Assembly (NCBI GenBank): GCA_026702755.1
Contig: JAPPBX010000017.1
Location: forward strand, 13,743 to 77,742
Source: Candidatus Poribacteria bacterium
Lineage (GTDB): Bacteria > Poribacteria > WGA-4E > WGA-3G
Direction of reading: 5' to 3'
Length of the DNA stretch: 64,000 nt
Shown here: positions 1 to 64,000 of the stretch, in pieces
How the letters are laid out: each line of letters begins with the position of its first letter
How positions within the stretch are numbered: position 1 is the stretch's first letter
Translations under genes and position numbers: made by a program
The notes under the pieces: generated by a model
Databases searched by the model: none
What the model was told of the DNA's origin: nothing
The model's input: the letters and a program-made list of their open reading frames with translations, nothing else

Positions 1-2
1 TA

Positions 3-1802
3 GACAGCCGCTTCACACAGAAATCGGGAATTTATACATTACAGTTGAGCGGAGGCACTCTGTTTGCCGGAACCTCTCTGGGAATCTACCGCTTCAAGAC
101 GGGAACTTGGGAACACCTACAGTTGCCAGTGGACAATACTGTGGTAGTGCGTTCTTTGGCGGTGTCTGAAGACACTATCTATGTCGCCGTAGAGGTAAAT
201 ATAATGGAAGGTGACGGAACGCCAGATGAAAATTACCATAATTTGTGTGACATCAGTAAAGATTCGTGGTGGGTATTCCGATCAACCGATGCAGGCGATT
301 CTTGGACAGATGTAACGCCTACAGATGCCCGAAATTTGATAATGAAAACGTTGCCGTCGATTAAACTGGTCGCATCTGGGAAAACTGTTTTACTGATAGG
401 TGGAGAGGAAGGCGTTGTGGCTCGCTCAACGGACTTTGGAAACACTTGGCGTTCCACAGAATCTTCCGGTATTACATCTATGCAGTTTAGTGTGGGTTCT
501 GCTGTCGCTTTAGACGAAAACACCTTTTATACTGGTGGCATCCCTGGAATCCATCAATCAAAGGATGGCGGTGAAACGTGGCACCGATTCAATACAAGGT
601 TTGAGTGCCGTGTGGATAATTTAATCAGTTTAGAGACGAGTCCAAATTCAAAAGCATCTAAGGTGCTGTACGCGACGGTTGTTGGCGGTGTGGTCAAATC
701 AACAGACGCAGGTAGTTCCTGGACTGCTGTTGACATCGAACGGGCAAGGTATACCCTTACGGTACCAAAGTTCAATGCGAAACTCAAAGATAGGGAAGAC
801 ACGCCGCTAATTGGACAGATTTCCGAAGTCAATGGTGTCCTATATGCAAAAGGGATTCGACGTAATTGTGAGACGGCCTACTATCGTTTAGATCCAGACA
901 AAAATTGCTTATTTCCTGTAGAGGGTTATATTTTTAGAGAGGGAAAGACACCGCCTTCGCGAGATTCAGGAAGGCTCATGTGGACCGTGTTCAAGGGAAT
1001 AACACTCCCCTTTGATTCTTACCGGCTACCGAAACAAGAGGGCCAAATTACCTTTACCAGCTCTACAGATCCGGACGCTGATTCTGAGGATTTATCAACG
1101 CAGATAATACGCGAGAATCCGAGATTTGGCGCAGAATGCTTTTTAAAACTGTTGGATCAAAAACAAGACGAGCATCAACTAACTTACACATTGATGTTGG
1201 AAGGCTTATACGGCAACTTCGCGGTGAGTGGAGAAACGTACTATATGGAGTACAACTATAAACTCTTCCGATGGAAACCGGGTGACACAAGATGGTCGGA
1301 TACCGGTGTAGAGGAAACTTGTGAACTCACGCGTGAAAATATGGGTCGAGGTTTTAAACTTGCTACATCGGGTGAAACAGTATACGTCGGTAAGCGGGAT
1401 GGACATCTCGTCCAATCGCTTGATGGTGGAGATAGTTGGAACGACATTACATCAAACCTACCGCTACCTGTTGCGCACTTCAATCAAATTGTCTTTGCCG
1501 ATTCGACGGTTCATATCGCAACTGACAAAGGCGTTTTCAATTCAATAGATGGTGTTGTGTGGAATGCAATCACCGATAAAGCGGGGAAAGACGTAATCAT
1601 TAAGTCGTTAGCAACAGCAGGGGATACTGTTTATGGCGCGAATGATGACGGCATCTATCACTTAGAAAAGGAAACAGGGACTTGGCAACAAATTGTGCCT
1701 GAAATTCCGGATACTATAACTTCTCTCGTTGTTGATAGAGATGCCTTTTACGTTGGCACCGAACATCGTGGCGTGCTCCGTTTTGAACGTTCTGAGTCGT
1801 AG
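3..1802 (+). CDS. BNR/Asp-box repeat (sortilin/Vps10-like beta-propeller) protein, C-terminal portion; the reading frame is open to the window edge, so the 5' end is missing
   Basis: Repeated SxDxGxTW Asp-box motifs (STDAGDSWTDV, STDFGNTWRS, SKDGGETWHRF, STDAGSSWTAV, SLDGGDSWNDI). It aligns along its whole length with the C-terminal 580 aa of ORF 5352..8447 (e.g. GNFAVSGETYYMEYNYKLFRWKPGD vs GNFAVSDETFYMEYNYKLFRWKPGD). There is no in-frame stop codon between nt 3 and the ATG at 45. Confidence 0.7.
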   Translation, partial: DSRFTQKSGIYTLQLSGGTLFAGTSLGIYRFKTGTWEHLQLPVDNTVVVRSLAVSEDTIYVAVEVNIMEGDGTPDENYHNLCDISKDSWWVFRSTDAGDSWTDVTPTDARNLIMKTLPSIKLVASGKTVLLIGGEEGVVARSTDFGNTWRSTESSGITSMQFSVGSAVALDENTFYTGGIPGIHQSKDGGETWHRFNTRFECRVDNLISLETSPNSKASKVLYATVVGGVVKSTDAGSSWTAVDIERARYTLTVPKFNAKLKDREDTPLIGQISEVNGVLYAKGIRRNCETAYYRLDPDKNCLFPVEGYIFREGKTPPSRDSGRLMWTVFKGITLPFDSYRLPKQEGQITFTSSTDPDADSEDLSTQIIRENPRFGAECFLKLLDQKQDEHQLTYTLMLEGLYGNFAVSGETYYMEYNYKLFRWKPGDTRWSDTGVEETCELTRENMGRGFKLATSGETVYVGKRDGHLVQSLDGGDSWNDITSNLPLPVAHFNQIVFADSTVHIATDKGVFNSIDGVVWNAITDKAGKDVIIKSLATAGDTVYGANDDGIYHLEKETGTWQQIVPEIPDTITSLVVDRDAFYVGTEHRGVLRFERSES

Positions 1803-1869
1803 TACCCAACACACATCACCTTGTTTGTTAGATACATGTTTTGTAAGTGTGCACATTGGAGCGTAATTA

Positions 1870-3381
1870 ATGCTAACAACACTCATTCGCCGGGAACTCC
1901 TTGATAACCTGATGACGTTCCGATTTGCTGCAGCTGCCTTGATTATGCTGTTGCTTGTCGTCGCGAATACCTCGGTGCTCATCACGGATCACGAGCAACG
2001 CTTGGCAAGCCACAATGCTGCGGTCAAAATGCATCAGAGGCAGCTTCAGGCGGCGAAAACGTATTCCTCAGGGATAAGGAAATTAGTCGTCGACCGACCC
2101 CCGAACCCGTTAAGCATTTTCAATGTCGGGTTCGATAAGCAGCTCGGAAACGAGGTTCAGATATCCCATTCGTATGTTCCATCGTTGTGGGACACCGGGA
2201 TGCATGGGTCGGACAATCCGTTTATGGATATGTTCGCTTCGCTGGATATTGTTTTTATCTTTGAGGTGATTCTGAGTTTATTGGCACTGATTTTCGCCTA
2301 CGATACGCTCGCTGGAGAATATGAACGTGGCACATTACGTCTGGTCTTGACACATCCGGTCCGTCGCGGGCATATCCTGCTTGCCAAATATATCAGTGCG
2401 ATGCTTTGCTTACTTGTGCCGTTGCTAATGAGCCTGCTCCTTGCAGTCATCTTGCTGACGATGACCCCTTCCATTTCTCTGAACACCGGTGATTTTTTGC
2501 GGATCGGAGGGATTATTTTAACCACCGTTGTATACCTTTCCGTATTCTATCTCATCGGACTGTTGATTTCGGCGGCGACGCGTCGGACCAGAACTGCGTT
2601 GATGCTCTCCATGTTTGTGTGGGGATTTTTGGTTCTTGTCTATCCGAATATGATTCTTGCCGTGGTCCCGCAACCGGAGGCACCGCAAGCGCGCCGGGCA
2701 TCCGCTTTTAATCAAATCGAACAGATGTGGGAGGAATTTGACAGAGACCGGAAACGGTTCCTCGCCACCGACGCGCTCCCAGGGGAAGACTGGCATTTTA
2801 ACATTCTGGGCAGTGGCGGGTATAGTGAAGGTCTTTGGGGTGACCCTAGTCGCTTGTTGTATGCCTACAACAGCAGCATGTCGGCTGGCAGCCTTAACGA
2901 TGAAGCTGAACCTAAGATTCCGCACGCCCAGAATTATTTCGGTTTCCTCGGGACCCAGGTTATCGGGACAGCAGACCAAACATGGCTCATCCGAAAGCCC
3001 GCACTGGAAGGCATCTTCACTCAACCCGCAAACGTGGAGCGACTCTATCTGAAACTCTCGCCCGTGGGACTGTATGATGCCGCAACACAAGCCTGGGCTG
3101 GCACAGACCTGCGCGGTGTCAGAGATTTTCTTGACGCTGCGAGACGACACAGACAGCGCGTAATTGACTATCTCTATGATGAAGAGGTATTCAAGTCTCG
3201 ACAGTGGTTTTCTTCGGACAAAGGTGCCGCAGATTGGAGCAATCTACCGCAGTTCTCTTTTCAAAGGGTCGATGTGAACACAAATGCAAAGCGAGCCTTA
3301 CCGGATTTAAGCATACTACTCATGCTTAATGTCATTATTTTCATCGTGATATTTCTGATTTTCATCAAAAGTGAAGTGTAA
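1870..3381 (+). CDS. ABC-2-type permease-like membrane protein (family A) with a large C-terminal extracytoplasmic domain and a terminal TM helix
   Basis: N-terminal TM helix; ABC-2 hallmark E-x-E-x-GTL (YERGTLRLVL); five further hydrophobic segments; about 220 aa of hydrophilic domain; a final TM helix (ILLMLNVIIFIVIFLIFI). Paralog of 9452..10987 (shared NPLSIFNVG, SDNPF, WFSSD[KR]GAA). Confidence 0.6.
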   Translation: MLTTLIRRELLDNLMTFRFAAAALIMLLLVVANTSVLITDHEQRLASHNAAVKMHQRQLQAAKTYSSGIRKLVVDRPPNPLSIFNVGFDKQLGNEVQISHSYVPSLWDTGMHGSDNPFMDMFASLDIVFIFEVILSLLALIFAYDTLAGEYERGTLRLVLTHPVRRGHILLAKYISAMLCLLVPLLMSLLLAVILLTMTPSISLNTGDFLRIGGIILTTVVYLSVFYLIGLLISAATRRTRTALMLSMFVWGFLVLVYPNMILAVVPQPEAPQARRASAFNQIEQMWEEFDRDRKRFLATDALPGEDWHFNILGSGGYSEGLWGDPSRLLYAYNSSMSAGSLNDEAEPKIPHAQNYFGFLGTQVIGTADQTWLIRKPALEGIFTQPANVERLYLKLSPVGLYDAATQAWAGTDLRGVRDFLDAARRHRQRVIDYLYDEEVFKSRQWFSSDKGAADWSNLPQFSFQRVDVNTNAKRALPDLSILLMLNVIIFIVIFLIFIKSEV

Positions 3382-3553
3382 AATGGCTATCAGCGGTCAG
3401 GTCGCTGCGCTTTCAGCAATCAGTTAAGAAACCTATGTGACGGTTGCTCGTGTGCTCACTCCCACAAACTGCTGATTACCGACTGCACTTACTAATATAG
3501 CACAATCACTCTTTGCTGAAGGCTCATTGCTGACAGCCGACAACCATAAAAAA

Positions 3554-4978
3554 ATGTGGCATATTGCGAAACGCGAACTTTATGATAATCTCAATAGCCT
3601 CCGATTTGCCCTGGCAACGGTGTTGTTGCTCGGCTTGATGTTGACCAACGCGATTGTACATCTCCGAGAACATCCGAAACGCGTCCAGAACTCTCGCAAT
3701 TATGTCGTCGAATATCAGAATCGCTTAGCATTTCATGCTGGGGATAGTTTGTATAAACTCGCCGAGCAGGGACCCGGGGACCTCCATAAGCAGCCATCTG
3801 TCCTCCGTTTCTGTGCAGAAGGCGGTGAGGCGTTTCTACCAAATTATGCGATAGGTGGTGCCGACCGTTGGGGACACGGCGGCCAACCGCCCTTAGAAAG
3901 TTTCTGGATACTGAACTATCCATCGGCCACCCCTGACCTGCATAATGTTCGCACAAACGTCACCAAAGTGGATTGGGGTTTTATCATCGGTTACGTCTTA
4001 AGTCTCATCGCGCTCCTATTCACCTTCGATGCGATTTCCCACGAACGCGAACGAGGCACACTGCGATTGATGTTGGCGAACTCGATTCCGCGTCATACCG
4101 TCCTGATTGGTAAGTTTTTAGGAGCATTAATCAGTATAAACATTCCTTTCACGCTTGCCGTCTTGGTGAATCTCTTAATGATTTCTACGTCAAGCGATGT
4201 ACACCTTAGTGCGGAGGCGTGGGGGCGTTTAGGGCTCATTTTCTCTATTGCGCTTTTGTACATAAGTCTATTTCTGGCGTTGGGGCTGCTTGTGTCGGCA
4301 CGTGTACAACGGAGCGCGGTGAGTCTCGTGATACTCCTCTTGGCTTGGGTCACCTTTGTCGTTTTTATGCCCAGTACACTCGTTTCGATTGCAGGGCGTT
4401 CTGCCCCGTCAACGTCTACTCTCGGATTTTCTGAACGCAGTGCTCAACTTGAGGAGGAACTTCTGCGCGAATACTACACGCTCCAATATGGTTCAAATAA
4501 GCCTTTAACTCAAATCCAAATATTACAAGTGGCAGGCGAGTTCGTCACCAAAGACGCAGCGCAGCAGGAACGCCTGCATGAAGAACGCTTAAAACAGCAA
4601 ATTTCTCAGGTCCGTCGGGCGCGTGCGATCACCCAAATTTCACCCGTCACCATTTTCTATCACCTCCTTGAAGCCTTTGCTGGAACGGGGTTTGAGCGAC
4701 ATTTGCAATTTTTAGAGAACGTTAAATCCTATGCCCAACAATTTCGGGTTTTCATCGCTGACACCGATCAAACCGATCCGGAGAGTCTTCATATCTTTGG
4801 GGTTCGTGAAGGGATGTCGCAGAAGCCTGTCGCTTCAGAGGCGATTCCAAAATTTGAAGATACCTTGAGTCTCAATAAGGACTTCAACACAGCAGCAGTC
4901 GATCTGTTGTTGCTAACGTTGTTCGTTGTAGTTTTACTATCCGCGGCGTATCTCGCGTTTGTCCGTGTCGAGCTTTAA
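3554..4978 (+). CDS. ABC-2-type permease-like membrane protein (family B)
   Basis: ERGTLRLML motif, multiple TM segments and a C-terminal TM. Paralog of 11149..12603 (MWHIAKRELYDNL vs MIWHIAKKEIYHNL; DPESLHIFGVREGMSQKPV vs DPESLHIYPVREGLSQKPV). The ATG at 3554 is preferred over the upstream TTG at 3527 because the paralog starts at the equivalent Met. Confidence 0.6.
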   Translation: MWHIAKRELYDNLNSLRFALATVLLLGLMLTNAIVHLREHPKRVQNSRNYVVEYQNRLAFHAGDSLYKLAEQGPGDLHKQPSVLRFCAEGGEAFLPNYAIGGADRWGHGGQPPLESFWILNYPSATPDLHNVRTNVTKVDWGFIIGYVLSLIALLFTFDAISHERERGTLRLMLANSIPRHTVLIGKFLGALISINIPFTLAVLVNLLMISTSSDVHLSAEAWGRLGLIFSIALLYISLFLALGLLVSARVQRSAVSLVILLLAWVTFVVFMPSTLVSIAGRSAPSTSTLGFSERSAQLEEELLREYYTLQYGSNKPLTQIQILQVAGEFVTKDAAQQERLHEERLKQQISQVRRARAITQISPVTIFYHLLEAFAGTGFERHLQFLENVKSYAQQFRVFIADTDQTDPESLHIFGVREGMSQKPVASEAIPKFEDTLSLNKDFNTAAVDLLLLTLFVVVLLSAAYLAFVRVEL

Positions 4979-5351
4979 CGCAAGCAAATCTTTCTTGTCT
5001 ACATATTCTGAATTTTCTTTTTAAACCTTTTCGATGAAAACCCCCCTCTTTGTAATTACAGTAAAATATACAATCACTTGAACATTGCGGAAGCGAAGAT
5101 ACAATCACCTTGCAATTTCGGGAAATATGACAGTATGAAGTTGGATTTCACTATGTTCTTGAGGATCTATGATCCTCTGTTGGATTTAAGAGATATTTGG
5201 GGCACCCACATCTGTCTCTTCAGTTCCGTTCAACCCAACCTACAGAAGACCTTGAAAAATAAAGATTGCAGAATTACGAAACTTTTTTATTTAAAGTAGC
5301 ATCTTAAATGTTAATATGAATTGATGAACATACCCTTTTCAGAGGTGTCCG

Positions 5352-8300
5352 ATGAAAAACAACGATGCTCAACTCATCCAACGCGTGCTTGAAGGCGATG
5401 ATACTGCGTTCTCCGTGCTTGTGAGAAAATATCAGAAATCCGTTCACGCACTGGCGTGGCGGAAGATCGGGGATTTCCATATCGCCGAGGATATTACACA
5501 GGATACCTTCCTGCAAGCGTATCAAAAACTCTCAACACTGAGAAAACCGCAGCGTTTCGCGGGTTGGCTCTATGTGATAGCAGCGAACTACTGCAAAATG
5601 TGGCTGCGTCAGAAACGTTTATCAACCCAGTCGTTGGAAAACACAAGCAGCGCGCAATTAGAAAAAGCAACCTATTCTGGATATGTTATTGAGGAAAACG
5701 AGCGGACAACAGCAGAAGCACAGCGCGAGATCGTCAAAAAGTTGCTTGCGAAGTTACAAGAGAGCGAGCGTACAGTCATCACCCTTTACTACCTTGGGGG
5801 AATGAATTATGAACAGATAAGCGAGTTTCTGGGTATGTCGGTTAGCGCGATTAAGAGCCGACTCCACCGAGCAAGACAACGATTAAAGAAGGAGGAACCG
5901 ATGATTCGAGAGGCTTTAGGCAACTTCCAAATTACACCAAATCTATCAGAGAATATTATGCGGGAGATTTCGCGTATGAACCCAATTGCGCCATCTAGCA
6001 GTAAACCGTTGGTGCCGTGGGCAATCGGCGTTTCCACATTAGTCGTTGTCTTTTTGATGGTAGGCGTTGGCAGTCAATACCTGTCGCGTTTCCAGAAACC
6101 CTACAGTTTCGATGCGACTTCGGAGATGACAGTTGAACTCATTGAAGCACCTATCGTGCTGAGCCTTGAATCCAAACCTGATGTCCGGACGCAGCTCGGA
6201 AACGTCAATACGCCAAGTAAGAACAATGCCTCTCATCGACAGCCTAATAAGGAAAAGTCTGTGGTTCACGAAACCTTGAAAGATTTCCAACACTCAGACG
6301 ATCTCGTGGAGGACATCATGAAATGGACTCGGGTACGTGAACCGGGTATATTGGGCGAAGTAGGTACCCTGTCAGGGACTTCGGAAAATACGCTCTATAC
6401 CGTTATAGGCGACAGGAGTATCTATAAGCTGCCATCGGGTGAGGAGGCGTGGCAACTTGTCGATGACACCTTCCTATATCAAAACACCGGCGGTAATATA
6501 CCCATAGCAGAGCGGGATGGTACACTTTATATTATCTTATCCAATGAATTGTATGCTTCCACTGATGATGGCGAAACTTGGCACTTCGTCGGCACCTGCC
6601 CCCAAGGGTATGTTAGGGAATTGAGGGTTACAGAAGATGCGCTTTACCTTTGTCTCAGTGACGGTATCTTCCGATCCGATGACGCTGGAAATTCTTGGAA
6701 GGATATAAGCAATGGCTTAGATGATCGCTTGTCCGAACACTCAGGAATTCATTCGTTACAAATGAGTCAAGGCACGCTATTTGTGAAAACCGATCTCGGA
6801 CTCTATCGTCTTGAGGCGGACACTTGGCAACACTTACGATTACCAGTAGATGAAGCCGTGCATGTTGGTTCTTTAGCGATATATGAGGACGAAATTTATG
6901 TCATAGCATCAGTGAATATTTTGGATTTCTATGGGGCTCCGAAAGATATTTGGGAGCGATTGTGGAAAGGCGAGATGCGTTCGTGGTGGATTTTCCGATC
7001 AACCGATGGGGGTGACGCATGGAAAGACATAACACCCATGAACGCTTGGAATCTGACGGGCTTCCGTCCGGATATAACGTTGATTACGACACGGAATACA
7101 CTCTTGGCAATCGGGAATGATGACGGTATGGTAGCACGCTCGGTTGATAGTGGAGACACTTGGACATCTATAGCGTCTTCAGGGATTTCTCCCATACAGT
7201 TCAGTGTGCGATGCGCTGTAGCTTTAGATGGAAACACATTTTATACGGGTGGCAGCAGTGGGATTCACCGTTCAACTGATGGTGGTAAGACGTGGCACCG
7301 CTTTCATACCGGACTGGAAAGTCGTGTTGATAATTTAGTTAGTTTCGTGGCAGATCAGGCACCAGACAGGTCTGCAGCACTTTACGCCAGCGTGGGTAAA
7401 CATTTTGTCAAATCGAACGATGGCGGAACATCCTGGGAGGCTGTCAGCTTGGCAGTGAACCCCAGTGCCCGTTTATCCCAAAAGCAACAACCGGAAATTG
7501 TGCAGGTAGCAAAAACTAATGGGGTGCTCTATGCAAAAGGAATTCAAGAAATTTATGAGACTGCTATTTTTCAGTTGTCTTCCGATGGTAATACTCTCAT
7601 CCCCGTTACAGGAACACCCCCTTCTTTAAGTTCATCTGGACTGGTGCAAAAAGTACTGGCGGGCAAGCGTTTCACTTTCAGAGACGAAAGACGATCAGTG
7701 CCGGAACTTCGCGTTGGCTTTTCTGGTGTAGCTGATGCCTTATTGGATGATTTATCAAAGACCCCTGATTTTGGGGCAGACAGTTTCTTTGAAAGATTGG
7801 TAGAGAGGCAAATAGACCCTCGAGTGGTCTATGAGTTAATACGGGAAGGATTATGGGGTAACTTCGCAGTCAGCGATGAAACGTTCTACATGGAATACAA
7901 CTATAAACTCTTCCGATGGAAACCTGGTGACCCAGAATGGCACGACACCGGTTTGGAGGAGACCGGTGAACTCCGTCGCGAGACCTTGTGGAGAGGCTTT
8001 AAAATCGCTGCATCGGACGGAACCGTCTATGTCGGTAAGCGGGATGGACATCTCTTACAATCGCTTGATGGGGGAGACACTTGGAATGATGTCACACCAA
8101 ATCTGCCCTTCTCTATCGAGCATTTCAAAGAGATAGTCTTTGCAGATTCAACGGTCTGCGTCGCGACTGATAAAGGGGTTTTTTATTCAAAAGATGGCGT
8201 TGTCTGGAATGTCCTTGTCGATGAGACGGGAAAACCTGTTATCATCAAGTCGTTATCTACAATAGGGGATTCCGTTTACGGTGCCAACGATGAAGGCATC

Positions 8301-8447
8301 TATTATCTACAAGGTGAGACAGATACTTGGGAACAAATTGCCCCAGAAGTTTCAGGTGTCGTGACTTCTCTCGTTGTGGACGAAAATATGTTTTACGTCG
8401 GCACGGAACGACGAGGTGTCCTGCGTTTTGAACGTACCAGCAGATAA
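5352..8447 (+). CDS. ECF sigma-70 factor fused in-frame to a transmembrane helix and an extracytoplasmic BNR/Asp-box beta-propeller domain (one-polypeptide sigma/anti-sigma-like sensor)
   Basis: Sigma-70 region 2 (FSVLVRKYQKSVHALAWRKIGDFHIAEDITQDTFLQAY). Region 4 HTH (ERTVITLYYLGGMNYEQISEFLGMSVSAIKSRLHRARQRLKK). Then about 45 aa, then a TM helix (WAIGVSTLVVVFLMVGVGSQYL). Then about 750 aa carrying Asp-box motifs (STDDGETWHF, SDDAGNSWKDI, STDGGDAWKDI, SVDSGDTWTSI, STDGGKTWHRF, SNDGGTSWEAV, SLDGGDTWNDV). A GGGG/SD-like sequence and the ATG lie at 5340-5354. Confidence 0.75.
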   Translation: MKNNDAQLIQRVLEGDDTAFSVLVRKYQKSVHALAWRKIGDFHIAEDITQDTFLQAYQKLSTLRKPQRFAGWLYVIAANYCKMWLRQKRLSTQSLENTSSAQLEKATYSGYVIEENERTTAEAQREIVKKLLAKLQESERTVITLYYLGGMNYEQISEFLGMSVSAIKSRLHRARQRLKKEEPMIREALGNFQITPNLSENIMREISRMNPIAPSSSKPLVPWAIGVSTLVVVFLMVGVGSQYLSRFQKPYSFDATSEMTVELIEAPIVLSLESKPDVRTQLGNVNTPSKNNASHRQPNKEKSVVHETLKDFQHSDDLVEDIMKWTRVREPGILGEVGTLSGTSENTLYTVIGDRSIYKLPSGEEAWQLVDDTFLYQNTGGNIPIAERDGTLYIILSNELYASTDDGETWHFVGTCPQGYVRELRVTEDALYLCLSDGIFRSDDAGNSWKDISNGLDDRLSEHSGIHSLQMSQGTLFVKTDLGLYRLEADTWQHLRLPVDEAVHVGSLAIYEDEIYVIASVNILDFYGAPKDIWERLWKGEMRSWWIFRSTDGGDAWKDITPMNAWNLTGFRPDITLITTRNTLLAIGNDDGMVARSVDSGDTWTSIASSGISPIQFSVRCAVALDGNTFYTGGSSGIHRSTDGGKTWHRFHTGLESRVDNLVSFVADQAPDRSAALYASVGKHFVKSNDGGTSWEAVSLAVNPSARLSQKQQPEIVQVAKTNGVLYAKGIQEIYETAIFQLSSDGNTLIPVTGTPPSLSSSGLVQKVLAGKRFTFRDERRSVPELRVGFSGVADALLDDLSKTPDFGADSFFERLVERQIDPRVVYELIREGLWGNFAVSDETFYMEYNYKLFRWKPGDPEWHDTGLEETGELRRETLWRGFKIAASDGTVYVGKRDGHLLQSLDGGDTWNDVTPNLPFSIEHFKEIVFADSTVCVATDKGVFYSKDGVVWNVLVDETGKPVIIKSLSTIGDSVYGANDEGIYYLQGETDTWEQIAPEVSGVVTSLVVDENMFYVGTERRGVLRFERTSR

Positions 8448-8629
8448 GCATATCCCTCATACATAAAAACATAACTGATCCGAAAAACTTAAAACTATGG
8501 TGAATTGTAAAAATAAGTTTACATTTCGTCGGGGACCCGGTAGGCAGGGTTTCCTGACTGGGTCAGTAGAAAAAATGTCTGCTTATTTTTGGGATTCACC
8601 ATAAATGACCCTAACGAGAGGAAAATAGA

Positions 8630-9451
8630 ATGGAAAAACTATTTGATTACGCTGTGCTATTTAGTGCGTTGATGCTTATTGCAGCAGGCTACGCTGCGGC
8701 AGATATTGCTGATGGCCTTGCGGTTCACTTTACGTTCGATTCCGTCAAAGGCAAGCGAATTCTTGACGAGTCCGGCAACGGTCTGGATGCCGAAGTTATC
8801 AAAAACACTCAATTTGTCAAGGGCAAATACGGAAAAGCAATTCGTATCACTGGTGAAACTGAAGATTGCGTGAATATCCCGTCCTCGGATGCCTTAAAAA
8901 TCAGTGATGAAATTACGATGATGGCATGGGTGTATCACGAAGATTGGACGCGGAGTTCTTCCCAATGGTTTGATAAGGGGTGCTATTCTAAGCACACTGA
9001 ATCTTACGGTATGGTAGTCTGGGGTAAAAAGGATTTTCCGGAACTAGGAGCCCTTGAAACGGACTCAGTGGTCTCGATGCTTGTTGGGGGTGCAGACTTG
9101 CAGCAAAGCATTACTACACCGAACGAAATGAAGCATAGGACATGGCATCATGTCGTCGGAACCTACGGTGATAAAGCTTTAAAAATCTATCTTGATGGAA
9201 AAATAATTGCTAATTTACCTTCACAGGTTGATGACTTCTTCGGCACCAACGAGGAGGATTTGCGGGTTGGCTGTGCGAAAAATAAACCGCAGTACGCATT
9301 TGAAGGCGGTTCCATTGATGAAGTTGCGATATGGAGTCGTGTGCTCAGTGAAGATGAAGTCAGAACCGCGATGCAGGGCCCCTTGCTCGCAATCTCGCCG
9401 AAGGGTAAGGTCACTACGACGTGGGGCAATATGAAGCGGAAGGCGTTTTAG
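8630..9451 (+). CDS. Secreted LamG_3 / concanavalin A-like lectin-glucanase superfamily protein (paralog 1)
   Basis: Signal peptide MEKLFDYAVLFSALMLIAAGYAAA. LamG_3-type motifs (GLAVHFTFD; ITMMAWVY; C-terminal IDEVAIWSRVLSEDEV). GAGG RBS. The stop codon abuts the next ATG (TAGATG at 9449-9454). The C-terminal tail is GKVTTTWGNMKRKAF. Confidence 0.7.
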   Translation: MEKLFDYAVLFSALMLIAAGYAAADIADGLAVHFTFDSVKGKRILDESGNGLDAEVIKNTQFVKGKYGKAIRITGETEDCVNIPSSDALKISDEITMMAWVYHEDWTRSSSQWFDKGCYSKHTESYGMVVWGKKDFPELGALETDSVVSMLVGGADLQQSITTPNEMKHRTWHHVVGTYGDKALKIYLDGKIIANLPSQVDDFFGTNEEDLRVGCAKNKPQYAFEGGSIDEVAIWSRVLSEDEVRTAMQGPLLAISPKGKVTTTWGNMKRKAF

Positions 9452-10987
9452 ATGTCTGAATCGCGGAGGACTTGGTATAAATTTATGACAACACTTTGGC
9501 TAATTATCCAGCGAGAATTCGTCTCAAATGTTCTGACCTCCCGATTCATGATCGGTTTTGTGGTCTGTCTGATGTCGACAGCTGCTGCCGTTTTCGTTCA
9601 GGTTGCAGATTACGAAAAGCGATTGGGAACATATCACGTTGCTGTTCAGGAACATCACGAAGAGAAGCGAATGTGGGACCTCTACAGCCAAATTAATCCA
9701 AAGGCATATAGGAAACCGAATCCACTCAGCATCTTTAACGTCGGCATGGAAAAATCCGGTGCGGATATGGTGAGTATTAAATTGGCAACACCTATTTGGG
9801 AGAAAGAAGCACAGAAACAGGGATCAGACAACCCATTCCTTTCAATTTTCCTTTCTATTGATGTCATTTTCGTCTTCAAAATCGTGCTCAGTGCGTTGGC
9901 AATTTTGTTTGCTTACAACACAATTTCAGGGGAGAGGGAGGATGGTACCCTAAAACTGGTGTTATCCAATCCGGTTTCGAGGGACGCGCTCGTACTTGGG
10001 AAATACCTTGGTGGCGTGTTATCTCTGTTTCCGATTGTGGTGATGAGTTTCACTGTTGGCATCGTTATTGCTTACACCTCTCCTGCTACTGATTTTGATG
10101 CTGATGATCTGCTACGCCTCGTCATGGTGCTCGTTGTTTCGCTGTTGTATGTGTCAATCTGTTATCTTTTAGGGATGCTCTTATCTGTGTGGACAAAGGA
10201 AGCAGCGACTACGCTGATCCTTTCGATGTTTATTTGGGGAATTCTGACAATTGTCCATTCAAATATAGCAACGTTTGCAGTCGCGAAGTTCCCACCGCGT
10301 AAACCTCAACCCGAAAAAGAAGTGCTGCAACAGATTGATCAGATGTGGGAAAATTTCAAGGAAGAACGAAATGCCCAACTGAAAAAGTGGGGATATAAGT
10401 ATCCAACAAGCGCGCTTTCTTGGATAGCCGATGGTCCTCTGACACTGTCGATTGAAATGCGGTCGCCAGGGGAACTCGGGTTCCAAGAACTTTATGAAAT
10501 CAAACCTATTGACATCTTAGATGTTTCCAAATTTCAGGAAGTATTAGGCTACCAAGAACCGCTCCGTATTGATTATGTAAACAAAGCTGAGGAAATTTTC
10601 AAACGGAGGGAGGACATTCGCGAAAGGAACAGTCAACTCGCCAGAGATATTTCCCGGGTATCTTTCGCGGACACATATCGTTTTGCTGTCGGCGCAATTA
10701 TAGGCACGGACAGGAAGAGTTATAATGATTTTATCGGACAGGTGAGAAATTATAAGCGTCAAGTTGTGGACTACCTCGCCGGTAAGAATGCATTTTCCGC
10801 GCGAGCGTGGTTTTCGAGTGATAGGGGAGCTGCAGAACTCACAGATCTACCTGTTTTTCAGCACCGATATAACTCCCTTTCTGAGGGTCTCTCGCGTGCG
10901 TCGGGTGATATTTTTATTTTATTAGCGTGGAATGTTATTCTGTTCATGGGCGCATACGTATCGTTCCTCCGGTATGATATGAGTTGA
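9452..10987 (+). CDS. ABC-2-type permease-like membrane protein (family A, second copy)
   Basis: Paralog of 1870..3381. EREDGTLKLVL motif, TM segments, a large C-terminal hydrophilic domain and a terminal TM helix. The start is translationally coupled to the upstream LamG gene. An alternative start at Met12 (MTTLWLIIQREF) is possible. Confidence 0.6.
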   Translation: MSESRRTWYKFMTTLWLIIQREFVSNVLTSRFMIGFVVCLMSTAAAVFVQVADYEKRLGTYHVAVQEHHEEKRMWDLYSQINPKAYRKPNPLSIFNVGMEKSGADMVSIKLATPIWEKEAQKQGSDNPFLSIFLSIDVIFVFKIVLSALAILFAYNTISGEREDGTLKLVLSNPVSRDALVLGKYLGGVLSLFPIVVMSFTVGIVIAYTSPATDFDADDLLRLVMVLVVSLLYVSICYLLGMLLSVWTKEAATTLILSMFIWGILTIVHSNIATFAVAKFPPRKPQPEKEVLQQIDQMWENFKEERNAQLKKWGYKYPTSALSWIADGPLTLSIEMRSPGELGFQELYEIKPIDILDVSKFQEVLGYQEPLRIDYVNKAEEIFKRREDIRERNSQLARDISRVSFADTYRFAVGAIIGTDRKSYNDFIGQVRNYKRQVVDYLAGKNAFSARAWFSSDRGAAELTDLPVFQHRYNSLSEGLSRASGDIFILLAWNVILFMGAYVSFLRYDMS

Positions 10988-11148
10988 GGAGGAGGGTTAT
11001 CAGTTTTTTAGTTTTCAGTTTTCAGTTAAGATGCGCTTTGTAACAATCTTCCCACCATAGAATATTTTAGGGCGAGGTGAATTGTTACCAGAAACCTCTT
11101 GTGACTGATAACTGTTAACTGACCGCTGACAACTGACAACCATTAAAA

Positions 11149-12603
11149 ATGATTTGGCATATTGCGAAAAAAGAGATATATCATAACCTCATGACGCTGC
11201 GGTTCGTTTTGATGGTAATCCTGCTGCCTGCCCTAATGCTGGCGAACGCGCTCATATACGGCTTCGGCGATAGTGGATATAGAGAGGAAGTCGATGCGTA
11301 TAACCTCGCGATGGAAAGAAGATTGTCTCGCGTTAAGGACGATGCCGACGAGAGTTTAGGGAAACTCGCTATGCGGGGTCCCGGTGAGATTTACAAGCGT
11401 CTGAGTCGATTCAAATTTTGTGCTGATGGGGCTGCTGAACTCATCCCGAACTCTATCCCCATTGCAGCGCATGGAGGCGGTCGTGGAGGTAGTGGTGGTG
11501 TAGTAGAAGACTACAGTTGGCGAGAAATGTGGACTCTTGAATATCTACCGTCAAATCATGGAGGCGGCGCAACCACACTTATCAAAATCGACTGGGTGTT
11601 CATCGGTATCTTCATGGGTTTCTTTGTTATACTATTCACTTTCGATGCCATTGCCGGGGAACGGACAAAGGGAACACTGAGCCTCATGATGTCTAACCAG
11701 ATTTCCCGAGGACAGATGCTATTCGCGAAATATCTGGGCACGTTTTTTACACTCATGGTGCCGCTCACAATAGGTATCCTCATGAACCTACTGGTCATCT
11801 ATCTTTCAGGGAGTATTTCGTTTAGTTCGAGTGATTGGCTTAGAATTTTAGGGATGGTCGGACTTTTTACGCTGCATATCTCTATCTTTATTTTTCTCGG
11901 ACTGTTCTTCTCAAGTCGGGTATCAAACGCCATCACCAGTTTAGTGTGGTTGCTATTAACTTGGGTATGCTTGGCGTTTATCTTTCCGAGCTTACTCGGA
12001 CTTTTCGTTGGTACCCTCGACCCGATTCCGTCAATAGAGATCGTCTCCTCGCGAAAACGTGCACAATTAGCAAACATCGAGGATGAATTTCGTCCAATGG
12101 AGTTGTTGGAGGTAACCAAACTAAGCGAGGCACCTTCACCTGATAATCCATCAGCCACACGCCGATGGGCAACGTACTTCACGAGAAGGTACGAAACGAA
12201 AACCCGTATAGCCGACGAACACGTAGATCAGCAATTGAGGCAGGTGAAACTCGCCAGGGAACTCACCCAAATCTCTCCGATAGTTTGCTTCCAATATGCA
12301 ATGGAAGGGCTTGCAAACACTGGGATTGTTAGTTATATGGATTTTGTCAAGCAGGTTCGCCGTTACAGACAAACATTTATAGATTTCATCAAAACGGAGG
12401 ATCAAGGCGATCCGGAGAGTTTACATATCTATCCTGTGAGAGAAGGGTTGTCTCAGAAACCGGTGGACCCAAACGCTATACCAAGGTTTAAAGAGCGCAT
12501 TTCATATCAAAGTGTGATTTTTCCTGTCGGACTGTTAATCCTTTTTAATATCTTGTTCTTTACTGCAGCGCAGTTGTCCTTTCTGAAATGTGATCTGAAA
12601 TAA
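11149..12603 (+). CDS. ABC-2-type permease-like membrane protein (family B, second copy)
   Basis: Paralog of 3554..4978. ERTKGTLSLMM motif. Gly-rich loop GGGRGGSGG. It is preceded by the CTGACAACTGACAACC-ATTAAAA-ATG leader motif. Confidence 0.6.
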   Translation: MIWHIAKKEIYHNLMTLRFVLMVILLPALMLANALIYGFGDSGYREEVDAYNLAMERRLSRVKDDADESLGKLAMRGPGEIYKRLSRFKFCADGAAELIPNSIPIAAHGGGRGGSGGVVEDYSWREMWTLEYLPSNHGGGATTLIKIDWVFIGIFMGFFVILFTFDAIAGERTKGTLSLMMSNQISRGQMLFAKYLGTFFTLMVPLTIGILMNLLVIYLSGSISFSSSDWLRILGMVGLFTLHISIFIFLGLFFSSRVSNAITSLVWLLLTWVCLAFIFPSLLGLFVGTLDPIPSIEIVSSRKRAQLANIEDEFRPMELLEVTKLSEAPSPDNPSATRRWATYFTRRYETKTRIADEHVDQQLRQVKLARELTQISPIVCFQYAMEGLANTGIVSYMDFVKQVRRYRQTFIDFIKTEDQGDPESLHIYPVREGLSQKPVDPNAIPRFKERISYQSVIFPVGLLILFNILFFTAAQLSFLKCDLK

Positions 12604-12610
12604 GAACTTT

Positions 12611-12639
12611 TTGACTCTTTTCGTTAAATCTGCTATCAT
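12611..12639 (+). promoter_or_regulatory. Candidate sigma-70 promoter for LamG paralog 2 (TTGACT-17-TATCAT)
   Basis: ttgactcttttcgttaaatctgctatcat lies about 90 nt upstream of the ATG at 12732. Confidence 0.35.
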
Positions 12640-12731
12640 TTTTCCAATTGATGTGGTGGTACGCGGTTAAGCGTATTTTCACTGGTTCCGAGACCTTTTT
12701 ATTTTCTCTAACCTGTCAAAAGGAGTTTATC

Positions 12732-13526
12732 ATGAAAAGGGTTCTTGTGATTTTCGCGGTGATTGGGATACTCATCAGTTTTGCACCGTGTAGTAAAGCC
12801 AATCCGCCGGATGGATTAGTGCTACATCTGAGTTTCGATAAAAATAGCATTCAAGGCGATACCGCAAAAGATCTGTCTGAGGAAGGCAATGATGGGATCA
12901 TTAACGGTAACGCAACGATGGTCGCGGGAAAGCATGGCGACGCATTGGAGTTTGATGGCAAGGATGACTTTGTTGAAGTACCACTGGAAGATTCGATTAC
13001 CTTTTCCACTGGCGATTCACTAACAGTCCAAGTGTGGGTAAAAACAGACGATGAGCCACCAAAGAACGATGGGATTGTCGGAAACTATCGTCCGGGTACT
13101 GATGCGGTTTGGATACTCTCTGTCAGCGGCGATAACCCAGCGACTCGTGGCAAAATGGCTTTTAGTGTCCGGGACAAGGGACGTGCCAATAGTGCTGGGA
13201 TAACTTCTCCGGACTTCCTGAACGATGACAAATGGCATGTCCTTGCTGGTGTCCGAGACCAGAAAGCAAAAAAGATCAGATTCTACATAGACGGTAAGTT
13301 GATTGATGAAGTTGATGACAATACAAAGGACATCAACAGCGGGCAGTCAATTTGGGTAGGAGAGCATCTGAACCGGTATTACAAGGGACTCATTGATGAA
13401 GTGAAAGTGTGGAACCGTCCATTGACCGCCGCGGAACTTGAGCAATCAGGCCAACAACCGTCTGCTGTTGGTGCCTCCGGAAAGTTGACGACTGTATGGA
13501 GTGCGCTCAAAACAGCACACCGGTAG
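12732..13526 (+). CDS. Secreted LamG_3 / concanavalin A-like protein (paralog 2)
   Basis: AAGGAG RBS then ATG. Signal peptide MKRVLVIFAVIGILISFAPCSKA. LamG_3 motifs (GLVLHLSFD, LTVQVWV, C-terminal LIDEVKVWNRPLTAAELEQ). C-terminal tail GKLTTVWSALKTAHR. Confidence 0.7.
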   Translation: MKRVLVIFAVIGILISFAPCSKANPPDGLVLHLSFDKNSIQGDTAKDLSEEGNDGIINGNATMVAGKHGDALEFDGKDDFVEVPLEDSITFSTGDSLTVQVWVKTDDEPPKNDGIVGNYRPGTDAVWILSVSGDNPATRGKMAFSVRDKGRANSAGITSPDFLNDDKWHVLAGVRDQKAKKIRFYIDGKLIDEVDDNTKDINSGQSIWVGEHLNRYYKGLIDEVKVWNRPLTAAELEQSGQQPSAVGASGKLTTVWSALKTAHR

Positions 13527-13544
13527 TATTCTATCCAGTAGGGG

Positions 13545-13575
13545 CGAGGTGACCTCGCCCCTACTGCGAACTTAA
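13545..13575. terminator. Perfect 13-bp-stem hairpin between convergent genes (candidate bidirectional terminator)
   Basis: agtaggggcgaggt-ga-cctcgcccctact lies immediately after the LamG-2 stop and is flanked by A/T-rich sequence. Confidence 0.45.
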
Positions 13576-13687
13576 TCTAAAAATAAAAGCAGTATCTGAT
13601 TTGATCATAGGGGATATTTAGGCACCCCCCTCGGTTAAACAACTAAAATAAGAACTCGGGCAACTGGTTCCGTTTGAATGTTGAACC

Positions 13688-14743
13688 TTAACTTAGCGAA
13701 AAAACGCTCACCCCACCCGACTCGTCACCAACAGCAATATACTGGTCGTTCGGTGACCAAACGAGGCTTGTGACCCCCGCTGCCAGGGCGGCTTCATGAA
13801 CCGCCAGAGAACTCATTCTGCCTCGCAATTGCCAGACGTAGATCAGACCGTCAGCACCACCTGAGGCGAGCAGTTTTCCGCGATGTTGAAAACGCACAAC
13901 GCTGAGAAAATCCTGATGCCTGGAAAGCGTGATCGGGTTGGTCCCAGCCGGGCCGCGACCGGAACAATCCCACACCGTAACTTCCTGACTGCCTCCGGTA
14001 GCCAAGTATCGACTCGTGGCATCCCACGAGAGTTCTCGCACTTTCGTCGGATAGCCAGTCATTTGCAAGTCTTCACCGGTAGACATAATCCAGAAATGTA
14101 CGGTCGAATCTTGATCTCCGGTGGCGATGTGTTTGCCGTCAGGGCTCCACGCAATTACCAGTGATGAGCCTTTCCATTCCAATCGGCGGACGGCTTCCGA
14201 CTGTTGCGGGTCCCACAGCGTGACACCGCCGTAGGCAATCGAGGCAAGTTGTCTTACACGCGGTCTCCACTGGAGATCAGAAATCGTGCTCTGATGATCG
14301 GAATATTCGCGAACAAGATCGCCGACAGCGTTCCAGAGTTTCAGCTTACGCCCCGCGGCAGAGGCGAGTATCGGTTTCTTGCCGCCACTCCAAGATAGAT
14401 GCTCAACCCATGCAGCGCCCCCGTCAAGCGAATGGGTCGCTTCGCCACTCGCCATATCCCACAACCGAATTTTCCCATCTTGTCCTGCGCTTGCAAGCAC
14501 CTTGCTGTCTGGACGCCATGCGATTGACATTGTACCGAATTCATGCCCTTCAAAGGCATGGATAACCGTTCGACGACCACCTTCAAAAATTGTAACCGGA
14601 CCGAGAACCGACGCGGCAGCAATGTATCTCCCATCAGGGGACCACGCCAGATCAATGACGTGGTCGCTGATGGTTACGGTCCAATTTTCGCGCAGTTGAG
14701 AGGGCTGGAAAAAGCGGTTGCTCAGGTTGTTCAAGCGAGACAT
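13688..14743 (-). CDS. WD40-repeat beta-propeller protein
   Basis: Multiple WD-like blades (AWSPDGRYIAAASVLGPVTIFE; IAWRPDSKVLASAGQDGKIRLWD; AWSPDGKHIATGDQDSTVHFW; VWSPNDQYIAVGDESGGVSVFS). Its start overlaps the 3' end of the upstream COG0523 gene by 13 nt. Confidence 0.8.
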   Translation of the reverse strand: MSRLNNLSNRFFQPSQLRENWTVTISDHVIDLAWSPDGRYIAAASVLGPVTIFEGGRRTVIHAFEGHEFGTMSIAWRPDSKVLASAGQDGKIRLWDMASGEATHSLDGGAAWVEHLSWSGGKKPILASAAGRKLKLWNAVGDLVREYSDHQSTISDLQWRPRVRQLASIAYGGVTLWDPQQSEAVRRLEWKGSSLVIAWSPDGKHIATGDQDSTVHFWIMSTGEDLQMTGYPTKVRELSWDATSRYLATGGSQEVTVWDCSGRGPAGTNPITLSRHQDFLSVVRFQHRGKLLASGGADGLIYVWQLRGRMSSLAVHEAALAAGVTSLVWSPNDQYIAVGDESGGVSVFSLS

Positions 14744-16083
14744 GCTTCAAATCCTTCAGTCAATTCAGACCGGTCGAGGTTGCGCCCGATGAAGATAAGG
14801 CTATTGTAGCGCGGTTCACCACCCCACGGGCGGTCGGGGCGACCGTCGAAGAGCATATGAACCCCTTGGAAGACGAATCGTTCTGGCTGCCCCTTGATGC
14901 TCAGAATACCTTTCATGCGGAAGATGTCGGGACCTTTTGTCCGAAGCAGGTTGCCAATCCAATCGTTCAGCCGGTCAGGGTCGAGGTCGCCGGGGGTTGT
15001 GATGCCGACCGATGTGACTTCGTCATCATGTTCGTGGTCCGGCTTAAATTCGCGTTCAACAACTGGCTTGACAAGGGTACCGCTGCCAAAGAGTTGTGCT
15101 TGAAATTCGTCGGGGTGATGCTCGGTAAACAGCGCGTAAGCACCGGGGCGGCCGATCTGCACGTCAAAGCGTAATTCGTCCGCCGTGAGATTCAATGCAA
15201 TGAGGTGTCCACCCGGTTGAAGGGTGCCACCCGCCGAAAGTTCATGCTCATCATCGGAGAAAACCATAACGACTGGCTCAACAGCGGACTCCAAAGCTTC
15301 ATCGGTTGACGCACTTACGGGCACCAACGCGACTTTCATCGCCGGGTCAGGACCTTCTTGGAGAACCAGTTCATGCGTGCCTGCCGAAAGGTCATAAACA
15401 CCAGCCCATTCAAACGGATACTCCGGTTCCATAAACTGTGGGTCAATCTCCATCGCCCGGTCCAGATCGAATCCACCGACATTGAGAATCTTGTCCATTT
15501 CAACCACGGCGTCTTTCGTTCGATAAATCTTCGCTGCAGCGTTCATGCTGCGAATTCTGGCTTCCAGTTGCTCTAACTCTCCCTCGGTCACAAGGTCAAT
15601 CTTGTTCAACAAAATGACATCGGCAAAGGCAATCTGTTCACGCGCCTCGTCGCTGTCATCGATGTGCTGCCAGATGTGTTTGGCATCAACCAGTGTCGTG
15701 ACGGAATCCAGTTGCAGTTTCTCCTGCATTTCGGTGTCCATAAAGAACGTCTGAGCAACTGGCCCGGGGTCCGCAAGTCCTGTGGTTTCGACCATGATGT
15801 AGTCAAACTTATCGCGACGCTTCATCAGATTCCCCAAAATACGGATGAGATCACCGCGCACCGTGCAGCAAATGCAACCATTGTTCATCTCGAAAATCTC
15901 TTCTTCGGCACCGATGACCAAATCATTATCGACACCGATCTCGCCAAACTCGTTTTCGATGACGGCGATACGTTTGCCATGGTTTTCGGTGAGAATGCGG
16001 TTGAGAAGCGTGGTTTTACCAGATCCCAAAAAGCCCGTCAACACGGTGACAGGAACTTGATTGTTTAGCATGGCTGTGTTCAT
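14731..16083 (-). CDS. COG0523-family (CobW/ZigA/YciC-like) metallochaperone GTPase
   Basis: Walker A VLTGFLGSGKTTLL. Metal-binding GCICCTVRGDL (CxCC) motif. ETTGLADPGPV switch region. C-terminal CobW_C-like region. AAGGAGAG RBS. Confidence 0.85.
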   Translation of the reverse strand: MNTAMLNNQVPVTVLTGFLGSGKTTLLNRILTENHGKRIAVIENEFGEIGVDNDLVIGAEEEIFEMNNGCICCTVRGDLIRILGNLMKRRDKFDYIMVETTGLADPGPVAQTFFMDTEMQEKLQLDSVTTLVDAKHIWQHIDDSDEAREQIAFADVILLNKIDLVTEGELEQLEARIRSMNAAAKIYRTKDAVVEMDKILNVGGFDLDRAMEIDPQFMEPEYPFEWAGVYDLSAGTHELVLQEGPDPAMKVALVPVSASTDEALESAVEPVVMVFSDDEHELSAGGTLQPGGHLIALNLTADELRFDVQIGRPGAYALFTEHHPDEFQAQLFGSGTLVKPVVEREFKPDHEHDDEVTSVGITTPGDLDPDRLNDWIGNLLRTKGPDIFRMKGILSIKGQPERFVFQGVHMLFDGRPDRPWGGEPRYNSLIFIGRNLDRSELTEGFEACLA

Positions 16084-16102
16084 CTTTCTCTCCTTGTAGA
16101 AT

Positions 16103-16363
16103 TTAGTCAGCGGTCAAGCTAACGATGTCCGTCTGATCCACCTCCGCCAGCGGTTTGTGAATCTTGTATTGCCGGGGCTTTCCCGGCGTCTCCATGATTG
16201 CAATGACCGTTTCAATAGGCGGGCAGCCCTCTTCGGTGCATTGCAACTGAGTAATCATCACAGAAATATCTTCTGATAGGTCAAAGACTTCGGAGACCCA
16301 CGATTTGACTTGGACGAGTTGCTGTGGGTCACTCTCTTTTTGCGAATTAAAAAAATTCAGCAC
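16103..16363 (-). CDS. Small hypothetical protein (86 aa) with a CTEEGC motif, first gene of the COG0523 operon
   Basis: The ORF sits 19 nt upstream of the COG0523 gene on the same strand. I recognise no family. Confidence 0.35.
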   Translation of the reverse strand: MLNFFNSQKESDPQQLVQVKSWVSEVFDLSEDISVMITQLQCTEEGCPPIETVIAIMETPGKPRQYKIHKPLAEVDQTDIVSLTAD

Positions 16364-16483
16364 TATTGTATGTCCTCCTTTAAACCGTCTGTCATCAGGC
16401 TCGTATCAATGTAGCAACGTTGTACGACAGGAACCTGCCTGGCGAACGCTTGCCACTGTGAAGCCTTGTAACTCACGGTTTGC

Positions 16484-16921
16484 TTATTTTTTCTCAAACC
16501 CGAACGAGGGTGATCGAAACCGATCAAAACGGTGACTATCAAAGGCTGAAGGCAACGGAAGTAGTGCATCTGCTCGTGCCACGGCTTCCGCCCAATCTAC
16601 GAGTCGCGCATAGTGTAGATGGAGATCTATCCGTCCTAACCACACGACACCGTGCGGTGAGGTGATACAGATGACATTTGCGAGATCGCACGGACCGAGA
16701 CAGCCTTCGCTGATTGTCAATGTTATTGAAGCCGACAGCCGCTTGTTCCGCCACTCCTTGATGAGCCACTCGACGGGGACAGGCGGTTTTCGTTTCTCTG
16801 TCACGCCACAACAACAACCCTTACAAACCAGTATATGCACTAAGACACGCCGCTTTGATGCGAGTTTGGGCGACGATTCGATTCTATTTGCTCTCATACC
16901 TTTTTCCTGCATACTGTTCAA
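16484..16921 (-). CDS. Thioredoxin-like [2Fe-2S] ferredoxin-fold protein (DUF1636-like), a family often adjacent to cobW/COG0523 genes
   Basis: Cys cluster VHILVCKGCCCG ... EGCLGPCDLANV. Size about 130-145 aa. The true start may be an internal Met. Confidence 0.5.
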   Translation of the reverse strand: MNSMQEKGMRANRIESSPKLASKRRVLVHILVCKGCCCGVTEKRKPPVPVEWLIKEWRNKRLSASITLTISEGCLGPCDLANVICITSPHGVVWLGRIDLHLHYARLVDWAEAVARADALLPLPSAFDSHRFDRFRSPSFGFEKK

Positions 16922-16975
16922 ATCTCCGCTTGGCGTTGCTGATGATATTCCTCTATTATCTGAACTTGATGTTTA

Positions 16976-17569
16976 TCAATCGCTTCCACGCTGTGAAGGC
17001 AAGTATTCGACGAGTTCATACCACTTTGCAGCCATCTCGTGTGCAGGAATAGGTTTCTTCTTCCATGCATCAGTACACCGTTGGCGATAGTCAAGTCCGT
17101 ATTCAGAAATAATCCACCGCTCGTAGTCGCCTATCCATGCGATACCTTGAGTGAGCAAGCTGAAAACGCGACGCCACGCTTCCACATCACATGGATGCGT
17201 AAGCTCAGGGAGTTGCTCCGGTTTCCATATAGGCAACGAAAAATCGACCGCTGCTGTCTGTTTGGGCGCGAATTTGTAACGCTGCAAGAAAAGCCCTCCT
17301 CGGCCCCCATCGCCATAGAAAAACCCGAATCCCCATAAAATAACTCGGCTTCTGCCAGAGTCACGCCACTCATAAGCGGTACTTCCGTGCTTGCCTTCCG
17401 GCGGTCGATGTTTGGTAAAACCGTAGGCGAGCAAAGCATTTTCCTCTGCCCGGCGAATATCCTGTCCCCAACACCACAACTGTTGGTCCAACAGCGTCGT
17501 CCCGATCTTCCTGACCTTGTTCAATGCACCTGACCAAAGCGCTGATTCGTCGTCAGTTCTGTCAGACAT
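16976..17569 (-). CDS. Hypothetical protein (197 aa)
   Basis: Long ORF with no recognisable motifs. It is co-oriented with the neighbouring zinc-related genes. Confidence 0.35.
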   Translation of the reverse strand: MSDRTDDESALWSGALNKVRKIGTTLLDQQLWCWGQDIRRAEENALLAYGFTKHRPPEGKHGSTAYEWRDSGRSRVILWGFGFFYGDGGRGGLFLQRYKFAPKQTAAVDFSLPIWKPEQLPELTHPCDVEAWRRVFSLLTQGIAWIGDYERWIISEYGLDYRQRCTDAWKKKPIPAHEMAAKWYELVEYLPSQRGSD

Positions 17570-17611
17570 GACTTATTCCCCCATAAGAAGCCGCTTCTAC
17601 CTCTTCTCAAG

Positions 17612-17800
17612 GTCACTAAGCAATTCAAAAGCGGTGTCAAGAACTGTCGGTTTCTTTGCACTATTTCTTAACATGAGCCACTTTTCCTCTGTGTTACACA
17701 CGATTCATCACTACCCTATGACATTCAAGGGTAGTGATGAATCTTATCGGCACTTATTTCAAAATAACCATCCGCTTCATCTGATGGAAAGACGGCGTGG
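17612..17800. repeat. Copy 1 of a ~180-bp conserved 3'-end element containing a 13-bp perfect inverted repeat (ttcatcactaccc ... gggtagtgatgaa)
   Basis: It is near-identical to 21817..21990 (aaggtcac[tg]aagcaattcaaaagcggtgtcaagaact.tcggtttctttgcactatttcttaacatgagcc ... ttcatcactaccc-loop-gggtagtgatgaatcttatcggcactta.ttcaaaataaccatccgctt). It overlaps the last codons of the 1078-aa gene. Confidence 0.6.
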
Positions 17801-20800
17801 ACAATCGGTAGAAATAAACACCACTTGAAACCCGCTCACCCACATCATTTCGACCATCCCAATAGGCAGCACGTGATCGACCTTGATAGAAACCCGCTGG
17901 CTTGAAGCCAAGCGAAAGCGTTCGCACCAATCGCCCTGTCGTATCGTAAATTGATAGCGTCACAGGGGCTGACTCCGAAAGGTGATAAGGTATCCACGTT
18001 TCCGGATTGAACGGGTTGGGATAATTCTGCAACACCAGGCTCTGCTTAGGTACGCCAATCCCCTTAAGTGTAATAGGAAGAACAGCGTTTGCAAGCGCCT
18101 CTGGTGTCACGACGAAACTCAGCTTCTCCGAAGCAATCTCTCCGGTTGCATCCGCAACGGTGACTTCCAGAGTGTCGCCAACCTGGACGACGCTCTGGTA
18201 GGAGAGATCGGCAGTCGCTGCGGCAAAGTAACCGTCTCGCACACGATTCGTCATAATAGCGTTCGTCCGCAGGTTTCGTACAGTGACCAGATAGCCTTCA
18301 AGGTTCTGCACACCTTCTAATTGCCCACTGACAACGAATGCCCAAGTACTACTTGGCGTGTCAATTGATCTTGCAATCGGTGCCGCAGGAACTTGCGGTT
18401 GATTTGTCCACGGTGCCCCGACAAAGGCAACCTGTCGGGCGTGCGGCACGTTGACGATGTATCCCTTTGCCCCTTCAATCGGGAATCCGTTGTCTGGTGC
18501 ATCCGGTGTCCAACCAACGAACTTTTGGTTGACATCATCAAGCTTAATTACCGTCGTTGCGCCAACCATCTCCGCCAGCGACCGAGCGTTCATCGGCGTG
18601 CGAGGCTTCAACGGTGAGGAGATCATGTTCAAGCCTTTGGAGAGAGAGGCGTAGTAGACCTGGCTGAAGTCATCTCCGTCTGTAGGCATTGGGGTGGCAA
18701 TGAAGCCGTGAGTCTGCTCTTCGCCGTCTTCCGAATGAATTTCAAACCAACCGACAATGACACCATCATCGTTAATGGCTTGTGCAACGGTGGTTTCTGC
18801 GCCGGGAATCCCGAATAGGTGAAACTCGCCCTCTGGAGTCCGTAGAAATCCCTGTACTTCAGAGAAATCAAGCGGCGCAGTGTGACCAACAATCCTGCCA
18901 TGATTGTCGATGTCATCGGGGAGCGTATGCCGCTCTGCGTTAATAGACAAAGTTGTGAACTCGCCATCCTCGTAAATTAGCCCATCAATAAACTCTGTTG
19001 GTGTAAATCCTGATTCAGGTAGATTCCAGCCCGCCATCACACCGGCGTTATTGATACCACGAAAAACATTGCCGCCAACACCGCCCGAAGAGGGAACTTG
19101 CCCGAAAGTCCCGTCCGGTTCGCGAAGAAAACTGGTGATGACGATGTCGTTTTCTGTTGGGAAATCGAAATGATACGAAGTGAGCTGACCGAGGTCGTTA
19201 ATGCCCCACCCGAAGTTATCGGCTGCACCCGGATTGACTGTGATAAACATACCGTCCGGTTCTCTCAGGAATCCGTGCTGCACGCCATCCGCGTCTTTAT
19301 ATCGACCCGTGATTTGGCCGGATGCATTGATTCCGAATGCCCGTGTGTCTGTTGCCCCTTCTGGAGCAATCGTCTCGAAGACACCATTTTTGAGCCAGAA
19401 TCCTTTCCGAACAGCGTTTGCATCCGCATAGCTCCCGACGATGTCTCCAGCGTTGTTGATACCGAAAAGCTCTGTCTCCGACGCACCTGCGAACGGTATA
19501 TCGACGACCTCAATATGATACGGTACACCTATTGTCAGGTGTATACCATCTGTGGAGAGGTCGGCGACAGACTCATGGCTGTGGTCAGCGTCATGTGATG
19601 GCGCAGGTCCCAGCGGTGCAACCCAATCCAAGGCTGTCATGTTCACTGGCTGCCCCTCGACAGAAAATGTCCTGCTGACTGATACTGTGTCAAGGTCAAC
19701 CTCAAGAATCTCACCGGTATTGGGATTGCTGACATAGGCGAACCCACTACCGACAGTCAGCGCGGGGCGGAGACCGTCCGCACCACTGAAATCTGCAACC
19801 ACTTGTGTCGATCCGAGCAACGTCCAATCGCTTGGGTTGAACACCTGTAACAGACCGTCAACGGTCAGCACTGCTAACCTATCTCCATGTTTCTTGTCAA
19901 AATCGAAACCTCTGTAGTCTGTTGGGAGTTGCTGAATGTCGTTCGGATCAAGCTCGGTCGAAGTGGGGTGGATACGGACGAGGGCTTTGTAGCCTGGATC
20001 CGGGCGGCTACCGTAATTGCCGATGGCAAACGGCTGGGCGTGATGAGACCTGACGATGCTCGTTCGCAGACCATCAGGATAAGCAATCTTGTGTGCGGAG
20101 AACAGACCGGTTACCGGGTCGTGGGTCATCACAAAAACGCCACCATCCCCCGTGCCATCCTCACGTTTCTCATTACAACCAGCTATGAAATGTTCACCGA
20201 CTATCGTTTCACCGTGCATACCGAGGCAGGATGCTTGGAAATCTTCCTTGTCGTTGAACGTTTGAACAATATTTCCGTGTTCATCAACTACCGCAAAGCC
20301 ACTCGGAAGTGATCCGAACTCACGGTCAGGATCCGGGAGCGAGAAAATTATCTTTCCACCGTGCACCGGTGCTCCAGCACCGTGCTGCGGCGCCGAGGTC
20401 AATATGAGCGTGTCCGGGTTGGGTAAGAACAGGTCTTCCTCGCGCACGGTGACGTTCTTTGAATCTACACCCTCACCAAAGTTGCCATCGAAGTGGATGT
20501 TAACGCGCCCATCGTGTGAAACAAAGTGAATGGGTCTTTGCGAGTTTGCGAGTTCGCCGGTCAGGTTGAACGGCAGCAAGCTCGGTCTGCCTTTCTCCTT
20601 ATCGAAATGATCGCCGTGTGCTTCGAGGTACAGACCGGAGTCGATGAAATTAACGCGATTGGCACCCGCTTGAACAGCGACTGCGATGCGCCCGCTTTCG
20701 GTCGTGTAAACACGTGCAGACCCTTCCACCATGAAGGTTTCTATCACTTCTCCATTGTCAAGTTCAATAAGTTGGAGTAAACCGGTTTCGCCATCTGCGA

Positions 20801-20927
20801 CAAGTAACCGACCCAGCGGCTCAGCATGCTCATCATCATACTCTTGTGCGATGGCTTGCATTGAGAGGATCGAACAAGACATCAAAAACATAAGCAGAGC
20901 CAGGGTGGCTCTCATGCAAGTAACCAT
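17754..20927 (-). CDS. Large secreted surface protein: N-terminal beta-propeller-like region (possibly AztD-like zinc chaperone fold), central HAF-family repeats, and a T9SS-type C-terminal sorting domain
   Basis: The ORF is open from 20990 (TTG). The likely start is the Met right after the conserved leader element (MVTCMRATLALLMFLMSCSILSMQAIA signal peptide). HAF-like repeats (FGINNAGDIVG, AFGINASGQITG, GWGINDLGQLT, FRGINNAGVMAG, AQAINDDGVIVG). C-terminal VLQNYPNPFNPETWIPYHL...VTLSIYDTTGRLVRTL...WDGRNDVGERVSSGVYFYRL is typical of TIGR04183/FlgD-Ig-like CTDs. Confidence 0.7.
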   Translation of the reverse strand: MVTCMRATLALLMFLMSCSILSMQAIAQEYDDEHAEPLGRLLVADGETGLLQLIELDNGEVIETFMVEGSARVYTTESGRIAVAVQAGANRVNFIDSGLYLEAHGDHFDKEKGRPSLLPFNLTGELANSQRPIHFVSHDGRVNIHFDGNFGEGVDSKNVTVREEDLFLPNPDTLILTSAPQHGAGAPVHGGKIIFSLPDPDREFGSLPSGFAVVDEHGNIVQTFNDKEDFQASCLGMHGETIVGEHFIAGCNEKREDGTGDGGVFVMTHDPVTGLFSAHKIAYPDGLRTSIVRSHHAQPFAIGNYGSRPDPGYKALVRIHPTSTELDPNDIQQLPTDYRGFDFDKKHGDRLAVLTVDGLLQVFNPSDWTLLGSTQVVADFSGADGLRPALTVGSGFAYVSNPNTGEILEVDLDTVSVSRTFSVEGQPVNMTALDWVAPLGPAPSHDADHSHESVADLSTDGIHLTIGVPYHIEVVDIPFAGASETELFGINNAGDIVGSYADANAVRKGFWLKNGVFETIAPEGATDTRAFGINASGQITGRYKDADGVQHGFLREPDGMFITVNPGAADNFGWGINDLGQLTSYHFDFPTENDIVITSFLREPDGTFGQVPSSGGVGGNVFRGINNAGVMAGWNLPESGFTPTEFIDGLIYEDGEFTTLSINAERHTLPDDIDNHGRIVGHTAPLDFSEVQGFLRTPEGEFHLFGIPGAETTVAQAINDDGVIVGWFEIHSEDGEEQTHGFIATPMPTDGDDFSQVYYASLSKGLNMISSPLKPRTPMNARSLAEMVGATTVIKLDDVNQKFVGWTPDAPDNGFPIEGAKGYIVNVPHARQVAFVGAPWTNQPQVPAAPIARSIDTPSSTWAFVVSGQLEGVQNLEGYLVTVRNLRTNAIMTNRVRDGYFAAATADLSYQSVVQVGDTLEVTVADATGEIASEKLSFVVTPEALANAVLPITLKGIGVPKQSLVLQNYPNPFNPETWIPYHLSESAPVTLSIYDTTGRLVRTLSLGFKPAGFYQGRSRAAYWDGRNDVGERVSSGVYFYRLSTPSFHQMKRMVILK

Positions 20928-21000
20928 AAATCGTGAAATAGCGACAGAAAAGTCGCGCTGAAAAAAATACGTAAACAATGTATTCTCCAATTTTTTTATC
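20928..21000 (-). promoter_or_regulatory. Conserved 5'-UTR element (copy A) that abuts the start codon and contains the GCGAC-N6-GTCGC stem-loop
   Basis: mRNA sense is aaaaaaattggagaataca.tgtttac.tatttttttc.g.gcgacttttctgtcgctatttc.cgatt.ATG. It is shared almost base-for-base with 26254..26330. Confidence 0.55.
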
Positions 21001-21335
21001 TAATTAGGGCTTACGCAGATCGCTCTTTTGTAGCATAAACTCTCTAACGAAGCGTCATAGACTCAAAATTGCGTAAGTCCTGCTAAATGAAATTACACTT
21101 AACGGCGAACATGCCACGCGAAACATATAAAACGCGTGTTGACATGTAGCCAGTAACGGATGCTTTGCGTAATAGATGTGCTTATGGACATCCCGAAAGC
21201 CGACCACGCATGGGTCCACAATCAGATAGCGTCTACTACAGAGCAAAGCAGCGGTGTACAAAGCGCGGGGCGCGTCATAGGTAACCCCGCGATCTTCGTA
21301 CAATCAAGGATATAAAGGAAAAACAAAATCTGCCT

Positions 21336-21707
21336 TTAAAAGGCATAATTTGCGAGTTCAGTGGAGAATACAGGTGGGGCACGACTTCGGGTGTGGATGA
21401 CCAGTTTTAGAGGGATAGAAGTGTCTTCATAAAGTCGGAGTTCAGTATGAAAAAAGAAAGGTGCGTTGAGAGCAAAAGGTTCAACCTCGAAACTGACGTG
21501 CTGGCTGCAAAAGAAGCAGGCTGCACAGGTATTCTCGCGCTGCGAGTGTTCGCTAGGGCAATGCTGGCAATGCGAATGTTCGCTATGATCGTGTGTCAGT
21601 TCGATGAGACCCAGCAGCGCGACGTAGCAACATAAACCTGCTAAAACACAGATTTTCAAACTACGCCTAAATATTAACTTGTTGGGAAAAGTCGTACCGT
21701 TTCTCAT
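21336..21707 (-). CDS. Small membrane-anchored His/Cys-rich protein (copy A)
   Basis: MRNGTTFPNKLIFRRSLKICVLAGLCCYVALLGLIELTHDHSEHSHCQHCPSEHSQRENTCAACFFCSQHV. There is a paralog at 26873..27220 with many synonymous codon differences over the first ~50 codons (GGT/GGC, CCC/CCA, TGC/TGT, TAC/TAT, CAC/CAT), which argues for a real coding gene under purifying selection. A consensus promoter lies 45-50 nt upstream. Confidence 0.6.
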   Translation of the reverse strand: MRNGTTFPNKLIFRRSLKICVLAGLCCYVALLGLIELTHDHSEHSHCQHCPSEHSQRENTCAACFFCSQHVSFEVEPFALNAPFFFHTELRLYEDTSIPLKLVIHTRSRAPPVFSTELANYAF

Positions 21708-21783
21708 ACACCAGAACCTATGGTTATGATTAAAAAAAATGAATGCGAATAAACTTGACGTAAATTATAGCACGCGATTGTGT

Positions 21784-21812
21784 CAATGTCAAATAGAACT
21801 TAAAAAGTTGAT
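21784..21812 (-). promoter_or_regulatory. Perfect-consensus sigma-70 promoter (TTGACA-17-TATAAT) reading toward the small His/Cys ORF and leader A
   Basis: The minus strand reads tTTGACAttgacacaatcgcgtgcTATAATtta. The -35 hexamer is duplicated in tandem (TTGACATTGACA). Confidence 0.6.
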
Positions 21813-21816
21813 AAGG

Positions 21817-21990
21817 TCACGAAGCAATTCAAAAGCGGTGTCAAGAACTCTCGGTTTCTTTGCACTATTTCTTAACATGAGCCGTTACACTCCTGCGAAT
21901 ATACAGATTCATCACTACCCAATGACCTTCAAGGGTAGTGATGAATCTTATCGGCACTTACTTCAAAATAACCATCCGCTTGAACGGTTT
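21817..21990. repeat. Copy 2 of the ~180-bp conserved 3'-end element with a 13-bp hairpin (ttcatcactaccc aatgaccttca agggtagtgatgaa)
   Basis: See 17612..17800. It lies immediately 3' of the ZnuA-like gene (minus strand) and its last bases overlap that gene's stop. Confidence 0.6.
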
Positions 21991-22954
21991 ATAACTCCGA
22001 TTTCCCAATCAAAGCATGGACAATCGTATCAATATTATGTCGGATCATCCCGATGTAGGTACCTTCAGGAGTTCCCTCGTTTCCCATAGCATCTGTGAAG
22101 AGCACACCACCGATCTTCACATCAAATCCTTTTGACTTCACAGCGGCTTTCACGGCTTCGAGACTCCGTGGAGAGACGGATGACTCTACAAAAATAGCAG
22201 AGATACGCCGGTCCGCAATAAACGTCGCCAATTCCTGTACATCAGCGATACCGACTTCTGTCGCAGTGCTAACACCTTGTAATCCGCGCACCTCAAACCC
22301 GTACCCCTTTCCGAAGTAGTTAAAACAGTCGTGCGCCGTCACAAGGACGCGTTGCTGAGATGGCACGCGTTCCACTTGCGACTTTACGTATGCGTCGAGT
22401 TCCATGAGTTTCGTGAGGTAGCGTTCAGCATTGCTTCGGTATAGGACAGTATTATCCGGATCGAATTCACTCAGGGCATCGCGAACCTTTCCCGCCGCTA
22501 GCATCCAAAGTTTCACGTCAAACCATAGGTGCGGATCGTAGAGTCCCTCGTATTCTGCGGGTGTTAGCAGTAGACTCCGATCTACGGCATCTGTTACGGC
22601 GACCGTCAGCGTGTCCTCCGACATCTTCGCAAGGATGTCCACCATTTTTGCTTCAAGGTGCAGCCCGTTATAGAAGATGATGTGTGCTGAACTCAGTTTT
22701 TGAACATCTTTAGGTGTCAGGTTGTAAAAGTGTGGGTCTACGCCAGGTTCCACTATCCCGGTCACCTCAACGCGCGTACCGCCAACATTTTTAACAATAT
22801 CAGTAATCATACCGATCGTGGCAACAACGCGAAGTTTGTCGCCTGTGGCAGCACCCGGTTGTCCCTTCGGATCACAGCCAGCCCATACCAATATACCTAT
22901 CAAACACACTGAAATGTATATTCTCTGCATAATTTTATGCATTTTCTGCCTCAC
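21989..22954 (-). CDS. znuA: Periplasmic metal (Zn/Mn)-binding lipoprotein of an ABC uptake system, ZnuA/TroA family
   Basis: Lipoprotein signal (...LIGILVWAGC). TroA-fold signatures (LRVVATIGMITDIVKNVGG, VDPHFYNLTPKDV, DPHLWFDV, VTAHDCFNYFGKGYGFE). No znuB or znuC gene is adjacent. Confidence 0.75.
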   Translation of the reverse strand: MRQKMHKIMQRIYISVCLIGILVWAGCDPKGQPGAATGDKLRVVATIGMITDIVKNVGGTRVEVTGIVEPGVDPHFYNLTPKDVQKLSSAHIIFYNGLHLEAKMVDILAKMSEDTLTVAVTDAVDRSLLLTPAEYEGLYDPHLWFDVKLWMLAAGKVRDALSEFDPDNTVLYRSNAERYLTKLMELDAYVKSQVERVPSQQRVLVTAHDCFNYFGKGYGFEVRGLQGVSTATEVGIADVQELATFIADRRISAIFVESSVSPRSLEAVKAAVKSKGFDVKIGGVLFTDAMGNEGTPEGTYIGMIRHNIDTIVHALIGKSEL

Positions 22955-23408
22955 ATGTTAAACAGGTCTTACAGAGGTGCCGATTCACGAGATGCGCGGA
23001 GGCGATTAAAACGCCGCCGATACTGTAGAAGACCACTTCAAAAGTGCCTTCAACGGCTATCTGAGCGGTAGCGATGAATGCTAACGCCGCTATCAGTACC
23101 AAAAACGCTCGCCAGTTTCGGTGGCGTCGAACACCCCACGCTAAACTCCCGATTGCCAGTCCAATTGCGCTCGCAATAAGGATAAACTCAACACGCTCAT
23201 TCGCAAGGAAACTCAACCCAATCAAAGGTAAAACTGTTCCTAAAAGCGGCATCGCGAGGCAGTGGATCGCGCATGCGAAAGGGAGACACGCCGCGCACGC
23301 GACAGAGAGACACGCGCCAGTTGTATTCGCCAATTCGTGGTTAAAATATCTTTTCAATTTTATCTCCTTAGAAAATCGAGAACGGCGGGCGATGATAGAA
23401 ATCATCAT
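22935..23408 (-). CDS. MerC-family inner-membrane metal transport protein
   Basis: TM1 Cys motif GACLSVACAACLPFACAIHCLA (compare MerC GCAACFPALA). LIGLSFLANE. C-terminal CKTCLTCE. Four predicted TM helices. Confidence 0.55.
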   Translation of the reverse strand: MMISIIARRSRFSKEIKLKRYFNHELANTTGACLSVACAACLPFACAIHCLAMPLLGTVLPLIGLSFLANERVEFILIASAIGLAIGSLAWGVRRHRNWRAFLVLIAALAFIATAQIAVEGTFEVVFYSIGGVLIASAHLVNRHLCKTCLTCEAENA

Positions 23409-23423
23409 CCCCGTCCTACAATT

Positions 23424-25703
23424 TTAAAAATTAAGTTTATACAAGAGTTTCGCATTCCGTCCTGGTTCCGGCATCGCCGATTTGATGCGGGACAGATGTT
23501 CGCGATACGTTGTATCAAAGAGGTTTTCAATCTCGAAAACGACCATGTTCTCAAGCTGCCACCACGAAAAATTGAGATAGCTCCCGATATCATAGACGAG
23601 ATAGCCGTCTGTCGGTTCCTCAAATTCACCGAGTCGGGTCTGGCTGCCTGAAAAACGGGACGCGACATACAAATGCAACGGGGCAGGCGTGTAACTGATG
23701 ACGAATTTACCGTTGAGGGGTGGGACACGCTCCAGCGGTCGCCCATTGCTTTGAATCGTTCCGTTGACGTAACTCATATTGAGCTGAAGATGGACTTGCG
23801 GCAGGACCTCACTCCCTATTTGGATTTCAGCCCCATCCATCACAACGTCGTGTCCCATGTATTGATAAATCCACAACCATCCTGCTGCGCCGCTGCCCCA
23901 CTCTTTTTCACCGCTGTTCATCGGAACGAGATAGTTCTGTATCTGATTCCTGAAAAGCGCAAGATTGAGTCTGAATCTGTCGTCTGCGTATTTGACGAAG
24001 AGTTCAGTGCCGTATCCGTTTTCGGGTCCCAGTTCTGAATTGCCGATTTCGTAGGAATAGACAGCCAAGTGCGGACCATCGCTGAAAAGCTCCTCGATCC
24101 CCGGTGCGCGAAACGTTTTCATCAGGGTAGCCCCGGTACTTAGCCTATCCGTCCAATGATAAATTCCAGAGGCAGCCCCTGAGAAACCGTTGAAATCGCG
24201 GCGTTGGACGGCTCCGGCTCGGACAACTGCCCCAGGTCTAAACGGTTCCGAACGTCTAATGTCGTAGCGGATAGCCCCTTGTAAGGTGAGTTTGTCGAAG
24301 TTACGCTGGTTTAGATAAAATCCCGCCAACGCGAGCTCACGGGTGTGAGGAGTCCAGTAAAATCCGTCTGTGGCGTGGTCTCGGTATTCCCACGAAACAC
24401 CTGCAATCGCGTTGTCTAATAGATGCGCCATCGCTGAGACGTTGTAGGTTAACAGACCGAATTCGACACCAAGTCTCCCGTTGGATTCCCATTCCTGATG
24501 CTGATAACGCGTATAGGCAGTCTGGAGTTTTACCTTTTCAAGTATTGCTGTATTGAAGCGGTACTCCATCTGTCCTTCATAACGTTGCTTGTCGAGTTCG
24601 ATGTTGACCCCGCTAATATGTCCTTCTGGTGAGCCGGGAACGCCGTAATCTGAACGATAACTGCTTCCCGAGGCACCGATGAAACCCCACGGCTTAATCA
24701 GCGAAGCACCGCCTGAAAAATTAACATTTGAAAGGGCAGTGTTTTTGAGTACACCTACCGGCGTTTGTATGTCAGATGCAAGCCGCCGATTCCATTCTAT
24801 ATTTCCCGCAAAATCACCAATTGGGAACGTAAAACCTGTCGTTCCGGTCAAACCTGAGTTGACAGATTCACCTTGGAACGTTAGATGCATATCCAGCCGT
24901 CTCGGTAGAATTTGCGGTATGTGATTGCTTTTGACATTGATGACACCGCCCAACGTACTTGAGCCGTAAATGAGCGATGCGGGACCCCGCGTAATTTCAA
25001 CACCTTCAGCGATCGTCGGATCAATCGATACGGCATGGTCGGCACTGGATGCCGATTTATCGCCCGTTCGCTCGCCGTTTTCGAGAATAAGCAGCCTGTC
25101 ACCGCCCAATCCACGAATAACGGGACGCGCAATCGCCCGTCCCATCGTTCGTTGTGAAATGCCCGTCTCATCTGCCAATGTGTTCGCCAAGGTCATCCCT
25201 AACCGTCTTTGGAGTTCCGCTTCACCCAATGCTAAGTCGGTTGTTTCCTCAAACTGTGAAAGAGAGCGATTTGAACCGTATACCCTGATGGTTTGCAGTT
25301 GAAACGGCAACGTCTCCAGTTCAATTTTGAGATAAGGCGTGGAGGCATTGACATCAATTACCTGTTCAAACCGCTGATAACCGACCTTCAGAAACTGGAG
25401 CGTCTGTTGTCCTTCCGGCACTGCGTCAAATTTAAACCGACCGTTTGCATCGGTCCGGACGCTTCCCTCAAGTCCCGCAATCTGGACTCTCACTCCACCA
25501 AGTCGAGCATGCGTCCGTACTTCCGTAACTTCTCCTTCCAAGGATCGCATTGGGTTCTGTGCACTTTGGGAATCCCTGAGATAGCAAAATAGGCATACTA
25601 TTATCCCAGACACCAACACGAGTAGGTAGGGACGCTTTCTAAGAATCCCTACCGTGGGAGATCTATGCGGACAGGCACAAGTGCTTGAACAAGTGCTTAA
25701 CAT
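23424..25703 (-). CDS. TonB-dependent outer-membrane receptor with an N-terminal carboxypeptidase-regulatory-like domain (ZnuD-like role inferred from context)
   Basis: CarbopepD_reg-like segment (GEVTEVRTHARLGGVRVQIAGLEGSVRTDANGRFKFDAVPEGQQTL). Plug (ITRGPASLIYGSSTLGGVINV). Long beta-barrel. C-terminal aromatic residue (...LLYKLNF). Confidence 0.8.
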   Translation of the reverse strand: MLSTCSSTCACPHRSPTVGILRKRPYLLVLVSGIIVCLFCYLRDSQSAQNPMRSLEGEVTEVRTHARLGGVRVQIAGLEGSVRTDANGRFKFDAVPEGQQTLQFLKVGYQRFEQVIDVNASTPYLKIELETLPFQLQTIRVYGSNRSLSQFEETTDLALGEAELQRRLGMTLANTLADETGISQRTMGRAIARPVIRGLGGDRLLILENGERTGDKSASSADHAVSIDPTIAEGVEITRGPASLIYGSSTLGGVINVKSNHIPQILPRRLDMHLTFQGESVNSGLTGTTGFTFPIGDFAGNIEWNRRLASDIQTPVGVLKNTALSNVNFSGGASLIKPWGFIGASGSSYRSDYGVPGSPEGHISGVNIELDKQRYEGQMEYRFNTAILEKVKLQTAYTRYQHQEWESNGRLGVEFGLLTYNVSAMAHLLDNAIAGVSWEYRDHATDGFYWTPHTRELALAGFYLNQRNFDKLTLQGAIRYDIRRSEPFRPGAVVRAGAVQRRDFNGFSGAASGIYHWTDRLSTGATLMKTFRAPGIEELFSDGPHLAVYSYEIGNSELGPENGYGTELFVKYADDRFRLNLALFRNQIQNYLVPMNSGEKEWGSGAAGWLWIYQYMGHDVVMDGAEIQIGSEVLPQVHLQLNMSYVNGTIQSNGRPLERVPPLNGKFVISYTPAPLHLYVASRFSGSQTRLGEFEEPTDGYLVYDIGSYLNFSWWQLENMVVFEIENLFDTTYREHLSRIKSAMPEPGRNAKLLYKLNF

Positions 25704-25713
25704 GGGAGTCCCC

Positions 25714-26253
25714 TTATTGAACAGTTACCGGTATGAGAAGTGCTCCCGTGAAGTCTGGATGGTCCCCGTGAAGGAGTTGAAGTTTGATGCTCGTTTCGCC
25801 TGCCTTCAATCCCTCGAGTCCAAATCCTAATTCTTCACCATGTTCTTCTTCACCATGTTCTTCTTCACCGTGTTCGTGTTCATCTTCATGTTCCAGATGA
25901 ATCTCAATAATAGCGGAATCGTACTCCGACAAGCCCAAGTTGAAGACTTCCTCATGTCCATGCTCATCCACTGCCTCTACTTCATCGAGATGGACTTCCG
26001 CTTCGTTCGCGTCAATAAATACAACATGGACCTCAATCTCTTCACCAACGCCAACGGTGAGACCGCCTTCATGGGCACCTTGATGTTGATGATAGACCAC
26101 TTCTCCATTAACTTCCAGGTTAAAGCCGTCGGCATCGGCATGCATGGGGGCATCCGTTTCGTGGTCGTGGTCATGGTCATCTTCAACAATAGGGTTGTCA
26201 CTTTCGCCACAACCTCCCATGAGGGGAAGTACGGTGACAAAAGTTAGTAACAT
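25714..26253 (-). CDS. His/Asp/Glu-rich periplasmic lipoprotein (putative low-affinity zinc-binding protein)
   Basis: The likely start is the Met right after the conserved leader element (MLLTFVTVLPLMGGCG, lipobox LMGGC). His-rich tracts (EDDHDHDHETDAPMHADADG, HLEHEDEHEHGEEEHGEEEHGEE, LLHGDHPDF). The ORF as printed continues upstream to 26385 by translating the conserved leader. Confidence 0.65.
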   Translation of the reverse strand: MLLTFVTVLPLMGGCGESDNPIVEDDHDHDHETDAPMHADADGFNLEVNGEVVYHQHQGAHEGGLTVGVGEEIEVHVVFIDANEAEVHLDEVEAVDEHGHEEVFNLGLSEYDSAIIEIHLEHEDEHEHGEEEHGEEEHGEELGFGLEGLKAGETSIKLQLLHGDHPDFTGALLIPVTVQ

Positions 26254-26330
26254 TAATCGAGAAATAGCGACAGAAAAGTCGCACCGAAAAAAATAGGTAA
26301 ACATTTGTATTCTCCAATTTTTTTTAAACT
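26254..26330 (-). promoter_or_regulatory. Conserved 5'-UTR element (copy B) that abuts the start codon and contains the GCGAC-N6-GTCGC stem-loop
   Basis: Plus strand reads cgagaaatagcgacagaaaagtcgcaccgaaaaaaataggtaaacatttgtattctccaattttttt. Compare 20941-21000 gaaatagcgacagaaaagtcgcgctgaaaaaaatacgtaaacaatgtattctccaattttttt. Confidence 0.55.
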
Positions 26331-26872
26331 TTTTTAATCTGATGGTACACAGTATGTGCCCATTGCTTCTAAAATGGAATTGCACTTAACAACGAAAATG
26401 CCACGCGAAAGATATAAAACGCGCGGTGACATGCCGCGAGTATCTCATGCTTTGTTAAAATAATAGATGTACCTATAGACTTCCTAAAAGCGTACCATTC
26501 ATTGATACACAATTAGGTAGCATCTACTATAACCCAAGTTGCTACTAACAAATTTTGGTGTTTGTGCTTGGGTATTTCTGTGTGTTTCAACACCACTTTT
26601 CAAGTATTTCCTCACCCCAGATGAAGTTTAATAAAATATTTGGGTAATTCTATGTTCTCCAGACCCGGTAGGTGCGGTTTCCCAACCGCACCGGGCATCG
26701 GTAAAAATTACCCGATTAAATTCTTAATCTTCATGAGAGGCGATATATCTATAGAATATAGAAGAACACCACAATATGTTGCAAAGCAGAGATGTACAAA
26801 GCGCGGGACGCGTAAATAAGGACCCGCAATCTTTGGACAATAAGAGATATAAAGGAAAAACAAAATCTGCCT

Positions 26873-27220
26873 TTAAATGGCATAATTTGCGAGTTCAGTG
26901 GAAGGTATAGGCGGGGCACGACTCCAAGCGGTCGTGGTAAATCTTAAAGGAAGAAAAACGATTTCATACAGCGGAAGCGTCGTACTTGGAAGAAACGGAG
27001 AGGTGAGTACTACCACCTCAATTTCCTCTCCGACGTGTTGGCTGTTGTAGACACAGGCTGTACAAGTTTCCTCAGAATGCGCGTGTTCACAATGATCGTG
27101 ATCATGCGTGAGTGCTATGACACTCAGCAACGCAACATAACAAAATAAACCTATTAAAATGCCGGTTTTCAAACTACGCCTAAAGACAAGCGTGTTTGGA
27201 AAAGCGATGCCGTTTCTCAT
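26873..27220 (-). CDS. Small membrane-anchored His/Cys-rich protein (copy B)
   Basis: MRNGIAFPNTLVFRRSLKTGILIGLFCYVALLSVIALTHDHDHCEHAHSEETCTACVYNSQHV. See the paralog at 21336..21707. Confidence 0.6.
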   Translation of the reverse strand: MRNGIAFPNTLVFRRSLKTGILIGLFCYVALLSVIALTHDHDHCEHAHSEETCTACVYNSQHVGEEIEVVVLTSPFLPSTTLPLYEIVFLPLRFTTTAWSRAPPIPSTELANYAI

Positions 27221-27273
27221 AACCTATGCCTGTGTTATTATCAAAGCTCAGATTGCCAACAAACTTGCGATAT

Positions 27274-27302
27274 ATTATATCATACGATTATGTCAATGTC
27301 AA
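27274..27302 (-). promoter_or_regulatory. Perfect-consensus sigma-70 promoter (TTGACA-17-TATAAT) for the small His/Cys ORF and leader B
   Basis: The minus strand reads tTTGACAttgacataatcgtatgaTATAATatatcgc. The -10 is embedded in the palindrome GATATA-A-TATATC. Confidence 0.6.
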
Positions 27303-27459
27303 ATAAAAGTGGAAATCATACCAGAACCATTTAGTTTTCTTGTAGGAGGGATCCCCGAATTCCGACTGCTGACACCCTCTCAGAAAAGATAGGCTTGCAC
27401 TTATCGGCGCGATGCTTTATCATATTCACCATGAGATTACCCAAAGGAGACATAATTAG

Positions 27460-28662
27460 ATGCTAAGTGTTAAAGAAGCCCGCCAACAAATGCTAAATAC
27501 CATTCCGGTTTTACCCACAGAAAAACGGGAAATTCTAAGTTGTGCGAACTACGTTCTCGCTGAGACACTGCATGCCGAAGAAAACATTCCGCCGTTCGAC
27601 AATTCAGCGATGGATGGGTATGCGGTTCACGCAGCAGATGTTCAAAACGCTTCCGAAGCGAAACCTGCTGTTCTTTCGGTTGTAGAAACCATAGCCGCCG
27701 GATATGCCCCAACACAACAGGTCGCAGCCGGGCAAGCGTCGCGCATCATGACAGGTGCCATGATGCCGGAAGGTGCCGACGCGGTTGTGATGCAAGAGGT
27801 GACCCAGCGGGACGGGGATACAGTCAAAATTTTTGAGAGTATTGACAAAACTGGAAACGTCCGTTTCACGGGTGAAAGTGTCGCGGAGGGACAGCAGGTC
27901 ATGGGAAAAGGGAAATACCTACGTCCACCGGAAATTTCAATGCTCGCCTCTCTTAATCGCCCAGAGGTTACAGTCTATCGCAAGCCCACCGTTGCGATTG
28001 TTTCGACGGGTGACGAACTCCTGCTACTCGGTGACCGGCTTGAACCAGGAAAAATTCGAGAAAGCAACCGTTACGGTCTCTATGCACAGGTCGAGGAAGC
28101 GGGCGGCATACCGATTGATATGGGTATCGCGCCTGACGATGAAGCAGAAATAGAGCGAATTTTTCGGGACGCGCTTGCAAAGGCTGATGCCCTCATTACA
28201 AGTGGTGGCGTTTCGGTAGGGGAGCACGACTTTGTGAAAAGTGTATTGGAGAGATTAGGCGAAGTTAACTTCTGGCGCGTCGCCATGAAACCCGGAAAAC
28301 CGCAGGCTTACGGTATCTCGGACGGAAAACCTATTTTTGGATTGCCCGGCAATCCGGTCTCTTCGCTCGTTGTGTTTGAACTTTTTGTCCGACCCGCGCT
28401 CCTCAAAATGGCAGGACGTACAGAATTATTGCGTCCAACCTTCAAAGCTACTTTGGCAGAATCCATTACCAATAGAGATGGACGCGTTAATTATATGCGC
28501 GCAATTCTCAAAGAGTCTGATGGTCAATATACTGCTGAAACAACGGGTCCCCAGGGTTCTGGTATTTTGCACTCGCTTGTATTGGCGAACGGCTTAATCA
28601 CGATTCCATCCGGTGTAACGTTACAGGCTGGAGAAACGGTCGATGCCCAGTTCCTATTTTAG
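27460..28662 (+). CDS. moeA: Molybdopterin molybdotransferase MoeA
   Basis: MoeA motifs: NIPPFDNSAMDGYAV, ITSGGVSVGEHDF, FGLPGNPVSSLVVFELFVRPAL. AAAGGAGA RBS. Confidence 0.85.
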   Translation: MLSVKEARQQMLNTIPVLPTEKREILSCANYVLAETLHAEENIPPFDNSAMDGYAVHAADVQNASEAKPAVLSVVETIAAGYAPTQQVAAGQASRIMTGAMMPEGADAVVMQEVTQRDGDTVKIFESIDKTGNVRFTGESVAEGQQVMGKGKYLRPPEISMLASLNRPEVTVYRKPTVAIVSTGDELLLLGDRLEPGKIRESNRYGLYAQVEEAGGIPIDMGIAPDDEAEIERIFRDALAKADALITSGGVSVGEHDFVKSVLERLGEVNFWRVAMKPGKPQAYGISDGKPIFGLPGNPVSSLVVFELFVRPALLKMAGRTELLRPTFKATLAESITNRDGRVNYMRAILKESDGQYTAETTGPQGSGILHSLVLANGLITIPSGVTLQAGETVDAQFLF

Positions 28663-28850
28663 ATATAGACAAGACTTACGCAGCACAAAATAAGAATAGG
28701 ACTTACGTACACGTGGATATTGAACGGTGGAAGGACGGAAGGAAGGGAAGGATGGAAGACCTGCCTCCACGCTTCCACCCTTCCAATCTGCCGATCCCGC
28801 AAGAAACGAAGGGATTTTGCGTAAGTCCTAATAGCATTGAGGAGTTTTCC

Positions 28851-29696
28851 ATGGTTGTAGACACGCATGTTCATGTTTGGGAAATAGATCCCCCGAAATA
28901 TCCTGTCGGTCCCACTGCGCCGAGTTGGAATTCCTATCCAGATGAACCCGGTACCGCTGATGAACTCTTGGCAGAGATGAACGAGCACGGTGTTGACTGG
29001 ACAGTGCTGGTTCAAACGAGTTGGTCTACTTGGGATAATGGTTATATTGCGGATTCGGTAGCGCGTTTTCCAGACCGGTTCATTGGGCACGGCTTAATCG
29101 ATCCCCAGGACCCAGACAACGCTGATCACGTCCGTTATTGGATAAAAGACCGAGGCTTGGCAGGCTTTCGCTTCCATCCGATGTACTATCCCGATGAAAA
29201 GATATTGCTCACCCAGCAGAACGCACCGATGTGGGAAGAGATTGCGGCACTAGACGCAGTCATCCAGTTTCATCTGCGTGCTGAGTTTGCCGATCAGGTC
29301 GCTGTTATCGCGCAACAGTACCCACATCTGACCCTGATTCTTGACCACATGGGTTACCCGCAGGTGGGTTCCGAGGAAGCAGCGTTTCAACCAATTGTGG
29401 ACCTCGCTCGATACGATAATGTCCACTTCAAACTGTCAGATGTTGCAGGACGTTCTCACCAAGATTTCCCGTACACGGATGTACATCCGTTCATTGAAAA
29501 ATTGCTTTCGGTTTTCGGGGCAGCGCGGACGGTCTGGGGCACAGGCTACCCCGGACACCATCGGCAAAAGCACAACTGGCCATCTTTAGAACAGGAACTT
29601 CGTCTCATTCGGGAAGGCTTACCGTTCCTGACAGAAGCCGACAAGGAACAGATTCTGGGAGGCACAGCCGCGCACATCTGGAATTTGGCGGTGTAG
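28851..29696 (+). CDS. Amidohydrolase-2 family (TIM-barrel metal-dependent hydrolase) protein
   Basis: GAGGAG RBS 7 nt upstream of the ATG. MVVDTHVHVWE metal-binding HxH motif. The ORF track's longer N-terminal extension from 28713 is probably untranslated. Confidence 0.65.
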   Translation: MVVDTHVHVWEIDPPKYPVGPTAPSWNSYPDEPGTADELLAEMNEHGVDWTVLVQTSWSTWDNGYIADSVARFPDRFIGHGLIDPQDPDNADHVRYWIKDRGLAGFRFHPMYYPDEKILLTQQNAPMWEEIAALDAVIQFHLRAEFADQVAVIAQQYPHLTLILDHMGYPQVGSEEAAFQPIVDLARYDNVHFKLSDVAGRSHQDFPYTDVHPFIEKLLSVFGAARTVWGTGYPGHHRQKHNWPSLEQELRLIREGLPFLTEADKEQILGGTAAHIWNLAV

Positions 29697-29795
29697 GAGG
29701 GGTTCCAATTTCTATGCGGATGTTGATTGATTCGTCAGTTAAAAGTCGGGATTCGGAAATCCCTCCTACACAAGAATTAGAGTACAGGTTCTGTT

Positions 29796-30518
29796 ATGAC
29801 AACAATCGCAATGAATTGGGGTGAGATGGCTTATCTTGATTCAGGTGATTCGGGATGTCCGCTGCTGTTCTTGCATGGGACTGGCTGTGATGCCTCCGAT
29901 TGGATGCCAGTGATTGAAAGATTGCCGAGTGCGCAGCGTTGTATTGCTCCCGATTTTCGCGGACATGGACAGAGTGCTGTGCCTACCCAACCATTTACAT
30001 TGGCGGATCTTGCTGGTGATGTATTGTGCCTTGCAGACTTTTTGGGAATTCAGGAATTGGTGATTGTTGGGCACAGTCTTGGCGGCATGGTGGCGATGGA
30101 GGTCGCGCAGCATTCCTCCTGTGTTGTTGGGCTTATTTTGCTGGAGGGATGGACAAGTCTTTCATCTGCGGGCAGTGCTTTCGACCCCGGACGGTTTTAC
30201 GGTTCACTGTCCGAAACCGTGGTTGCACAGATTCAGCGGAAGTCTGAGAGGACTCGAAATCGTTTTCAATCCGAAGTCTGGCACGATTTCTGGGAGTCTG
30301 TCAAGAAATTTGATGCCTATACCTACTTGCAGCGCGCCTCTATTCCTATCTACGAGGTCTTTGGCGGTATGGGACGGAATGATTTAACTGAAGATAAGTT
30401 ACGCATTCCGTCCAATCCGCATATTCGATGGGTATGGATACCCAACGCCGGACATTACCTACCGCATGAATGTCCGACTGAAATCGCCAAGGTAATAAGC
30501 ACACTCTGTGTGCCTTAA
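29796..30518 (+). CDS. Alpha/beta-hydrolase fold protein
   Basis: LLFLHGTGCDASDW. Nucleophile elbow VIVGHSLGGMVAM. C-terminal His (NAGHYLPHE). Confidence 0.7.
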   Translation: MTTIAMNWGEMAYLDSGDSGCPLLFLHGTGCDASDWMPVIERLPSAQRCIAPDFRGHGQSAVPTQPFTLADLAGDVLCLADFLGIQELVIVGHSLGGMVAMEVAQHSSCVVGLILLEGWTSLSSAGSAFDPGRFYGSLSETVVAQIQRKSERTRNRFQSEVWHDFWESVKKFDAYTYLQRASIPIYEVFGGMGRNDLTEDKLRIPSNPHIRWVWIPNAGHYLPHECPTEIAKVISTLCVP

Positions 30519-30579
30519 CTTCAAGGTAGTGGGCACACGCCGTGAGTTCCTGTAATCTCACACCGTGTGTCGTAATACG

Positions 30580-31416
30580 CTAAGCTTCCGGAATTTCGAC
30601 CGGCAGATCCAGCCGGTCACCCCACTCTTTCCACGAACCTATGTAGTTGCTTACTTTTGGATAGCCCAAGAGTCGCAACGCCAAATAGGCTTGTGAAGAG
30701 CGGTAACCACCCTGTCAGTAGCACATGACCTGTTTTTCCGGTGTGATACCGACATTTTCGTACATCTGCCGGAGTTCGTCAGCCGGTTTAAAAGCCCCTG
30801 CTTCATCGAGATTATTGAGCCACTCAATATGGATCGAACCCGGAATCGCACCTGGGCGTTCGGCGCGAGCGACCCTGCCGTAGTGTTCATCATCTGTGCG
30901 CGTATCGAGAGGAACAAAATCAGTTCGGTTTAAGAGGACGCGGATCACATCAGCATCCATGTGTATATCGTGTTTTGGATTTATTGGGAAGGGTGGCACC
31001 TCTGGTGGCTCAACACCGACCGTACTCACAGGTCCATCTGCTGCTAACCACGCCTTGAAGCCGCCATCCAATAGACGGGTTTCAGGGTGTCCTAAGTACT
31101 CGCAGAACCAAAACCCTCGCGAGGCGCGCGTTCCTGAGATGTCTTCATACCATACAATCGGCTTGCTCGGATCGAGTCCGCGTTGCTGAAATAGGTATGC
31201 TATCATCCACATAAAGGTATCGAAAGTCTCTTTTCGAGTATCAATAAGACTCAACCCAAACAAATCTAAATGAAGTGCACCAGGGATGTGTCCTTGGATA
31301 TATTCATAGGTTGGTCGGGTATCGACAAGGCAGTACGTCTGATCGTCAAGTGTGCCTTTCAATTCCTCAGCAGAGATAACCAGTTGTGGATTTTCATAAC
31401 CTTTATAGGTTTCCAT
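30580..31416 (-). CDS. Two-domain rhodanese-like sulfurtransferase with an in-frame TGA (30715-30717) at the catalytic-cysteine position: candidate selenocysteine-containing rhodanese
   Basis: ORF 30715..31416 ends ...[13 protein letters not shown]. The same frame continues [47 protein letters not shown] (stop 30580-30582; 837 nt total, divisible by 3). In the alignment y-C-q-s-G-g-R-S-a-q-a / [11 protein letters not shown] the TGA takes the place of the CX5R catalytic Cys. The N-terminal domain has [22 protein letters not shown]. Confidence 0.6.
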
Positions 31417-31567
31417 CTTTAGTTATAACTCCTTTAGGACTTACGCAATTTTCTTACGAACAACGGCTACCACACGCCGCTGGCGAGGTTTTAAACCTCG
31501 CCAGCGATGAAGCTGCGCAAGTCCTGTCCTTCTAATTTTTTATAAGACGCGTCGTCCTGTCTGCGTC

Positions 31568-32944
31568 CTACGCCGTTTTCGGCTTCTTTTTGTTAACAAG
31601 TTTTATTGCTTTCCATTTTCCAGTACGATACCAGAACCACATGGCGATCCCCTGGACGACATTAGAAAGGGCGATGCCCAACCAAACGCCGTTAAGCCCG
31701 ATGAAGTGTGAAAGTAGGATCACGAGTCCCAAACCAACGCCTACCTGTGCTGCGAGCGTAATCACCATCGGAGAGAAGGTGTCTCCAGCACCGTTGAGTG
31801 CTCTTCCTAAGATGAGCGAAAAAGCAATGAATCCAAACGTTGGTGCGAGAAATTGTAGATAAACGATGCCGATTTCGGTAACATCCGTCTCCGTAGTAAA
31901 GATCCGAATGAAGATTTGTGGAAAGACGAAAAAGACTGCGCCGATACCTGCCATAATTGCGGCACCTACAAGGTTTGCCACTCGTGTCGATTCTTCGGCG
32001 CGTTCTATCTGATTCGCTCCCAAATTCTGTCCGACCAATGGCACGACGGCGTTTGCGATCCCGAAGCCGGGATTCATTACCAGAATCCTGAGTCGCATAC
32101 AGATTGTATATGCTGCGACGACCGTCTTACCGTAGGGTCCGATAACCCATAAAAAACCGAGTCTCGAAATATGCCGCCAAAACCCTTGCATCGAACTATA
32201 AACACCGAGCCTTAAAATATCAAGCATTTCCACCGGGTCCACCTGATACCGAACGCGCCGTAATGAAACAGGTGCACGTCCACTCCAACAGAGATAAAGT
32301 AGGATAATCACACCCGCGCCACGCCCGATAAGCGTCGCATACGCTGAACCTGCTACCCCAAGTTTCGGAAACCCCCACAACCCAAAAATCAGCAACGGAT
32401 CAAGTCCGATGTTAATCAACGTTGAGAAGATCAGGACCATCATTGGTGTAACCGTGTCGCCACCTGCACGGAAGATAGAGCCGAGTGTCATCGACACGAA
32501 CATTGTGCTAATACCAGCGAGAATGATGTGCATGTAAGTGGTGCCGAGCCTTAGCACCTCTGGGTCCACCATTCGGACAGCGAGCAAGCCCTGTTCCGCC
32601 AAGGGATAACCAACGAGCGTGACACCGATTGAAAAAAAAACGGCTAACAGGATTGACTGCATGGCGATGTGTTCGGCTTGCGCGAGGTTCCTCGCTCCGA
32701 GGTTCTGTGCCACCATAATCCCAGCACCCGTTGAGACACCGAGCGAGAAAACCCCGATTAACCGAATTAGATTTCCGCTCACACCAACAGCTGCTATCGC
32801 GCCAGCCCCCAATCTGCCAACGAAAATCATATCAACGATATTGAATGCTTCTTGGAGAATGTAGCTGAGTGTTATGGGACCCGCAAGCTGCAGAAGGTGT
32901 CTCAGAAGGCTCCCTCGGGTTAAATCGCCCCGTGTTTTTTTCAT
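31568..32944 (-). CDS. MATE-family efflux transporter
   Basis: 458 aa with 12 predicted TM helices. Typical MATE N-terminus (GSLLRHLLQLAGPITLSYILQEAFNIVDMIFVGRLG) and internal repeat. Confidence 0.8.
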   Translation of the reverse strand: MKKTRGDLTRGSLLRHLLQLAGPITLSYILQEAFNIVDMIFVGRLGAGAIAAVGVSGNLIRLIGVFSLGVSTGAGIMVAQNLGARNLAQAEHIAMQSILLAVFFSIGVTLVGYPLAEQGLLAVRMVDPEVLRLGTTYMHIILAGISTMFVSMTLGSIFRAGGDTVTPMMVLIFSTLINIGLDPLLIFGLWGFPKLGVAGSAYATLIGRGAGVIILLYLCWSGRAPVSLRRVRYQVDPVEMLDILRLGVYSSMQGFWRHISRLGFLWVIGPYGKTVVAAYTICMRLRILVMNPGFGIANAVVPLVGQNLGANQIERAEESTRVANLVGAAIMAGIGAVFFVFPQIFIRIFTTETDVTEIGIVYLQFLAPTFGFIAFSLILGRALNGAGDTFSPMVITLAAQVGVGLGLVILLSHFIGLNGVWLGIALSNVVQGIAMWFWYRTGKWKAIKLVNKKKPKTA

Positions 32945-33108
32945 ATTTTCGGCTTTTCGTGAGTCCTGCTTGTTCTCTCTGAGTTTTGATCCCCTTACCG
33001 AATAGAAATCTGATAACTACGACTTTCGGATACGGTGTTTCTGGGCTTCACTATAGCAGAATTTTGTTTGGATGTCAAGAGAAAAATAGGGCTTAAAAGT
33101 ATTTTTCT

Positions 33109-33138
33109 TTGACAGAATCTTTAGAAACCTGTTATAAT
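33109..33138 (+). promoter_or_regulatory. Consensus sigma-70 promoter (TTGACA-18-TATAAT) for LamG paralog 3
   Basis: tttcTTGACAgaatctttagaaacctgtTATAATgt, followed by an AGGAGG RBS and the ATG at 33165. Confidence 0.5.
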
Positions 33139-33164
33139 GTTCTATATTTTTTAGGAGGCAGAAT

Positions 33165-33953
33165 ATGAAGAATGCAGTATTGACTTACAAGTTCTCCCCT
33201 TACGGGGTCGTGTGTTTCTTGGTAGCGTTGTCTATGATCCTCGCGCCGTTTGTTTCGGCTAACTTTGAAGAGGGACTTGTCCTGAATCACCATTACGATG
33301 AGGGGCAAGGCACACTTGCTGCAGATGCCAGCGGACATGGGCACGATGGCGAAATTTCCAATCCAGAGTGGGTCGATGGTAAATTCGGGAAGGCACTCAG
33401 ATTTGGTGGTGAAGGCAGCGACGTTTTCGTTACCGTTGAGAGTACGGCTGCCTTGAATGTAAACGAGTGTACGTTTATGGCGTGGATTAACGCCGATCAT
33501 TGGAATGGGGTACGCCAAATTGTTGGCAAATCCGTCCACGGTGGTTGCGCCGGTAGAACGCAATACGGCCTGTTTAGTGAAGGTGGTGTTTTCAAAGTCC
33601 GCTTTGAAACTGAAAACGGCAGAGCCGACATTTCAACGGATCTTCCACCAACCGGTGAATGGGTTCACGTCGCTTTTACCAACGATGGTGCAATGGCGAA
33701 AATCTATATTAATGGCAGCTCAGTTGTTGAAGGCGCGGTCCCGGGTCCACTGAGAGCGAACGACGATCCCTGGCGGATCGGACAGGACTGTGAACGTCTC
33801 AACTACGTCTTCGCAGGTGCTATAGACGAAGTTCGTCTCTGGAACCGTGCGTTGACGACTGCTGATATTGGTGAGTTAATGCCTTCAGCCGTTGCTGTTG
33901 ACGCTCGCGGAAAATTGGCGACCACTTGGGGCAGTATCAAAACTGCTCATTAA
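33165..33953 (+). CDS. Secreted LamG_3 / concanavalin A-like protein (paralog 3)
   Basis: Signal peptide. GLVLNHHYDEG, CTFMAWIN, NDDPWRIGQDCERLNYVFAGAIDEVRLWNRALTTADIGELM. C-terminal tail GKLATTWGSIKTAH. About 75% identical to paralog 4. Confidence 0.75.
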   Translation: MKNAVLTYKFSPYGVVCFLVALSMILAPFVSANFEEGLVLNHHYDEGQGTLAADASGHGHDGEISNPEWVDGKFGKALRFGGEGSDVFVTVESTAALNVNECTFMAWINADHWNGVRQIVGKSVHGGCAGRTQYGLFSEGGVFKVRFETENGRADISTDLPPTGEWVHVAFTNDGAMAKIYINGSSVVEGAVPGPLRANDDPWRIGQDCERLNYVFAGAIDEVRLWNRALTTADIGELMPSAVAVDARGKLATTWGSIKTAH

Positions 33954-34062
33954 AACATTGTAGGTGCTTTCAGGCGCGCTTTCAGGCGCGCCCGCCTCTT
34001 TCTCTGCCATCACTTAGGATCACATCTGCTGAGAAAAAATACACTGGACAGCGGAGAAAAAA

Positions 34063-35973
34063 ATGTTTTGGGAAGAAGTAAAAAAACACTATCAAGCCGG
34101 GTCTGCACATCAATTTCTACTCCATTTTAATGTGCAAGACTTGTTACACGACGATGTCTACGGATACTTGCCTACCTCTGAATATCTCTCGGAGCAACTC
34201 AATGTGTTGGGGTGCGACCTTGTCCTCGGCTATAATACGTCGGAAGGTATTCATTTCCCCAATATTGGGCGATGGCGTGCCACCCAAAGAATGTTAGATG
34301 TAATTCCAAAGTATGAAAAAACCGGCACTTTCCATTTCCAGAGTATAGCGACATGGATTGAGACATTTCGGCGTTTACGGGAAGTGGAAGACCCACATCT
34401 TGCTGATCAGGAAGTAGATCCACAAGTGGCACGCCGAAGAATCAATGCCACTTTAGCATTTGACAAACCCCATGAAGACCCATTCGTCAGTCTTGATCCT
34501 GCGCCTTCGGATGAGTTGCAAGAGAAACTTAATCATCTATTGCATCAAGACAGAGCGAGGGTTGGATTAATTATCAACTTTCTGGAGCAGCTCGCGCCGA
34601 ACGATCCTTCCTTGAGCAGTGCCTCTAACGATGACCTGCAACGCTTTTTCAATCAGATGCAGAATTGGGCATCCGACCTGGAGGTACGAAAACGGAAACA
34701 CATCATCTTGCTCCTGACCCATAATACGTTTGACATACATTCAAATCTTACCACGAATCCTGAAATTCCTCTCATAGAAATTCCGTTCCCCGACTATGAC
34801 CAGCGCCACCATTTTATTCAGTACCTCCACACCATTTCGGATGTTTCGTCACAAATGCGGAGGAGTCTCGGAGATGCACGGGACAGGGAAACTTTGGCAC
34901 GTGAGACAATAGGATTGAACCTCTTCGGTATCCACGATGTTGTTCAACAGGCGGAATCTACAGAGCAGAAAGCAGGTGGTGAACCGATTGTGCATTACCG
35001 TCGTGAGAGTCTCAAGGCTTTCAGCCATGGGGTCCTTGAACTCGGCGAAACCCATACAAACCCCTCTGGTGATGGTTGGTATGTAACGCGGATAATTCGG
35101 GATATAGCGGACGGTATGAGACACCGAGATCTGCGGCGTGTGCCACGAGGTATGCTTCTTCTTGGACCCCCTGGGACCAGTAAGGATTACGCCGCAAGGG
35201 TGCTCGCTGGTGAGGCAAACATGACGCTCGTCCAACTCCGCTACGCGAGTCAGGTGGGTGAGGTGACGATAAACATCAACGAAAATGGGAACACTTACGA
35301 TCGGAATCTTAATGCCGCCATTAATTTTATCCGAGGTATTTCACCGACGGTTGTCTTTATGGATGGGATTGAGCAGGTATCGCCACGTACGACAATGAAT
35401 CCCGACGACTATGAACAAGCGTTTCCTCAAGCCCTCATGAATGCTATGAATGATGCGTCCTTACACGGCAGAGTGATATGGGTCGGGGCATCGCAACGCC
35501 CAGACTTAATACCGCCAATCTTTCGACGGTATGGCGTTTTTGACACCAAATTAATCATGCTACCTCCTATCGGTGCAGGCAGAGCGGAAATTCTACGAAT
35601 ATTCTGCCAAGGACAAACATCAGGCAACATCAATTTTCAGGCACTCGTCGGTGGCTCAGAAACAGATGGGTTGACTTGGCGGGACCTGTTCTTAATTGTC
35701 CAACGTGCAAGTAACCTCGCAAAACGCGACAGACGCGATACCTTCACTGAAGCCGAACTCCGTCAAACACTCAACGACTTCATCCCTGACTATTCACGGG
35801 AGATGCAAATCTTCATGGGGTTATTAGCATTGCGAGAAGCGAATTCACGTATCATGGTTCCAGACGGCTTGTTACCAGAGTACCAAGAATTTGTCGATGA
35901 CAATCGGATTGATAAAACAGGGATTAATAGGCGTTTGATGGAACTGAGCAGCCAACTTGGCTTGAATACTTGA
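34063..35973 (+). CDS. AAA+ ATPase-domain protein (636 aa) with non-canonical Walker motifs and a large N-terminal region of unknown function
   Basis: Walker A-like LLLGPPGTSKDYAARVLAGE (GPPGTSKD instead of GPPGTGKT). Walker B-like VVFMDGIEQV (DG instead of DE). It lies between LamG paralogs 3 and 4. Confidence 0.55.
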   Translation: MFWEEVKKHYQAGSAHQFLLHFNVQDLLHDDVYGYLPTSEYLSEQLNVLGCDLVLGYNTSEGIHFPNIGRWRATQRMLDVIPKYEKTGTFHFQSIATWIETFRRLREVEDPHLADQEVDPQVARRRINATLAFDKPHEDPFVSLDPAPSDELQEKLNHLLHQDRARVGLIINFLEQLAPNDPSLSSASNDDLQRFFNQMQNWASDLEVRKRKHIILLLTHNTFDIHSNLTTNPEIPLIEIPFPDYDQRHHFIQYLHTISDVSSQMRRSLGDARDRETLARETIGLNLFGIHDVVQQAESTEQKAGGEPIVHYRRESLKAFSHGVLELGETHTNPSGDGWYVTRIIRDIADGMRHRDLRRVPRGMLLLGPPGTSKDYAARVLAGEANMTLVQLRYASQVGEVTININENGNTYDRNLNAAINFIRGISPTVVFMDGIEQVSPRTTMNPDDYEQAFPQALMNAMNDASLHGRVIWVGASQRPDLIPPIFRRYGVFDTKLIMLPPIGAGRAEILRIFCQGQTSGNINFQALVGGSETDGLTWRDLFLIVQRASNLAKRDRRDTFTEAELRQTLNDFIPDYSREMQIFMGLLALREANSRIMVPDGLLPEYQEFVDDNRIDKTGINRRLMELSSQLGLNT

Positions 35974-36055
35974 TACCCAACAATCCTCTTATTCTCCTTC
36001 CGTAAGCCTTCTAAAACTGACCGCTGATGGCTGACAACTATTCTTCTATTTTTTC

Positions 36056-36084
36056 TTGACAGGTATTTTTTTGTTTGCTATAAT
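36056..36084 (+). promoter_or_regulatory. Perfect-consensus sigma-70 promoter (TTGACA-17-TATAAT) for LamG paralog 4
   Basis: tTTGACAggtatttttttgtttgcTATAATgcc, then an AAGGAGGG RBS and the ATG at 36120. Confidence 0.55.
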
Positions 36085-36119
36085 GCCTTATCTTTACCTA
36101 TAAGGAGGGAATTCTAACG

Positions 36120-36896
36120 ATGAAATTGGCTATTTGTTTATCTATCGCCTTGCTTTTGATGGTGACACCCTTCGCTATGTCTATTGGTCCAGGAGAATTT
36201 CTGGACGGTTTAGTGCTATACCATCCCTATGATGAAGGGAAAGGGGCCAAAGCCGAAGATTTTAGCGAAAATGAACACGAGGGTGTAATTGACAACCCGA
36301 AGTGGGTTAACGGAAAATTCGGAAAGGCATTGGAATTTGGTGGTCCAGGCAGCGACGTTTTTGTCACAGTTGAGAGCACTCCAAAACTGAACGTGGATGA
36401 ATTCTCGTTTATGGCGTGGATCAACTCCGAGGAATGGAATGGTGTCCGTCAAATCGTCGGCAAATCCGTTCATGGTGGATGCGGCGGTAGGGTCCAATAC
36501 GGCGTGTTCAGTGAAGGAGGGGTCTTCAAAATCCGTCTCGAAACCGAATCGGGGCGCGCCGATATTGCAACCGATCTACCTGAGACTGGGGAATTTGTGC
36601 ATATCGCTTTCACCAACGATACCAAGAAAACCAAAATCTACTATGATGGCAAAGAGGTACAGGAGGGAGATACGCCCGGGAAACTCAAAGCCAACGATGA
36701 TCCCTGGCGGGTTGGACAGGATTGCGACCGTCTCCAGTATGTTTTTGCAGGGATTATTGACGAAGTTCGTCTCTGGAATCGCGCATTGAGCGAGGAGGAA
36801 ATCAATACGTTTATGGATCAGGGCGTAGAGGCACTCGCGGTTGAAGCAACTGGGAAACTCTCCACAACCTGGAGCCGTCTTAAAGCAGGACTTTAA
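36120..36896 (+). CDS. Secreted LamG_3 / concanavalin A-like protein (paralog 4)
   Basis: Signal peptide MKLAICLSIALLLMVTPFAMS. GLVLYHPYDEG. NDDPWRVGQDCDRLQYVFAGIIDEVRLWNRALSEEEI. C-terminal tail GKLSTTWSRLKAGL. Confidence 0.75.
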   Translation: MKLAICLSIALLLMVTPFAMSIGPGEFLDGLVLYHPYDEGKGAKAEDFSENEHEGVIDNPKWVNGKFGKALEFGGPGSDVFVTVESTPKLNVDEFSFMAWINSEEWNGVRQIVGKSVHGGCGGRVQYGVFSEGGVFKIRLETESGRADIATDLPETGEFVHIAFTNDTKKTKIYYDGKEVQEGDTPGKLKANDDPWRVGQDCDRLQYVFAGIIDEVRLWNRALSEEEINTFMDQGVEALAVEATGKLSTTWSRLKAGL

Positions 36897-36940
36897 GGTA
36901 GGCTTAAAGTCGGAATTCGTAAGATAATTTGTTTTGCTGG

Positions 36941-36996
36941 CGAGGTTTATAACCTCGCCTCTTTTCAAGCGGCGCGCTTTCTTAGCGCGCCCTACC
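36941..36996 (+). terminator. Tandem hairpins after LamG-4: GGCGAGGTTtataAACCTCGCC then a T-run then GGCGCGCtttcttaGCGCGCC
   Basis: gctggcgaggtttataacctcgcctcttttcaagcggcgcgctttcttagcgcgccc. A similar GGCGCGC-tttcag-GCGCGCC hairpin follows LamG-3 at 33975-33999. Confidence 0.5.
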
Positions 36997-37009
36997 AATT
37001 AGAGAAAAA

Positions 37010-37783
37010 ATGTCCCAAACTTCAAAAAAAGTGTCATGTAGAAATTGCGATGCACAGATTACGGAAAAAGTATTCGCTAAAAATCTTAAAGTTTGTCCGC
37101 ACTGCGACCACCATCACTATATGAGTGCTTATGAGCGGCTTGATCTCATTGTAGATGCGGACAGTTTTGAGGAATACGATGCGGACCTTTACTCGGTTGA
37201 TTCGCTGGAGTTCCCAGAATATCCGGAGAAATTGGAGAGAGATGTCGCCAGAACAGGGCTCAGATCCGAGATGCTTTCCGGCATAGCCAATATTGGTGGT
37301 TATTCAACTGCTATTGCGATTGGCGATGTTGGATTTATAGGCGGCACGTGCGGTTCTGTCATCGGTGAAAAGGTTACCCGATGTATTGAGCGCGCCCTTG
37401 AGAATCAATTACCGTTGGTGATCGTCTCTGTAAGTGGTGGAATGCGGATGCAGGAGGGGACGCTCGCCTTGATGCAGATGGCGAAAACCGCTGCCGCTTG
37501 TGCTGCGTATGCGAAATCGGGGCTTTTTTATATCTCCGTTGTCACCGATCCGACGTTTGGGGGGGCGACTGCCAGTTATACTTCACTCGGTGATGTGATT
37601 GTCGCTGAAGCGGGTGCGCGAATCGGCTTCGCAGGTCCGTTAGCCATTGCCAGCCTTCGTGAAGAATTGCCCGAAAACTTTCAGAAAGCGGAGTCGTTAC
37701 TGGAACATGGGTTTGTTGATGCTGTTGTCCACCGCTCAGAGATGCGGCAAATGCTTACAGATCTGATTGCCTTCGCTTCCTAA
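37010..37783 (+). CDS. accD: Acetyl-CoA carboxylase carboxyltransferase beta subunit
   Basis: N-terminal zinc ribbon CRNCDAQ...CPHCDHHHYMSAYERL. Carboxyltransferase core IGGYSTAIAIGDVGFIGGTCGSVIGEK...SGGMRMQEG. Confidence 0.85.
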   Translation: MSQTSKKVSCRNCDAQITEKVFAKNLKVCPHCDHHHYMSAYERLDLIVDADSFEEYDADLYSVDSLEFPEYPEKLERDVARTGLRSEMLSGIANIGGYSTAIAIGDVGFIGGTCGSVIGEKVTRCIERALENQLPLVIVSVSGGMRMQEGTLALMQMAKTAAACAAYAKSGLFYISVVTDPTFGGATASYTSLGDVIVAEAGARIGFAGPLAIASLREELPENFQKAESLLEHGFVDAVVHRSEMRQMLTDLIAFAS

Positions 37784-38200
37784 TAATGGAACCATCTTTT
37801 CTTTTTCGTCCCCGTCTGAAAATAGAATGTGTTTTGTATCATATAACCTAAGTTGCCACGTAAAGCGTTGTATACATCATTTCTGCTTGAAAACCCACAC
37901 GAATTTCAGTTACTATACTATATACCTATCGCTTCTACGAGTCTGTTAAAGCTGCTTAAAGCTGCTATATAGGTGGGGTGCCGCCGCGGTTAGAAACCCT
38001 GCCAGTGAAACCATTATCAACATGAAACGTTATTAGAGGTGTGTAGTTAGGCAATATTGCGTGCTTAAATACTGAGTGCCTCTGGCATTACACGCTACAC
38101 ACTTCGCTTTTGGACGCGAACTGCTACTATCAAATCGGACACCGAAGTGCACGAAACGGGTGCGCCTCGCAATGCAAATACAGAAAAATAAGGATAAAAC

Positions 38201-40483
38201 ATGCCAAAGTCACTCGTCGTTGTTGAATCGCCGGCGAAAGCGAAAACTATCAAAAAGATTTTAGGTAAGGATTACATCGTTGAATCCTCCGTTGGACATA
38301 TCCGGGATCTCCCAAAGAAGGACCTTGGAGTTGACATTGAGAATGCCTTTGCACCGAAGTATGTCTTAATTCGAGGGAAAGGGAAGGTCGTGAAGTCCCT
38401 CCAGAGCGAGGCACGTAAGGTTGATAATATCTATCTTGCTGCGGATCCCGATCGCGAAGGGGAAGCTATTTGTTGGCATCTTGCTGAAGAACTCAAGAAG
38501 GCAAAGAAACCGATCTATCGGATAACCTACAACGAAGTCACCAAAAACGCAATTTTAGAAGCAATCGAAGATCCGGGTGATATTGATATGGCGCTCGTTG
38601 ATGCGCAACAGGCGCGTCGTGTACTGGACAGGCTCGTCGGATACCTGATCTGCCCTCTTTTGTGGCGGAGCGTTAAACCGGGATTAAGTGCAGGCAGAGT
38701 CCAATCCGTCGCAGTGCGTCTTATCTGTGAGCGTGAGGCTGAAATTGAGGCGTTTAAACCCGAAGAATACTGGACACTCACAGCGACATTGACCCCAACT
38801 GAGGTTGAGCATCCCTTCCCAGCAAAGTTACATAAAATCGGGACAAAGAAGGGCGAAATCAATAACTACGGGTTTCGCATAGATGAAGCGCGCGCCAAGG
38901 AACTCGCCGCGGACGCAAAGACACAGACATATCTCGTTGAAAAAGTCCAAAAACGCGAGCGGAAACAGAATCCAGTCCCACCCTTTATCACGAGTACTCT
39001 ACAACAGGAAGCGTCTCGGAAACTCCGTTTTGTTGCTAAAAAAACGATGCTTATCGCCCAACAACTCTATGAAGGCCTGGAGATTCACGGCGAAGGTTCA
39101 ATCGGGTTGATCACCTACATGCGGACCGACTCAACGCGTGTTGCCCAAGAGGCACTTCAAGCGGCACGATCATATATCGAAACGACGTATGGCGGAGAAT
39201 ATTTGCCGAACCGTGCTGTTAACTATCGAAGCAAAAGAGGGGCACAAGATGCACACGAGGCGATCCGCCCTACATTGCCGTTGCGAACACCTACAGAATT
39301 GAAACCCCATCTGAATGATGACCAGTACCGGCTCTATGAACTGATCTGGATGCGGTTCATAGCAAGTCAGATGAAGCCTACTGTTCTTGATGCGACAACA
39401 ATTGACATCAAAGCAGGGACCTATCTCTTCCGAGCCACCGGTTCAATTGTCAAGTTTGATGGGTTCAGGCGTATCTACATGGAGGGTAAAGATGACCCGG
39501 TTGCTAATGCGCCTGAATCGGAAGAAGAGAATCTCAACTTACCTGTTGTCAAAGAGGGTGATCCGCTGGATCTGCGCAAGTTAGAGCCGAAACAGCATTT
39601 TACGCAACCGCCACCGCGCTACAACGAAGCAACACTCGTCAAGATGCTGGAAGCAAAAGAGATCGGACGACCAAGTACCTATGCTTCTATCCTGTCAACG
39701 ATTCAGAAAGAGTATGTCACCAAGGAGCGTGGTAGACTCTTGCCTACAGATGTTGGTAGACTCGTTAATGAACTCCTGATACACGGATTTCCCGCGATCC
39801 TCGACGTTGAATTCACAGCGAAAATGGAAGATCAACTTGATACTATTGCTGATGGAAAAGTTGCGTGGGTACAGACGTTAGCGGAATTTTATCCTGACTT
39901 CCAAACCGCACTCAGTGAAGCCCCTGATAAGATGTATGAAGCCCGAAAAGCGATGGAAGAGCAGTCGGACGAAACGTGTGAAAAATGTGGAGGCAATATG
40001 ATCGTGAAGTGGGGCAGATATGGGCGGTTCCTGGGTTGTGCTAATTATCCAGAGTGTCAGAATATCAAGCGTTTAACCGCCGACGATACCCCCACCGCGG
40101 AACCCGAACTGACCGATACAGTGTGTGATAAGTGTGGTGAACCGATGGTTATTAGGGTGAGCCGCGCCGGCGCGAAATTTTTGTCGTGTAGTGGATACCC
40201 AAAATGCAAAAACGCCAAGCCGGTCCCAATGGGCATCGACTGTCCAGAGGCTGGTTGCGACGGTTACCTCGGTGAACGTCGCAGTCGCCGTGGAAAAATT
40301 TTTTACGGTTGTAGCAACTATCCCAAGTGTGAATTCTCTACATGGGATAAACCTATACCGGAACCTTGCCCAAAATGTAACGCACCCTTTCTTGTTGAAA
40401 AAACCAGAAAACCGAAAGGCAGTGAGACTGTAACCGTGTCACTGAGTTGTCAATCACCGGATTGTGACTATACAAAGGAATAG
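38201..40483 (+). CDS. topA: DNA topoisomerase I
   Basis: Toprim LVVVESPAKAKTI and AADPDREGEAI. Active-site Tyr context LITYMRTDS. Multiple C-terminal C4 zinc ribbons (CEKCGGNM...CANYPEC; CDKCGEPM...CSGYPKC; CPKCNAPF). Confidence 0.9.
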   Translation: MPKSLVVVESPAKAKTIKKILGKDYIVESSVGHIRDLPKKDLGVDIENAFAPKYVLIRGKGKVVKSLQSEARKVDNIYLAADPDREGEAICWHLAEELKKAKKPIYRITYNEVTKNAILEAIEDPGDIDMALVDAQQARRVLDRLVGYLICPLLWRSVKPGLSAGRVQSVAVRLICEREAEIEAFKPEEYWTLTATLTPTEVEHPFPAKLHKIGTKKGEINNYGFRIDEARAKELAADAKTQTYLVEKVQKRERKQNPVPPFITSTLQQEASRKLRFVAKKTMLIAQQLYEGLEIHGEGSIGLITYMRTDSTRVAQEALQAARSYIETTYGGEYLPNRAVNYRSKRGAQDAHEAIRPTLPLRTPTELKPHLNDDQYRLYELIWMRFIASQMKPTVLDATTIDIKAGTYLFRATGSIVKFDGFRRIYMEGKDDPVANAPESEEENLNLPVVKEGDPLDLRKLEPKQHFTQPPPRYNEATLVKMLEAKEIGRPSTYASILSTIQKEYVTKERGRLLPTDVGRLVNELLIHGFPAILDVEFTAKMEDQLDTIADGKVAWVQTLAEFYPDFQTALSEAPDKMYEARKAMEEQSDETCEKCGGNMIVKWGRYGRFLGCANYPECQNIKRLTADDTPTAEPELTDTVCDKCGEPMVIRVSRAGAKFLSCSGYPKCKNAKPVPMGIDCPEAGCDGYLGERRSRRGKIFYGCSNYPKCEFSTWDKPIPEPCPKCNAPFLVEKTRKPKGSETVTVSLSCQSPDCDYTKE

Positions 40484-40565
40484 TTATCGGTTATCAGTTA
40501 CCTTGTTGTGGCACCAAAAGTTTTGTGGACATTACAGCATATCTGAACACCATAGCACATTAACT

Positions 40566-40619
40566 TTAACCATCAACTCGTCTACAGATACTTTTGCTAA
40601 GGCGCAAGTTGATGGTTAA
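40566..40619 (+). ncRNA. Hairpin RNA-like motif, copy 1: variable 8-11-bp stem enclosing the conserved loop TCTACAGATACTTTTGCTAAGGCGC
   Basis: ttaaCCATCAACTCGtctacagatacttttgctaaggcgCAAGTTGATGGttaa. Strand is inferred from the flanking genes. Confidence 0.45.
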
Positions 40620-40650
40620 AACTGAAGACTGATAACCGACAACCCTAAAA

Positions 40651-41298
40651 ATGATACAGTTGCACCAGGTTAGTTTCAGTTATGGCGATCTTAGTGTGCT
40701 CGAGAAGGTGAGCTTTCGCGTGGAACGCGGCGAATTTGTGTTTCTCCTCGGTCCAAGTGGCTCAGGGAAGACAACACTGTTGCGATTGTTATATGCTGAT
40801 TTAGAGCCGATTGGTGGTGATTTGAGTGTCGTTGGGCAACCCCTTGCACGGTTGGACAAAGTCAGTCTACCCTACTTTCGACAGAAGATAGGGATTGTTT
40901 TTCAAGATCTTAAGTTCTTGGCAGATAAAACGGTCCAGGATAATCTGGCACTGCCGCAGCGATTGGTAGGAACACCACCGCAGACAATCAAAGAAAACGT
41001 ACACAAGCTCCTGAATCAGATGGGATTGCTTCACCATCAAAATGCACTTCCAGCAGAAATATCTGGCAACGAGAGGCGACGGCTTGCTATAGCAAGAGCC
41101 GTTATCAACAATCCTCTGTTATTACTTGCGGATGCACCCACAGAGGGCTTAGATTTGCGCCTTTCGCTTGAGGTAATGGCACTTCTTGATGCACTTAATT
41201 TTCAAGGTATGACTATCTTTGTGGCGACGAGTGATCGACAACTCGCTGAGAAATGTAATAAGCGGATTATTGAGCTACGGGATGGTGGTATCCATTGA
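40651..41298 (+). CDS. FtsE-like ABC transporter ATP-binding protein with substituted catalytic residues
   Basis: Walker A LLGPSGSGKTTLL. Q-loop IVFQD. Signature ISGNERRR (canonical LSGGEQQR). Walker B LLLADAPTEGLD (canonical ADEPTGNLD; catalytic Glu replaced by Ala). H-loop VATSD (canonical ATHD). Confidence 0.75.
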   Translation: MIQLHQVSFSYGDLSVLEKVSFRVERGEFVFLLGPSGSGKTTLLRLLYADLEPIGGDLSVVGQPLARLDKVSLPYFRQKIGIVFQDLKFLADKTVQDNLALPQRLVGTPPQTIKENVHKLLNQMGLLHHQNALPAEISGNERRRLAIARAVINNPLLLLADAPTEGLDLRLSLEVMALLDALNFQGMTIFVATSDRQLAEKCNKRIIELRDGGIH

Positions 41299-41352
41299 AT
41301 CGTCATCGGTTATCAGTTAAGGGGTGCCCTGTTTAACCAAAAACCTCTTTTA

Positions 41353-41490
41353 ACCGGCAACTTTGACCAAGAACTCGCCTACAGATACTTTTGCTAAGGC
41401 GCGAGTTCGCATTAAACCAGAGCCTCTCAAACCGGCAACTTTGACCAAGAACTCGTCTACAGATACTTTTGCTAAGATGCAAGTTCTTAG
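41353..41490 (+). ncRNA. Hairpin RNA-like motif, copies 2 and 3 (tandem ~80-bp direct repeat, each with a stem enclosing the CTACAGATACTTTTGCTAAG loop)
   Basis: accggcaactttgaccaaGAACTCGCctacagatacttttgctaaggcGCGAGTTC and accggcaactttgaccaAGAACTcgtctacagatacttttgctaagatgcAAGTTCTTag. The stems differ between copies but stay complementary. Confidence 0.45.
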
Positions 41491-41512
41491 TCAAAACCGA
41501 CAACTATAAAAA

Positions 41513-42370
41513 ATGCGTTACTACTTCAAGAATGCCATATCCCATATAGCCTATGCTGGCAGTACGAGTATGATGAGTTTCATTGGAATCGGTTTCGTTA
41601 CTGTCTTACTTGCCACCTTACTATTAAACCACTCGTTTATATTACAACAATCTGAGTTTAAAAGCCACGCGCCTACCCTTGTTGCGTTTCTAAAAGATAC
41701 TGTCAATGAGTCAAAAGGTCGCGCCTTAGTCAGCCAGATCGAGAAAAGCGGGCAGGTGCTTGCTGTCAATTATGCTTCAAAGGCAGAGAGTCTCGCTCGT
41801 GGTGAAACCCAGTTTCAGGATTTAGGCATCCTCATTAAGGAGGCGTTTGCGGGGACAAGGGGTGTAAACCCGTTTCCGGCATCCCTCAAAATCTATGTAG
41901 ATGAAGAATTGATAACACGTAAAGCGTTAGAACAGATTTCTTTGAATATTAAAGCACACGACGAAATCGAGGACGTGTTATTGACTGGACAGGGACAACT
42001 GAAGGACCGCATACGCGATTCAGAACGCACAACTTTCATCGCTATTGGAGCGGCGGTCATTGCGATCTGGTTTATTATCGGTTCTGTTATTAAAAAAACA
42101 ACGATTGCTCGCGCTGAGGAGATAGCCCTCATGAAACTCCTCGGTATGGTCGGCCGTTATCTCCTCGTTCCTTTTATGGTCCATGGACTTTTCCTCGGCG
42201 GGCTTGGCGCGCTGTGTGGACTCGGCTGCTTCTATGGGATGTTTTATGTATTCAAACCTCAATTAGGGGCGGTCAGTTTCCTAAGCATTTATCAGTCTAT
42301 CTTGATCGTTGTAGCTGGAATGGTAATTGGATTTCTCGTGGGGCTTACCGCACACCGGAAATTTGTGTAG
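41513..42370 (+). CDS. FtsX-like ABC transporter permease
   Basis: 285 aa. N-terminal TM, a periplasmic domain of about 100 aa, then three C-terminal TM helices (FIAIGAAVIAIWFIIGSV; LVPFMVHGLFLGGLGALCG; ILIVVAGMVIGFLVGL). It follows the FtsE-like gene. Confidence 0.7.
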   Translation: MRYYFKNAISHIAYAGSTSMMSFIGIGFVTVLLATLLLNHSFILQQSEFKSHAPTLVAFLKDTVNESKGRALVSQIEKSGQVLAVNYASKAESLARGETQFQDLGILIKEAFAGTRGVNPFPASLKIYVDEELITRKALEQISLNIKAHDEIEDVLLTGQGQLKDRIRDSERTTFIAIGAAVIAIWFIIGSVIKKTTIARAEEIALMKLLGMVGRYLLVPFMVHGLFLGGLGALCGLGCFYGMFYVFKPQLGAVSFLSIYQSILIVVAGMVIGFLVGLTAHRKFV

Positions 42371-42501
42371 CAGTCATACCTATGCACATGCAAGCGCAAG
42401 CGACCCCACCCGTTAATGGAAATGGACGGGCGCGCTGGATAAACGGAACGGATCGTTCTTGACACAACCTACCTAACTAAACCACAAGGAAAAATAAAAA
42501 T

Positions 42502-44400
42502 ATGACAAACCGAGACATCAGTGTTGTGTTTCGAGCCATCGGATCCCTCTTACAGATCCGAGGTGAAAACGCATTTCGCTCGCGAATTTATGAACGGGCA
42601 GCCGATATAATTGAGGAATTCCCCGATGAACTGGCTTCTGAAGATTCCGAAGCGAGCACACTGCATTACAATAAGGAAGCGGTAGAAAAACTTCGAGCGA
42701 CACCCGGCATTGGGAAGGCGATTGAGGACAAAACCGTTGAGATGTTGGAAACTGGACGCTGCAAATTCTACGACGAACTCACAGCAGAGATGGGGACGGA
42801 AATACTCGAATTGCTTGCCCTCCGGGGCGTTGGTGTAAAAACCGTAGAGAGATTCTATCAAGAATTCGATGTCAGAAACCTTGAAGACCTCCGTGAATTG
42901 ATTGAGAGTGGACGGATTAGAAACATAAAGGGTATCGGACGGAAAACCCTTCAGATGATAACTGAGAGTTTGGCATTCCACACGGAACAGAGAAAGATGC
43001 GTCCGTTCTGGAGTATTTCGCCCACCGCCCAAGACATCTTGGATCACCTCACAGCGTTAGTAGATGACGGATGGATAAAACGCTGCCAATTCACAGGAGA
43101 TTTACGGCGGCGTGAGGAGGTCTGTCAAAGTATCGAATTGATTGTTGAATGTCAGGACGAAACAGCCTTTCAATTTGAGCATAATGCTCTGCCACCTGTG
43201 CTACAGTCAATCCTCGCGCGCCTTTCACAAGCCCGATTTAGTCTAACGGTTCTGCAACAAACATCGGACAATCTTGGTTCGCTGATACTTTTCAGAACGA
43301 AAAATAGGATTCAGTACGTGTATGACAGCGAACGCGAGGCTCTCGTTAAAAAAGAACAAGATGAGTCAACAGATGATGTACGCCACACGCTTCCTGTAAT
43401 TCAATTCTATATTGATAAAAATTTTCCTGTATCTCTCTATTTATGCACTGCTGCCACCTACGACGCCACGCTCTTCTTAACAACAGCGACTGATGCCCAC
43501 TTCAAAGCACTTCTTGACGCGGTTTCCCTGGAGTCGCCTGACTTTTGGCATGTAACACGTGATATAACAGAAGCGGGGATTTATGAGAAGTTCGGAATCT
43601 CCTATATTTTGCCGGAACTTCGACAGGACGGTGCTTCAGTCACAGCCGCTGCGGAAGGCACTTTACCAACTCTCATTGAATTCACGGATTTGCGAGGCGA
43701 CTTGCACGCACATACTGACTGGAGTGATGGACGAAATACGCTTCAAGAGATGGTGGCGGCAGCAAAAGCAGAAGGTCTCGAATACTTCGCTATTACGGAT
43801 CACTCTGTCTCTTCTATTGTTGCAAACGGTTTGGATCAGAAACGACTCCTTGAACAAGTAGAGCGAGTTCGCGAATTCGATGCGGAGGTCGAGGGTATCA
43901 CAGTGCTTGCGGGTTCTGAGGTGGATATTAGGCGATCTGGGAAACTTGATTTCCCAGATGAGATTTTAGCGCAGCTCGATATTGTCGTCGCAAGCGTTCA
44001 CAGCAATTTCACGCTCACCGAAGCAGAGATGACAAAGCGTATCATTCGTGCGATTGAGAATCCGTTCGTCAATATCATTGGTCATCCAACAGGTAGGATG
44101 CTCGGACGTAGACCGATGTATCCACTCAATCTTCAGGAAGTTATTGCGGCAGCTGCAGAAAATAAAACAGTCTTAGAGATTAACGGCTCACCAAATCGAT
44201 TGGATCTCAACCCTGAATTTGTTCAGATGGCGAAAAGCGCAGGCGTGCTATTGGCTGTCAATACCGATGCACACGGTATTCAACAGTTAGCACACCGTCA
44301 ATCTGGGTTGAATGTTGCGCGTCGCGGGTGGTTGACAAAAGACGAGGTCATCAACACTTATGCTTTAGAGGAATTGCGCGAGAAATGCGGTATTGGCTAA
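42502..44400 (+). CDS. DNA polymerase X family protein with a C-terminal PHP phosphoesterase domain
   Basis: N-terminal Pol-beta-like HhH region (FRAIGSLLQIRGENAFRSRIYERAA; LRGVGVKTVERFY). C-terminal PHP domain (DLHAHTDWSDGRNTLQEM; AITDHS; VASVHSNF; NTDAH). Confidence 0.8.
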   Translation: MTNRDISVVFRAIGSLLQIRGENAFRSRIYERAADIIEEFPDELASEDSEASTLHYNKEAVEKLRATPGIGKAIEDKTVEMLETGRCKFYDELTAEMGTEILELLALRGVGVKTVERFYQEFDVRNLEDLRELIESGRIRNIKGIGRKTLQMITESLAFHTEQRKMRPFWSISPTAQDILDHLTALVDDGWIKRCQFTGDLRRREEVCQSIELIVECQDETAFQFEHNALPPVLQSILARLSQARFSLTVLQQTSDNLGSLILFRTKNRIQYVYDSEREALVKKEQDESTDDVRHTLPVIQFYIDKNFPVSLYLCTAATYDATLFLTTATDAHFKALLDAVSLESPDFWHVTRDITEAGIYEKFGISYILPELRQDGASVTAAAEGTLPTLIEFTDLRGDLHAHTDWSDGRNTLQEMVAAAKAEGLEYFAITDHSVSSIVANGLDQKRLLEQVERVREFDAEVEGITVLAGSEVDIRRSGKLDFPDEILAQLDIVVASVHSNFTLTEAEMTKRIIRAIENPFVNIIGHPTGRMLGRRPMYPLNLQEVIAAAAENKTVLEINGSPNRLDLNPEFVQMAKSAGVLLAVNTDAHGIQQLAHRQSGLNVARRGWLTKDEVINTYALEELREKCGIG

Positions 44401-44499
44401 GCGTGGCTTTCGACTTTCAGTCTTCAGCGGTCAGTAAAGAAAATCCTGTGGTGGTTATGTTGATATACCTGCCCCAAGGCTCTGACTGACAACTGATAG

Positions 44500-46455
44500 C
44501 TACATACCTGCAAGTTGGGTCAAATGCCAATTCGGATCCACTAATGCCTCATAAACGACTCCACCTTCTACATTGTTAGGCATCGGTAATCCCAAGAGAT
44601 AACAGAGCGTCGGTGCGACATCAACGACACGAACCTGCCGCTGCAATGCAACTCCTTGCCGAACCCCTGCACCCGATAGGATAAATGTAGAGTGTTGTCC
44701 ACCGATACCGAAACTCACGGAGGGCAACTGCTTGCCGTGGGCACCGTCAAACTCAGGACGCAGCGCATAGACGACATCGCCGACTAAGTCGCCGTGTAAA
44801 TTGAACATCTCTGCATCTGCTCGCGTTACCGCTAAAGTAAAGGGGTGCCGTCCGGTTTTTTCGTCCTTGTAAGTATGCAGTGCTGCGATAAGTTCACGTT
44901 GTGTTGCTTCGTAGTCCTCAGGTGCGACGATTCCATCCGGTTCGCGTCCGGCTAAGTTAATGAAGATATGCACCAATCCGACATTGACGGCGCGGGTTTT
45001 CGTCCAATCTATCGCTCCGTTTGCATCTTTAACGATGAACCCTGTTTCCTCCAGCACGTCTTCAATGTCTACGGCACGAAATTGGTTTGGCGTGCCGCCG
45101 TGATCAGAGCAGACGAGAACGACGGTCTCTTCATCCGCCTGTTCCATCAGTCTCCCAATCATCCGATCCACAGATTTGTATGTCCGCCGCAAGCCCTCGC
45201 GACACCGGTGAATCGTCTCAGGAGCTGCGCCACTGATTTCATCTGCTTGACTCAGGAAGAAATGACTGGCGTAATCCGGTGCATGGCTCTCCACCATTAG
45301 GATGTCCCAATCGTTGTTTGTTGCGAGGTGTGTTGCCACATCCGCGAGGCGTTGGTGGTGGTAGTCTAACACCTCGAAGTAGGTATCGTCGTCCATCTGT
45401 CCAAGTGCATCGCGCGCCGGATTTTGCAGGAACGAACCGATTTCTGTGTCAATCGTGGTGGCGGCTGTATCTGGTGCTGTATATCCTTTTCTCGGCCAAA
45501 TCTGTGGTACAAAGAGTTCAAAAGCGTCCGCTGTCGGCGTGAGCGTCACGAGTTTCATTCGGACATAGCCTTCCACTTCAGCCTTATCAATTTCAAACGT
45601 ATCCAGCCACCATTCGCTCCATTCACCGACACCTAAGTCTGCAACGGAATCGTCTCCAGACCGACTTCGACAGATTCGCACTCGGTCATAACCGTTATCA
45701 CCGGAGGCATAAATCAACCCATAAAAGGGTTTTGGGACGCGTGTCTCATCGGAGGCTTCACCTTTTGCGTAGACTGAAGGCATTACATCTTCTCTACCGC
45801 GTGCTAAAGGTTGGATCGTCAGCTGAACCTCTCGCACCGGTTCTGTGGAATCAGGCACGGCTTCCCATTCACCGCTCTCAATCGGTTCAATAGTGACAGG
45901 GTCAATGTGGCGGACTCTCTGTAATGCGCTTGGATCAAGTGTCTCAGGATCGCGCTGTCCACCGATAGGACGCGCTGCCCATTTCCCTGCGACAAAGAGG
46001 TGGTAGCCAGCAACCTGATGATGGTTCGAGACCCCCGGTCCCGTTCCTTCTACCTGAATGCCGGTTTTGACGGTGGGGGGCCAGGACATTTCCCACTTCA
46101 CCAGAATCGGTTTTCCACCTACCCGTTCCACGAGATTCCAGAGATATTCGGATTGACATAAACCCGTGTTGATGCCCCACGTTGTTTTATCAAGGCGTTC
46201 TCCCAGTGCGCGGATGTTAAAGTCCATCACCCGATGTGTACCGGGCCATGAACCGGTAGAGAGTGCCGTCCACCCCGGCGGTGTCAAGGTCGGAAATACA
46301 CCGATCATCGGACGATAGACCCCTGTCTGAACCAATTTCGCCATAGAGGGTGCATGTCCCCAATCAATCATATTTTTAACCAGTTCCATGCTTGCCCCAT
46401 CCATTCCGATAACAATTGCGCGTTTTGCTGGGGCGAGCTGCGTACGTTTTGTCAT
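44500..46455 (-). CDS. Alkaline-phosphatase-superfamily enzyme (type I phosphodiesterase / nucleotide pyrophosphatase-like)
   Basis: GAAGGAG RBS then ATG (MTKRTQ). Metal-ligand motifs IVIGMDGASMELV and VLVCSDHGGTPNQ. Confidence 0.65.
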   Translation of the reverse strand: MTKRTQLAPAKRAIVIGMDGASMELVKNMIDWGHAPSMAKLVQTGVYRPMIGVFPTLTPPGWTALSTGSWPGTHRVMDFNIRALGERLDKTTWGINTGLCQSEYLWNLVERVGGKPILVKWEMSWPPTVKTGIQVEGTGPGVSNHHQVAGYHLFVAGKWAARPIGGQRDPETLDPSALQRVRHIDPVTIEPIESGEWEAVPDSTEPVREVQLTIQPLARGREDVMPSVYAKGEASDETRVPKPFYGLIYASGDNGYDRVRICRSRSGDDSVADLGVGEWSEWWLDTFEIDKAEVEGYVRMKLVTLTPTADAFELFVPQIWPRKGYTAPDTAATTIDTEIGSFLQNPARDALGQMDDDTYFEVLDYHHQRLADVATHLATNNDWDILMVESHAPDYASHFFLSQADEISGAAPETIHRCREGLRRTYKSVDRMIGRLMEQADEETVVLVCSDHGGTPNQFRAVDIEDVLEETGFIVKDANGAIDWTKTRAVNVGLVHIFINLAGREPDGIVAPEDYEATQRELIAALHTYKDEKTGRHPFTLAVTRADAEMFNLHGDLVGDVVYALRPEFDGAHGKQLPSVSFGIGGQHSTFILSGAGVRQGVALQRQVRVVDVAPTLCYLLGLPMPNNVEGGVVYEALVDPNWHLTQLAGM

Positions 46456-46693
46456 AAAAACTCCTTCTATATTGAACAACTTTAGGTATTAAAGTTCAAG
46501 TTTTGCGTCCGCAATTGGGGTGGAAAGTTGGAAGATAGGAAGGTTGGAAGATAGAGGATACGGGGTTGCCGCCAGCCTTCCTCAAAACCTGATATTGATT
46601 TCTTAATGTTGCTTAGGGCCAAAACGACTTAATCAACGATACGATCGCTGCAAGTGCCGATCCCAATGCTATCCAGATGGTAGTCTTTACGTC

Positions 46694-46914
46694 TTAGTTT
46701 GATGTCGCTTCCTGTCTTCCCTCTAATTTACCCCGAATCCATCTAACGTCCCCGTGAAGATTAGTTACATCTTTTTCTACGGCTGCTAACCTACTATTTA
46801 GTTTCTCGTTCACTTGTTCTATTCTGCCTTCTACGCGTTCTATTTTGTCTTCCACGCGTTCGGTGGTGCGCTTGAGGTCTGCAATAGCACTTAATACCCG
46901 TTCTCTGAAATCTT
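46694..46914 (-). CDS. Small coiled-coil protein (73 aa)
   Basis: AAGGAGGTG RBS then ATG (MSDQDFRERVLSAIADLKRTTERVEDKIERVEGRIEQVNEKLNSRLAAVEKDV...). Heptad-like charged pattern. Confidence 0.5.
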
Positions 46915-46987
46915 GATCTGACATGTTTTCCACCTCCTTTGCTGTATCTATTATGACATAGAAAAGAGAAAAAGTCAAATCTATCGG

Positions 46988-48481
46988 TTATGGAACACGT
47001 TGAATGTAGATGTCGTAATCTTGTCCGCGGGCATCACTCCAGACGATGATTGCTGCGTCACCATCCGTAGATACAGCTTGCGGTGTGATTTGTTCTTTTG
47101 GTGCGTGACAGACAGGGATGCCATTGATTTCCCAAAGCGGTTTCCCATCGTCATCAAGCCGTTGCGCGTAGATTGCATCTTCAGTTGAATCCCCGAAATC
47201 CTCGCGATAATCCAGCCAATAGACGATGGCTCCCCCTACCTCACTCGTGGCAACGAGTTGAGGGAGACGTTGAACGCCGGCTCCGGTACAGACAGGGACC
47301 CCGCTGTTTTGCAAAGGTGCGTTTTCTTCGTTCCACAACGCCTCACCGTTTTTGTTAATACGTTGTGCGTAGATGTCAGCGAAAATATCACGTTCATCCC
47401 ACCATGTAACGATGAAGCCACCACTCCCGTCGGGAATACAGAAGGGTTGTTGTTGATTGACGCGCAATTTGCAGATAGGGATACCGTCTTTTTCCCATAA
47501 AGCGTTCCCTTCAGGGGTTATGTGTTGTGCGTATAGCTGCGCACTTGTATAAAAGTTTGGATCATTACGATAATCCGACCAGATGAAAAACACACCACCG
47601 TTCTCGTCGCTAACGGCAGCCGGCGCGCCTTGGTTCCCGATTGCTGTGCAGATAGGAATAGGAGCGTTTTCTGTGTCGTCGGTTGAATTCCACATCAGGT
47701 TACCGTCTGCTGACAGCCGTTGTGCAAAGATATTCCAATCCGGCGTGCTGATGTCCCACCATGCGAAAATAGCACCGCCTTGTCCATCTGCGATTAGAAC
47801 CGGATCGTACTGGTCACCGTCGCCACTATAGACGGGAACACCGTTCGCTTCCCATAACGGTTTTCCAGTGCTGTCGATTCTTTGGGCATAGATATCCTGA
47901 TTGCCGTTTCGCCAATCCTCCCATGCGATAATTACGCCACCTTTACCGTCAGCAATAGCATTCAGATCGTCTTGCAGCGTTGGGTGCGTGCAGACAGGTA
48001 TACCTTCGGGATCCCACAATTTGTTGCCGTTTGCATCGATGCGCTGTGCGTAACTGTCCTGATTGCCGTGGCGGGTGTCGCCCCAAACGAGAATCGCTCC
48101 GCCCTCTGTATCTTCAACGATCAGGGGCCAACTTTGTGATGAGGGTAGGTCGCAGATCGGGATGCCGTTCGCGTTCCAATGGATATCACCTGTCGCGCTA
48201 ATCCGCTGTGCGAAAATATCGCGGTTCGCGTGTCGTGCGTCACTCCACGCCACGATAGCCCCACCTTGTGCGTCAGGGATGAGAACAGGGAAGTGTTGTT
48301 CGTTCTGTGCTGTGCATAACGCAAGGTTTTGTGTCGCTGAAGGGGACCATTCCGCCCTTGAGATTTCTACTATTAAGGTAAGCACAGAAAGGATAGTGAG
48401 AGCGAGGCATATCCAGGGCTGTAGAAGAGAAGTGTGATTTGACTTTCCGGTGTGGCACCAGGTGCTGACAGTCTCCCGCAT
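46988..48481 (-). CDS. Secreted/membrane-anchored protein with eight tandem ~54-aa repeats (consensus ...GGAIV.W.D.R.GNQDIYAQRID..G..LW..NGIPVC...)
   Basis: The likely start is the internal Met (MRETVSTW...ICLALTILSVLTLIV signal/anchor). Repeats DIFAQRISATGDIHWNANGIPIC, DSYAQRIDANGNKLWDPEGIPVC, DIYAQRIDSTGKPLWEANGVPVY, NIFAQRLSADGNLMWN, LYAQHITPEGNALWEKDGIPIC, DIYAQRINKNGEALWNEEN, AIYAQRLDDDGKPLWEINGIPVC, DIYIQRVP. Confidence 0.6.
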   Translation of the reverse strand: MRETVSTWCHTGKSNHTSLLQPWICLALTILSVLTLIVEISRAEWSPSATQNLALCTAQNEQHFPVLIPDAQGGAIVAWSDARHANRDIFAQRISATGDIHWNANGIPICDLPSSQSWPLIVEDTEGGAILVWGDTRHGNQDSYAQRIDANGNKLWDPEGIPVCTHPTLQDDLNAIADGKGGVIIAWEDWRNGNQDIYAQRIDSTGKPLWEANGVPVYSGDGDQYDPVLIADGQGGAIFAWWDISTPDWNIFAQRLSADGNLMWNSTDDTENAPIPICTAIGNQGAPAAVSDENGGVFFIWSDYRNDPNFYTSAQLYAQHITPEGNALWEKDGIPICKLRVNQQQPFCIPDGSGGFIVTWWDERDIFADIYAQRINKNGEALWNEENAPLQNSGVPVCTGAGVQRLPQLVATSEVGGAIVYWLDYREDFGDSTEDAIYAQRLDDDGKPLWEINGIPVCHAPKEQITPQAVSTDGDAAIIVWSDARGQDYDIYIQRVP

Positions 48482-48521
48482 AAACTGAAGGAGGACTGAC
48501 AACTGATGACCGACAACTATT

Positions 48522-50114
48522 TCAGATGAGCAGTTCGTCTCCAATTGGGTAGAACTGGTCTGCGATCTGTTGTAAATCCATAGAGGTGTTGTGTTCAAAA
48601 GCGACAACCTCCACCCGTTTACTCTGTTGTTTGATGAGTTCGGCAAGTGGGCAGAAATCACCATCACCACTCGCTAAGATGACGACATCCAATGAACTGA
48701 GCATTGAAACGACATCCACTGCGATACCGACATCCCAATCACCCTTTGCGGAACCGTCGCCGCGTAAGCGTAAATCTTTGCTCTTAATGGTATATCCGTT
48801 GTGTTGAAGAAGTGACAGAAAGGGAGCCTGGTCGATTTCCGGTATCTGGACAACATAAGCATAAGCACCCATAAGGTAGCGCGGACCGACGATCAGATCA
48901 AGTAGTTTGATGTAATCGACTCTTCTTCCGTACCGATCTTTGGCAGCGTAAAACATGTTTTGGACATCAACGAAGACACCAACGCGAGGTTGTTCAGTCG
49001 TTAGACTGTAGGGACTCTCACCTTCAGTGAGTTGCTGTGTATCATCTAAATAAGTGAGGGTTTGGCGAATTTGGTTCAGTGCGCTTCGCGCCCCTTGATG
49101 ACAATTTTCCAAAATGTCGAAGTGATTATCTAAAGTGGTCTGAAAGTCTTCAAGTTCTTGGTGCCCTTTATAGATTGCCTCCTCAACCAGCTTGAGGTCT
49201 GTCGTGAATGTTTCCTTGGCGGACTTAATTTGTTCGTACTCTTTCAGTTGTTCTGCCATCCGTTCCTTTTCAGCAAGGAGATGGTCGCGTTCGTTGGCAA
49301 GTTGCTGTAACTCAGTGGCATCTTCAATATACTGTGCTACCTTTTCGCGGAGTATTTGATTCTCTTGTTCGAGCGTCTTTAGCCGTTTCTCGTTTCCATT
49401 ATGCGCTTCTGCTCTCGTTTTTAGCCCTTTGTTTTCCTCTAATAGAAACGCGCGCTGTTGATTTAAGCGGTTATGCTTCTGCTCAAGCGAGGTATAGTCC
49501 GCTTTAGAGTCGGCTAACTGCTGTTCAAGGTGCCCGATCTCTGGGTCAGGTGCCTCGCTTTGTTGCTGTTCATCTTCTAAGTTGTGGGCGTACTGAGAGC
49601 CTATTTCTTCTAATTGCTCTATGCTTGAGAGGTCCACTCGTCCGTTGGTATGTACGACTTCTACAGATTCGTATGTTGTGTTGAGGAGTTTGTAGCCGTG
49701 TTCAACGACTGCGGAACGTTCATCGCTGAGAAGTGCCCAGACGACTTCGCCAAAGTCGCCGCCCTCTATGAGGACATCGGACGTTTTGAAGAACGTTTCG
49801 ATTTCGGAAATTTCCATATAGCCGACTCGTGAGATTGCATCCTGCGCCTTTTCGGTAAGGAATTGGCTGACTTGCACTTCAATTGAGACTTCGGAATTTT
49901 TTATCTCAGGTTCCGCTGTGCCAACGACGCCCAAAAATACGTCAGTTAGGTTTACAAGTAGTTCTCGTCTAGATAGCGCATACAGGCGATCCACATCAAG
50001 GACAATACCGGTAGAAGCACTTAATTGGAAGATTTCCTTTTCGTCCAGAAGTAGGTCTAAAAACCACGTAAGTTGGTCCCGCTGTATATGCAATTTTAGA
50101 TTTGGATTTGACAT
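48522..50114 (-). CDS. NYN (LabA-like) nuclease-domain protein with a long central coiled coil and an N-terminal domain of unknown function
   Basis: C-terminal NYN motifs VGVFVDVQNMFYAAKDRYGRRVDY ... GDWDVGIAVD ... VVILASGDGDFCPL. Central region rich in E/Q/L heptads (about 200 aa). Confidence 0.65.
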   Translation of the reverse strand: MSNPNLKLHIQRDQLTWFLDLLLDEKEIFQLSASTGIVLDVDRLYALSRRELLVNLTDVFLGVVGTAEPEIKNSEVSIEVQVSQFLTEKAQDAISRVGYMEISEIETFFKTSDVLIEGGDFGEVVWALLSDERSAVVEHGYKLLNTTYESVEVVHTNGRVDLSSIEQLEEIGSQYAHNLEDEQQQSEAPDPEIGHLEQQLADSKADYTSLEQKHNRLNQQRAFLLEENKGLKTRAEAHNGNEKRLKTLEQENQILREKVAQYIEDATELQQLANERDHLLAEKERMAEQLKEYEQIKSAKETFTTDLKLVEEAIYKGHQELEDFQTTLDNHFDILENCHQGARSALNQIRQTLTYLDDTQQLTEGESPYSLTTEQPRVGVFVDVQNMFYAAKDRYGRRVDYIKLLDLIVGPRYLMGAYAYVVQIPEIDQAPFLSLLQHNGYTIKSKDLRLRGDGSAKGDWDVGIAVDVVSMLSSLDVVILASGDGDFCPLAELIKQQSKRVEVVAFEHNTSMDLQQIADQFYPIGDELLI

Positions 50115-50200
50115 TGTTATGCTCCGATTTTTTACAGCAAGTTGGCCCTTTCCAGTAAAGGATAGGGACCCCGGCGTTGCGAGTTACGCCGAAATAAGAA

Positions 50201-51526
50201 TTAAATTTTAATAATTTTTTCCTGTCCTTTCTTCACACTACGCGTCGCGTTGCGCGCGTCAACAACTAATTGAGCATGTTCCACGAGCCAGCAGTAGTCT
50301 ATGACATCGTGGTCGGTTAAGATGACAACGCAATCGGCATTTTCTACCAGATCCGCTGTCAAGGGCTCCGAGTGATAGATGTTTCTGTCATCAAGAGACA
50401 GGTCTTTTACATACGGGTCATGATATAGAAAATCCGCTTTTTTGTCAAGAATTAAACGAATTACGTCAAGGGCAGGCGATTCGCGAATGTCACCGATGTC
50501 CTTTTTATAGGCGATACCTAAGATTAATAATTGTGCGCCATTCAATGGTTTGTGCTGAAGATTCAGCGCATGGATGATTTTGTCTACCACATATTTTGGC
50601 ATCTCGCTATTGATTTCAGTGGCGAGTTCGATGAATCGAGCGTGGTACTGATACATCTGTGCTTTCCAAGAGAGGTAGTGCGGATCGATCGGGATGCAGT
50701 GTCCGCCAAGCCCGGGGCCTGGGTAAAACGGCATAAATCCGAAAGGCTTCGTGGCAGCAGCGTCAACGATTTCCCAGACATCCAGATTCATCCGGTCGCA
50801 GATAAGCGCGACCTCATTGATTAAGCCGATATTGACGCTCCGGAATGTGTTTTCAAGGAGTTTCACCATTTCTGCCGTTCGGGGTGAGGATACTGTATGG
50901 GTTTTATTGATGAACTGCGCATAGAAGGTTTCAGCGACATGCGTACATTGCGGGGTAACACCGCCTATAATTTTGGGGGTGTTTGTCATGGAGTATGTAC
51001 TATTTCCCGGCTCAATACGCTCCGGCGAGAAAGCGAGATAGAAATCGCGTCCGACTTGTGTGGTGTCAGGAGATGTATCTTTACTAAAATAGGCGTTGAG
51101 TTCTGGTAGGATAATTTCTTCGGTTGTGCCGGGGTAGGTGGTGCTTTCGAGGATGACCAGTTGTTCGGGGTGCAGGTGTAGCGCGACCTGCTTTACTGCT
51201 GCAGTAATAAACTGCATATCGGGTGTTCGGTTTTCACGCAAAGGGGTCGGTACGCAGATATTGACCGTATCCAGTTCCCCAAGCACACTGAAATCTGTTG
51301 TTACCTGAATCTGTCCGGACCGAATAAGCGGCGCGAGGACTTCATTGGTGACATCAGGCACATCGGAGATGCCCTGTTTCAATCGTTCTATTTTTTCTGA
51401 ACAGATGTCAATACCTGTAGCTCGGAACCCCGCGCGTGCAATAGCAACCGTAAGTGGCAGTCCGACATATCCAAGTCCGATAACGCCAGCGCGAGCTGTC
51501 CGGGTTTCTATCTTTTCAAGAATCAT
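50201..51526 (-). CDS. Nucleotide-sugar dehydrogenase (UDP-glucose / UDP-N-acetyl-mannosamine dehydrogenase family)
   Basis: N-terminal Rossmann motif AGVIGLGYVGLPLTVAIA. Three-domain length of 441 aa. Catalytic Cys region (GGHCIPIDP). Confidence 0.8.
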   Translation of the reverse strand: MILEKIETRTARAGVIGLGYVGLPLTVAIARAGFRATGIDICSEKIERLKQGISDVPDVTNEVLAPLIRSGQIQVTTDFSVLGELDTVNICVPTPLRENRTPDMQFITAAVKQVALHLHPEQLVILESTTYPGTTEEIILPELNAYFSKDTSPDTTQVGRDFYLAFSPERIEPGNSTYSMTNTPKIIGGVTPQCTHVAETFYAQFINKTHTVSSPRTAEMVKLLENTFRSVNIGLINEVALICDRMNLDVWEIVDAAATKPFGFMPFYPGPGLGGHCIPIDPHYLSWKAQMYQYHARFIELATEINSEMPKYVVDKIIHALNLQHKPLNGAQLLILGIAYKKDIGDIRESPALDVIRLILDKKADFLYHDPYVKDLSLDDRNIYHSEPLTADLVENADCVVILTDHDVIDYCWLVEHAQLVVDARNATRSVKKGQEKIIKI

Positions 51527-52082
51527 TTTTTAGTAGCCAGCACGTTGCTGCGTAAACATTTGTGAAAATTTTTTCGGGGCGGTCCCCATTCTGATCCGTC
51601 CGTCTAATATAGTGGTAATAACTCTCCTGTCCAAGTCCAGTTAAAACGAGAAATGTTGTGGCTCCGACGCTTTGCCCTGCTTCAATATCTGTCGTTGTAT
51701 CGCCGATCAAGTAAGCATCTGACAGTTTGATATTGTGTTCGCGTGCAGCGCGTGTTAGCATACCGGGCTTCGGTTTTCGGCACTCACACCCCGCCTCAGG
51801 GTGGTGTGGACAATAATAAACAGCACTAACTATTCCACCTGCCTTGTTAATTTCAGCGAGCATCCGTGTGTGAATATCTGTCAAATCCTCTTCTGAGTAG
51901 AGACCTCTTCCAATTCCTGATTGATTCGTTACCACGATGATGCGATAACCGCTTTCTGTTAATTCTCGGATCGCTTTCCGGGCGTTCGGAATAAAGGTGA
52001 ATTCTGTCCATTTTCGGACGTAACCTTTATTCGCGGGGTTCCGATTGATAACGCCGTCCCGATCCAGAAAGACAGTTTTCAT
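51516..52082 (-). CDS. gmhB: D-glycero-beta-D-manno-heptose-1,7-bisphosphate 7-phosphatase (HAD family)
   Basis: VFLDRDGVIN and YYCPHHPEAGCECRKPKPGML signatures. Overlaps the upstream dehydrogenase gene by 11 nt. Confidence 0.8.
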   Translation of the reverse strand: MKTVFLDRDGVINRNPANKGYVRKWTEFTFIPNARKAIRELTESGYRIIVVTNQSGIGRGLYSEEDLTDIHTRMLAEINKAGGIVSAVYYCPHHPEAGCECRKPKPGMLTRAAREHNIKLSDAYLIGDTTTDIEAGQSVGATTFLVLTGLGQESYYHYIRRTDQNGDRPEKIFTNVYAATCWLLKNDS

Positions 52083-52219
52083 TTTTTAATTTTACCTTGC
52101 GGAGAAACGACGTAACTTTGAACCTTTGACGCGCATTCCTTAAATCTGAAGAAACACCGGATTTAGTCTGGGGATAGACTAAATCCATTCCTTAGTATTA
52201 CATTGCAAAAACCTCTCCA

Positions 52220-53257
52220 TTACATTTCAGAAACAGATTCCACGGTCTCAATTGCACTTAGCAGTTCCTTTGGTGTAACGGTCGCACATCCCATCTTACC
52301 GACGGCAATTCCACCGGCGAGGCTGGACAATAGCGCAGCACTCCGAAATTCTGCATCTGCCGCGAGTGCAAGCGTGAAAACAGCAACGACAGTGTCCCCT
52401 GCACCTGTTACATCCGTCACGACACTTGAATTCGGGGGTAAATGCTCCACTTTGACTGCGCCATCCGACTTGCGCTGGAAAAGGGACATCCCCTTTGCAT
52501 CGCGCGTAATTAACAATGCTTTGAGCGATAACTGATTTAAGATCTTCTCACCGACAGCAACAAGATGTGGCACATCCGTGATTTCTTCATGGACCGCGGT
52601 ACCCGCTTCCTCGTGATTCGGCGTGACGGCAGTTATCCCTTCATAGTGCCAAAAGTTGTTTTGCTTCGGATCGGCTATAATCGGTATACCATACGACTGG
52701 GCATGTTTCATCACACCTTTGATGAGTTGGGCATTCACAACTCCCTTGTCGTAGTCCGCGAAGATAATTGCATCACTCGTTGGCAATTGAGAAACGACTG
52801 TGTCCAATAGACGCTCTTGCATCCGGGAAGAGATTTCCTGTTTGGATTCCCTGTCAATGCGCAGCAGATGGTGTCCCGAATCCGACGCGCAATCTGTAAG
52901 AGGCAGCGTGGCACGGGCAATCACACGCGTTTTCGTGCTTGTCGGTCGGTCGGCATCAATACAGACCTTGGTGGTAACGAGATTCGTTTCGGTTAGCATC
53001 TGGACCAACTTTTCGCCTTCTGTGTCCTTACCGATGACACCGACCAAGATGGCGTTGCCGCCTAAACTTGCGACGTTCTTTGCGACATTCGCAGCACCAC
53101 CACATCCGGTCTCTTCTGTCTTCGTTTCAAACACTGGCACAGGGGCTTCGGGCGAAATCCGCTGCACATCGCCCCAGATATATTTGTCCACGATGACATC
53201 GCCGATGATCATTACCCGTTGGTCTTGAAGTTGTTTAAAAACGGCTTTTAAATTCAC
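52220..53257 (-). CDS. rfaE: PfkB-family sugar kinase, RfaE/HldE domain-I type (D-glycero-beta-D-manno-heptose-7-phosphate kinase)
   Basis: VMIIGDVIVDKYIWGDVQRISPEAPVPV N-terminus and VTDVTGAGDTVVAV (DTxGAGD) motif. Kinase domain only (345 aa). Confidence 0.7.
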   Translation of the reverse strand: MNLKAVFKQLQDQRVMIIGDVIVDKYIWGDVQRISPEAPVPVFETKTEETGCGGAANVAKNVASLGGNAILVGVIGKDTEGEKLVQMLTETNLVTTKVCIDADRPTSTKTRVIARATLPLTDCASDSGHHLLRIDRESKQEISSRMQERLLDTVVSQLPTSDAIIFADYDKGVVNAQLIKGVMKHAQSYGIPIIADPKQNNFWHYEGITAVTPNHEEAGTAVHEEITDVPHLVAVGEKILNQLSLKALLITRDAKGMSLFQRKSDGAVKVEHLPPNSSVVTDVTGAGDTVVAVFTLALAADAEFRSAALLSSLAGGIAVGKMGCATVTPKELLSAIETVESVSEM

Positions 53258-53433
53258 AACACTATATTAGCACAAATCCGAGAGTTAAGGCAACAAACAT
53301 TCTTGGGAATACATTCGGTTTTTTGAAAATACCGTTCTACCCTTATTTGATTTTCAGTAGACCCTGATATTTTTTGAAGAGAACCGAAACGATTCACAAC
53401 AAATGTAGTATAATAGGAGGATACTTAATTATT

Positions 53434-53994
53434 ATGTTCAGAGTTGTTGCAAAAATTATCAGTTTCCTTATCTTACTCATAGGCTTTATGGGGTGTGGGA
53501 ACGCTGAAAGATATGATCAGGCTCCACCTAAAGTACTGCTTGAAATTAATAAAGTCTTAGACCAATGGCGGCAGGGGTATGAGACAGAGGATGTTAACGC
53601 TTACATCGGGACCTTCTGGGAAGAAGGGTTCCTTTATGTTTCCGATTGGGGAACAGATGGGGACAAGACAGACGATTTAGAGTTTGATGACATCCGACAG
53701 GAACGGGATGCCGCTATCCGAGTCTTTAAGAAGTATCAGGATATTGAGATAGAACTCTCTGTTCCACCGGAGATTTCTATGAACGAGGACGGAACACAGG
53801 TGGAAGTTCGGAATCACTATAGGATCCAACTTTTTATATCGGATGGACACTCGCTTGAGGGTGGATTTAGCGGTGTGTATGCTGAAGGGGACAACCTCTT
53901 TATCTTTGAAAAAAGAAACGATGAATGGCGCATAGCTGAGTGGCATGACGAAGCCTATAATGAAGAAGAGATTCGTATCGCCAATAGCCTATAA
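53434..53994 (+). CDS. Small lipoprotein of unknown function (NTF2/SnoaL-like fold suspected)
   Basis: AGGAGG RBS then ATG. Lipoprotein signal MFRVVAKIISFLILLIGFMGCGN. Confidence 0.45.
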   Translation: MFRVVAKIISFLILLIGFMGCGNAERYDQAPPKVLLEINKVLDQWRQGYETEDVNAYIGTFWEEGFLYVSDWGTDGDKTDDLEFDDIRQERDAAIRVFKKYQDIEIELSVPPEISMNEDGTQVEVRNHYRIQLFISDGHSLEGGFSGVYAEGDNLFIFEKRNDEWRIAEWHDEAYNEEEIRIANSL

Positions 53995-54142
53995 ATGCCT
54001 TATGTCAGTACGATTTTTCCCTTGTATTTCGGGTAAATATCTGTTAAAATATTCGGCGGTGTTAAGAATTAATTAAAGGACTTGCTTCCGAGAACCAACA
54101 AAAAGACAAAATCTTCAGAAAAAAGGTTAGCAGTGAATTTCC

Positions 54143-55390
54143 ATGAGCATATTTTCTTTACGAAAACGATTTTTTGGCGGCGTTTGCGAGTTTCCAAAGT
54201 TTTCTATTAAAAGTTTTTTACTATTTTTCCTGGGTGTATTACTCCTCAGTCTTTCCATCCCCGTTTCAGCCGTAGATTCCCCTGCCGAAAATCCAACGAC
54301 TGGCACAGAAGTTACGTCAGAAACTACAAAGACCCCAGAATTCTCTACATATAGACTGCAAGTTGGTGATAGTTTTGTTGTCACCGTGGATGGCTATCCC
54401 GAATATAGTAAAGAGCGGATCCCTGTGCCGGTTCAACAAGACGGTTATGTCTCCTATCCGCTCATTGGACTCATCAAGGCAACGAATCTCACCGTTTCTG
54501 AGTTGGAAGCACAGATGCAGTCGGCTTTCTCAAAACATCTTCCGACAGCACGCGTATTTGTAACGCTCATGCAACCAAAACGGACGATTCTCGTGTTCGG
54601 CGCGGTTGAACCGCGACCACGCGGAAACTTTCATATCTTTGAAGTCGGACAGGTTTATCTCCTTCAGGCACTCGCCTCCGCTGGAATCAATTATGAAGCT
54701 GCGGATCTTACGGACATCTCTATCTGGCGCGATGGGAAACTGTATAAAAAGGTTGATTACCTTCAGCTCATGAGTTCAGGAGGACCGGATATTCCATTGA
54801 AAGATCACGATACGATCTTTGTTCCGTCTATCTTTCAACAGCGCCCCGTGCGTGTTATAGGGGCAGTGGTGGCTCCGGGTGTTTATCCCATAACCACACC
54901 GCAGGTACCAGCAACCCAAGTGTTGAAAATTGCAGGGGGGTCGAGAACTGATTTCGCGGACTTGCACAAATCAGAAATTCTCACGAGCAAAGAACGCATT
55001 TTAGTGAATCTCGCTGCGGAGAACGTTAATGCGATGTTGGGACCGGGAGACACGTTGTATGTCCCTTTGGCGGAAGCGAAAATAAGTGTTACGGGTGCTG
55101 TAGAAAAGCCAGGACAATATGTGATCACCGAGCCAATACTTCTGGGGCAAGCCATTGCGATGGCGGGTGGATTCAACGAGGAAAGGGCAAACCCAAAGAA
55201 ATGCTTACTGACACGCGCAGATGGGACAGAGGAAGAACTGAACTTTGACCAGGTACACTCGGAAGTTTATTTGAATCCGAAAGATCAACTCCGAATTCGT
55301 GAACGAACACGTTTAGATTGGCGGGTCATTACCTTCGGAACATCATTTGTGAATCTACTTGTCACTGTTCTGTTTAGGTACAGGAATTAA
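54143..55390 (+). CDS. Polysaccharide export outer-membrane protein (Wza / Poly_export + SLBB family)
   Basis: Signal peptide. Poly_export-like YRLQVGDSFVVTVDGYPEYS...YVSYPLIGLIKATNLTVSELE. Repeated SLBB-like segments (GAVEPRPRGNF; IGAVVAPGVYPI; TGAVEKPGQYVI). Confidence 0.7.
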   Translation: MSIFSLRKRFFGGVCEFPKFSIKSFLLFFLGVLLLSLSIPVSAVDSPAENPTTGTEVTSETTKTPEFSTYRLQVGDSFVVTVDGYPEYSKERIPVPVQQDGYVSYPLIGLIKATNLTVSELEAQMQSAFSKHLPTARVFVTLMQPKRTILVFGAVEPRPRGNFHIFEVGQVYLLQALASAGINYEAADLTDISIWRDGKLYKKVDYLQLMSSGGPDIPLKDHDTIFVPSIFQQRPVRVIGAVVAPGVYPITTPQVPATQVLKIAGGSRTDFADLHKSEILTSKERILVNLAAENVNAMLGPGDTLYVPLAEAKISVTGAVEKPGQYVITEPILLGQAIAMAGGFNEERANPKKCLLTRADGTEEELNFDQVHSEVYLNPKDQLRIRERTRLDWRVITFGTSFVNLLVTVLFRYRN

Positions 55391-55530
55391 TTGCGGGATA
55401 TACGCACGCGGATCAGTTATCGGTTTTCAGTTTTCAGTTTTCAGCGACAAGAGGTGTTGTGGCTGCCACAAGAAACCTCTTAACTGATGACTGACCACTG
55501 ATGACTGATAACTATTAAACGAGGTTAGAA

Positions 55531-57885
55531 ATGCCAGAGACAGCCGATAGGCAGCTTGAGGAAGTTAGAGAAATTCGATTGTCAGACTATTTTTGGATTC
55601 TCTTTCGGAATAAGTGGAGTGTCCTTCTCATTTTTTTGCTTTCCATTTTCGTTGCGTTCCTCATTACCGATCTCACGCCACAAGTTTATCAATCTGAAAC
55701 AACACTTCGCACTTTAGATGGTCAACCCACTCCTTCTTTACTCTCACAGTTGCCTATATCAGGATTATTGGGTAGCACATCGTTGGGGGCTTACGCTGCA
55801 CAGATACAATCGCGCGACCTTGTGATCGCGCCTGCGGTCCGTGAGCTTAGAGAAGAAGGGCTGCTCGATCCCTTACCTGTACATCGTGGGCGAACTGTTG
55901 TGTGGCTCGCAAACTTGTTAAATATTAAACTTGATCCCGACGCGACGGAGCAAGGCGATCTTACCCTCACGGAGTGGGAAGATTTCTTTGTGAAAACCCT
56001 TATTGACGAACAACTGAAAATCGAAGAAACGCCGGATGGAAGCGTAATCACCGTTACCGTGCAACAACCGACTCCAGAACGAGCACAGAATTTAGCCAAC
56101 AGGATCGCTGCAGTGTTTCAAGAGGCTGTTGAAGCAGAAGCCGTTGAAAGAATGGAGTGGTGGGAAAAGCCCCTCCCACAGATGATGCTGACGCAGACAA
56201 GGGATGACCTCACAAAGGCTGATGAGGCGTTCTTTAAATTTCAACAGGAGTACCCGGAGATAACTTTAAACGCGGAGGGGGCAATACAAGCGCAAATCAT
56301 TTTAGCACTTCAGGTCAAAGAAAACGAATTGATAGATCTCTTGGCAGGTGCTGAATTGAGACTGGCAACCTATCAAGCGGAGTTAGAAAAGTCGTCAGAA
56401 GAGGTCATCTCAGAAACGATCGCTCGAAATCCTTCACATTCCAAATTACAAGATAATTTAAACGAATATGAAATTGAGAGGGCGGAACTGCTTGGCAAAT
56501 ACGATGAAACGCATCCTGAAGTGACGGCGAAAGATAAAAAAATTAAGGAGACAGAAGCGCGTCTCGCCAGAGAGGAGAAGGACATAAAAAGCACCACTTC
56601 CTCTTACAATCCGCTTCATCAAGCACTCACGGAGAAAGTAAATGAGACCCAGGCATCTATTACGAGTCTCAAGCAACAGCAAGCGAATGTCGCTGCCCAA
56701 ATTGACGAACATCACGCGAAGCTTGGTGGTTGGTCAGACGAGCAGTTACAGTTCTATCGCCTCAAACGAGATGTTGAGATTAACAACGCCCAAGTAGTCG
56801 CTTTGGAAACGAGAATGCGGGAAGCAGAAATTTTTGCCCAAGCGCGATCAGAAAGTATCAAGGTTTTAGATAAAGCACGAGCACCCGAAGAACCATTGAA
56901 ACCACGCCTGAAACTCAATCTCGCTTTAGGTGCTATGGTGGGTATGCTACTTGCCATGACGTTTGCTGTCGCCAAAAATTACTTCAAAGATACATATCTC
57001 CGGTTAGAAGAGGCTGTGCGTCAATTAGGCGCGCTGCCGGAGTCACCGAGTTTCCTCGGTGTGCTTCCATCTATTAAAAAACGTAGTGCCTACCGACTTC
57101 CGCTGGTTGTTCACGATGCTCCTAAATCGAGGTCAGCCGAAGCATTTCGCGTCCTACAAGCGAAATTGCCGTTTCTGAATCCAGGCGCACCCGTGCAAAC
57201 AATTCTCGTCACAAGTGCGACGCGCGGGGAAGGGAAAAGCACGATCTCCTCTAATCTTGCTGTCGCACTTGCGGAAAGAGGAAATCGAGTTTTGTTGATA
57301 GATGCCGATATGCGCCGTCCTTCGCAACACAACACTTTTCCGGGAGAGCAACCGCCTCAAGTAGAGAACACGGCAGAGACATCTGACTCTGAATTCCCGA
57401 TTGCGCGCGTTGATGCTCGTAAACCCGGTTTGAGTGAAGCCCTTATCCATTTAAACTCCGAAAACGGAGTCGATGTACTCCATGAAACAGTTAAGCAGAC
57501 CGACATCCCCAATTTACATCTGGTGCCGAGTGGGACAGTGCCACCGAATCCAATTGAACTTCTGAACTCAGAAATGATGACAGAATGGTTGGAACTCGCA
57601 AAATCGGAGTATAATGTGATTGTGATCGACTCACCACCTGTGCGTGCTGTCGCCGATCCAATGATTTTGGCGAATATCGTTGATGCTATCGTTTACGTAT
57701 TTGACATCACAAAAACCCGCCGCTTTGATATCCTTACGGGTGTACGGCATTTGACAGAGGCTTTCCCAATGAAAGGTATCGGCGTGCTTTGCAATATGAT
57801 CAATCCGAGACATGCAAAATCTTATGGATACTACAGCCGCCATGGTAATTACGCCGATCTTGCCGATGAAGAGGGTGAGAGTTGA
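55531..57885 (+). CDS. Polysaccharide co-polymerase / BY-kinase (Wzc/GumC family): Wzz-like N-terminal domain, periplasmic coiled coil, C-terminal P-loop kinase
   Basis: Wzz motif DYFWILFRNKWSVLLIFLLSIFVAF. Second TM LALGAMVGMLLAMTFAVAK. Walker A VTSATRGEGKSTISSNLAVALA. VLLIDADMRRP. VIVIDSPP. Confidence 0.8.
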   Translation: MPETADRQLEEVREIRLSDYFWILFRNKWSVLLIFLLSIFVAFLITDLTPQVYQSETTLRTLDGQPTPSLLSQLPISGLLGSTSLGAYAAQIQSRDLVIAPAVRELREEGLLDPLPVHRGRTVVWLANLLNIKLDPDATEQGDLTLTEWEDFFVKTLIDEQLKIEETPDGSVITVTVQQPTPERAQNLANRIAAVFQEAVEAEAVERMEWWEKPLPQMMLTQTRDDLTKADEAFFKFQQEYPEITLNAEGAIQAQIILALQVKENELIDLLAGAELRLATYQAELEKSSEEVISETIARNPSHSKLQDNLNEYEIERAELLGKYDETHPEVTAKDKKIKETEARLAREEKDIKSTTSSYNPLHQALTEKVNETQASITSLKQQQANVAAQIDEHHAKLGGWSDEQLQFYRLKRDVEINNAQVVALETRMREAEIFAQARSESIKVLDKARAPEEPLKPRLKLNLALGAMVGMLLAMTFAVAKNYFKDTYLRLEEAVRQLGALPESPSFLGVLPSIKKRSAYRLPLVVHDAPKSRSAEAFRVLQAKLPFLNPGAPVQTILVTSATRGEGKSTISSNLAVALAERGNRVLLIDADMRRPSQHNTFPGEQPPQVENTAETSDSEFPIARVDARKPGLSEALIHLNSENGVDVLHETVKQTDIPNLHLVPSGTVPPNPIELLNSEMMTEWLELAKSEYNVIVIDSPPVRAVADPMILANIVDAIVYVFDITKTRRFDILTGVRHLTEAFPMKGIGVLCNMINPRHAKSYGYYSRHGNYADLADEEGES

Positions 57886-57959
57886 TTAATGGAAAGTCTA
57901 TGTATGGAAGATTGGAAAGTTGGGACTCTGCCTCCCGCCTTCCTCCTTTCAATCCTTTT

Positions 57960-58799
57960 TCATTTCATTTTCCCTAAACTCGCGGGTGGACGCGATGTGC
58001 CTACCAATCCAGCGAGGACGATCATTGTTAAGATATATGGTAAACTATTCAACAGTTGTCCCGGAATGTTCCATCGGTTCGCGAGTTCTAAAGCAGTAGC
58101 AAATCCGAAAAGGAAGCATGCTGCTACGCCACTCAACGGACGCCAATTCCCAAAGATAACAGCTGCGAGCGCGAGATAGCCCCGCCCTGCCGTCATCCCT
58201 TTTGTGAAATAGTGAACTTCAGATGCCAGAAAACAACCGCCGGTTGCCGCCAAGATGCCGCTGAACAGAACCCCAAAATATTGCCATTTTACTCGACTCA
58301 GACTGAGTGCTTCGAGTGCTTCTGTTGATTCACCCGCGGCACGCAATCGCAAGCCCCACGGTGTTTTAAACAGGAAGATATGACTTATTACCATCAGGAC
58401 GGGTAGTAAATAGACGATAAAACCGTAGGAACCAATAAGTGGTAGCTGCCAATGTGGAAGACCGCTGACCTGTTCAGAAGTGGGCAAAAGGTATTCTGTA
58501 ATCCCTAACGCGAGAATATTAATGCCAACCCCCGTGACGATCTGTTCTGCCTGAAAGGTAATCGTTGCAACCGCGTGGAGTAGTGCCAACGCTAACCCGA
58601 AACTTATCGCTACAAGTAACCCGATCCATACTGACCCCGAAGCCTGTGTCCCGATAACATAACCGAAAGCCCCTATGAGCATCATACCTTCTAAGGCAAG
58701 GTTGATTACACCGGCGCGCTCCGAATAAATTCCGCCCAGTGCAGCGAATCCTAACGGGGTTGCCATTCGTAAAGTGCTTGGAATCAATTCAAAAATCAT
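57960..58799 (-). CDS. ABC transporter permease, BPD_transp_2 family (BMP/nucleoside-type, COG1079-like)
   Basis: MIFELIPSTLRMATPLGFAALGGIYSERAGVINLALEGMMLIGAF is typical of this permease family. Eight TM segments. Confidence 0.75.
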   Translation of the reverse strand: MIFELIPSTLRMATPLGFAALGGIYSERAGVINLALEGMMLIGAFGYVIGTQASGSVWIGLLVAISFGLALALLHAVATITFQAEQIVTGVGINILALGITEYLLPTSEQVSGLPHWQLPLIGSYGFIVYLLPVLMVISHIFLFKTPWGLRLRAAGESTEALEALSLSRVKWQYFGVLFSGILAATGGCFLASEVHYFTKGMTAGRGYLALAAVIFGNWRPLSGVAACFLFGFATALELANRWNIPGQLLNSLPYILTMIVLAGLVGTSRPPASLGKMK

Positions 58800-59010
58800 A
58801 TTTTTAATTTACCTTGCGGTTCGGTATAGCAGGTTTAGACTTTGGCGTGCCTTTCTGTAGAGTTGAAGAAATCCGCAGAAACACCCAAGCAAAAACCCCA
58901 AGCAAAACCCCTCCACTTCGTTTCGGGCTTAGTCTTCTTTTTTTAACAAGAAAGTTTCTTAGCTGGACATCACACACCGGCGCGGCTTATGGAAATTTCA
59001 AGACCCACCG

Positions 59011-60111
59011 CTACCGAAGGAGGAAAGCATCTATTTTTCCTGAAATGCGTTCCATGCTAACTAACCAGATAATTAGCATGCCCTGACCTGCAAGGAATAA
59101 ACCGCGCCGAACCTCCAACAAGATTTCGATGTCCAAAGCGACTTTGTTCAATAATCCGAACAGGATGGCTGCAGCAAAGATGCCGAACGGATTGTTTCTA
59201 CCCAAAAGCGCGACTGCAATTCCGGTGAACCCCCATCCCGATGAGAAGTTATCCAAAAACCGATAGCGGTATCCCATCACGTCAGCGACACCTGCTAACC
59301 CTGCGACGGCACCGCTCAACGCCATTACCCATATCGTTACAGCGTAAGGATTTATCCCACCATAGGATGCAGCATCTCGCGCGTTTCCTACCAAACGGAG
59401 TTCATATCCCCAACGCGTGTAGGTTAAGAAAATGTAGGAGAGTACCACACCTCCACAGGCGAGCAAGAAACTCATGTTTAACGGATTGCTTTGTGGAAGA
59501 CCGGGGAGCAAAGATGCTAATCGTGGGAATTGCGCTGCTTCGTAAATTTGCCGTGTATGTGGGATCATCTGGCTGGGTTCTTGGTAGACAGACGTAACAA
59601 GGTAGTTCATGAGAGCAAAGGCGATAAAGTTCATCATAATCGTATTGATAACTTCATGTGCGCCGTATCTTGCCTTTAGAAACCCCGGAATCGCGCCCCA
59701 TCCAGCACCGGCAACCATTGCCCCACCCACACAGAAAGGGGCCAACAGGAAAGCGGGAAGGTTCAGGTGTATACCTATCCATGCAGCGGTGAACGCAGCA
59801 ATGTAGAGTTGTCCTTCGCAGCCGATGTTAAACAGTCCACTCTTATAGGCAATAGCAACGGCGAGTCCTGTAAACACAAGCGGCGTTGCGTTAAATAGAA
59901 CGTAGCCGAAGTCGTCAAAACTTGCGAACCCACTGACGAAGATGATGCTATAGAATTCCAGTGGATCCTGTCCACGGACATAGAGGACAAACCCACATAG
60001 AAGAAAGAATCCAGAAAGCGCGAGCAGCGTAGGTATACAATTAACGAATAGGCGTTTGACTTGGGGAACACTGTCCCGGAACAGCGAGATGGACACTTTT
60101 CGGATATTCAA
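59011..60111 (-). CDS. ABC transporter permease, BPD_transp_2 family (COG4603-like partner)
   Basis: ATPLVFTGLAVAIAYKSGLFNIGCEGQLYIAAF signature and multiple TM segments. The start is uncertain: the ORF is open to 60255 but the N-terminal ~50 aa look non-coding, and a TTG/GTG start near 60111/60096 is more likely. Confidence 0.6.
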   Translation of the reverse strand: MNIRKVSISLFRDSVPQVKRLFVNCIPTLLALSGFFLLCGFVLYVRGQDPLEFYSIIFVSGFASFDDFGYVLFNATPLVFTGLAVAIAYKSGLFNIGCEGQLYIAAFTAAWIGIHLNLPAFLLAPFCVGGAMVAGAGWGAIPGFLKARYGAHEVINTIMMNFIAFALMNYLVTSVYQEPSQMIPHTRQIYEAAQFPRLASLLPGLPQSNPLNMSFLLACGGVVLSYIFLTYTRWGYELRLVGNARDAASYGGINPYAVTIWVMALSGAVAGLAGVADVMGYRYRFLDNFSSGWGFTGIAVALLGRNNPFGIFAAAILFGLLNKVALDIEILLEVRRGLFLAGQGMLIIWLVSMERISGKIDAFLLR

Positions 60112-60265
60112 GATGTTCTCAATCTTCCCACTAAAATTTGACAAAGGTTCTCGAAACGTGTTATTATGGATAGTGCTGAATCTATGTGGAACACCCCTTG
60201 AGTATAGCACAAGTGTCGGATTAAAACAATTTACCGGTTGAGAGAAAAACCGCAAGGAGATCGAG

Positions 60266-61675
60266 ATGGAGAGAAACAGTGCAAAGTTGTCTCATGTTAA
60301 AAATGAGGCTACCCCAACAAATCTTCCTGCTCTTTTAGGAGGAACGACAGTCTTTGAAAAGACACCTGATGTGCCTTTTCCGAAACTGGAGCAGTGGACT
60401 CAGGTGACAGAGGAAGAGGCACAGGTTGTTTATGAGATGACCCTTCGGAACGAACTCTCTGGTATATCTCCCACCGTTCAGGAATTTGAAAAAACTTGGC
60501 GTGAACGTCACCAAACCGAATATGCATTGAGCCTTACCAACGGGACAGCAGCACTACATAGCGCAATGTTTGGGCTTGGTGTCGGTCCCGGTGATGAGGT
60601 CATCTGTCCGACATATACATGGATGGGTTCAATTACGCCAGCGTTGACATTGATGGCGAAACCGGTTTTTTGTGAAGTTGATCCGAAGACATTATTGATC
60701 GATGTGGCTGACGTGCGGCGGCGCATTACATCACGAACCAAAGCAATTATAGCAGTACATCTGTGGGGTAATGTGTGTGACATGGATGCACTAATGGCAC
60801 TTAGCGAGGAGACCGGTGTGCCGGTCATAGAGGACTGCTCTCACGCCCACGGGGCATCTTACAAAGGTGTGCCGTGTGGAAGTATCGGGCAGGTCGGCGC
60901 GTGGAGTTTGCAAGGCAGTAAACCCGTTAGCGGTGGTGAAGGTGGGATGTTGGCTACGAACGACGTAGCCGTTTTTGAGCGAGCATGTTTACTTGGACAG
61001 GTTAACCGTCCGCTCGGTACTACAGATGAAACGGCGGTATTGCGCTATGCACATCTTCCACCGATGGGGCTTGGCGTTAAATTTCGAGCACATCCACTGG
61101 CTATCGGCATCGCTTCGGTGCAGCTCAAGAAACTTGATAAACTCAATGCCGGTCGCCGTGCCTATATCCGAGCGATCTCCGATGGATTACAGGAGATTCC
61201 GGGCGTTTCACCTATTGAAATCTATAAAGGTGCTGAGCCAGCCGGATTTTTTGGCTTCCCCATCCACTATCACGAAGAAGAGATGCACGGACTTCCTGCG
61301 CCGATTTTTGCAGAGGCACTTCGACAAGAAGGCGTTTTAGCAAATAATAATCCTTATCCGCTCCTTGTGGGTGATGGCGTGCCTGTGTTTTCAGGGGGTC
61401 TACCGACAAATAGCAATCCATATCCACTCCTACATACTTTACCGCTTTTCATGCAAGGGCTTGATATGTACATGGACGGTCGAGGTGTCCTCTGTACCAC
61501 CGATATGGGTGGGGAGTTTGAACCCTATACAGCAGGAGACTTTCCTGTGACTGAAAAGGTGTGTTCGCAGCTCATATTTTTGCCGCTGTTGGCGGAACCG
61601 GTGGCGGGTGCTGTGTCAGGAATTTTGGATGCTATTCGTAAGGTCTCTTTACATAGCCATTTAATGAATGGTTAG
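60266..61675 (+). CDS. DegT/DnrJ/EryC1/StrS-family PLP-dependent sugar aminotransferase with an extended C-terminus
   Basis: LTNGTAALHSAMFGLGVGPGDEVICP, DCSHAHGASYKG, and the PLP-Lys motif SLQGSKPVSGGEGGMLATND. AAGGAGA RBS. Confidence 0.75.
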   Translation: MERNSAKLSHVKNEATPTNLPALLGGTTVFEKTPDVPFPKLEQWTQVTEEEAQVVYEMTLRNELSGISPTVQEFEKTWRERHQTEYALSLTNGTAALHSAMFGLGVGPGDEVICPTYTWMGSITPALTLMAKPVFCEVDPKTLLIDVADVRRRITSRTKAIIAVHLWGNVCDMDALMALSEETGVPVIEDCSHAHGASYKGVPCGSIGQVGAWSLQGSKPVSGGEGGMLATNDVAVFERACLLGQVNRPLGTTDETAVLRYAHLPPMGLGVKFRAHPLAIGIASVQLKKLDKLNAGRRAYIRAISDGLQEIPGVSPIEIYKGAEPAGFFGFPIHYHEEEMHGLPAPIFAEALRQEGVLANNNPYPLLVGDGVPVFSGGLPTNSNPYPLLHTLPLFMQGLDMYMDGRGVLCTTDMGGEFEPYTAGDFPVTEKVCSQLIFLPLLAEPVAGAVSGILDAIRKVSLHSHLMNG

Positions 61676-61684
61676 ACGAACAAA

Positions 61685-63343
61685 ATGCCGATAGAATTTT
61701 CAGCCCGAACTCGCGCACAGAATATAGAAACTTTCAAGACGGAACCTTTGGATGTTTTGGTTATCGGTGGCGGCATCGTCGGGGCGGGTTTAATCCGTGA
61801 CCTTGCGCGCAACGGGGGCATCAAAGCAGGCTTGATTGAACAAGGCGATTTCGCGAGTGGCACAAGTAGTGCTACCTCCCAACTTGTACACGGTGGGTTT
61901 CGCTACCTACTTAAACGCGATATTGACCTCGTCAAGAATTCCCGCAAGGAACGTGAAATTCTGCGACGCATTGCACCGAATCTTGTCAAACCGATGCCAA
62001 TAGCAGTGCTCAGCTACAAAGGCGATCCGTACCCGTTGACGGGGATACAACTCGCTGCACATTACTACAATCGTCTCTTTAAAGCAGATGAAGCGGAGAA
62101 AACGGTCGTCATTCGTGATAGGCAAAAAGTGCAGCGTTTGGTAGGACCTATCACCGCGGATACGCTAAAAGGATGCGTCCTATTATGGGATAGCACTGTT
62201 GATGACGCAAGGTTGACCCTCGCAACACTCCAGGATGCACACCGACACGGTGCTATCATCGCAAACTATGTCCGTTTCCTCGATTTTGTCAGGCAATCAG
62301 ATACCGGTGGAAATCGGGTGTCCGGAATAATTGCTGAAGATGTTATTTCTGGGCAACGTTTCGAGATCACTGCCCGGAAAATTGTGGCAGCTACAGGTCC
62401 TTGGAGCGACAAGGTGTGGTCTAAAGATCCAAGTTACGACGGGGTACCACGCTTGGTGACGAAAAACGCGAAAGGTATTCATCTTGTCCTACCGCGCTGC
62501 GGAAAAGAAGATGACTCCGAAGCGTACGGTTTGATTGTTTGTACACGCTCGGAAAAACAACGCAAACGTAATCCGCGTGTTATTTTTATTTTACCGGGTG
62601 CCCATAATACTTCTATTGTCGGTACCACTGAAACAACACCGCAGGAAGAACTCGCATCAGTCCGTCCGTCAGTGGATGAAGTAAGTTATCTACTTTCGGA
62701 AACGCAGCGAATTTTCCCAGAAAAAACACTCAACAAAAATACTATCATTGCTGCGTATGCTGGAACCCGACCCCTCATCGCAGCGAAGAGACATGAGCGA
62801 GGATTTACAAGAGCAGGTTTTGTTTCAAGGGAGCACTTAATCACAGAGAGTCCGAGCGGGGTAATGTATCTCTATGGCGGAAAACTTACCACACACCGAC
62901 AGATGGCGGAGGAGACTGTAAACTGGCTTGCGAAGTTTTTAGACGTTCCTCGTAACTGTAAAACCGCCATGTATCCTTTACCTAATGCAATCGGGGAGAC
63001 ACCGGACGTTGACACAGAACGCCTTGCCAAACGATATGGTGAAGGATATAAAATTATTCAGCAGTTCATTGCCGAAGATAAAACACTTGCGGAGCCAATG
63101 ACATCATCTCTCCCTTTCACAAAAGCTGAAATCCTCTACGCCTGTTGGGGCGAGATGGTGATGACTCTTGAGGATCTTCTCTGGCGACGGACCCGAATCG
63201 GTTGGACCCCCGGTCAAGGTGTGGATATAGCACCTCAAATTGCGCAGTTTTTGGGGGAGAAGAACAATTGGAGTGATGCCAGAATCACAGCAGAGGTCAA
63301 GACATACCGCGAACGTATTGAATGGCTGAATTTTAATGTGTAA
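61685..63343 (+). CDS. FAD-dependent oxidoreductase of the glycerol-3-phosphate dehydrogenase (GlpD/GlpA) family
   Basis: DVLVIGGGIVGAGLIRDLARNG dinucleotide-binding motif. SGTSSATSQLVHGGFRYL. 552 aa with a C-terminal helical domain. Confidence 0.65.
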   Translation: MPIEFSARTRAQNIETFKTEPLDVLVIGGGIVGAGLIRDLARNGGIKAGLIEQGDFASGTSSATSQLVHGGFRYLLKRDIDLVKNSRKEREILRRIAPNLVKPMPIAVLSYKGDPYPLTGIQLAAHYYNRLFKADEAEKTVVIRDRQKVQRLVGPITADTLKGCVLLWDSTVDDARLTLATLQDAHRHGAIIANYVRFLDFVRQSDTGGNRVSGIIAEDVISGQRFEITARKIVAATGPWSDKVWSKDPSYDGVPRLVTKNAKGIHLVLPRCGKEDDSEAYGLIVCTRSEKQRKRNPRVIFILPGAHNTSIVGTTETTPQEELASVRPSVDEVSYLLSETQRIFPEKTLNKNTIIAAYAGTRPLIAAKRHERGFTRAGFVSREHLITESPSGVMYLYGGKLTTHRQMAEETVNWLAKFLDVPRNCKTAMYPLPNAIGETPDVDTERLAKRYGEGYKIIQQFIAEDKTLAEPMTSSLPFTKAEILYACWGEMVMTLEDLLWRRTRIGWTPGQGVDIAPQIAQFLGEKNNWSDARITAEVKTYRERIEWLNFNV

Positions 63344-63420
63344 GCGCAACCAACGGGCGCGCTGATATACGGAAAGGACACTTCACACACCCATCTGAAC
63401 GAACCGCAAGGAAAAGTAAA

Positions 63421-64000
63421 ATGGAAGTTTACCGTTGGGAAGACCGGAAATTTGGGAAACTTGAACCTTTACGCTTTGGCGAGGAACGCGACTTCGAGGA
63501 TCTGCTTGAAAAGGATGCAACACTCGTCCTTGGTGAACCTCTCTGTGTTATCAGCAGGCAACCGCCCCTTAGCACATCAAAACAGAAAATTGACCTACTC
63601 GCACTTGATCGGCAGGGCAATTGTGTGATTATTGAGCTGAAACGGGGAAAACCTTCTCGGACAGCAATCACACAGATTTTAGAGTACGCCGCCGGAGTTT
63701 CTCAACTCGCTTTCATTGAATTGGAACAACTCGCGTATCGTTGGTGCCAACAGCAAGGTAAGGAGTTTTCCTCTCTGACGCTTCTCCACAGTGAGTTTTT
63801 TGGGTATGAACCTGGCGATATTCGGCAATCTGCGTTCAATCAACGCCAGCGGCTGGTGCTTGTTTCGGAGGGCGTGGATACGCGCGTCTTAGAGGTCGCC
63901 GAATATCTGCGAGCCTTAGGACTTGACCTCACCTATATCTCTTATTTTTCCTACCACGCCCCTGATGAAATCTTGGTCGCAACCGAAACCGTCTTGGGTG
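63421..64000 (+). CDS. NucS/DUF91-like PD-(D/E)XK nuclease-fold protein, 3'-truncated by the window edge
   Basis: AAGGAAAAG RBS then ATG. KIDLLALDRQGNCVIIELKRGKPSRTAITQILEYAAGV resembles the NucS/DUF91 catalytic core (D...E.K). Confidence 0.5.
   Translation, partial: MEVYRWEDRKFGKLEPLRFGEERDFEDLLEKDATLVLGEPLCVISRQPPLSTSKQKIDLLALDRQGNCVIIELKRGKPSRTAITQILEYAAGVSQLAFIELEQLAYRWCQQQGKEFSSLTLLHSEFFGYEPGDIRQSAFNQRQRLVLVSEGVDTRVLEVAEYLRALGLDLTYISYFSYHAPDEILVATETVLG

Follow-up and report, generated by a model that had tools for sequence, protein, structure and literature searches.

Two paralogous modules and their cargo genes

The window analysed here (the whole stretch of 64,000 nt) contains two unrelated cargo genes that share a conserved element; the features described below lie on the minus strand. 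Cargo 1 (17754..20978) codes for a secreted protein of 1074 aa that combines a propeller resembling the zinc chaperone AztD with a C-terminal sorting domain of the T9SS. Cargo 2 (25714..26304) codes for a His/Asp/Glu-rich lipoprotein of 196 aa (lipobox LMGG-C) and heads an operon that also encodes a ZnuD-like TonB receptor (23424-25703), a MerC-like protein (22935-23408) and ZnuA (21989-22954). More than 15 genomes share the syntenic gene order geneX2 (see below), lipoprotein, TonB receptor, MerC-like protein and ZnuA.

The copies of the element at 20925-20977 and 26251-26303 are 91% identical without gaps (repeat family D14), and the similarity extends to ~20998 and ~26325 if an indel of 1 nt is allowed. 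There are exactly two copies of the 22-mer GCGACTTTTCTGTCGCTATTTC, at 20935-20956 and 26261-26282, where 0.00 are expected from shuffled sequence. Thus, the two ~90% identical copies described in an earlier note on this DNA are real. The element was described there as a free-standing unit of ~70 nt; it is the end of a ~0.9-kb paralogous module, in which a promoter, a small gene, a structured intergenic block and the element follow each other (repeat families D6, D9, D13, D14 and D18). The two cargos share the element because each sits behind such a regulatory module. The two promoters are paralogous as well (D13). That of module 1 (21764..21792) has the sigma-70 consensus TTGACA-17-TATAAT with a TG extension and 12/12 hexamer matches, and that of module 2 (27274..27302) is likewise TG-extended with 12/12 matches.

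A total of 26 copies of the element were found, all of them in Candidatus Poribacteria and always at the equivalent locus. In a check that the earlier note had proposed, every true copy in public data precedes the start of a metal-uptake gene, and none was found elsewhere. A metagenome scan with a degenerate 24-nt pattern returned 9 matches, namely 2 true copies in the same context and 7 unrelated sequences, about the number that had been estimated beforehand for chance. A profile search (44 aa) for other N-termini of the type MFTYFF...AISRLM returned only two fragments, both from the same locus.

Start sites of the cargo genes

The element had been read as an SD-less 5' UTR that ends exactly at the start codon of each cargo (ATG at 20927-20925 and 26253-26251). 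These ATG codons are internal, in-frame Met18 codons, and the frame is open across the whole element (ORF 17754..20990 and ORF 25714..26385). The length of 1078 aa given in the earlier note for cargo 1 is that of an ORF that already includes the element. A Shine-Dalgarno (SD) motif, GGAGA, is located at 20988-20984 and 26315-26311, 5 or 6 nt before TTG 20978 and ATG 26304, respectively. To judge from the sequence, each cargo gene actually begins with the element, which comprises the SD, the start codon and an N-terminal extension of 17 codons. In the AztD-like gene these are the SD region UGGAGAAUACA (20979..20989), the TTG at 20976..20978, assigned by its position relative to the SD, and codons 2-18, FTYFFQRDFSVAISRFM (20925..20975), which end at the internal Met18. 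In the lipoprotein gene they are the SD region UGGAGAAUACAA with the ATG at 26304-26302 (together 26302..26316) and codons 2-18, FTYFFRCDFSVAISRLM (26251..26301), with Met18 at 26253-26251.

This arrangement is general. GGAGA, a gap of 4-6 nt and an in-frame start codon are present in 26/26 copies, which argues against SD-less or leaderless initiation at these genes. The start is ATG in 22 copies and TTG in 4; TTG is used by the AztD-like gene in 4/4 genomes with the module 1 type, while lipoprotein-type copies all have ATG. Except in two low-coverage assemblies with indel errors, the frame continues open into the cargo in every copy, and the extension reads MFTYFFxxDFSVAISRLM. When the copies are aligned, the stretch from the start codon to the end of codon 33 is free of indels, in contrast to the upstream DNA, where they abound. 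Codon 3 occurs as ACA, ACC, ACG and ACT, and Arg16 as both CGA and AGA. Independent gene callers chose the upstream ATG in 7 loci. The synonymous divergence of codons 2-18 is 0.23, as compared to 0.28 for the rest of the gene, which argues against an exceptional constraint on these 17 codons at the nucleotide level. Between the two paralogues, 2/13 synonymous codons differ in the element and 25/66 in geneX; these are raw counts without an apparent real difference.

Met18 is invariant across copies. However, an SD-like sequence before it was found in neither window copy, and a lipoprotein started there would have a signal peptide without a positively charged n-region. With the extension included, inspection indicates a complete SPII signal peptide, i.e. 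an n-region ending in AISR, an h-region (LMLLTFVTVLP) and the lipobox (LMGG-C). A Tat signal was rejected, as AISRLM contains only a single Arg and not the twin-arginine motif S/T-R-R-x-F-L-K. The extension is reminiscent of the ESPR (PF13018) of autotransporters and TpsA proteins and of YSIRK signal peptides, in that different passengers have a conserved N-terminal extension in common, after which a signal peptide of otherwise normal type follows. It differs from these by the lack of sequence similarity and by its confinement to one locus in one phylum. No match to ESPR or any other Pfam or NCBIfam family was obtained for the extension at an E-value of 10 or less.

The inverted repeat GCGAC-N6-GTCGC reported earlier does exist, at 20956-20941 and 26282-26267. 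In the mRNA of cargo 1 it corresponds to the hairpin GCGAC-UUUUCU-GUCGC (20941..20956) within codons 8-13, and to a weak 5-bp stem inside the coding region, for which the evidence is modest. Across copies, 92% of the cells of the alignment are paired, and one A-U pair is replaced by G-C in one clade. With 23 sequences the covariation score was 0.275, as compared to 0.205 in shuffles (reached by 2/500), but a smaller set of 15 sequences gave a score that did not exceed shuffles. Fold z-scores were unremarkable (-1.0, -1.6, +1.3 and +0.6), and the stem is broken in two lineages (L011 and L018).

The interpretation given in the earlier note, that an SD-less, pyrimidine-rich leader with the GCGAC hairpin acts as a protein- or metal-responsive switch before the start codon, draws on the presence of the hairpin in most copies, its modest covariation and the invariance of Met18. 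Given the upstream SD and in-frame start, the open frame, the broken stems and the missing SD and charged n-region at Met18, it is largely refuted and seems to us extremely improbable. Rfam provided no match at gathering score in the whole window, and a search of 20800-21900 at an E-value of 10 or less gave chance-level matches only and nothing credible. A riboswitch or curated cis-regulatory RNA was therefore rejected, since there is no Rfam family, the element lies inside an ORF and the hairpin covariation is marginal. The remark that most other genes have SD sites is roughly correct (30/51 long ORFs of the window). As a practical lesson, an upstream in-frame start should be looked for before a start beside a conserved repeat is called "SD-less".

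CruR/CutF-like leader ORFs

The small gene of module 1, geneX1 (21336..21707), codes for a putative DUF2946-type leader peptide of 123 aa that resembles CruR and CutF. It has a hydrophobic segment at the N-terminus that probably serves for export, a region rich in His and Cys, the CXXC motif CAAC at residues 61-64 and the motif RAPP at residues 109-112. Its paralogue in module 2, geneX2 (26873..27220), codes for 115 aa and is 58% identical to geneX1 at the aa level; its CXXC motif is CTAC (residues 53-56), and RAPP occupies residues 101-104 (codons 26920-26909). By inspection, the N-terminus of the leaders shows RRSLK followed by ~20 hydrophobic residues. Both CXXC and RAPP are present in 117/119 members of the leader family, with a spacing of 44-45 residues in 107/117; it is 44 in both geneX1 and geneX2, and 45 in CruR (PMC9426467). 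RAPP is invariant in the 28/28 DNA copies examined. When the arrest geometry of RAPP peptides (PMC10951233) is applied to the codons CGU GCC CCA CCU of geneX1 (21372..21383), the P site is expected at 21377-21375 and the A site at 21374-21372. The residues that follow RAPP number 11 in the window leaders and 4 in some loci.

In the comparison with Pfam DUF2946 (PF11162), geneX1 gave no match and geneX2 scored 17.0 bits, as compared to the gathering cut-off of 23.7, while the homologues P0029, P0069 and P0082 scored 27-30 bits, above the cut-off. Each leader is the first gene of a metal-homeostasis operon and is followed by a long intergenic region of 357 and 568 nt, respectively. The leaders geneX1 and geneX2 have the hallmarks of metal-sensing leader ORFs of the CruR/CutF (DUF2946) family, whose products bind metal by CXXC while still nascent and stall their own ribosome at the C-terminal RAPP. 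In the present genes, a putative arrest would respond to zinc or copper.

CruR (Bp2923, DUF2946) is encoded by the upstream ORF of the bp2923-bfrG-bp2921 operon of Bordetella pertussis, and its control is by Rho-dependent termination (Roy et al. 2022, PMC9426467). The Poribacteria leaders are similar to it in that a small, probably exported protein is encoded by the first gene of a metal-uptake operon with a TonB receptor, in having CXXC and a C-terminal RAPP ~45 residues apart, and in the long structured intergenic region after which the next gene initiates de novo. By contrast, masking of an SD is undescribed for the Rho-dependent CruR, whereas most of the Poribacteria modules carry an anti-SD (see below). 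The RAPP of CruR is 3 residues from the stop, while here 11 residues follow (4 in some loci) and carry the anti-SD. Finally, the context of CruR is copper and that of the present genes is of zinc type (ZnuA, ZnuD-like, AztD-like), and the latter belong to a different phylum, Poribacteria, with window leaders under the Pfam cut-off.

The intergenic regions

A terminator-like hairpin lies over the stop codon of geneX1 (21331..21345), is followed by a U-rich tract and is kept in most loci; the sequence after the geneX stop is U/C-rich and G-poor. Further downstream there is a conserved structured block (21079..21213) with the hairpins H1 (~21193-21174) and H2 (~21151-21104, loop UUUUAUAUGUUU) and with a second copy in module 2 (26366..26500, repeat family D9). 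Its compensatory changes exceeded those of 500/500 shuffles, and it matched no Rfam family. Between block and SD, module 1 contains a variable spacer (21007..21080) with a MITE-like insert that has inverted ends (GGACTTACGCA...TGCGTAAGCCC). The insert is missing in L001 and L006, and related inserts are present in L004, L016, L031 and L033. In the window copies, the SD is enclosed by a hairpin of an A-run and a U-run, which was discarded as a conserved feature because it is absent in L011 and L014. By eye, no convincing Zur-box-like palindrome was seen in the promoters or the intergenic block.

Complementarity between leader codons and the cargo SD

The codons of geneX1 that follow RAPP (CCU GUA UUC UCC A) contain a stretch that is exactly complementary to UGGAGAAUACA, the SD region of the cargo. 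This anti-SD, UGUAUUCUCCA (21362..21372), begins with the final base of the A-site Pro codon, continues through the codons for Val, Phe and Ser and includes a single base beyond them. It forms an 11-bp perfect complement of 20989-20979 (helix A) with a dG of -16.3 kcal/mol, ranks 1/675 among the windows compared, and its energy was reached by 0/2000 shuffles. In the shuffle test over 8 loci, 0/2000 shuffles reached the observed energy in 7/8. In 20/23 loci (600-800 windows each), no window pairs better with the SD than the post-RAPP one; this also applies to L035 and L036, hence to 22/26 loci overall, with complements of 11-14 nt and a dG of -10 to -20 kcal/mol. The distance from RAPP to the SD is 322-605 nt, without a local stem-loop, so that this would be a long-range variant of SD masking. 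Helix A appears in both the MFE and the centroid folds of the whole region in W1 (461-nt region), L019, L011 and L032, with fold z-scores of -5.1, -3.8, -5.1 and -3.2, respectively.

Counted from the first base of the P site, the anti-SD occupies positions +6 to +16, and its own first base is the third of the A-site Pro codon. Toeprints place the edge of an arrested ribosome at +16, and the anti-SD is thus inside the predicted footprint of a ribosome arrested at RAPP. Codons past the A-site Pro would be untranslated at the time of arrest, so that selection on the arrest peptide could not account for their conservation. In L035 and L036 the leader tail is frameshifted to RAPPATLQ*, yet CUCUCCAAUA is kept, which is complementary to UAUUGGAGA; in L019 and L032 the leader ORF ends right after the anti-SD. 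These frameshifted tails and early stops argue that the nucleotide sequence, and not the protein, is conserved.

The complementarity might nevertheless be functionless. In that case, the element would be an ordinary gene start without masking, shared by module duplication or gene conversion, and control would be as in Bordetella, where an arrested ribosome blocks Rho and metal leads to termination in the intergenic region, or purely transcriptional at the promoters. The coding evidence for the SD, start and extension fits equally well with this reading. Its Bordetella variant gains from the U/C-rich, G-poor sequence after the geneX stop and from CruR, which acts through Rho in a family for which long structured intergenic regions are typical (PMC9426467).

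An argument for an ordinary start comes from module 2, in which most of the pairing that is complete in module 1 has been lost. The degenerate anti-SD of geneX2, UAUACCUUCCA (26899..26909), has a dG of -5.0 kcal/mol and ranks 186/885, and the 673-nt fold of module 2 contained no long-range helix. The pairing is also weak in L010 and L037. Since module 2 (~90% identical to module 1 in the element), L010 and L037 keep the element in spite of weak pairing, the pairing is not the only reason for the conservation of the element. In addition, five genomes that lack the AztD-like gene and its SD retain GUA UUC UCC in geneX1, although these genomes are very closely related, and decay may simply not have had the time to set in. 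The long-range helices have 85.6% of cells paired, as compared to 51% or less when the strands are slid, with only 1 double change and no covariation beyond that of shuffles; this test is uninformative because both strands are almost invariant.

Against an ordinary start stands a perfect complement of 11-14 nt placed exactly in the footprint of the arrested ribosome and ranking first in most loci, kept through a frameshift of the tail, reached by no shuffles and recovered in unconstrained folds of four divergent 0.4-kb regions. Its position, conservation and recovery in folds are hard to attribute to chance, and we consider a functionless complement unlikely. Rho-type control and SD masking are not mutually exclusive, and the terminator-like hairpin at the geneX stop and a CruR-like Rho-dependent termination could be the real control point or an additional one.

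A more elaborate version of SD masking includes the local hairpin. Here, its 5' arm GCGCGACUU (cargo codons 8-10) would pair with the geneX codons before RAPP, AAGUCGUGC (helix B), besides helix A. The duplex would then be bipartite, with the start codon in its internal loop and its geneX strand wholly inside the arrested ribosome, and on release the 5' arm would refold into the local hairpin. For most loci, RNAduplex predicts such a bipartite structure, with energies of -20 to -31 kcal/mol, and helix B is part of the centroid fold of W1, where it is significant (4/2000 shuffles). Codon 8 is N-R-C in every copy, although the residue varies among R, C, H, Y, G and S, and codon 9, which encodes D, G or C, is G-R-Y except in one copy (UGC in L035); such patterns across differing residues suggest a constraint at the RNA level. 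However, the local hairpin explains them equally well, covariation is lacking, and helix B was not above shuffles in L013, L016, L019, L032 and L035. As its significance is limited to W1, helix B was dismissed as a general feature and is kept as tentative, and this two-state clamp appears quite doubtful.

A model for control of cargo translation

In the reading that we prefer, the element is the start of the cargo gene and arrest on the leader controls cargo translation through masking of the SD by the anti-SD; we would give this a probability of about 0.6. The SD, the start codon, the open frame, the hallmarks of the leaders and the complementarity with its position and conservation are observed features of the locus. 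The remainder of the model is as follows. When no ribosome occupies the post-RAPP stretch, the anti-SD would pair with the SD across 0.3-0.6 kb, close the structured intergenic domain and block initiation at the cargo. A ribosome arrested at RAPP would unmask the SD and allow the cargo to be translated. Binding of metal, either zinc or copper, to the CXXC of the nascent chain, or a pull by export, would relieve the arrest; termination would follow 11 codons later and the SD would be masked again. The switch would thus be on at metal scarcity, the polarity that is expected for an uptake system. The suggestion of the earlier note that both genes are under a dedicated, perhaps metal-responsive translational control is therefore plausible in outline, but on a different basis, namely the complementarity of the SD region to post-RAPP codons of a leader ORF.

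Going further, the leaders might be CruR-type nascent-chain sensors that respond to zinc rather than copper, with a long-range anti-SD clamp over a covarying RNA domain on zinc-scavenging genes and the arrested ribosome as the physical switch. We regard this full version as speculative and, as a whole, improbable.

Relation to known systems

Control by arrest peptides is known from SecM-secA, MifM-yidC2 and VemP-secDF2 (summarised in PMC10951233 and PMC7897499), in which a ribosome arrested on a motif of the RAG/P type disrupts a helix that sequesters the downstream SD. The model shares this principle, but those peptides monitor protein export and not metals, and their helices are local. Long-distance masking has a precedent in the coupling of coat and replicase of the phages MS2 and Qbeta via the "Min Jou" interaction. 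There, as proposed here, a downstream SD and start are masked by upstream-ORF sequence hundreds of nt away, and ribosomes open the pairing. In the phages, however, any translating ribosome suffices, and neither an arrest peptide nor a ligand takes part.

A parallel to the masking is CutF-cutO of Rhodobacter capsulatus, where stalling opens an mRNA structure in which the following gene has its SD shielded (Ozturk et al. 2023, PMC9973294). Common to both would be a nascent exported metal sensor, a C-terminal stalling motif and an anti-SD that shields the next SD. In CutF, the stem-loop forms locally within a short intergenic region, whereas in Poribacteria the anti-SD belongs to the leader ORF itself, at the arrest site, and is separated from the SD by 0.3-0.6 kb, a distance far greater than those in SecM and CutF. 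According to the authors of the CutF study, unfolding driven by stalling is limited to short intergenic regions, and copper enhances the stalling of CutF (PMC9973294), because the gene downstream serves detoxification.

Implications

To our knowledge, leader ORFs of the DUF2946 family (CruR/CutF) have been described only in 2022-2023, from Proteobacteria and for copper, and we know of two mechanisms among them, Rho termination and a local stem-loop that shields the RBS. The DUF2946 family counts more than 2000 loci, most of them proteobacterial. The present locus extends this family to an uncultivated phylum of sponge symbionts and to operons of zinc type with ZnuA, a ZnuD-like receptor and an AztD-like chaperone. 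It suggests a third wiring, in which the anti-SD may be written in codons inside the arrested ribosome and reach an SD hundreds of nt downstream. RAPP arrests ribosomes of E. coli, and thus the hypothesis is testable in a cell-free system. If the full version with zinc-responsive leaders were true, no earlier post-transcriptional zinc sensor of such a kind would be known, nor any arrest peptide that acts through a long-distance helix.

Position of the element within the cargo genes

The two minus-strand copies of the element (repeat family D14) share 91% ungapped identity over 20925-20977 and 26251-26303, and similarity extends to ~20998 and ~26325 once one 1-nt indel is allowed. A 22-mer common to both copies occurs exactly twice (0.00 expected) and the GCGAC-N6-GTCGC inverted repeat is present; thus, the element is a real repeat, as the earlier note had it at ~90% identity. 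That observation is confirmed in part. The element does not end at the start codon, as had been claimed: each copy is contained in an open frame that runs on into its cargo (ORFs 17754..20990 and 25714..26385), the ATG previously read as the start is Met18 of a longer in-frame ORF, and the 1078 aa cited for the surface protein describe an ORF that itself includes the element. Nor is initiation free of a Shine-Dalgarno (SD) sequence. A spacer of 5 or 6 nt separates GGAGA from an in-frame TTG at 20978 (AztD-like gene) or ATG at 26304 (His-rich lipoprotein gene, 25714..26304), and the single indel between the copies falls in this spacer.

A total of 26 copies were recovered, 15 from the window and homologous loci L001-L019 in other genomes, 4 via a protein database and metagenome DNA scan, and 7 via look-ups of homologues of the upstream gene, geneX. 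All have geneX upstream and GGAGA, 4-6 nt and then a start codon, which is ATG in the lipoprotein type and TTG in the AztD type. All continue as an open frame into the cargo, apart from those in two long-read assemblies of 3-4x coverage where indel errors are obvious. Indels are absent between the start codon and codon 33 but numerous in the DNA upstream. All four Thr codons are in use at codon 3 of the extension, and Arg16 is encoded by both CGA and AGA, a substitution pattern that fits coding sequence. Synonymous divergence in codons 2-18 is similar to that in the rest of the gene (0.23 vs 0.28), and protein conservation relative to the gene average is higher at residues 10-18 and lower at residues 4-9. 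Independent gene callers picked the SD-proximal ATG in seven loci, and SD sites are widespread (30 of 51 long ORFs). In the lipoprotein, the extension carries the sole positive charge before the hydrophobic core and lipobox. The N-terminal extension matched no profile (ESPR, Tat or any other), and its peptide motif did not occur outside this locus in the protein database and metagenome DNA scan. The element is coding sequence, inside the cargo ORF.

The GCGAC hairpin, located within the cargo ORF, is not a leader structure. With 15 sequences its 5-bp stem did not exceed shuffles, single-sequence fold z-scores were -1.0, -1.6, +1.3 and +0.6, and L011 and L018 have a disrupted stem. A set of 23 sequences gave modest support, as 92% of cells are paired and the covariation score (0.275 vs 0.205) was equalled by 2 of 500 shuffles; the hairpin may be a real structure.

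Module organization and cargo genes

The element forms the distal end of a ~0.9-kb paralogous module (repeat families D6, D9, D13, D14, D18). On the minus strand, modules 1 and 2 each have a perfect TG-extended sigma-70 promoter (21792-21764 and 27302-27274) and geneX (123 aa, 21336..21707, and 115 aa, 26873..27220; 58% amino acid identity), with a terminator-like hairpin on the geneX stop codon. Next come a conserved ~135-nt block, ahead of the cargo SD, and a variable spacer that separates block from element. The product of cargo 1 combines an AztD-like propeller and a T9SS sorting domain; cargo 2, the His-rich lipoprotein gene, opens an operon that also encodes a ZnuD-like TonB receptor, a MerC-like protein and ZnuA. 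A geneX search of GTDB genomes found 19 loci, all syntenic and all in Candidatus Poribacteria.

The AztD-like propeller (17754-20978; 1074 aa in the window) is fused to HAF repeats and a type-A T9SS sorting domain, making it an unusual exported AztD relative, possibly surface-displayed. Its length in L001, L004 and L006 is at least ~780 aa, with the ORF there extending up to the edge of the retrieved sequence. GeneX1 and the AztD-like gene are flanked by direct repeats (17609-17777 and 21813-21981) that lie 4204 bp apart and comprise a 71-nt and a 76-nt block, 96-97% identical, and orf197, which precedes geneX1 in other genomes, here follows the AztD-like gene, which suggests a recent rearrangement or tandem-duplication junction. 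Six Poribacteria genomes (L002, L003, L005, L007, L008, L009) have lost the AztD-like gene and element, a T9SS C-terminal fragment being the sole remnant of the gene.

Probable intergenic RNA structure and nearby repeats

The conserved block (minus strand, 21079-21213 and 26366-26500) has two hairpins whose stems vary by compensatory substitutions and whose loops are conserved (H2 loop UUUUAUAUGUUU). For a structure (P0, H1, H2) drawn by hand on a MAFFT alignment, 83% of cells are paired (78 +/- 1 shuffled; slid controls at most 61%) and 23 are doubly changed (10.9 in shuffles), neither value being reached by any of 500 shuffles. All matches to a covariance model were either the two sites in the window or their homologues at other loci, among them L031, L032 and L034, which had not been used to train it; in its alignment 15 pairs have both sides changed, vs 8.0 +/- 1.8 shuffled. 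No Rfam family matched. The block probably folds into a structured RNA. L012, L014, L015, L018 and L033 lack it or have other sequence in its place, and it is therefore not essential; a ~190-nt insert splits it in L031.

The module 1 spacer between block and SD (21007-21080) is a MITE-like insert with inverted ends GGACTTACGCA...TGCGTAAGYCC, and related inserts occur at different points of the same region in L004, L016, L031 and L033. Short repeats (family D5 at 3521, 11117, 36015, 40620, 48494 and 55489, and family D4 at 40562-41505), with sequence AACTGACnnCTGAnnnCTGACAACnATT, end a few bases 5' of the ATG in at least three window genes (starts 40651, 41513, 55531); this type of repeat takes the place of the block in L012, L014, L015 and L018, and may be a promoter, regulatory motif or small mobile repeat. 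Lipoprotein-type modules have a hairpin GGYACAC...GUGURCC followed by AUCAGAU, 15-30 nt 5' of the SD (26344-26360, minus-strand sense; homologous sites in L011-L019, L028, L031, L032 and L034), whose stem sequence varies by lineage with complementarity kept; the AztD-type module lacks this hairpin. The geneX-stop hairpin UGCCUUUUAAAGGCA, with the stop codon in its loop and followed by GAUUUUGUUUUU (21331-21345 and ~26868-26882), is kept in most loci and may represent a partial intrinsic terminator or a Rho entry region.

GeneX as a CruR/CutF-like leader gene

GeneX homologues form 117 clusters, and Candidatus Poribacteria is the sole organism named by any source. Three pass the Pfam DUF2946 cut-off; the module 2 product is slightly under it and the module 1 product had no hit. 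Both products have an N-terminal hydrophobic segment, a His/Cys-rich stretch and CXXC, with RAPP exactly 44 residues on. CXXC and RAPP are both present in 117 of 119 family members, at a spacing of 44-45 in 107. The family has been defined by two studies, on CruR and on CutF. In CruR of Bordetella this spacing, from CXXC to the C-terminal RAPP arrest motif, is 45, and copper relieves arrest, permitting Rho termination ahead of the TonB-receptor gene (PMC9426467). In CutF of Rhodobacter, stalling opens a stem-loop whose anti-SD covers the SD of the next gene (PMC9973294).

Predicted pairing of the cargo SD with geneX

The codons after RAPP are near-invariant (CCU GUA UUC UCC A(A/C)U), and the cargo SD region, (AA)UUGGAGAAUACA, is their reverse complement. 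When the SD segment was scanned against every 20-nt window from the geneX start to the SD, the post-RAPP window (anti-SD) was the best partner in 20 of 23 loci (dG -10 to -20 kcal/mol), and again in L035 and L036. Shuffles of the anti-SD strand reached the observed energy in 0 of 2000 cases in seven of eight loci tested. Unconstrained folding from RAPP to start+40 (413-461 nt) placed the helix in the MFE and centroid folds of W1 (module 1), L019, L011 and L032, where it closes a multi-branched domain (z-scores -5.1, -3.8, -5.1 and -3.2, respectively). The block may help to bring the ends of this long-range helix together. A second helix (geneX AAGUCGUGC : cargo GCGCGACUU), in which the start codon would occupy an internal loop, was significant in W1 only.

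It is nucleotides, not protein, that are conserved in the post-RAPP stretch, since L035 and L036 have a frameshifted geneX tail (RAPPATLQ*) and yet retain CUCUCCAAUA opposite UAUUGGAGA, the geneX ORF of L019 and L032 stops directly after the anti-SD, and TTC encodes the post-RAPP Phe in 27 of 28 copies, whereas TTT is the codon used 17 codons further upstream in geneX by each of the 25 copies with a Phe at that position. In the arrest geometry predicted for module 1 from that of RAPP peptides (PMC10951233; P site 21377-21375, A site 21374-21372), the anti-SD (21372-21362) occupies nt +6 to +16 and would therefore lie within the arrested ribosome. Codons past the A site would be untranslated at arrest, so that arrest-peptide function does not explain their conservation.

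A model for control of the cargo genes

The sequences show the SD, start codon and open frame, the features that mark the geneX family, and where the complementarity lies; from these we infer arrest, its response to metal, the polarity of the switch and an effect over a long distance. In free mRNA, the SD would be paired with the anti-SD and the cargo off; a ribosome arrested at RAP|P would cover the anti-SD, exposing the SD and turning the cargo on. Once the nascent chain sensed metal, as in CruR, arrest would be lifted; the ribosome would then terminate, and the SD would again be masked.

The distance from RAPP to the SD is 322-605 nt, and we know of no precedent for arrest-controlled masking over such a range. 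Termination after geneX, Rho-dependent or intrinsic, may act instead of or besides SD masking. The SD and anti-SD strands are both too conserved for covariation between them to be obtained. The anti-SD of module 2 is degenerate (AUA CCU UCC, -5.0 kcal/mol) while its element stays conserved, and a 673-nt fold of this module gave no SD:anti-SD helix; pairing is also weak in L010 and L037. An insert of ~250 nt (26531-26780), with a GC-rich hairpin and a promoter-like TTGCAA-18-TATATT (26784-26755), separates the geneX2 terminator region from the block and is partly present in L010. Since this insert coincides with the degenerate anti-SD, module 2 may have escaped leader control. GeneX1 is intact with its anti-SD in all five AztD-deleted genomes checked by regular expression (L002, L003, L007, L008, L009), which are near-identical in this region.

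The metal-linked translational switch that the earlier note raised as one possibility for the initiation region is plausible, although its particulars of an SD-less leader were wrong. Together, the element and geneX make up a new variation on CruR/CutF/SecM-type systems.

Follow-up and report, generated by a model that had tools for sequence, protein, structure and literature searches.

What do two small membrane-anchored proteins rich in histidine and cysteine do at the head of zinc-related operons? The question is raised by a 64,000-nucleotide stretch of DNA (the window) from Poribacteria, which are uncultivated symbionts of sponges. Control of zinc uptake is generally regarded as transcriptional, with Zur responsible for nearly all of it. 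To our knowledge, the metal-sensing arrest peptides that have been shown experimentally so far, CruR and CutF, sense copper only. A preliminary description of the window suggested that the two proteins could be zinc-sensing leader peptides, membrane zinc chaperones or zincophore-related peptides. The analysis reported here favours the first of these and disfavours the other two.

The two small genes and the operons behind them

The first gene (copy 1) lies at 21336..21707 and the second (copy 2) at 26873..27220, both on the minus strand like all the other features given below, and they encode proteins of 123 and 115 aa with 54% identity (E 8e-44, BLASTP). The coordinates and shared motifs in the preliminary description were right, and its claim of purifying selection on the pair held: dN/dS between the copies (Nei-Gojobori) was 0.33 overall and 0.20 in codons 1–42, and in a wider set of 59 Poribacteria copies the pooled value from the start codon to the RAPP motif was 0.35. 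The accompanying statement that the DNA differs mainly at third positions was overstated. The rates per site in codons 1–42 do show it (dS 0.87, dN 0.17), but the raw synonymous and non-synonymous differences are equal (14.5 each), with 9, 6 and 14 differences at codon positions 1, 2 and 3. Homologues occur far beyond the duplicated region (77 close homologues, 41 representatives at 50% identity and 48 genome loci), copy 1 is intact in its orthologues, and the reading frame is unbroken through RAPP in 59/59 of the Poribacteria copies examined. The order of transmembrane segment, His, CxxC and RAPP is kept in homologues down to about 20% identity.

Each gene is the first of its own zinc-related unit, as had been described; this is borne out by the gene order and by a promoter in front of each that matches 12/12 positions of the sigma-70 consensus with an extended TG. 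The promoter of unit 1 (21764..21792) consists of TTGACA, a 17-nt spacer and TG-TATAAT, and that of unit 2 lies at 27274..27302. A near-identical promoter is present in most of the 59 copies, and conservation extends to its spacer and to the first ~20 bases of the transcript. No defensible Zur-like palindrome was found in the conserved promoter by comparison with known Zur boxes, which those of Poribacteria may not resemble.

A long leader separates each small gene from the next. Leader 1 (20979..21335, 357 nt) is highly structured, with an MFE of -135 kcal/mol and z = -5.6 against shuffles. Leader 2 (26305..26872, 568 nt, z = -4.5) has an insertion of ~240 nt relative to leader 1, and the Poribacteria leaders after the upstream ORF (uORF) range from 136 to 576 nt. 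The search of Rfam with the leaders gave no matching family.

In unit 1, leader 1 ends with the ribosome-binding region UGGAGAAUACA, which together with the likely start codon TTG (20978–20976) occupies 20976..20989; the start was assigned by homology with the MFTYFF... of copy 2 and orthologues. The gene that follows (17754..20978) encodes an AztD-like domain (NCBIfam AztD, 133 bits with a cutoff of 400), HAF repeats and a T9SS/FlgD-Ig tail (Por_Secre_tail). The operon of unit 2 (21989..26316, with its ribosome-binding region at 26307–26316) encodes a His-rich lipoprotein (26304..25714), a TonB-dependent receptor (25703..23424) for which ZnuD was the best receptor model, a MerC-like membrane protein (23408..22935) and a TroA/AztC-like binding protein (22954..21989), for which the PDB gave TroA at 1e-86 and NCBIfam gave AztC as the best model. 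Some 45 Poribacteria loci share this gene order, as do more distant lineages, and a gene for a COG0523 (ZigA-like) GTPase is found in the neighbourhood. All the zinc assignments of the operon proteins are below the equivalog cutoffs. The operons contain neither peptide-maturation or export genes nor the copper-specific partners PCuAC, YcnI, CopC and PepSY.

The encoded peptides and their family

Copy 1 has a single membrane or export segment, ICVLAGLCCYVALLGLIEL (21597..21653, codons 19–37, Kyte-Doolittle 2.4). Five K/R and no D/E flank it on the N side, and one K/R and four D/E on the C side; this bias, positive before the segment and acidic after it, suggests an N-in/C-out orientation. The AF2 model of copy 1 is of low confidence overall (pLDDT 60) with no confident fold past the helix, and the membrane helix is the sole region with pLDDT >70. 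The hydrophobic segment could equally well be an uncleaved anchor or a signal peptide.

The membrane segment is followed by the putative metal-sensing segment HDHSEHSHCQHCPSEHSQRENT-CAAC-FFCSQHV (21495..21593, codons 39–71, CAAC at 21516–21527), in which His, Asp and Glu prevail. Its dN/dS of 0.25 in the 59 copies is among the lowest in the ORF. The CxxC motif reads CAAC (C61 to C64) in copy 1 and CTAC (C53 to C56) in copy 2. Among 42 close relatives, H39, H41, both CxxC cysteines and R-A-P-P are all invariant, and among 35 distant relatives H39, C61 and C64 are invariant and H41 is present in at least 90% (copy 1 numbering). The RAPP motif had been overlooked in the preliminary description. 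Its codons, CGT GCC CCA CCT in copy 1 (21372..21383, codons 109–112; 26909–26920 in copy 2), are putative arrest codons, and the motif occurs in 59/59 copies, always 48–49 residues from the first Cys of CxxC to the R.

The tail past RAPP is 11 residues long in the window copies and 4 to 43 aa in the 59 copies. With a dN/dS of 0.93 and a depressed dS, it is neutral as protein, and its nucleotide sequence is conserved irrespective of the reading frame.

The earlier statement that no described family matches these proteins was wrong. In the Pfam search, copy 2 aligned to positions 49–117 of the 117 in DUF2946 (PF11162) with 17.0 bits and E 0.011, below the gathering threshold of 23.7, and copy 1 gave no match. 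NCBIfam gave nothing meaningful for either small protein, and a sequence search of the PDB with the family profile returned chance-level matches only. PF11162 was matched by 26 of the 42 close homologues at E<=0.1 (best E 6e-6) and by 12 of the 35 distant ones at E<=0.01, always at the C-terminal end of the profile, and one relative has a precomputed PF11162 assignment. Since the window proteins score below the gathering threshold and their relatives match the profile, they are, as judged by sequence, divergent relatives of DUF2946 and not formal Pfam members.

DUF2946 has been characterised since 2022–23 through CruR of Bordetella (PMC9426467) and CutF of Rhodobacter (PMC9973294), which are metal-sensing uORFs acting via a C-terminal RAPP or proline-rich arrest motif. 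For CruR, the effects of mutations in RAPP and CXXC, the dependence on their spacing and the Rho-dependent termination have been published (PMC9426467). RAPP is its experimentally demonstrated arrest motif, and toeprinting showed the P and A sites to be occupied by its two Pro codons (PMC12992588). In CutF, a ribosome-binding site is shielded by a stem-loop, which opens on stalling (PMC9973294; bioRxiv 10.1101/2025.02.05.636593). The genes described here share with CruR the N-in/C-out segment, CxxC, a C-terminal RAPP at a fixed spacing, the first position in the operon and a long leader. In length, in the place of PP and in the leader they also agree with the rule set of Ozturk et al. (2023) for CutF-like proteins, with 123 and 115 aa, PP at 111–112 of 123 and 103–104 of 115, and leaders of 357 and 568 nt. 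On this sequence evidence, we regard the small ORFs as very probably CruR/CutF-type arrest-peptide uORFs.

RNA elements in and behind the uORFs

The preliminary description noted a conserved stretch in the last 15 codons. This stretch is real (dS between the copies is 0.36 in the last ~15 codons and ~0.9 elsewhere), and ~60 nt beyond the uORF stop the DNA of the two copies is still near-identical. To regard it as a coincidence with conserved leader DNA was wrong, because the arrest codons, a candidate anti-Shine-Dalgarno (anti-SD) sequence and a terminator-like hairpin lie there. The per-codon synonymous entropy was not decisive alone, because the sequences are closely related.

Directly 5' of RAPP, copy 1 contains a C-rich, G-poor, rut-like stretch (21384..21473) with a C/G ratio of 3.6 over 78 nt. 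Over the 102 nt that end at RAPP, the 59 copies have 34.5% C and 15.3% G, against 23% and 22% in the rest of the uORF, and the C>G bubble of the median uORF is reached by 4.2% of control coding segments. The geometry is the same as that of the rut region of cruR. A check of the leaders themselves showed no C-richness and hence no obvious candidate for a rut site within them.

Beginning at the last base of RAPP, the 11 nt (U)GUAUUCUCCA of copy 1 (21362..21372) form a perfect 11-bp complement to the downstream ribosome-binding region. This anti-SD ranks as the best partner of that region among 340–890 sliding windows in 41 of 46 Poribacteria loci. In the register control, 84.9% of the cells were paired, against 32–58% in slid registers. 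The predicted anti-SD:SD helix is the outermost of leader 1, and it closes the whole-leader MFE fold even with leaders of unrelated sequence. The anti-SD is also the best partner of the ribosome-binding region in five of seven distant lineages, where both strands have changed in sequence, as in the pairs GUCCUCUG/CGGAGGAC and GUAUUCUCCG/CGGAGGAUAU. Within Poribacteria, covariation in this helix was not above that in shuffles because both sides are simply conserved, and the case for it is therefore carried by the register controls, the ranking within loci and the distant lineages. The codons for VFS after RAPP could be conserved for the sake of the peptide instead. In copy 2, the sequence after RAPP, AUACCUUCCA (26899–26909), is degenerate, and its predicted pairing reaches no more than -5.0 kcal/mol, which is surpassed by 117 other windows; shielding of the ribosome-binding site is thus not convincing in that copy. 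Taken together, the data suggest that the anti-SD is probably an output of the uORF. Within the window, the motif TGGAGAATAC occurs at the two ribosome-binding sites only, and its complement at the anti-SD of copy 1. A trans-acting, regulon-wide role of the anti-SD was also considered, and this distribution speaks neither for nor against it.

The uORF stop codon of unit 1 (21336–21338) lies in the apical loop of a predicted terminator-like hairpin with a U tract, T1 (21319..21353). In unit 2 the stop (26873–26875) is likewise in the loop of T1 (26856..26890; -8.4 kcal/mol), and 8 U are found in the next 12 nt. The stop is inside a hairpin loop in 44/59 copies, and the hairpin is terminator-like in 36/59, compared with 8/539 control stops. 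T1 is weak and AU-rich, at about -10 kcal/mol. A second hairpin, H2 (21255..21303 in unit 1, where it reads UGUACGAAG..CGCGGGG...CCCCGCG.CUUUGUACA and has -24 kcal/mol; 26793..26840 in unit 2), is strong and conserved, with compensatory changes at four pairs. RNAalifold predicted no structure on the mixed MAFFT alignment of the leaders, because two leader subgroups were misaligned. After this null result, the pairs of T1 and H2 were named by hand and then counted. The count came to 45 double-change cells, where shuffles gave 21±4 and 0/500 of them reached as many.

Proposed mechanism and alternative explanations

The best explanation of these features, and in our judgement a probable one, is that the uORFs encode zinc-sensing arrest peptides whose arrest switches the operon ON. 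We infer the following course of events. The N-terminal segment would insert N-in/C-out, which would place the His-rich/CxxC part outside the cytoplasm or just past the exit tunnel, and the ribosome would arrest on reaching RAPP 48 residues after CxxC. The arrested ribosome, with any queued behind it, would cover the rut-like stretch upstream, and it would also cover the 11-nt anti-SD at +6 to +16 from the P site. With both covered, the ribosome-binding site far downstream, in front of the first structural gene, would stay open and transcription would not terminate, so that the operon would be ON. Metal bound to the nascent His/Cys segment would release the arrest. The ribosome would then run through the last ~11 codons to the stop in the T1 loop and leave, and T1 would be a likely point of pausing or termination. 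The rut-like stretch, and with it a possible site of action of Rho, and the anti-SD would now be exposed, and the anti-SD could reach over the folded leader to pair with that ribosome-binding site, which would turn the operon OFF. We consider zinc the probable sensed metal. The polarity, in which metal releases the arrest and uptake is switched off, is proposed by analogy with CruR, and we give it an even chance.

T1 begins 19 nt past the A-site codon, so that it would not be masked by the arrested ribosome and would be free to fold ahead of it. If T1 were an efficient terminator, arrest would mean OFF, which is opposite to the logic of the anti-SD. The same family could then be wired the other way, with a polarity like that of CutF and an attenuation like that of pyrBI: zinc would prolong the arrest, T1 would form and the operon would be OFF, and without zinc the ribosome would trail RNA polymerase through T1 to the stop in the loop, which would block the hairpin and leave the operon ON. 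Besides the unmasked T1, the metal-induced stalling in CutF, the stops in apical loops and the excess of terminator-like hairpins over the control stops agree with such wiring. It is nevertheless unlikely, as it would leave the conserved anti-SD:SD pairing without a purpose and the anti-SD free and repressive exactly when ON is needed. The weakness of T1 also argues against it, as does the C>G bubble ahead of RAPP, which agrees with the layout of CruR.

It is likewise improbable that the metal sensed and imported is copper (or nickel or cobalt) and not zinc. CxxC is the classic Cu(I) motif and the Cu-sensing motif of CruR, the DUF2946-type family is mostly copper-linked with some members linked to Ni/Co, and neither TroA-type binding proteins nor TonB-dependent receptors are strictly specific for one metal, with all matches here below the equivalog cutoffs. 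Yet the best models are all of zinc proteins (TroA/AztC, ZnuD, AztD and COG0523/ZigA-like), the copper-specific partners are absent, and the sensing segment consists mainly of His, Asp and Glu.

A role as stable membrane-anchored zinc-binding proteins, such as a chaperone or receptor partner, or as secreted zincophore precursors, with the operon-first position incidental, would agree with the membrane anchor and with the purifying selection on the N-terminal and His/Cys parts. It would leave unexplained the invariant RAPP at a fixed distance from CxxC, the neutral tail of variable length and the fact that RNA elements are conserved around the 3' end. Moreover, no confident fold was predicted past the helix, maturation and export genes are absent from the operons, and the mature proteins of CruR and CutF are undetectable, which makes this role very improbable. 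The idea that the ORFs are untranslated and conserved as DNA or RNA alone, to which the nucleotide-level constraint at the 3' end might point, is already contradicted by the 59 intact frames, by a dN/dS of 0.25–0.35 with dS 0.66–0.88 and by the segment order kept at ~20% identity, and we give it next to no weight.

A conserved clade at the head of zinc-uptake operons with ZnuD-, AztC/TroA- and AztD-like proteins would extend nascent-chain sensing to zinc. We tentatively propose, at somewhat less than an even chance, that these are the first zinc-responsive arrest peptides, in which zinc is sensed co-translationally by a membrane-inserted His/Cys segment with two RNA outputs, namely sequestration of a ribosome-binding site over 140–570 nt by an anti-SD held in the mRNA channel and termination at a hairpin with the stop in its loop. 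Such a module, in a zinc-acquisition island, would combine the mechanisms of CutF and CruR, possibly without a Zur-type repressor, and it extends beyond Poribacteria. Its defined RNA design (the arrest site, the anti-SD right behind it, the rut-like tract and the stop codon in a hairpin loop) would explain how, despite the length of the leader, a single arrest could govern transcription as well as translation. As the family falls below the Pfam thresholds, its genes carry the annotation 'hypothetical' in the genomes of sponge symbionts, and the module could serve as a marker of zinc-acquisition islands in uncultivated phyla.

Comparison with known systems

The zinc-uptake context, the anti-SD after RAPP, the rut-like tract before it and the stop in a conserved hairpin loop are new here. 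The closest likeness is to CruR (Bp2923 of Bordetella pertussis, DUF2946), reported by Roy et al. (mBio 2022, PMC9426467). It is also a small exported peptide and heads an operon that encodes a TonB-dependent importer of metal. Its CxxC-RAPP spacing is 49 (C90 to R139; 48–49 here), its uORF contains a C>G bubble towards the 3' end, its leader is long, and the proposed polarity, with metal releasing the arrest and the uptake genes off, is the same. CruR differs in its copper-type operon, in having three codons after RAPP where about 11 are found here, and in its leader of 162 nt, as against 136–576 nt and strong folding. A long His-rich stretch ahead of CxxC, an anti-SD directly after RAPP and a hairpin with a U tract at the stop are features of the genes described here, whose similarity to PF11162 is sub-threshold and which belong to the phylum Poribacteria.

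In the case of CutF from Rhodobacter capsulatus (Ozturk et al., mBio 2023, PMC9973294; bioRxiv 10.1101/2025.02.05.636593), the metal sensor is a nascent chain exported co-translationally, and its stalling frees the shielded ribosome-binding site of the next gene, as is proposed here. Such a shielded site is predicted here for copy 1 and for the same 41/46 Poribacteria and 5/7 distant loci. However, CutF has CxxxC, PPP and a short intergenic stem-loop, and its copper-induced stalling turns a detoxifying oxidase on, whereas the target here is an uptake system and the anti-SD lies within the uORF and would pair over 140–570 nt. Ozturk et al. considered such pairing unlikely for long spacers.

ApdA/ApdP and SecM (RAGP) also carry a RAPP-like motif near the C terminus and an N-terminal membrane or signal segment, and their arrest exposes a downstream ribosome-binding site, but they monitor Sec/YidC activity and not metal, and they have no His/Cys motif. 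CzcI and the Caulobacter protein CC2720 are small DUF2946-like proteins that are first in zinc-related (Zn/Cd/Co) operons; unlike here, these are efflux and not uptake operons, and CzcI has no proline motif. In the attenuators pyrBI and tnaC, the position of the ribosome sets the downstream outcome, as proposed here. Their signals are different, namely nucleotide supply in pyrBI and free tryptophan in the tunnel in tnaC, and neither has a long-range anti-SD. In tnaC the leader ORF blocks Rho, and in pyrBI the end of the leader ORF overlaps a hairpin with a U tract, a trait of intrinsic-terminator attenuators that is also predicted for the uORFs described here.

Organization of the two units

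Both units are encoded on the minus strand. In unit 2, a perfect promoter (TTGACA-17-TG-TATAAT, 27302-27274) is followed by the copy 2 upstream ORF (uORF; 27220..26873, 115 aa), a 568-nt leader and genes for a His-rich lipoprotein, a TonB-dependent receptor, a MerC-like membrane protein and a TroA/AztC-like binding protein. In unit 1, a second perfect promoter (21792-21764) precedes the copy 1 uORF (21707..21336, 123 aa), a 357-nt leader and the gene for a 1078-aa AztD-like/HAF-repeat/T9SS-tail protein (17754-20978). Each uORF thus heads its own unit, as the preliminary description stated. The two products share 54% identity (BLASTP, E 8e-44). Across the Poribacteria species (21741-21805, 27251-27315; L001-L047), hardly any variation is seen in the promoter spacer or in the ~20 bases transcribed first (..ACAATCGTATGATATAATTTATCGCAAGTTTATTGGCA). 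Such conservation goes far beyond the need of the -35 and -10 hexamers, and this stretch may be an operator for a candidate repressor such as Zur.

Unit 2 and unit 1 are separated by a repeat of ~170 nt that includes a long hairpin, and a second copy of the repeat follows unit 1 (21813-21981 and 17609-17777, minus strand, 96-97% identical). The hairpin has a perfect 15-bp stem (GATTCATCACTACCC...GGGTAGTGATGAATC), and one repeat copy also encodes the final ~8 codons of the AztD-like protein. A 197-aa gene, which in other Poribacteria separates copy 1 from the binding-protein gene, is found in the window after the AztD-like gene. Because the repeats flank the entire copy 1/AztD-like module and the position of this gene differs, recombination between the repeats seems to have relocated or re-inserted the module. 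Elsewhere in the window, a ~69-nt repeat containing an inverted repeat occurs three times (40562-40630, 41359-41427, 41437-41505) around an ORF (40651-41298), and two pairs of paralogous coding segments with 72-77% DNA identity (1199-1498 and 7844-8143; 33270-33569 and 36204-36503) indicate more local gene duplications.

The uORFs are translated and resemble CruR and CutF

The small ORFs are under purifying selection, as dN/dS between copy 1 and copy 2 is 0.33 overall and 0.20 over codons 1-42. It had been noted that their differences fall mainly at third codon positions; this does not hold for the counts (9, 6 and 14 by codon position), but the per-site rates do differ fivefold. Among 1.8 billion proteins, 41 homologue representatives at 50% identity were found; the close homologues (n=77) are from Candidatus Poribacteria in every case where the source is named, and 48 loci were collected from species-level genomes. 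The reading frame is unbroken from the start codon to an Arg-Ala-Pro-Pro (RAPP) motif in all 59 extracted copies. Frame-disrupting indels, or a lack of homologues outside this region, had been named as evidence against translated genes; since homologues are plentiful and every extracted copy is intact up to RAPP, neither condition applies.

The same description knew of no matching family and overlooked the RAPP motif. Copy 2 scores 17 bits against DUF2946, below the gathering score of 23.7, with the alignment at the C-terminal end of the Pfam profile. The same model is matched by 26 of 42 close homologues (best E 6e-6) and 12 of 35 distant ones. The Poribacteria proteins bear each hallmark of the CruR/CutF uORFs. 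They have one hydrophobic segment with a positive N-terminal flank, which implies an N-in/C-out topology, and H39, H41, C53 and C56 (copy 2 numbering) are invariant in close relatives together with RAPP. The CxxC-to-R distance is 48-49 in 59/59 Poribacteria copies and 49 in CruR. As in the CruR/CutF type, the uORFs are first in the operon and followed by a long leader; beyond the helix, the AlphaFold model has no confident fold (pLDDT 60), as reported for CruR.

CruR (Bp2923) of Bordetella is encoded by an upstream ORF; it senses copper by its CXXC motif and arrests the ribosome by its C-terminal RAPP, the spacing between the two being important. While the ribosome is arrested, a TonB-dependent importer can be expressed; copper lifts the arrest, leading to Rho-dependent termination (PMC9426467). 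A later in vitro study (PMC12992588) demonstrated the arrest and located the two Pro codons of RAPP in the P and A sites. CutF of Rhodobacter, also of the DUF2946 family, is exported co-translationally and stalls upon copper binding (PMC9973294). Given these studies, the function of DUF2946 is no longer unknown.

Zinc-related gene context

The best solved relative of the binding protein is zinc-binding TroA (E 1e-86) and its best NCBIfam model is AztC, while ZnuD is the best model for the receptor. An AztD zinc-chaperone domain is part of the protein encoded after copy 1, and a COG0523 GTPase adjoins. As every zinc-model score is below the equivalog cutoff, we call the assignment zinc-type and treat zinc as the probable metal. 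The copper partners usually seen in cruR operons (PCuAC, YcnI, CopC, PepSY) are all absent. The preliminary guess of a zinc-sensing leader peptide was a good one. The order uORF, His-rich lipoprotein, receptor, MerC-like protein is maintained in ~45 Poribacteria genomes and retained, at least partly, in distant lineages.

The product of the AztD-like gene has an unusual architecture: its AztD-like zinc-chaperone beta-propeller (residues 64-453) is joined to HAF repeats and to a C-terminal sorting domain of the T9SS/FlgD-Ig kind, an arrangement suggestive of a zinc scavenger that is secreted or exposed at the surface. Several genomes lack this gene, and there the COG0523 gene comes directly after copy 1. 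The MerC-family protein (22935-23408, minus strand), encoded after the receptor and before the binding protein, is a constant operon member in Poribacteria and distant relatives and adjoins an ABC ATPase in one distant locus; it may be an inner-membrane zinc importer.

The 3′ end of the uORF is constrained as nucleic acid

The tail after RAPP varies from 4 to 43 residues among the 59 copies, and its nucleotides remain alignable despite a moved stop codon or changed frame. In the pooled copies, dN/dS and dS are 0.35 and 0.69 from the start to RAPP, 0.25 and 0.88 in the His/Cys motif, 0.23 and 0.31 around RAPP, and 0.93 and 0.44 in the last eight codons, which are neutral at the protein level and constrained at the nucleic-acid level. 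Between copy 1 and copy 2, dS is 0.36 in the last 18 codons against ~0.9 elsewhere, and near-identical DNA extends ~60 nt beyond the stop codon. Three elements explain this constraint: a C-rich tract, an anti-Shine-Dalgarno sequence (anti-SD) and two hairpins.

The 102 nt up to RAPP contain 34.5% C and 15.3% G, compared with 23% and 22% in the remaining uORF, and only 4% of control coding segments attain the uORF median. The leaders themselves, by base composition, are not C-rich. The cruR rut site was mapped by a similar C>G bubble at the same position.

The anti-SD of copy 1, (U)GUAUUCUCCA (21372..21362, minus strand), comprises 11 nt starting at the last base of RAPP. It is perfectly complementary to the ribosome-binding region UGGAGAAUACA, which lies 357 nt downstream and belongs to the AztD-like gene; the helix closes the minimum-energy fold of the entire leader (z = -5.6). 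When 340-890 sliding windows per locus are compared, the ribosome-binding region pairs best with the 14-mer after RAPP in 41 of 46 Poribacteria loci, and 84.9% of cells are paired versus 32-58% in slid registers. Covariation within Poribacteria was not above shuffles, because both sides are plainly conserved. Distant relatives that share this gene order do covary (GUCCUCUG/CGGAGGAC in L051; GUAUUCUCCG/CGGAGGAUAU in L054), and in L050 it is the RAPP codons (GCUCCUCCU) that form the pairs with GGAGGAG. The RAPP/post-RAPP region ranks first as partner in 5 of 7 distant loci, and the fold is likewise closed by the helix in lineages with sequence-unrelated leaders of just 136-236 nt. Copy 2 is an exception, as its post-RAPP sequence AUACCUUCCA pairs weakly (-5.0 kcal/mol).

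The two regulated first genes, for the 200-aa His-rich lipoprotein and the AztD-like protein, are otherwise unrelated and share the ribosome-binding context and the N-terminal signal peptide MFTYFFxRDFSVAISR (20919-20978 and 26245-26304, minus strand), with 91% DNA identity over 53 nt. This start recurs in distant lineages (MFTYYFEQNISVTISR; L049:6587-6650), and their first codons may belong to the regulatory module.

The uORF stop codon lies within an apical hairpin loop in 44 of 59 copies, an arrangement built from different hairpins in different lineages. A hairpin of this type (T1) of at least -6 kcal/mol with a U-rich tract after it is present in 36/59 copies and at 8/539 control stop codons. 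A second strong hairpin, H2, follows. For T1 and H2, 84.8% of cells are paired versus 31-53% in slid registers, and the double-change cells number 45, where shuffles give 21±4 (0/500 as high). An Rfam search found no family covering the anti-SD, T1 or H2. Leader 2 also has a ~240-nt insertion (about 26540-26780) containing a small GC-rich hairpin element, CCGGTGCGGTTGGGAAACCGCACCTACCGGG (26664-26687). A close match is inserted into the tail/T1 region of another uORF copy (L020:13519-13537) and one lies upstream of a third uORF copy (L042:6303-6321); the appearance is that of a short mobile or repetitive hairpin element of Poribacteria.

Proposed mechanism

At low zinc, the ribosome would halt at RAPP. 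The published toeprint (PMC12992588), which puts the second Pro codon in the A site, and standard footprint geometry would locate the anti-SD at +6 to +16 relative to the P site, precisely the stretch that an arrested ribosome holds in its mRNA channel. The anti-SD would thus be masked, and with trailing ribosomes the C-rich tract as well; the distant ribosome-binding site would be accessible, Rho would be unable to load and the operon would be on. At high zinc, the nascent His/Cys segment would bind zinc just outside the tunnel or translocon, because it is at least 48 residues from the peptidyl-transferase centre. Binding would free the arrest in the CruR fashion, and the ribosome would run to the stop codon within the T1 loop, terminate there and depart. 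The anti-SD would then shut the leader onto the ribosome-binding site, the bared tract would permit termination at or after T1, and the operon would be off. The two outputs would be of equal sign, fitting uptake genes.

The weak point of this scheme is T1, as the arrested ribosome does not mask it. If intrinsic termination at T1 were efficient, the sign would be opposite, and the same family would act as a pyrBI-like attenuator with CutF-like polarity. In the CruR-like scheme we treat T1 as a putative pause or termination point.

Comparison with known systems

These uORFs are of an already known kind, that of CruR/CutF and RAPP arrest peptides. A large CutF survey does not mention zinc, ZnuA or MerC and predicts sensors for other metals, and our literature search found no paper tying an arrest peptide to zinc uptake. 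What is new is a His-rich, zinc-associated clade that Pfam misses, the occurrence of such uORFs in a phylum of uncultivated sponge symbionts and some relatives, and a conserved hairpin holding the stop codon in its loop. Also new is the putative anti-SD immediately after the arrest site, proposed to act across hundreds of nucleotides; the authors of the CutF survey deemed such long-spacer action unlikely. The proposed mechanism is clear and testable.

Follow-up and report, generated by a model that had tools for sequence, protein, structure and literature searches.

A selenocysteine-type tandem rhodanese of Poribacteria and a candidate discontinuous recoding signal downstream of its UGA codon

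Results

Gene and reading frame

The window, that is the whole stretch of 64,000 nucleotides that was analysed, carries a rhodanese gene on the minus strand with a TGA within its reading frame. The elements of the gene are as follows.

31429..31434, minus strand: AAGGAG, read from the sequence and resembling a Shine-Dalgarno motif, 12 nt before the ATG
30580..31416, minus strand: complete coding sequence as recoded, 277 residues plus stop, with the predicted selenocysteine (Sec) as residue 234
30715..30717, minus strand: in-frame UGA, the predicted Sec codon, at the catalytic Cys position according to the homolog and RhdA alignments
30580..30582, minus strand: TAG, the true stop, at the end of the same frame 44 codons past the TGA

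The open reading frame of 233 codons described in the sequence-only reading is present and runs from the ATG (31416..31414) to KQVMCY-TGA (30717..30715). The frame remains open after the TGA, as was also claimed, but the 45 codons given for this part include the TAG and the true count is 44. Eight other long open reading frames in the window terminate at TGA, thus the standard genetic code applies there. A separate C-terminal peptide after the TGA has no start codon or ribosome-binding site in the sequence. The scan for promoters and terminators around the rhodanese gene gave no signal above chance.

Domain structure and active site

31042..31374, minus strand: N-terminal rhodanese domain, residues 15-125, from the best Pfam stretch and the RhdA alignment
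30613..30939, minus strand: C-terminal catalytic rhodanese domain with the UGA inside, approximately residues 160-268, from the second Pfam stretch and the RhdA alignment
30697..30717, minus strand: active-site loop U-Q-G-G-Y-R-S, with Cys232 two residues before the predicted Sec (C-Y-U)

The rhodanese family PF00581 matches the product in two stretches (Pfam, E=1.6e-36). The best match among solved structures is RhdA of A. vinelandii (1e0c, 1h4k, 1h4m), which shares the domain order and the frame of the active-site loop; residues 11-275 of the read-through product align with 1e0c (E=1.7e-39). In this alignment the loop of the N-terminal domain lacks a catalytic Cys, and the C-terminal domain is the catalytic one, with a loop of six residues after the nucleophile ending in Arg-Ser. 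This is the RhdA-type arrangement, and U-QGGYRS is superposed on C-QTHHRS. The two differ in that RhdA has Cys in HCQTHHRS whereas the Poribacteria gene has a predicted Sec in YUQGGYRS (QGGY versus QTHH), preceded by an additional Cys two residues upstream. Judged by homology, the product is a tandem-domain thiosulfate/persulfide sulfurtransferase of the RhdA type.

The best NCBIfam match is SseA/3-MST (NF008557), at 98.5 bits against a cutoff of 250. Scores are also below the cutoff for NF041203 rhodanese_LYCAU (31.7 bits, cutoff 115) and for the TsoB model (22.5 bits, cutoff 805). No NCBIfam model recognises the gene, and therefore the databases carry truncated versions.

Conservation of the UGA and of the downstream frame

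The TGA does fall on the catalytic Cys, as the sequence-only reading had proposed: in full-length homologs with 56-60% identity the same column holds the Cys of CQGGYRS. The peptide after the TGA is closely similar to the C-termini of these homologs in the alignment. Sequence comparisons were made between the window and 80 sampled Poribacteria loci from 79 assemblies. All 81 orthologous sequences have TGA at codon 234, without a single TAA, TAG or sense codon, and the downstream frame is open in every one. The 43 codons analysed after the TGA have pN 0.0255 and pS 0.407 (pN/pS 0.063), and variation in this region follows codon phase. The codons after the TGA are thus under strong purifying selection.

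The 80 Poribacteria loci lack the scattered stops or frameshifts that would be expected of a pseudogene, and the same TGA is found in 80 independent assemblies, which rules out a read error. About 100 protein clusters with 63-99% identity all terminate at residue 231-234, and 13 additional genes of the TGA type are present in other metagenomes. In the family tree the Sec and Cys forms are interleaved. Recoding, which had been suggested in place of a lesion, is therefore well founded: the conservation of the TGA, the pN/pS ratio, the Cys in homologs and the interleaved tree together strongly support replacement of the catalytic Cys by selenocysteine, although the insertion itself is inferred.

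Selenium machinery

The earlier statement that the window holds no sel gene and no tRNA-Sec stands (40 of 45 open reading frames scanned), and none was found in 1.8 Mb of flanks either. Scans for tRNA were negative in the window and in the 80 loci. Searches with tblastn using approximate query sequences of E. coli SelD and SelA gave no matches in the 1.8 Mb of loci and the window. In a single genome carrying an ortholog, Poribacteria WGA-3G, a COG table lists SelA=2, SelB=1 and SelD=1 (PMC5649159 Table S4). This is the genome of locus L038, where the TGA form of the rhodanese is present. Sec-type hydrogenases have also been reported in Poribacteria (PMC13582414).

Structure of the RNA downstream of the UGA

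The mRNA region is numbered with the U of the UGA as nt 1.

30704..30714, minus strand: spacer of 11 nt, nt 4-14, separating the UGA from the first conserved helix
30622..30703, minus strand: 82-nt folded domain, nt 15-96, closed by a long-range basal helix of 8 bp
30703..30696, minus strand: CCGCUCUU (nt 15-22), pairing in the basal helix with AAGAGUGG at 30629..30622 (nt 89-96)
30646..30679, minus strand: hairpin 3 at the tip of the domain, nt 39-72, GUUGC.ACU.UUGG-GCUAU-CCAA.AGU..GCAAC
30598..30618, minus strand: hairpin 4, the putative SelB-binding SECIS, nt 100-120, GACCGGC-UGGAUCU-GCCGGUC with a 7-bp stem
30676..30694, minus strand: hairpin of the sequence-only reading, AAGCC-UAUUU-GGCgUU, unsupported as SECIS

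A linker of 3 nt separates the 82-nt domain from hairpin 4, and the loop of this hairpin contains G108 (30610) and G109 (30609). The layout of UGA, spacer, domain, linker and hairpin is common to the Sec-type genes, both in Poribacteria and in 12 divergent sequences of other, independent lineages. Folding of the full region of the window gene gives -50.8 kcal/mol (z=-4.01), and none of 200 shuffles was as stable. Single-sequence folds of independent Sec lineages give the same architecture, and RNAalifold recovers it for the Sec sets but returns nothing for the 61 Cys genes.

The middle of the 82-nt domain is less uniform, with a lineage-specific register and weak covariation. The stem sequence of hairpin 3 varies by lineage, again with a lineage-specific register. 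RNAalifold returned no structure for the 45-nt hairpin-3 alignment, probably because two registers coexist. One Sec-type locus, L087, has both the basal helix and hairpin 4 but no hairpin-3 tip.

Rfam gave no match in the whole window at the gathering threshold, and a twister-P5 match in a permissive scan of the recoding region (E=2.4) is attributable to chance. When the hairpin-4 motif was searched across Poribacteria DNA, 81 of 84 such hairpins were the rhodanese hairpin; matches elsewhere in the window were at chance level only.

Specificity for Sec genes and covariation

The basal helix has all 8 pairs in 99% of the Poribacteria Sec genes and 83% of the other Sec genes compared with 2% of the Cys genes. 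Hairpin 4, counted as at least 6 of 7 pairs together with G108 and G109, is found in 79/79 Poribacteria Sec genes, 12/12 other Sec genes and 3/61 Cys genes, and G108 in all 91 Sec genes. Compensatory changes occur in the basal helix at 18-93 (CG<->UA) and 21-90 (UA<->CG), all in third codon positions, and in hairpin 4 at pairs 102-118 and 103-117; in both helices they fall on synonymous sites.

Raw minimum free energy (MFE) was uninformative for comparing Sec with Cys genes because their GC content differs, and it was replaced by randomisation of synonymous codons. This gave z values for hairpin 4 of -2.08 in Poribacteria Sec genes and -2.27 in other Sec genes versus -0.33 in Cys genes, and for hairpin 3 of -2.25, -1.56 and -0.13 respectively. 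A formal covariation analysis of 39 sequences found 99.3% of cells paired, compared with 38-54% in slid registers. There were 26 double-change cells where 5.1 were expected, and the covariation score was 0.166 versus 0.085; neither value was reached in 500 shuffles. The Poribacteria sequences are related and the counts are not independent, so that independent support comes from 12-13 divergent sequences, perhaps 6-7 lineages.

The 61 Cys-type homologs encode an almost identical peptide, yet both helices are nearly absent from them. Some close Cys relatives have retained the stems and lost the loop G by a synonymous change.

Other hairpins near the UGA

The bulged hairpin that had been pointed out earlier as a possible SECIS, cacAAGCCuauuuGGCgUUGcg (about 30676..30694), does exist, but it carries no Sec-specific signal (z -0.42 in Poribacteria Sec and -0.68 in other Sec genes versus -0.31 in Cys genes) and its role as SECIS finds no support. 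Its stem shows no compensatory pairs, and neither of its first two loop nucleotides is a G. It is also in competition with the 82-nt domain and is missing from the MFE structure of the full region. Hairpin 1, directly after the UGA, is strong and competes with the basal helix. It is present in Cys-type genes too and is therefore a by-product of encoding QGGYRS.

Agreement with the SECIS consensus

The bacterial SECIS consensus has a loop of 3-9 nt, an upper stem of 4-16 bp, a G in the first two loop positions and an MFE of at most -7.5 kcal/mol (PMC13188914 Fig. 2A). Hairpin 4 agrees in loop, stem and energy, with a stem of 7-8 bp, a loop of 5-7 nt (UGGAUYU or GGAUU) where G is followed by G, and -10 to -15 kcal/mol. 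It resembles the SECIS of E. coli fdhF and of bSECISearch in lying within the coding sequence on the 3' side of the UGA, and the 11-nt spacer after the UGA is as in E. coli.

The spacing is different. Counted along the linear sequence, the loop of hairpin 4 lies 103 nt past the UGA and that of hairpin 3 lies 49 nt past it. Both are outside the consensus of 16-37 nt, and within this range the window gene forms no hairpin of the consensus type. Unlike a canonical SECIS, hairpin 4 starts 96 nt from the UGA with the 82-nt domain in between. The distance falls within the consensus only when this helix-closed domain is left uncounted (11+3+7 = 21 nt). A bacterial SECIS has been described as '6-8 bp stem, conserved G about 20 nt from the UGA' (PMC4605307), and hairpin 4 would fit this description if the domain is looped out.

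Discussion

Predicted function of the rhodanese and its relation to known selenoproteins

Rhodanese-related sulfurtransferases (COG2897) are a known selenoprotein family (PMC1088965; PMC13188914). The Poribacteria gene shares with them the PF00581 domains, the two-domain COG2897/SseA architecture and Sec at the catalytic Cys in a U-x-x-G motif: its product has two PF00581 stretches, a full-length match to two-domain structures and U-Q-G-G at the catalytic position. In its domains and motif the gene resembles 'form 4', for which MCY3690685.1 is the exemplar. A Poribacteria ortholog, MCY3742294.1, has an accession near that of the exemplar, which is only suggestive. The sequence-only reading was right to call such proteins rare, but the family has already been catalogued, having been predicted since 2005. 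Neither a COG2897-type Sec rhodanese in Poribacteria nor a SECIS of that family was found in the literature searched.

The single-domain rhodanese selenoproteins (forms 1-3, COG0607; NF041203 'LYCAU') and TsoB share the rhodanese fold and have their Sec within the active-site loop or close to it, and the C-x-U arrangement occurs in the Poribacteria gene too. Those proteins are single-domain or fusion proteins, whereas the tandem-domain gene belongs to neither. During catalysis Sec234 may form a Se-S adduct with sulfane sulfur, or a Se-Se adduct with selenium, with Cys232 of the C-Y-U motif as a possible resolving partner.

The proposed looped-out signal and its alternatives

The observations taken together are very probably best explained by a Sec sulfurtransferase of the RhdA type combined with a looped-out recoding signal within the last 44 codons. 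The signal would be structured mRNA in which the folded 82-nt domain brings the loop G to about 22 nt from the UGA instead of 107, according to the geometry of the predicted secondary structure. Over this shorter path SelB, presumably bound to the GG loop of hairpin 4 as the SECIS, could at the same time reach the A site of the ribosome. The unusual layout might exist because the codons after the UGA are fixed by the invariant active-site loop, which leaves little room for a conventional SECIS. That the Sec-specific architecture is a functional SECIS of a distinct, discontinuous bacterial class, where folding restores the SelB geometry, is the reading we favour, with less assurance than we attach to the explanation as a whole. 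Altered spacing between UGA and SECIS abolishes decoding in E. coli, and this counts against the looped-out signal. A search of papers available without subscription found no looped-out or distal bacterial SECIS. According to reviews, some bacterial selenoprotein genes violate the consensus model, and other classes of SECIS must exist.

Sec could also be inserted with the signal working otherwise, with hairpin 4 acting truly at a distance through flexible mRNA, or with hairpin 3 or another element binding SelB; the long-range helix would then serve some other purpose, for instance in ribosome pausing or in the stability of the mRNA. In favour of this, hairpin 3 shows Sec specificity of its own and is acceptable in loop, stem and energy with its spacing of 49 nt. 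Against it, the Sec-type locus L087 does without the hairpin-3 tip while having the basal helix and hairpin 4, and only these two helices are found in nearly all Sec genes, each with clean compensatory changes. We therefore consider such a mechanism unlikely. Less probable still, and by a clear step, is that SelB and the SECIS direct the insertion of cysteine by tRNA-ReC, a tRNA-Cys-like SelC*, which would make the enzyme an ordinary Cys rhodanese. Such tRNAs occur in about 13-17% of surveyed genomes, and the Sec and Cys outcomes are inseparable by sequence analysis (PMC13582414). Yet UGC or UGU is one base away and would give the same product without a UGA and a signal of about 120 nt, the UGA has been kept in 80/80 loci, and the SelA and SelD COGs of WGA-3G imply synthesis of Sec itself.

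The UGA could finally be a real stop that gives a truncated protein of 233 residues, a pseudogene or an assembly error. In favour of this, the proteins given by gene callers and in NCBI records have 232-244 residues, and the truncated product still has the N-terminal rhodanese domain. Truncation would, however, deprive the enzyme of its catalytic residue and the fold of its last 44 residues, and the C-terminal peptide has no start of its own. The 81 open downstream frames, the pN/pS ratio and the codon-phase variation speak against a stop, as does the constant use of TGA in agreement between 80 independent assemblies. On these sequence comparisons a real stop is effectively refuted.

The SECIS elements of eukaryotes and archaea, which act at a distance from within the 3' UTR, offer a parallel to the looped-out signal, since their protein-binding hairpin is likewise far from the UGA in linear distance. 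The Poribacteria element differs in that it lies within the open reading frame, has the bacterial shape with a GG loop and has no kink-turn or GAA_A. It is apparently brought close by RNA folding and, unlike the eukaryotic and archaeal elements, without an adaptor protein.

Conclusions

The enzyme is a re-discovery because catalogues have listed Sec rhodanese-related sulfurtransferases since 2005, while its recoding signal appears, from the modelled structure, to be an undescribed SECIS variant. The Sec form is fixed in the sampled Poribacteria (80/80 loci, 79 assemblies), where database entries show a truncated 'rhodanese-like' or 'hypothetical' protein without the catalytic residue. Inventories of sponge-symbiont Poribacteria thus count incorrectly a carrier of sulfur or selenium that is complete and probably highly reactive. 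The Cys relatives that have the stems without the loop G offer a snapshot of Sec gain and loss. The family provides a concrete candidate, supported by covariation, for a non-consensus class of bacterial SECIS. If true, this would account for a share of the selenoprotein genes outside the consensus of 16-37 nt, and it would mean that SECIS-based searches overlook selenoproteins in which the codons near the UGA are too constrained to form a hairpin.

The gene and its in-frame UGA

The rhodanese gene lies on the minus strand as a 233-codon ORF that runs from ATG (31416..31414) to ...KQVMCY and TGA (30717..30715), and the same frame stays open for 44 codons past the TGA, to a TAG at 30582..30580. 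The read-through product contains two rhodanese stretches (PF00581, E=1.6e-36). The sequence-only reading placed and described this split ORF correctly, and the ORF with its in-frame UGA is a real finding. In the 151-bp gap between the MATE transporter and rhodanese genes there is a perfect 13-bp inverted repeat (CGCTGGCGAGGTT-taa-AACCTCGCCAGCG, 31478-31506), which is not followed by a T-run and was not called by the terminator scan.

A protein search gave about 100 clusters with 63-99% identity, all ending at residue 231-234 and, where the source is named, mostly from Candidatus Poribacteria. Remoter homologs (56-60% identity) are full length, with 274-299 residues. Alignment shows that the TGA corresponds to the active-site Cys (CQGGYRS) of the full-length homologs, and the peptide encoded after it closely matches their C-termini. 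The nearest solved structure is RhdA from Azotobacter vinelandii (1e0c, E=1.7e-39 over residues 11-275), whose active site HCQTHHRS is aligned to YUQGGYRS; the aligned Cys, Cys230, is the catalytic residue of RhdA. The equivalent loop of the N-terminal domain lacks a Cys.

Orthologs were collected from 80 loci in 79 assemblies of GTDB species-representative genomes, 77 titled Poribacteria and three 'uncultured bacterium'. The codon is TGA in all 80 and in the window, with no case of TAA, TAG or a sense codon, and the following 44-52 codons are open in every sequence. The 43 codons that follow the UGA have a pS of 0.407 and a pN of 0.0255 (ratio 0.063), with variation mostly in third codon positions, which shows that the segment is translated. 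A pseudogene would be expected to carry stops or frameshifts scattered among relatives, and this explanation is excluded, together with a real truncation and a sequencing error, by the uniform TGA in 81 of 81 sequences, by the open and constrained frame and by the use of TGA as a normal stop. UGA is not reassigned genome-wide, as TGA terminates eight other long ORFs in the window. The proposal that the UGA at the catalytic Cys position is a selenocysteine (Sec) codon is supported by the Cys alignment, the TGA in all orthologs and the selection downstream.

The proposed recoding signal

A metagenome scan added 13 divergent TGA-type homologs and 64 Cys-type loci (full-length homologs with a Cys codon at this position; 61 distinct sequences tested). 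The hairpin tentatively suggested as SECIS in the sequence-only reading exists, at about nt 26-42 after the UGA, but did not hold up in that role: it has no compensatory pairs, no Sec-specific structure and no G in loop positions 1-2, where the published criterion places one. Synonymous-codon randomisation gives it z-scores of -0.42 and -0.68 in Sec genes and -0.31 in Cys genes, that is, no Sec excess. A strong hairpin directly after the UGA is also found in Cys-type genes and is thus a by-product of encoding QGGYRS.

Folding of the full region gives one architecture common to the window gene and independent Sec lineages.

Predicted elements of the recoding region (U of the UGA is nt 1; window coordinates, minus strand)
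nt 1-3, 30717..30715, minus: UGA
nt 4-14, 30714..30704, minus: unpaired spacer
nt 15-96, 30703..30622, minus: long irregular hairpin, closed by a basal helix (nt 15-22 with nt 89-96)
nt 39-72, 30679..30646, minus: hairpin 3, the variable tip of the long hairpin
nt 97-99, 30621..30619, minus: linker
nt 100-120, 30618..30598, minus: hairpin 4, 7-8 bp, loop UGGAUYU or GGAUU

The window region folds at -50.8 kcal/mol (z=-4.01), and none of 200 shuffles was equally stable. From 91 Sec sequences RNAalifold recovered the basal helix with hairpin 4, and from the 12 divergent Sec sequences the full architecture; it gave no structure for 61 Cys sequences. All eight basal-helix pairs are present in 99% of Poribacteria Sec, 83% of other Sec and 2% of Cys-type sequences; hairpin 4 (at least 6 of 7 pairs, G108 and G109) is present in 79/79, 12/12 and 3/61, respectively. 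The varying helix positions are mostly third codon positions that change in concert: pair 18-93 is CG, UA or UG in Sec genes and a C·A mismatch in 33 of 61 Cys genes, while pairs 21-90, 102-118 and 103-117 alternate between UA and CG, CG and UA, and CG and AU. G108 is a synonymous third position (CUG or CAG) and invariant in Sec genes.

When 39 Sec sequences were tested, 99.3% of the cells were paired compared with 38-54% in slid registers, there were 26 double-change cells against 5.1 expected, and the covariation score was 0.166 against 0.085; none of 500 shuffles had as many double changes or reached the score. Synonymous randomisation gives z-scores of -2.08 (Poribacteria Sec), -2.27 (other Sec) and -0.33 (Cys) for nt 99-120, and -2.4, -1.6 and about 0 for nt 36-75. 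Because the Poribacteria sequences are related, only the 12-13 divergent sequences count as independent support. In the middle of the 82-nt domain (nt 15-96) the register differs between lineages and covariation is weak. The basal helix and hairpin 4, as predicted structures, are demonstrably Sec-specific.

Hairpin 4 agrees with the published loop, stem and energy criteria. Its loop lies 103 nt from the UGA and that of the tip hairpin 49 nt, compared with 16-37 nt in the consensus, a range in which the window gene lacks any hairpin that complies with these criteria. Structural work describes a stem of 6-8 bp with a conserved G in the loop, about 20 nt from the UGA (PMC4605307), and in E. coli the SelB-binding stem-loop lies 11 nt from the UGA (PMC8659212). 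Looping out the 82-nt domain would shorten the path between the UGA and G108 to 11+3+7+1 = 22 nt. The mRNA enters the ribosome some 8-12 nt downstream of the first base in the A site, and a helix from nt 15 could therefore stay folded with the UGA in the A site. Since this path would be near the published distance and the helix could stay folded, a discontinuous SECIS is proposed, in which the 82-nt domain, closed by the basal helix, would fold while the UGA occupies the A site and restore canonical geometry by bringing hairpin 4, the putative SelB-binding site, to the usual distance. The constraint on the active-site-loop codons right after the UGA gives a rationale for the distal layout. No such discontinuous SECIS was found in a search of openly accessible literature, and the architecture is well supported and apparently undescribed.

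Sec and Cys forms

The two forms are interleaved in a neighbour-joining tree, with pairs such as the metagenomic loci L087 (Sec) and L084 (Cys), 84% identical, and L102 (Sec) and L089 (Cys), 86% identical; the sampled Poribacteria clade is Sec throughout. In close Cys relatives, L089 among them, the stem of hairpin 4 is kept, in L089 together with the basal helix, and G108 is lost through the synonymous change CUG to CUC. L087 has lost the tip hairpin and keeps the basal helix and hairpin 4. The genes of L089, L087 and L102 seem to capture stages of Sec/Cys switching.

All 81 Poribacteria-clade sequences have a Cys at the second residue before Sec (C-Y-U; 30718-30723, codons -2 and -1); other Sec and Cys lineages have Pro, Ala, Ser or Thr there. 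This Cys may have a resolving role, forming a selenenylsulfide.

Beside one Cys-type rhodanese (L083:10303-11116) there are three short adjoining ORFs of 40, 40 and 173 residues, one with weak Redoxin/AhpC-TSA matches. As a set they resemble a peroxiredoxin-like gene interrupted by in-frame stops, which may be another selenoprotein.

Sec machinery and gene neighbourhood

The absence of sel genes and tRNA-Sec from the window, as first noted, agrees with the tRNA and Rfam scans, which gave no tRNA and no Rfam match, and with a domain search of 40 of the 45 ORFs, which gave no SelA, SelB or SelD. The flanks of the 80 orthologous loci have no tRNA-Sec, and approximate E. coli SelD and SelA queries gave no tblastn match in 1.8 Mb of loci plus window. 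'Ca_Poribacteria_WGA3G' is listed with SelA=2, SelB=1 and SelD=1 (Slaby et al. 2017, Table S4, PMC5649159), and the rhodanese of that genome (ASZN01000084.1, locus L038) is the TGA form. Sec-type group 4 hydrogenases were reported in Poribacteria in a 2026 survey (PMC13582414). This literature evidence for Sec machinery in the phylum is good but indirect, and for the window's own genome it is the weakest part of the case.

The two Sec-rhodanese orthologs of Poribacteria type that diverge most (63-64% identity; L081:4644-5954 and L082:4542-5834) lie immediately 3' of a seryl-tRNA synthetase gene on their own strand, with gaps of 46 and 166 nt. This synthetase also loads serine onto tRNA-Sec. 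In the window, by contrast, the gene follows a MATE transporter. None of the neighbours, this transporter included, suggests an operon partner; the others are CobW, ZnuA, a MerC-like protein, a TonB-dependent receptor, MoeA, an amidohydrolase, an alpha/beta hydrolase and LamG-domain proteins.

Metal-uptake neighbourhood (13688-25703, minus strand) and MoeA
within 13688-25703, minus: WD40 protein
14731-16083, minus: CobW/zinc-chaperone-like GTPase
21989-22954, minus: ZnuA
22935-23408, minus: MerC-like membrane protein
23424-25703, minus: TonB-dependent receptor
27460-28662, opposite strand to the metal-uptake genes: MoeA

Five genes for small Laminin_G_3 (LamG) proteins (1870-13526, 33165-33953 and 36120-36896) adjoin, or stand among, four ABC-2 permease genes. 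A 1031-residue protein (5352-8447) is an ECF sigma factor fused to BNR/Sortilin-type repeats.

Family and annotation

No NCBIfam model exists for this Sec-rhodanese form and none reaches its cutoff (SseA/3-MST 98.5 against 250 bits, selenoprotein model NF041203 31.7 against 115), and orthologs are therefore named 'rhodanese-like domain-containing protein', 'sulfurtransferase' or 'hypothetical protein' at NCBI, with 232-244 residues. The examined records (e.g. MDE0684969.1, MCE2401197.1, MCY3742294.1 and MYF98953.1) stop at the UGA, and these deposited orthologs are thus without the catalytic residue and at least the last 44 residues.

In 2005 a COG2897-type 'rhodanese-related sulfurtransferase' with Sec was predicted from the Sargasso Sea (PMC1088965), and the same family is 'form 4', with the motif UxxG, in a 2026 review (PMC13188914); the enzyme class was therefore already known. 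U-Q-G-G in the window protein matches UxxG. Judged by this motif, the window enzyme belongs to a known selenoprotein family, and it is mis-annotated as truncated in public records. New here are the finding that the Sec form is fixed phylum-wide in Poribacteria, and a proposed SECIS architecture that is well supported and apparently undescribed.
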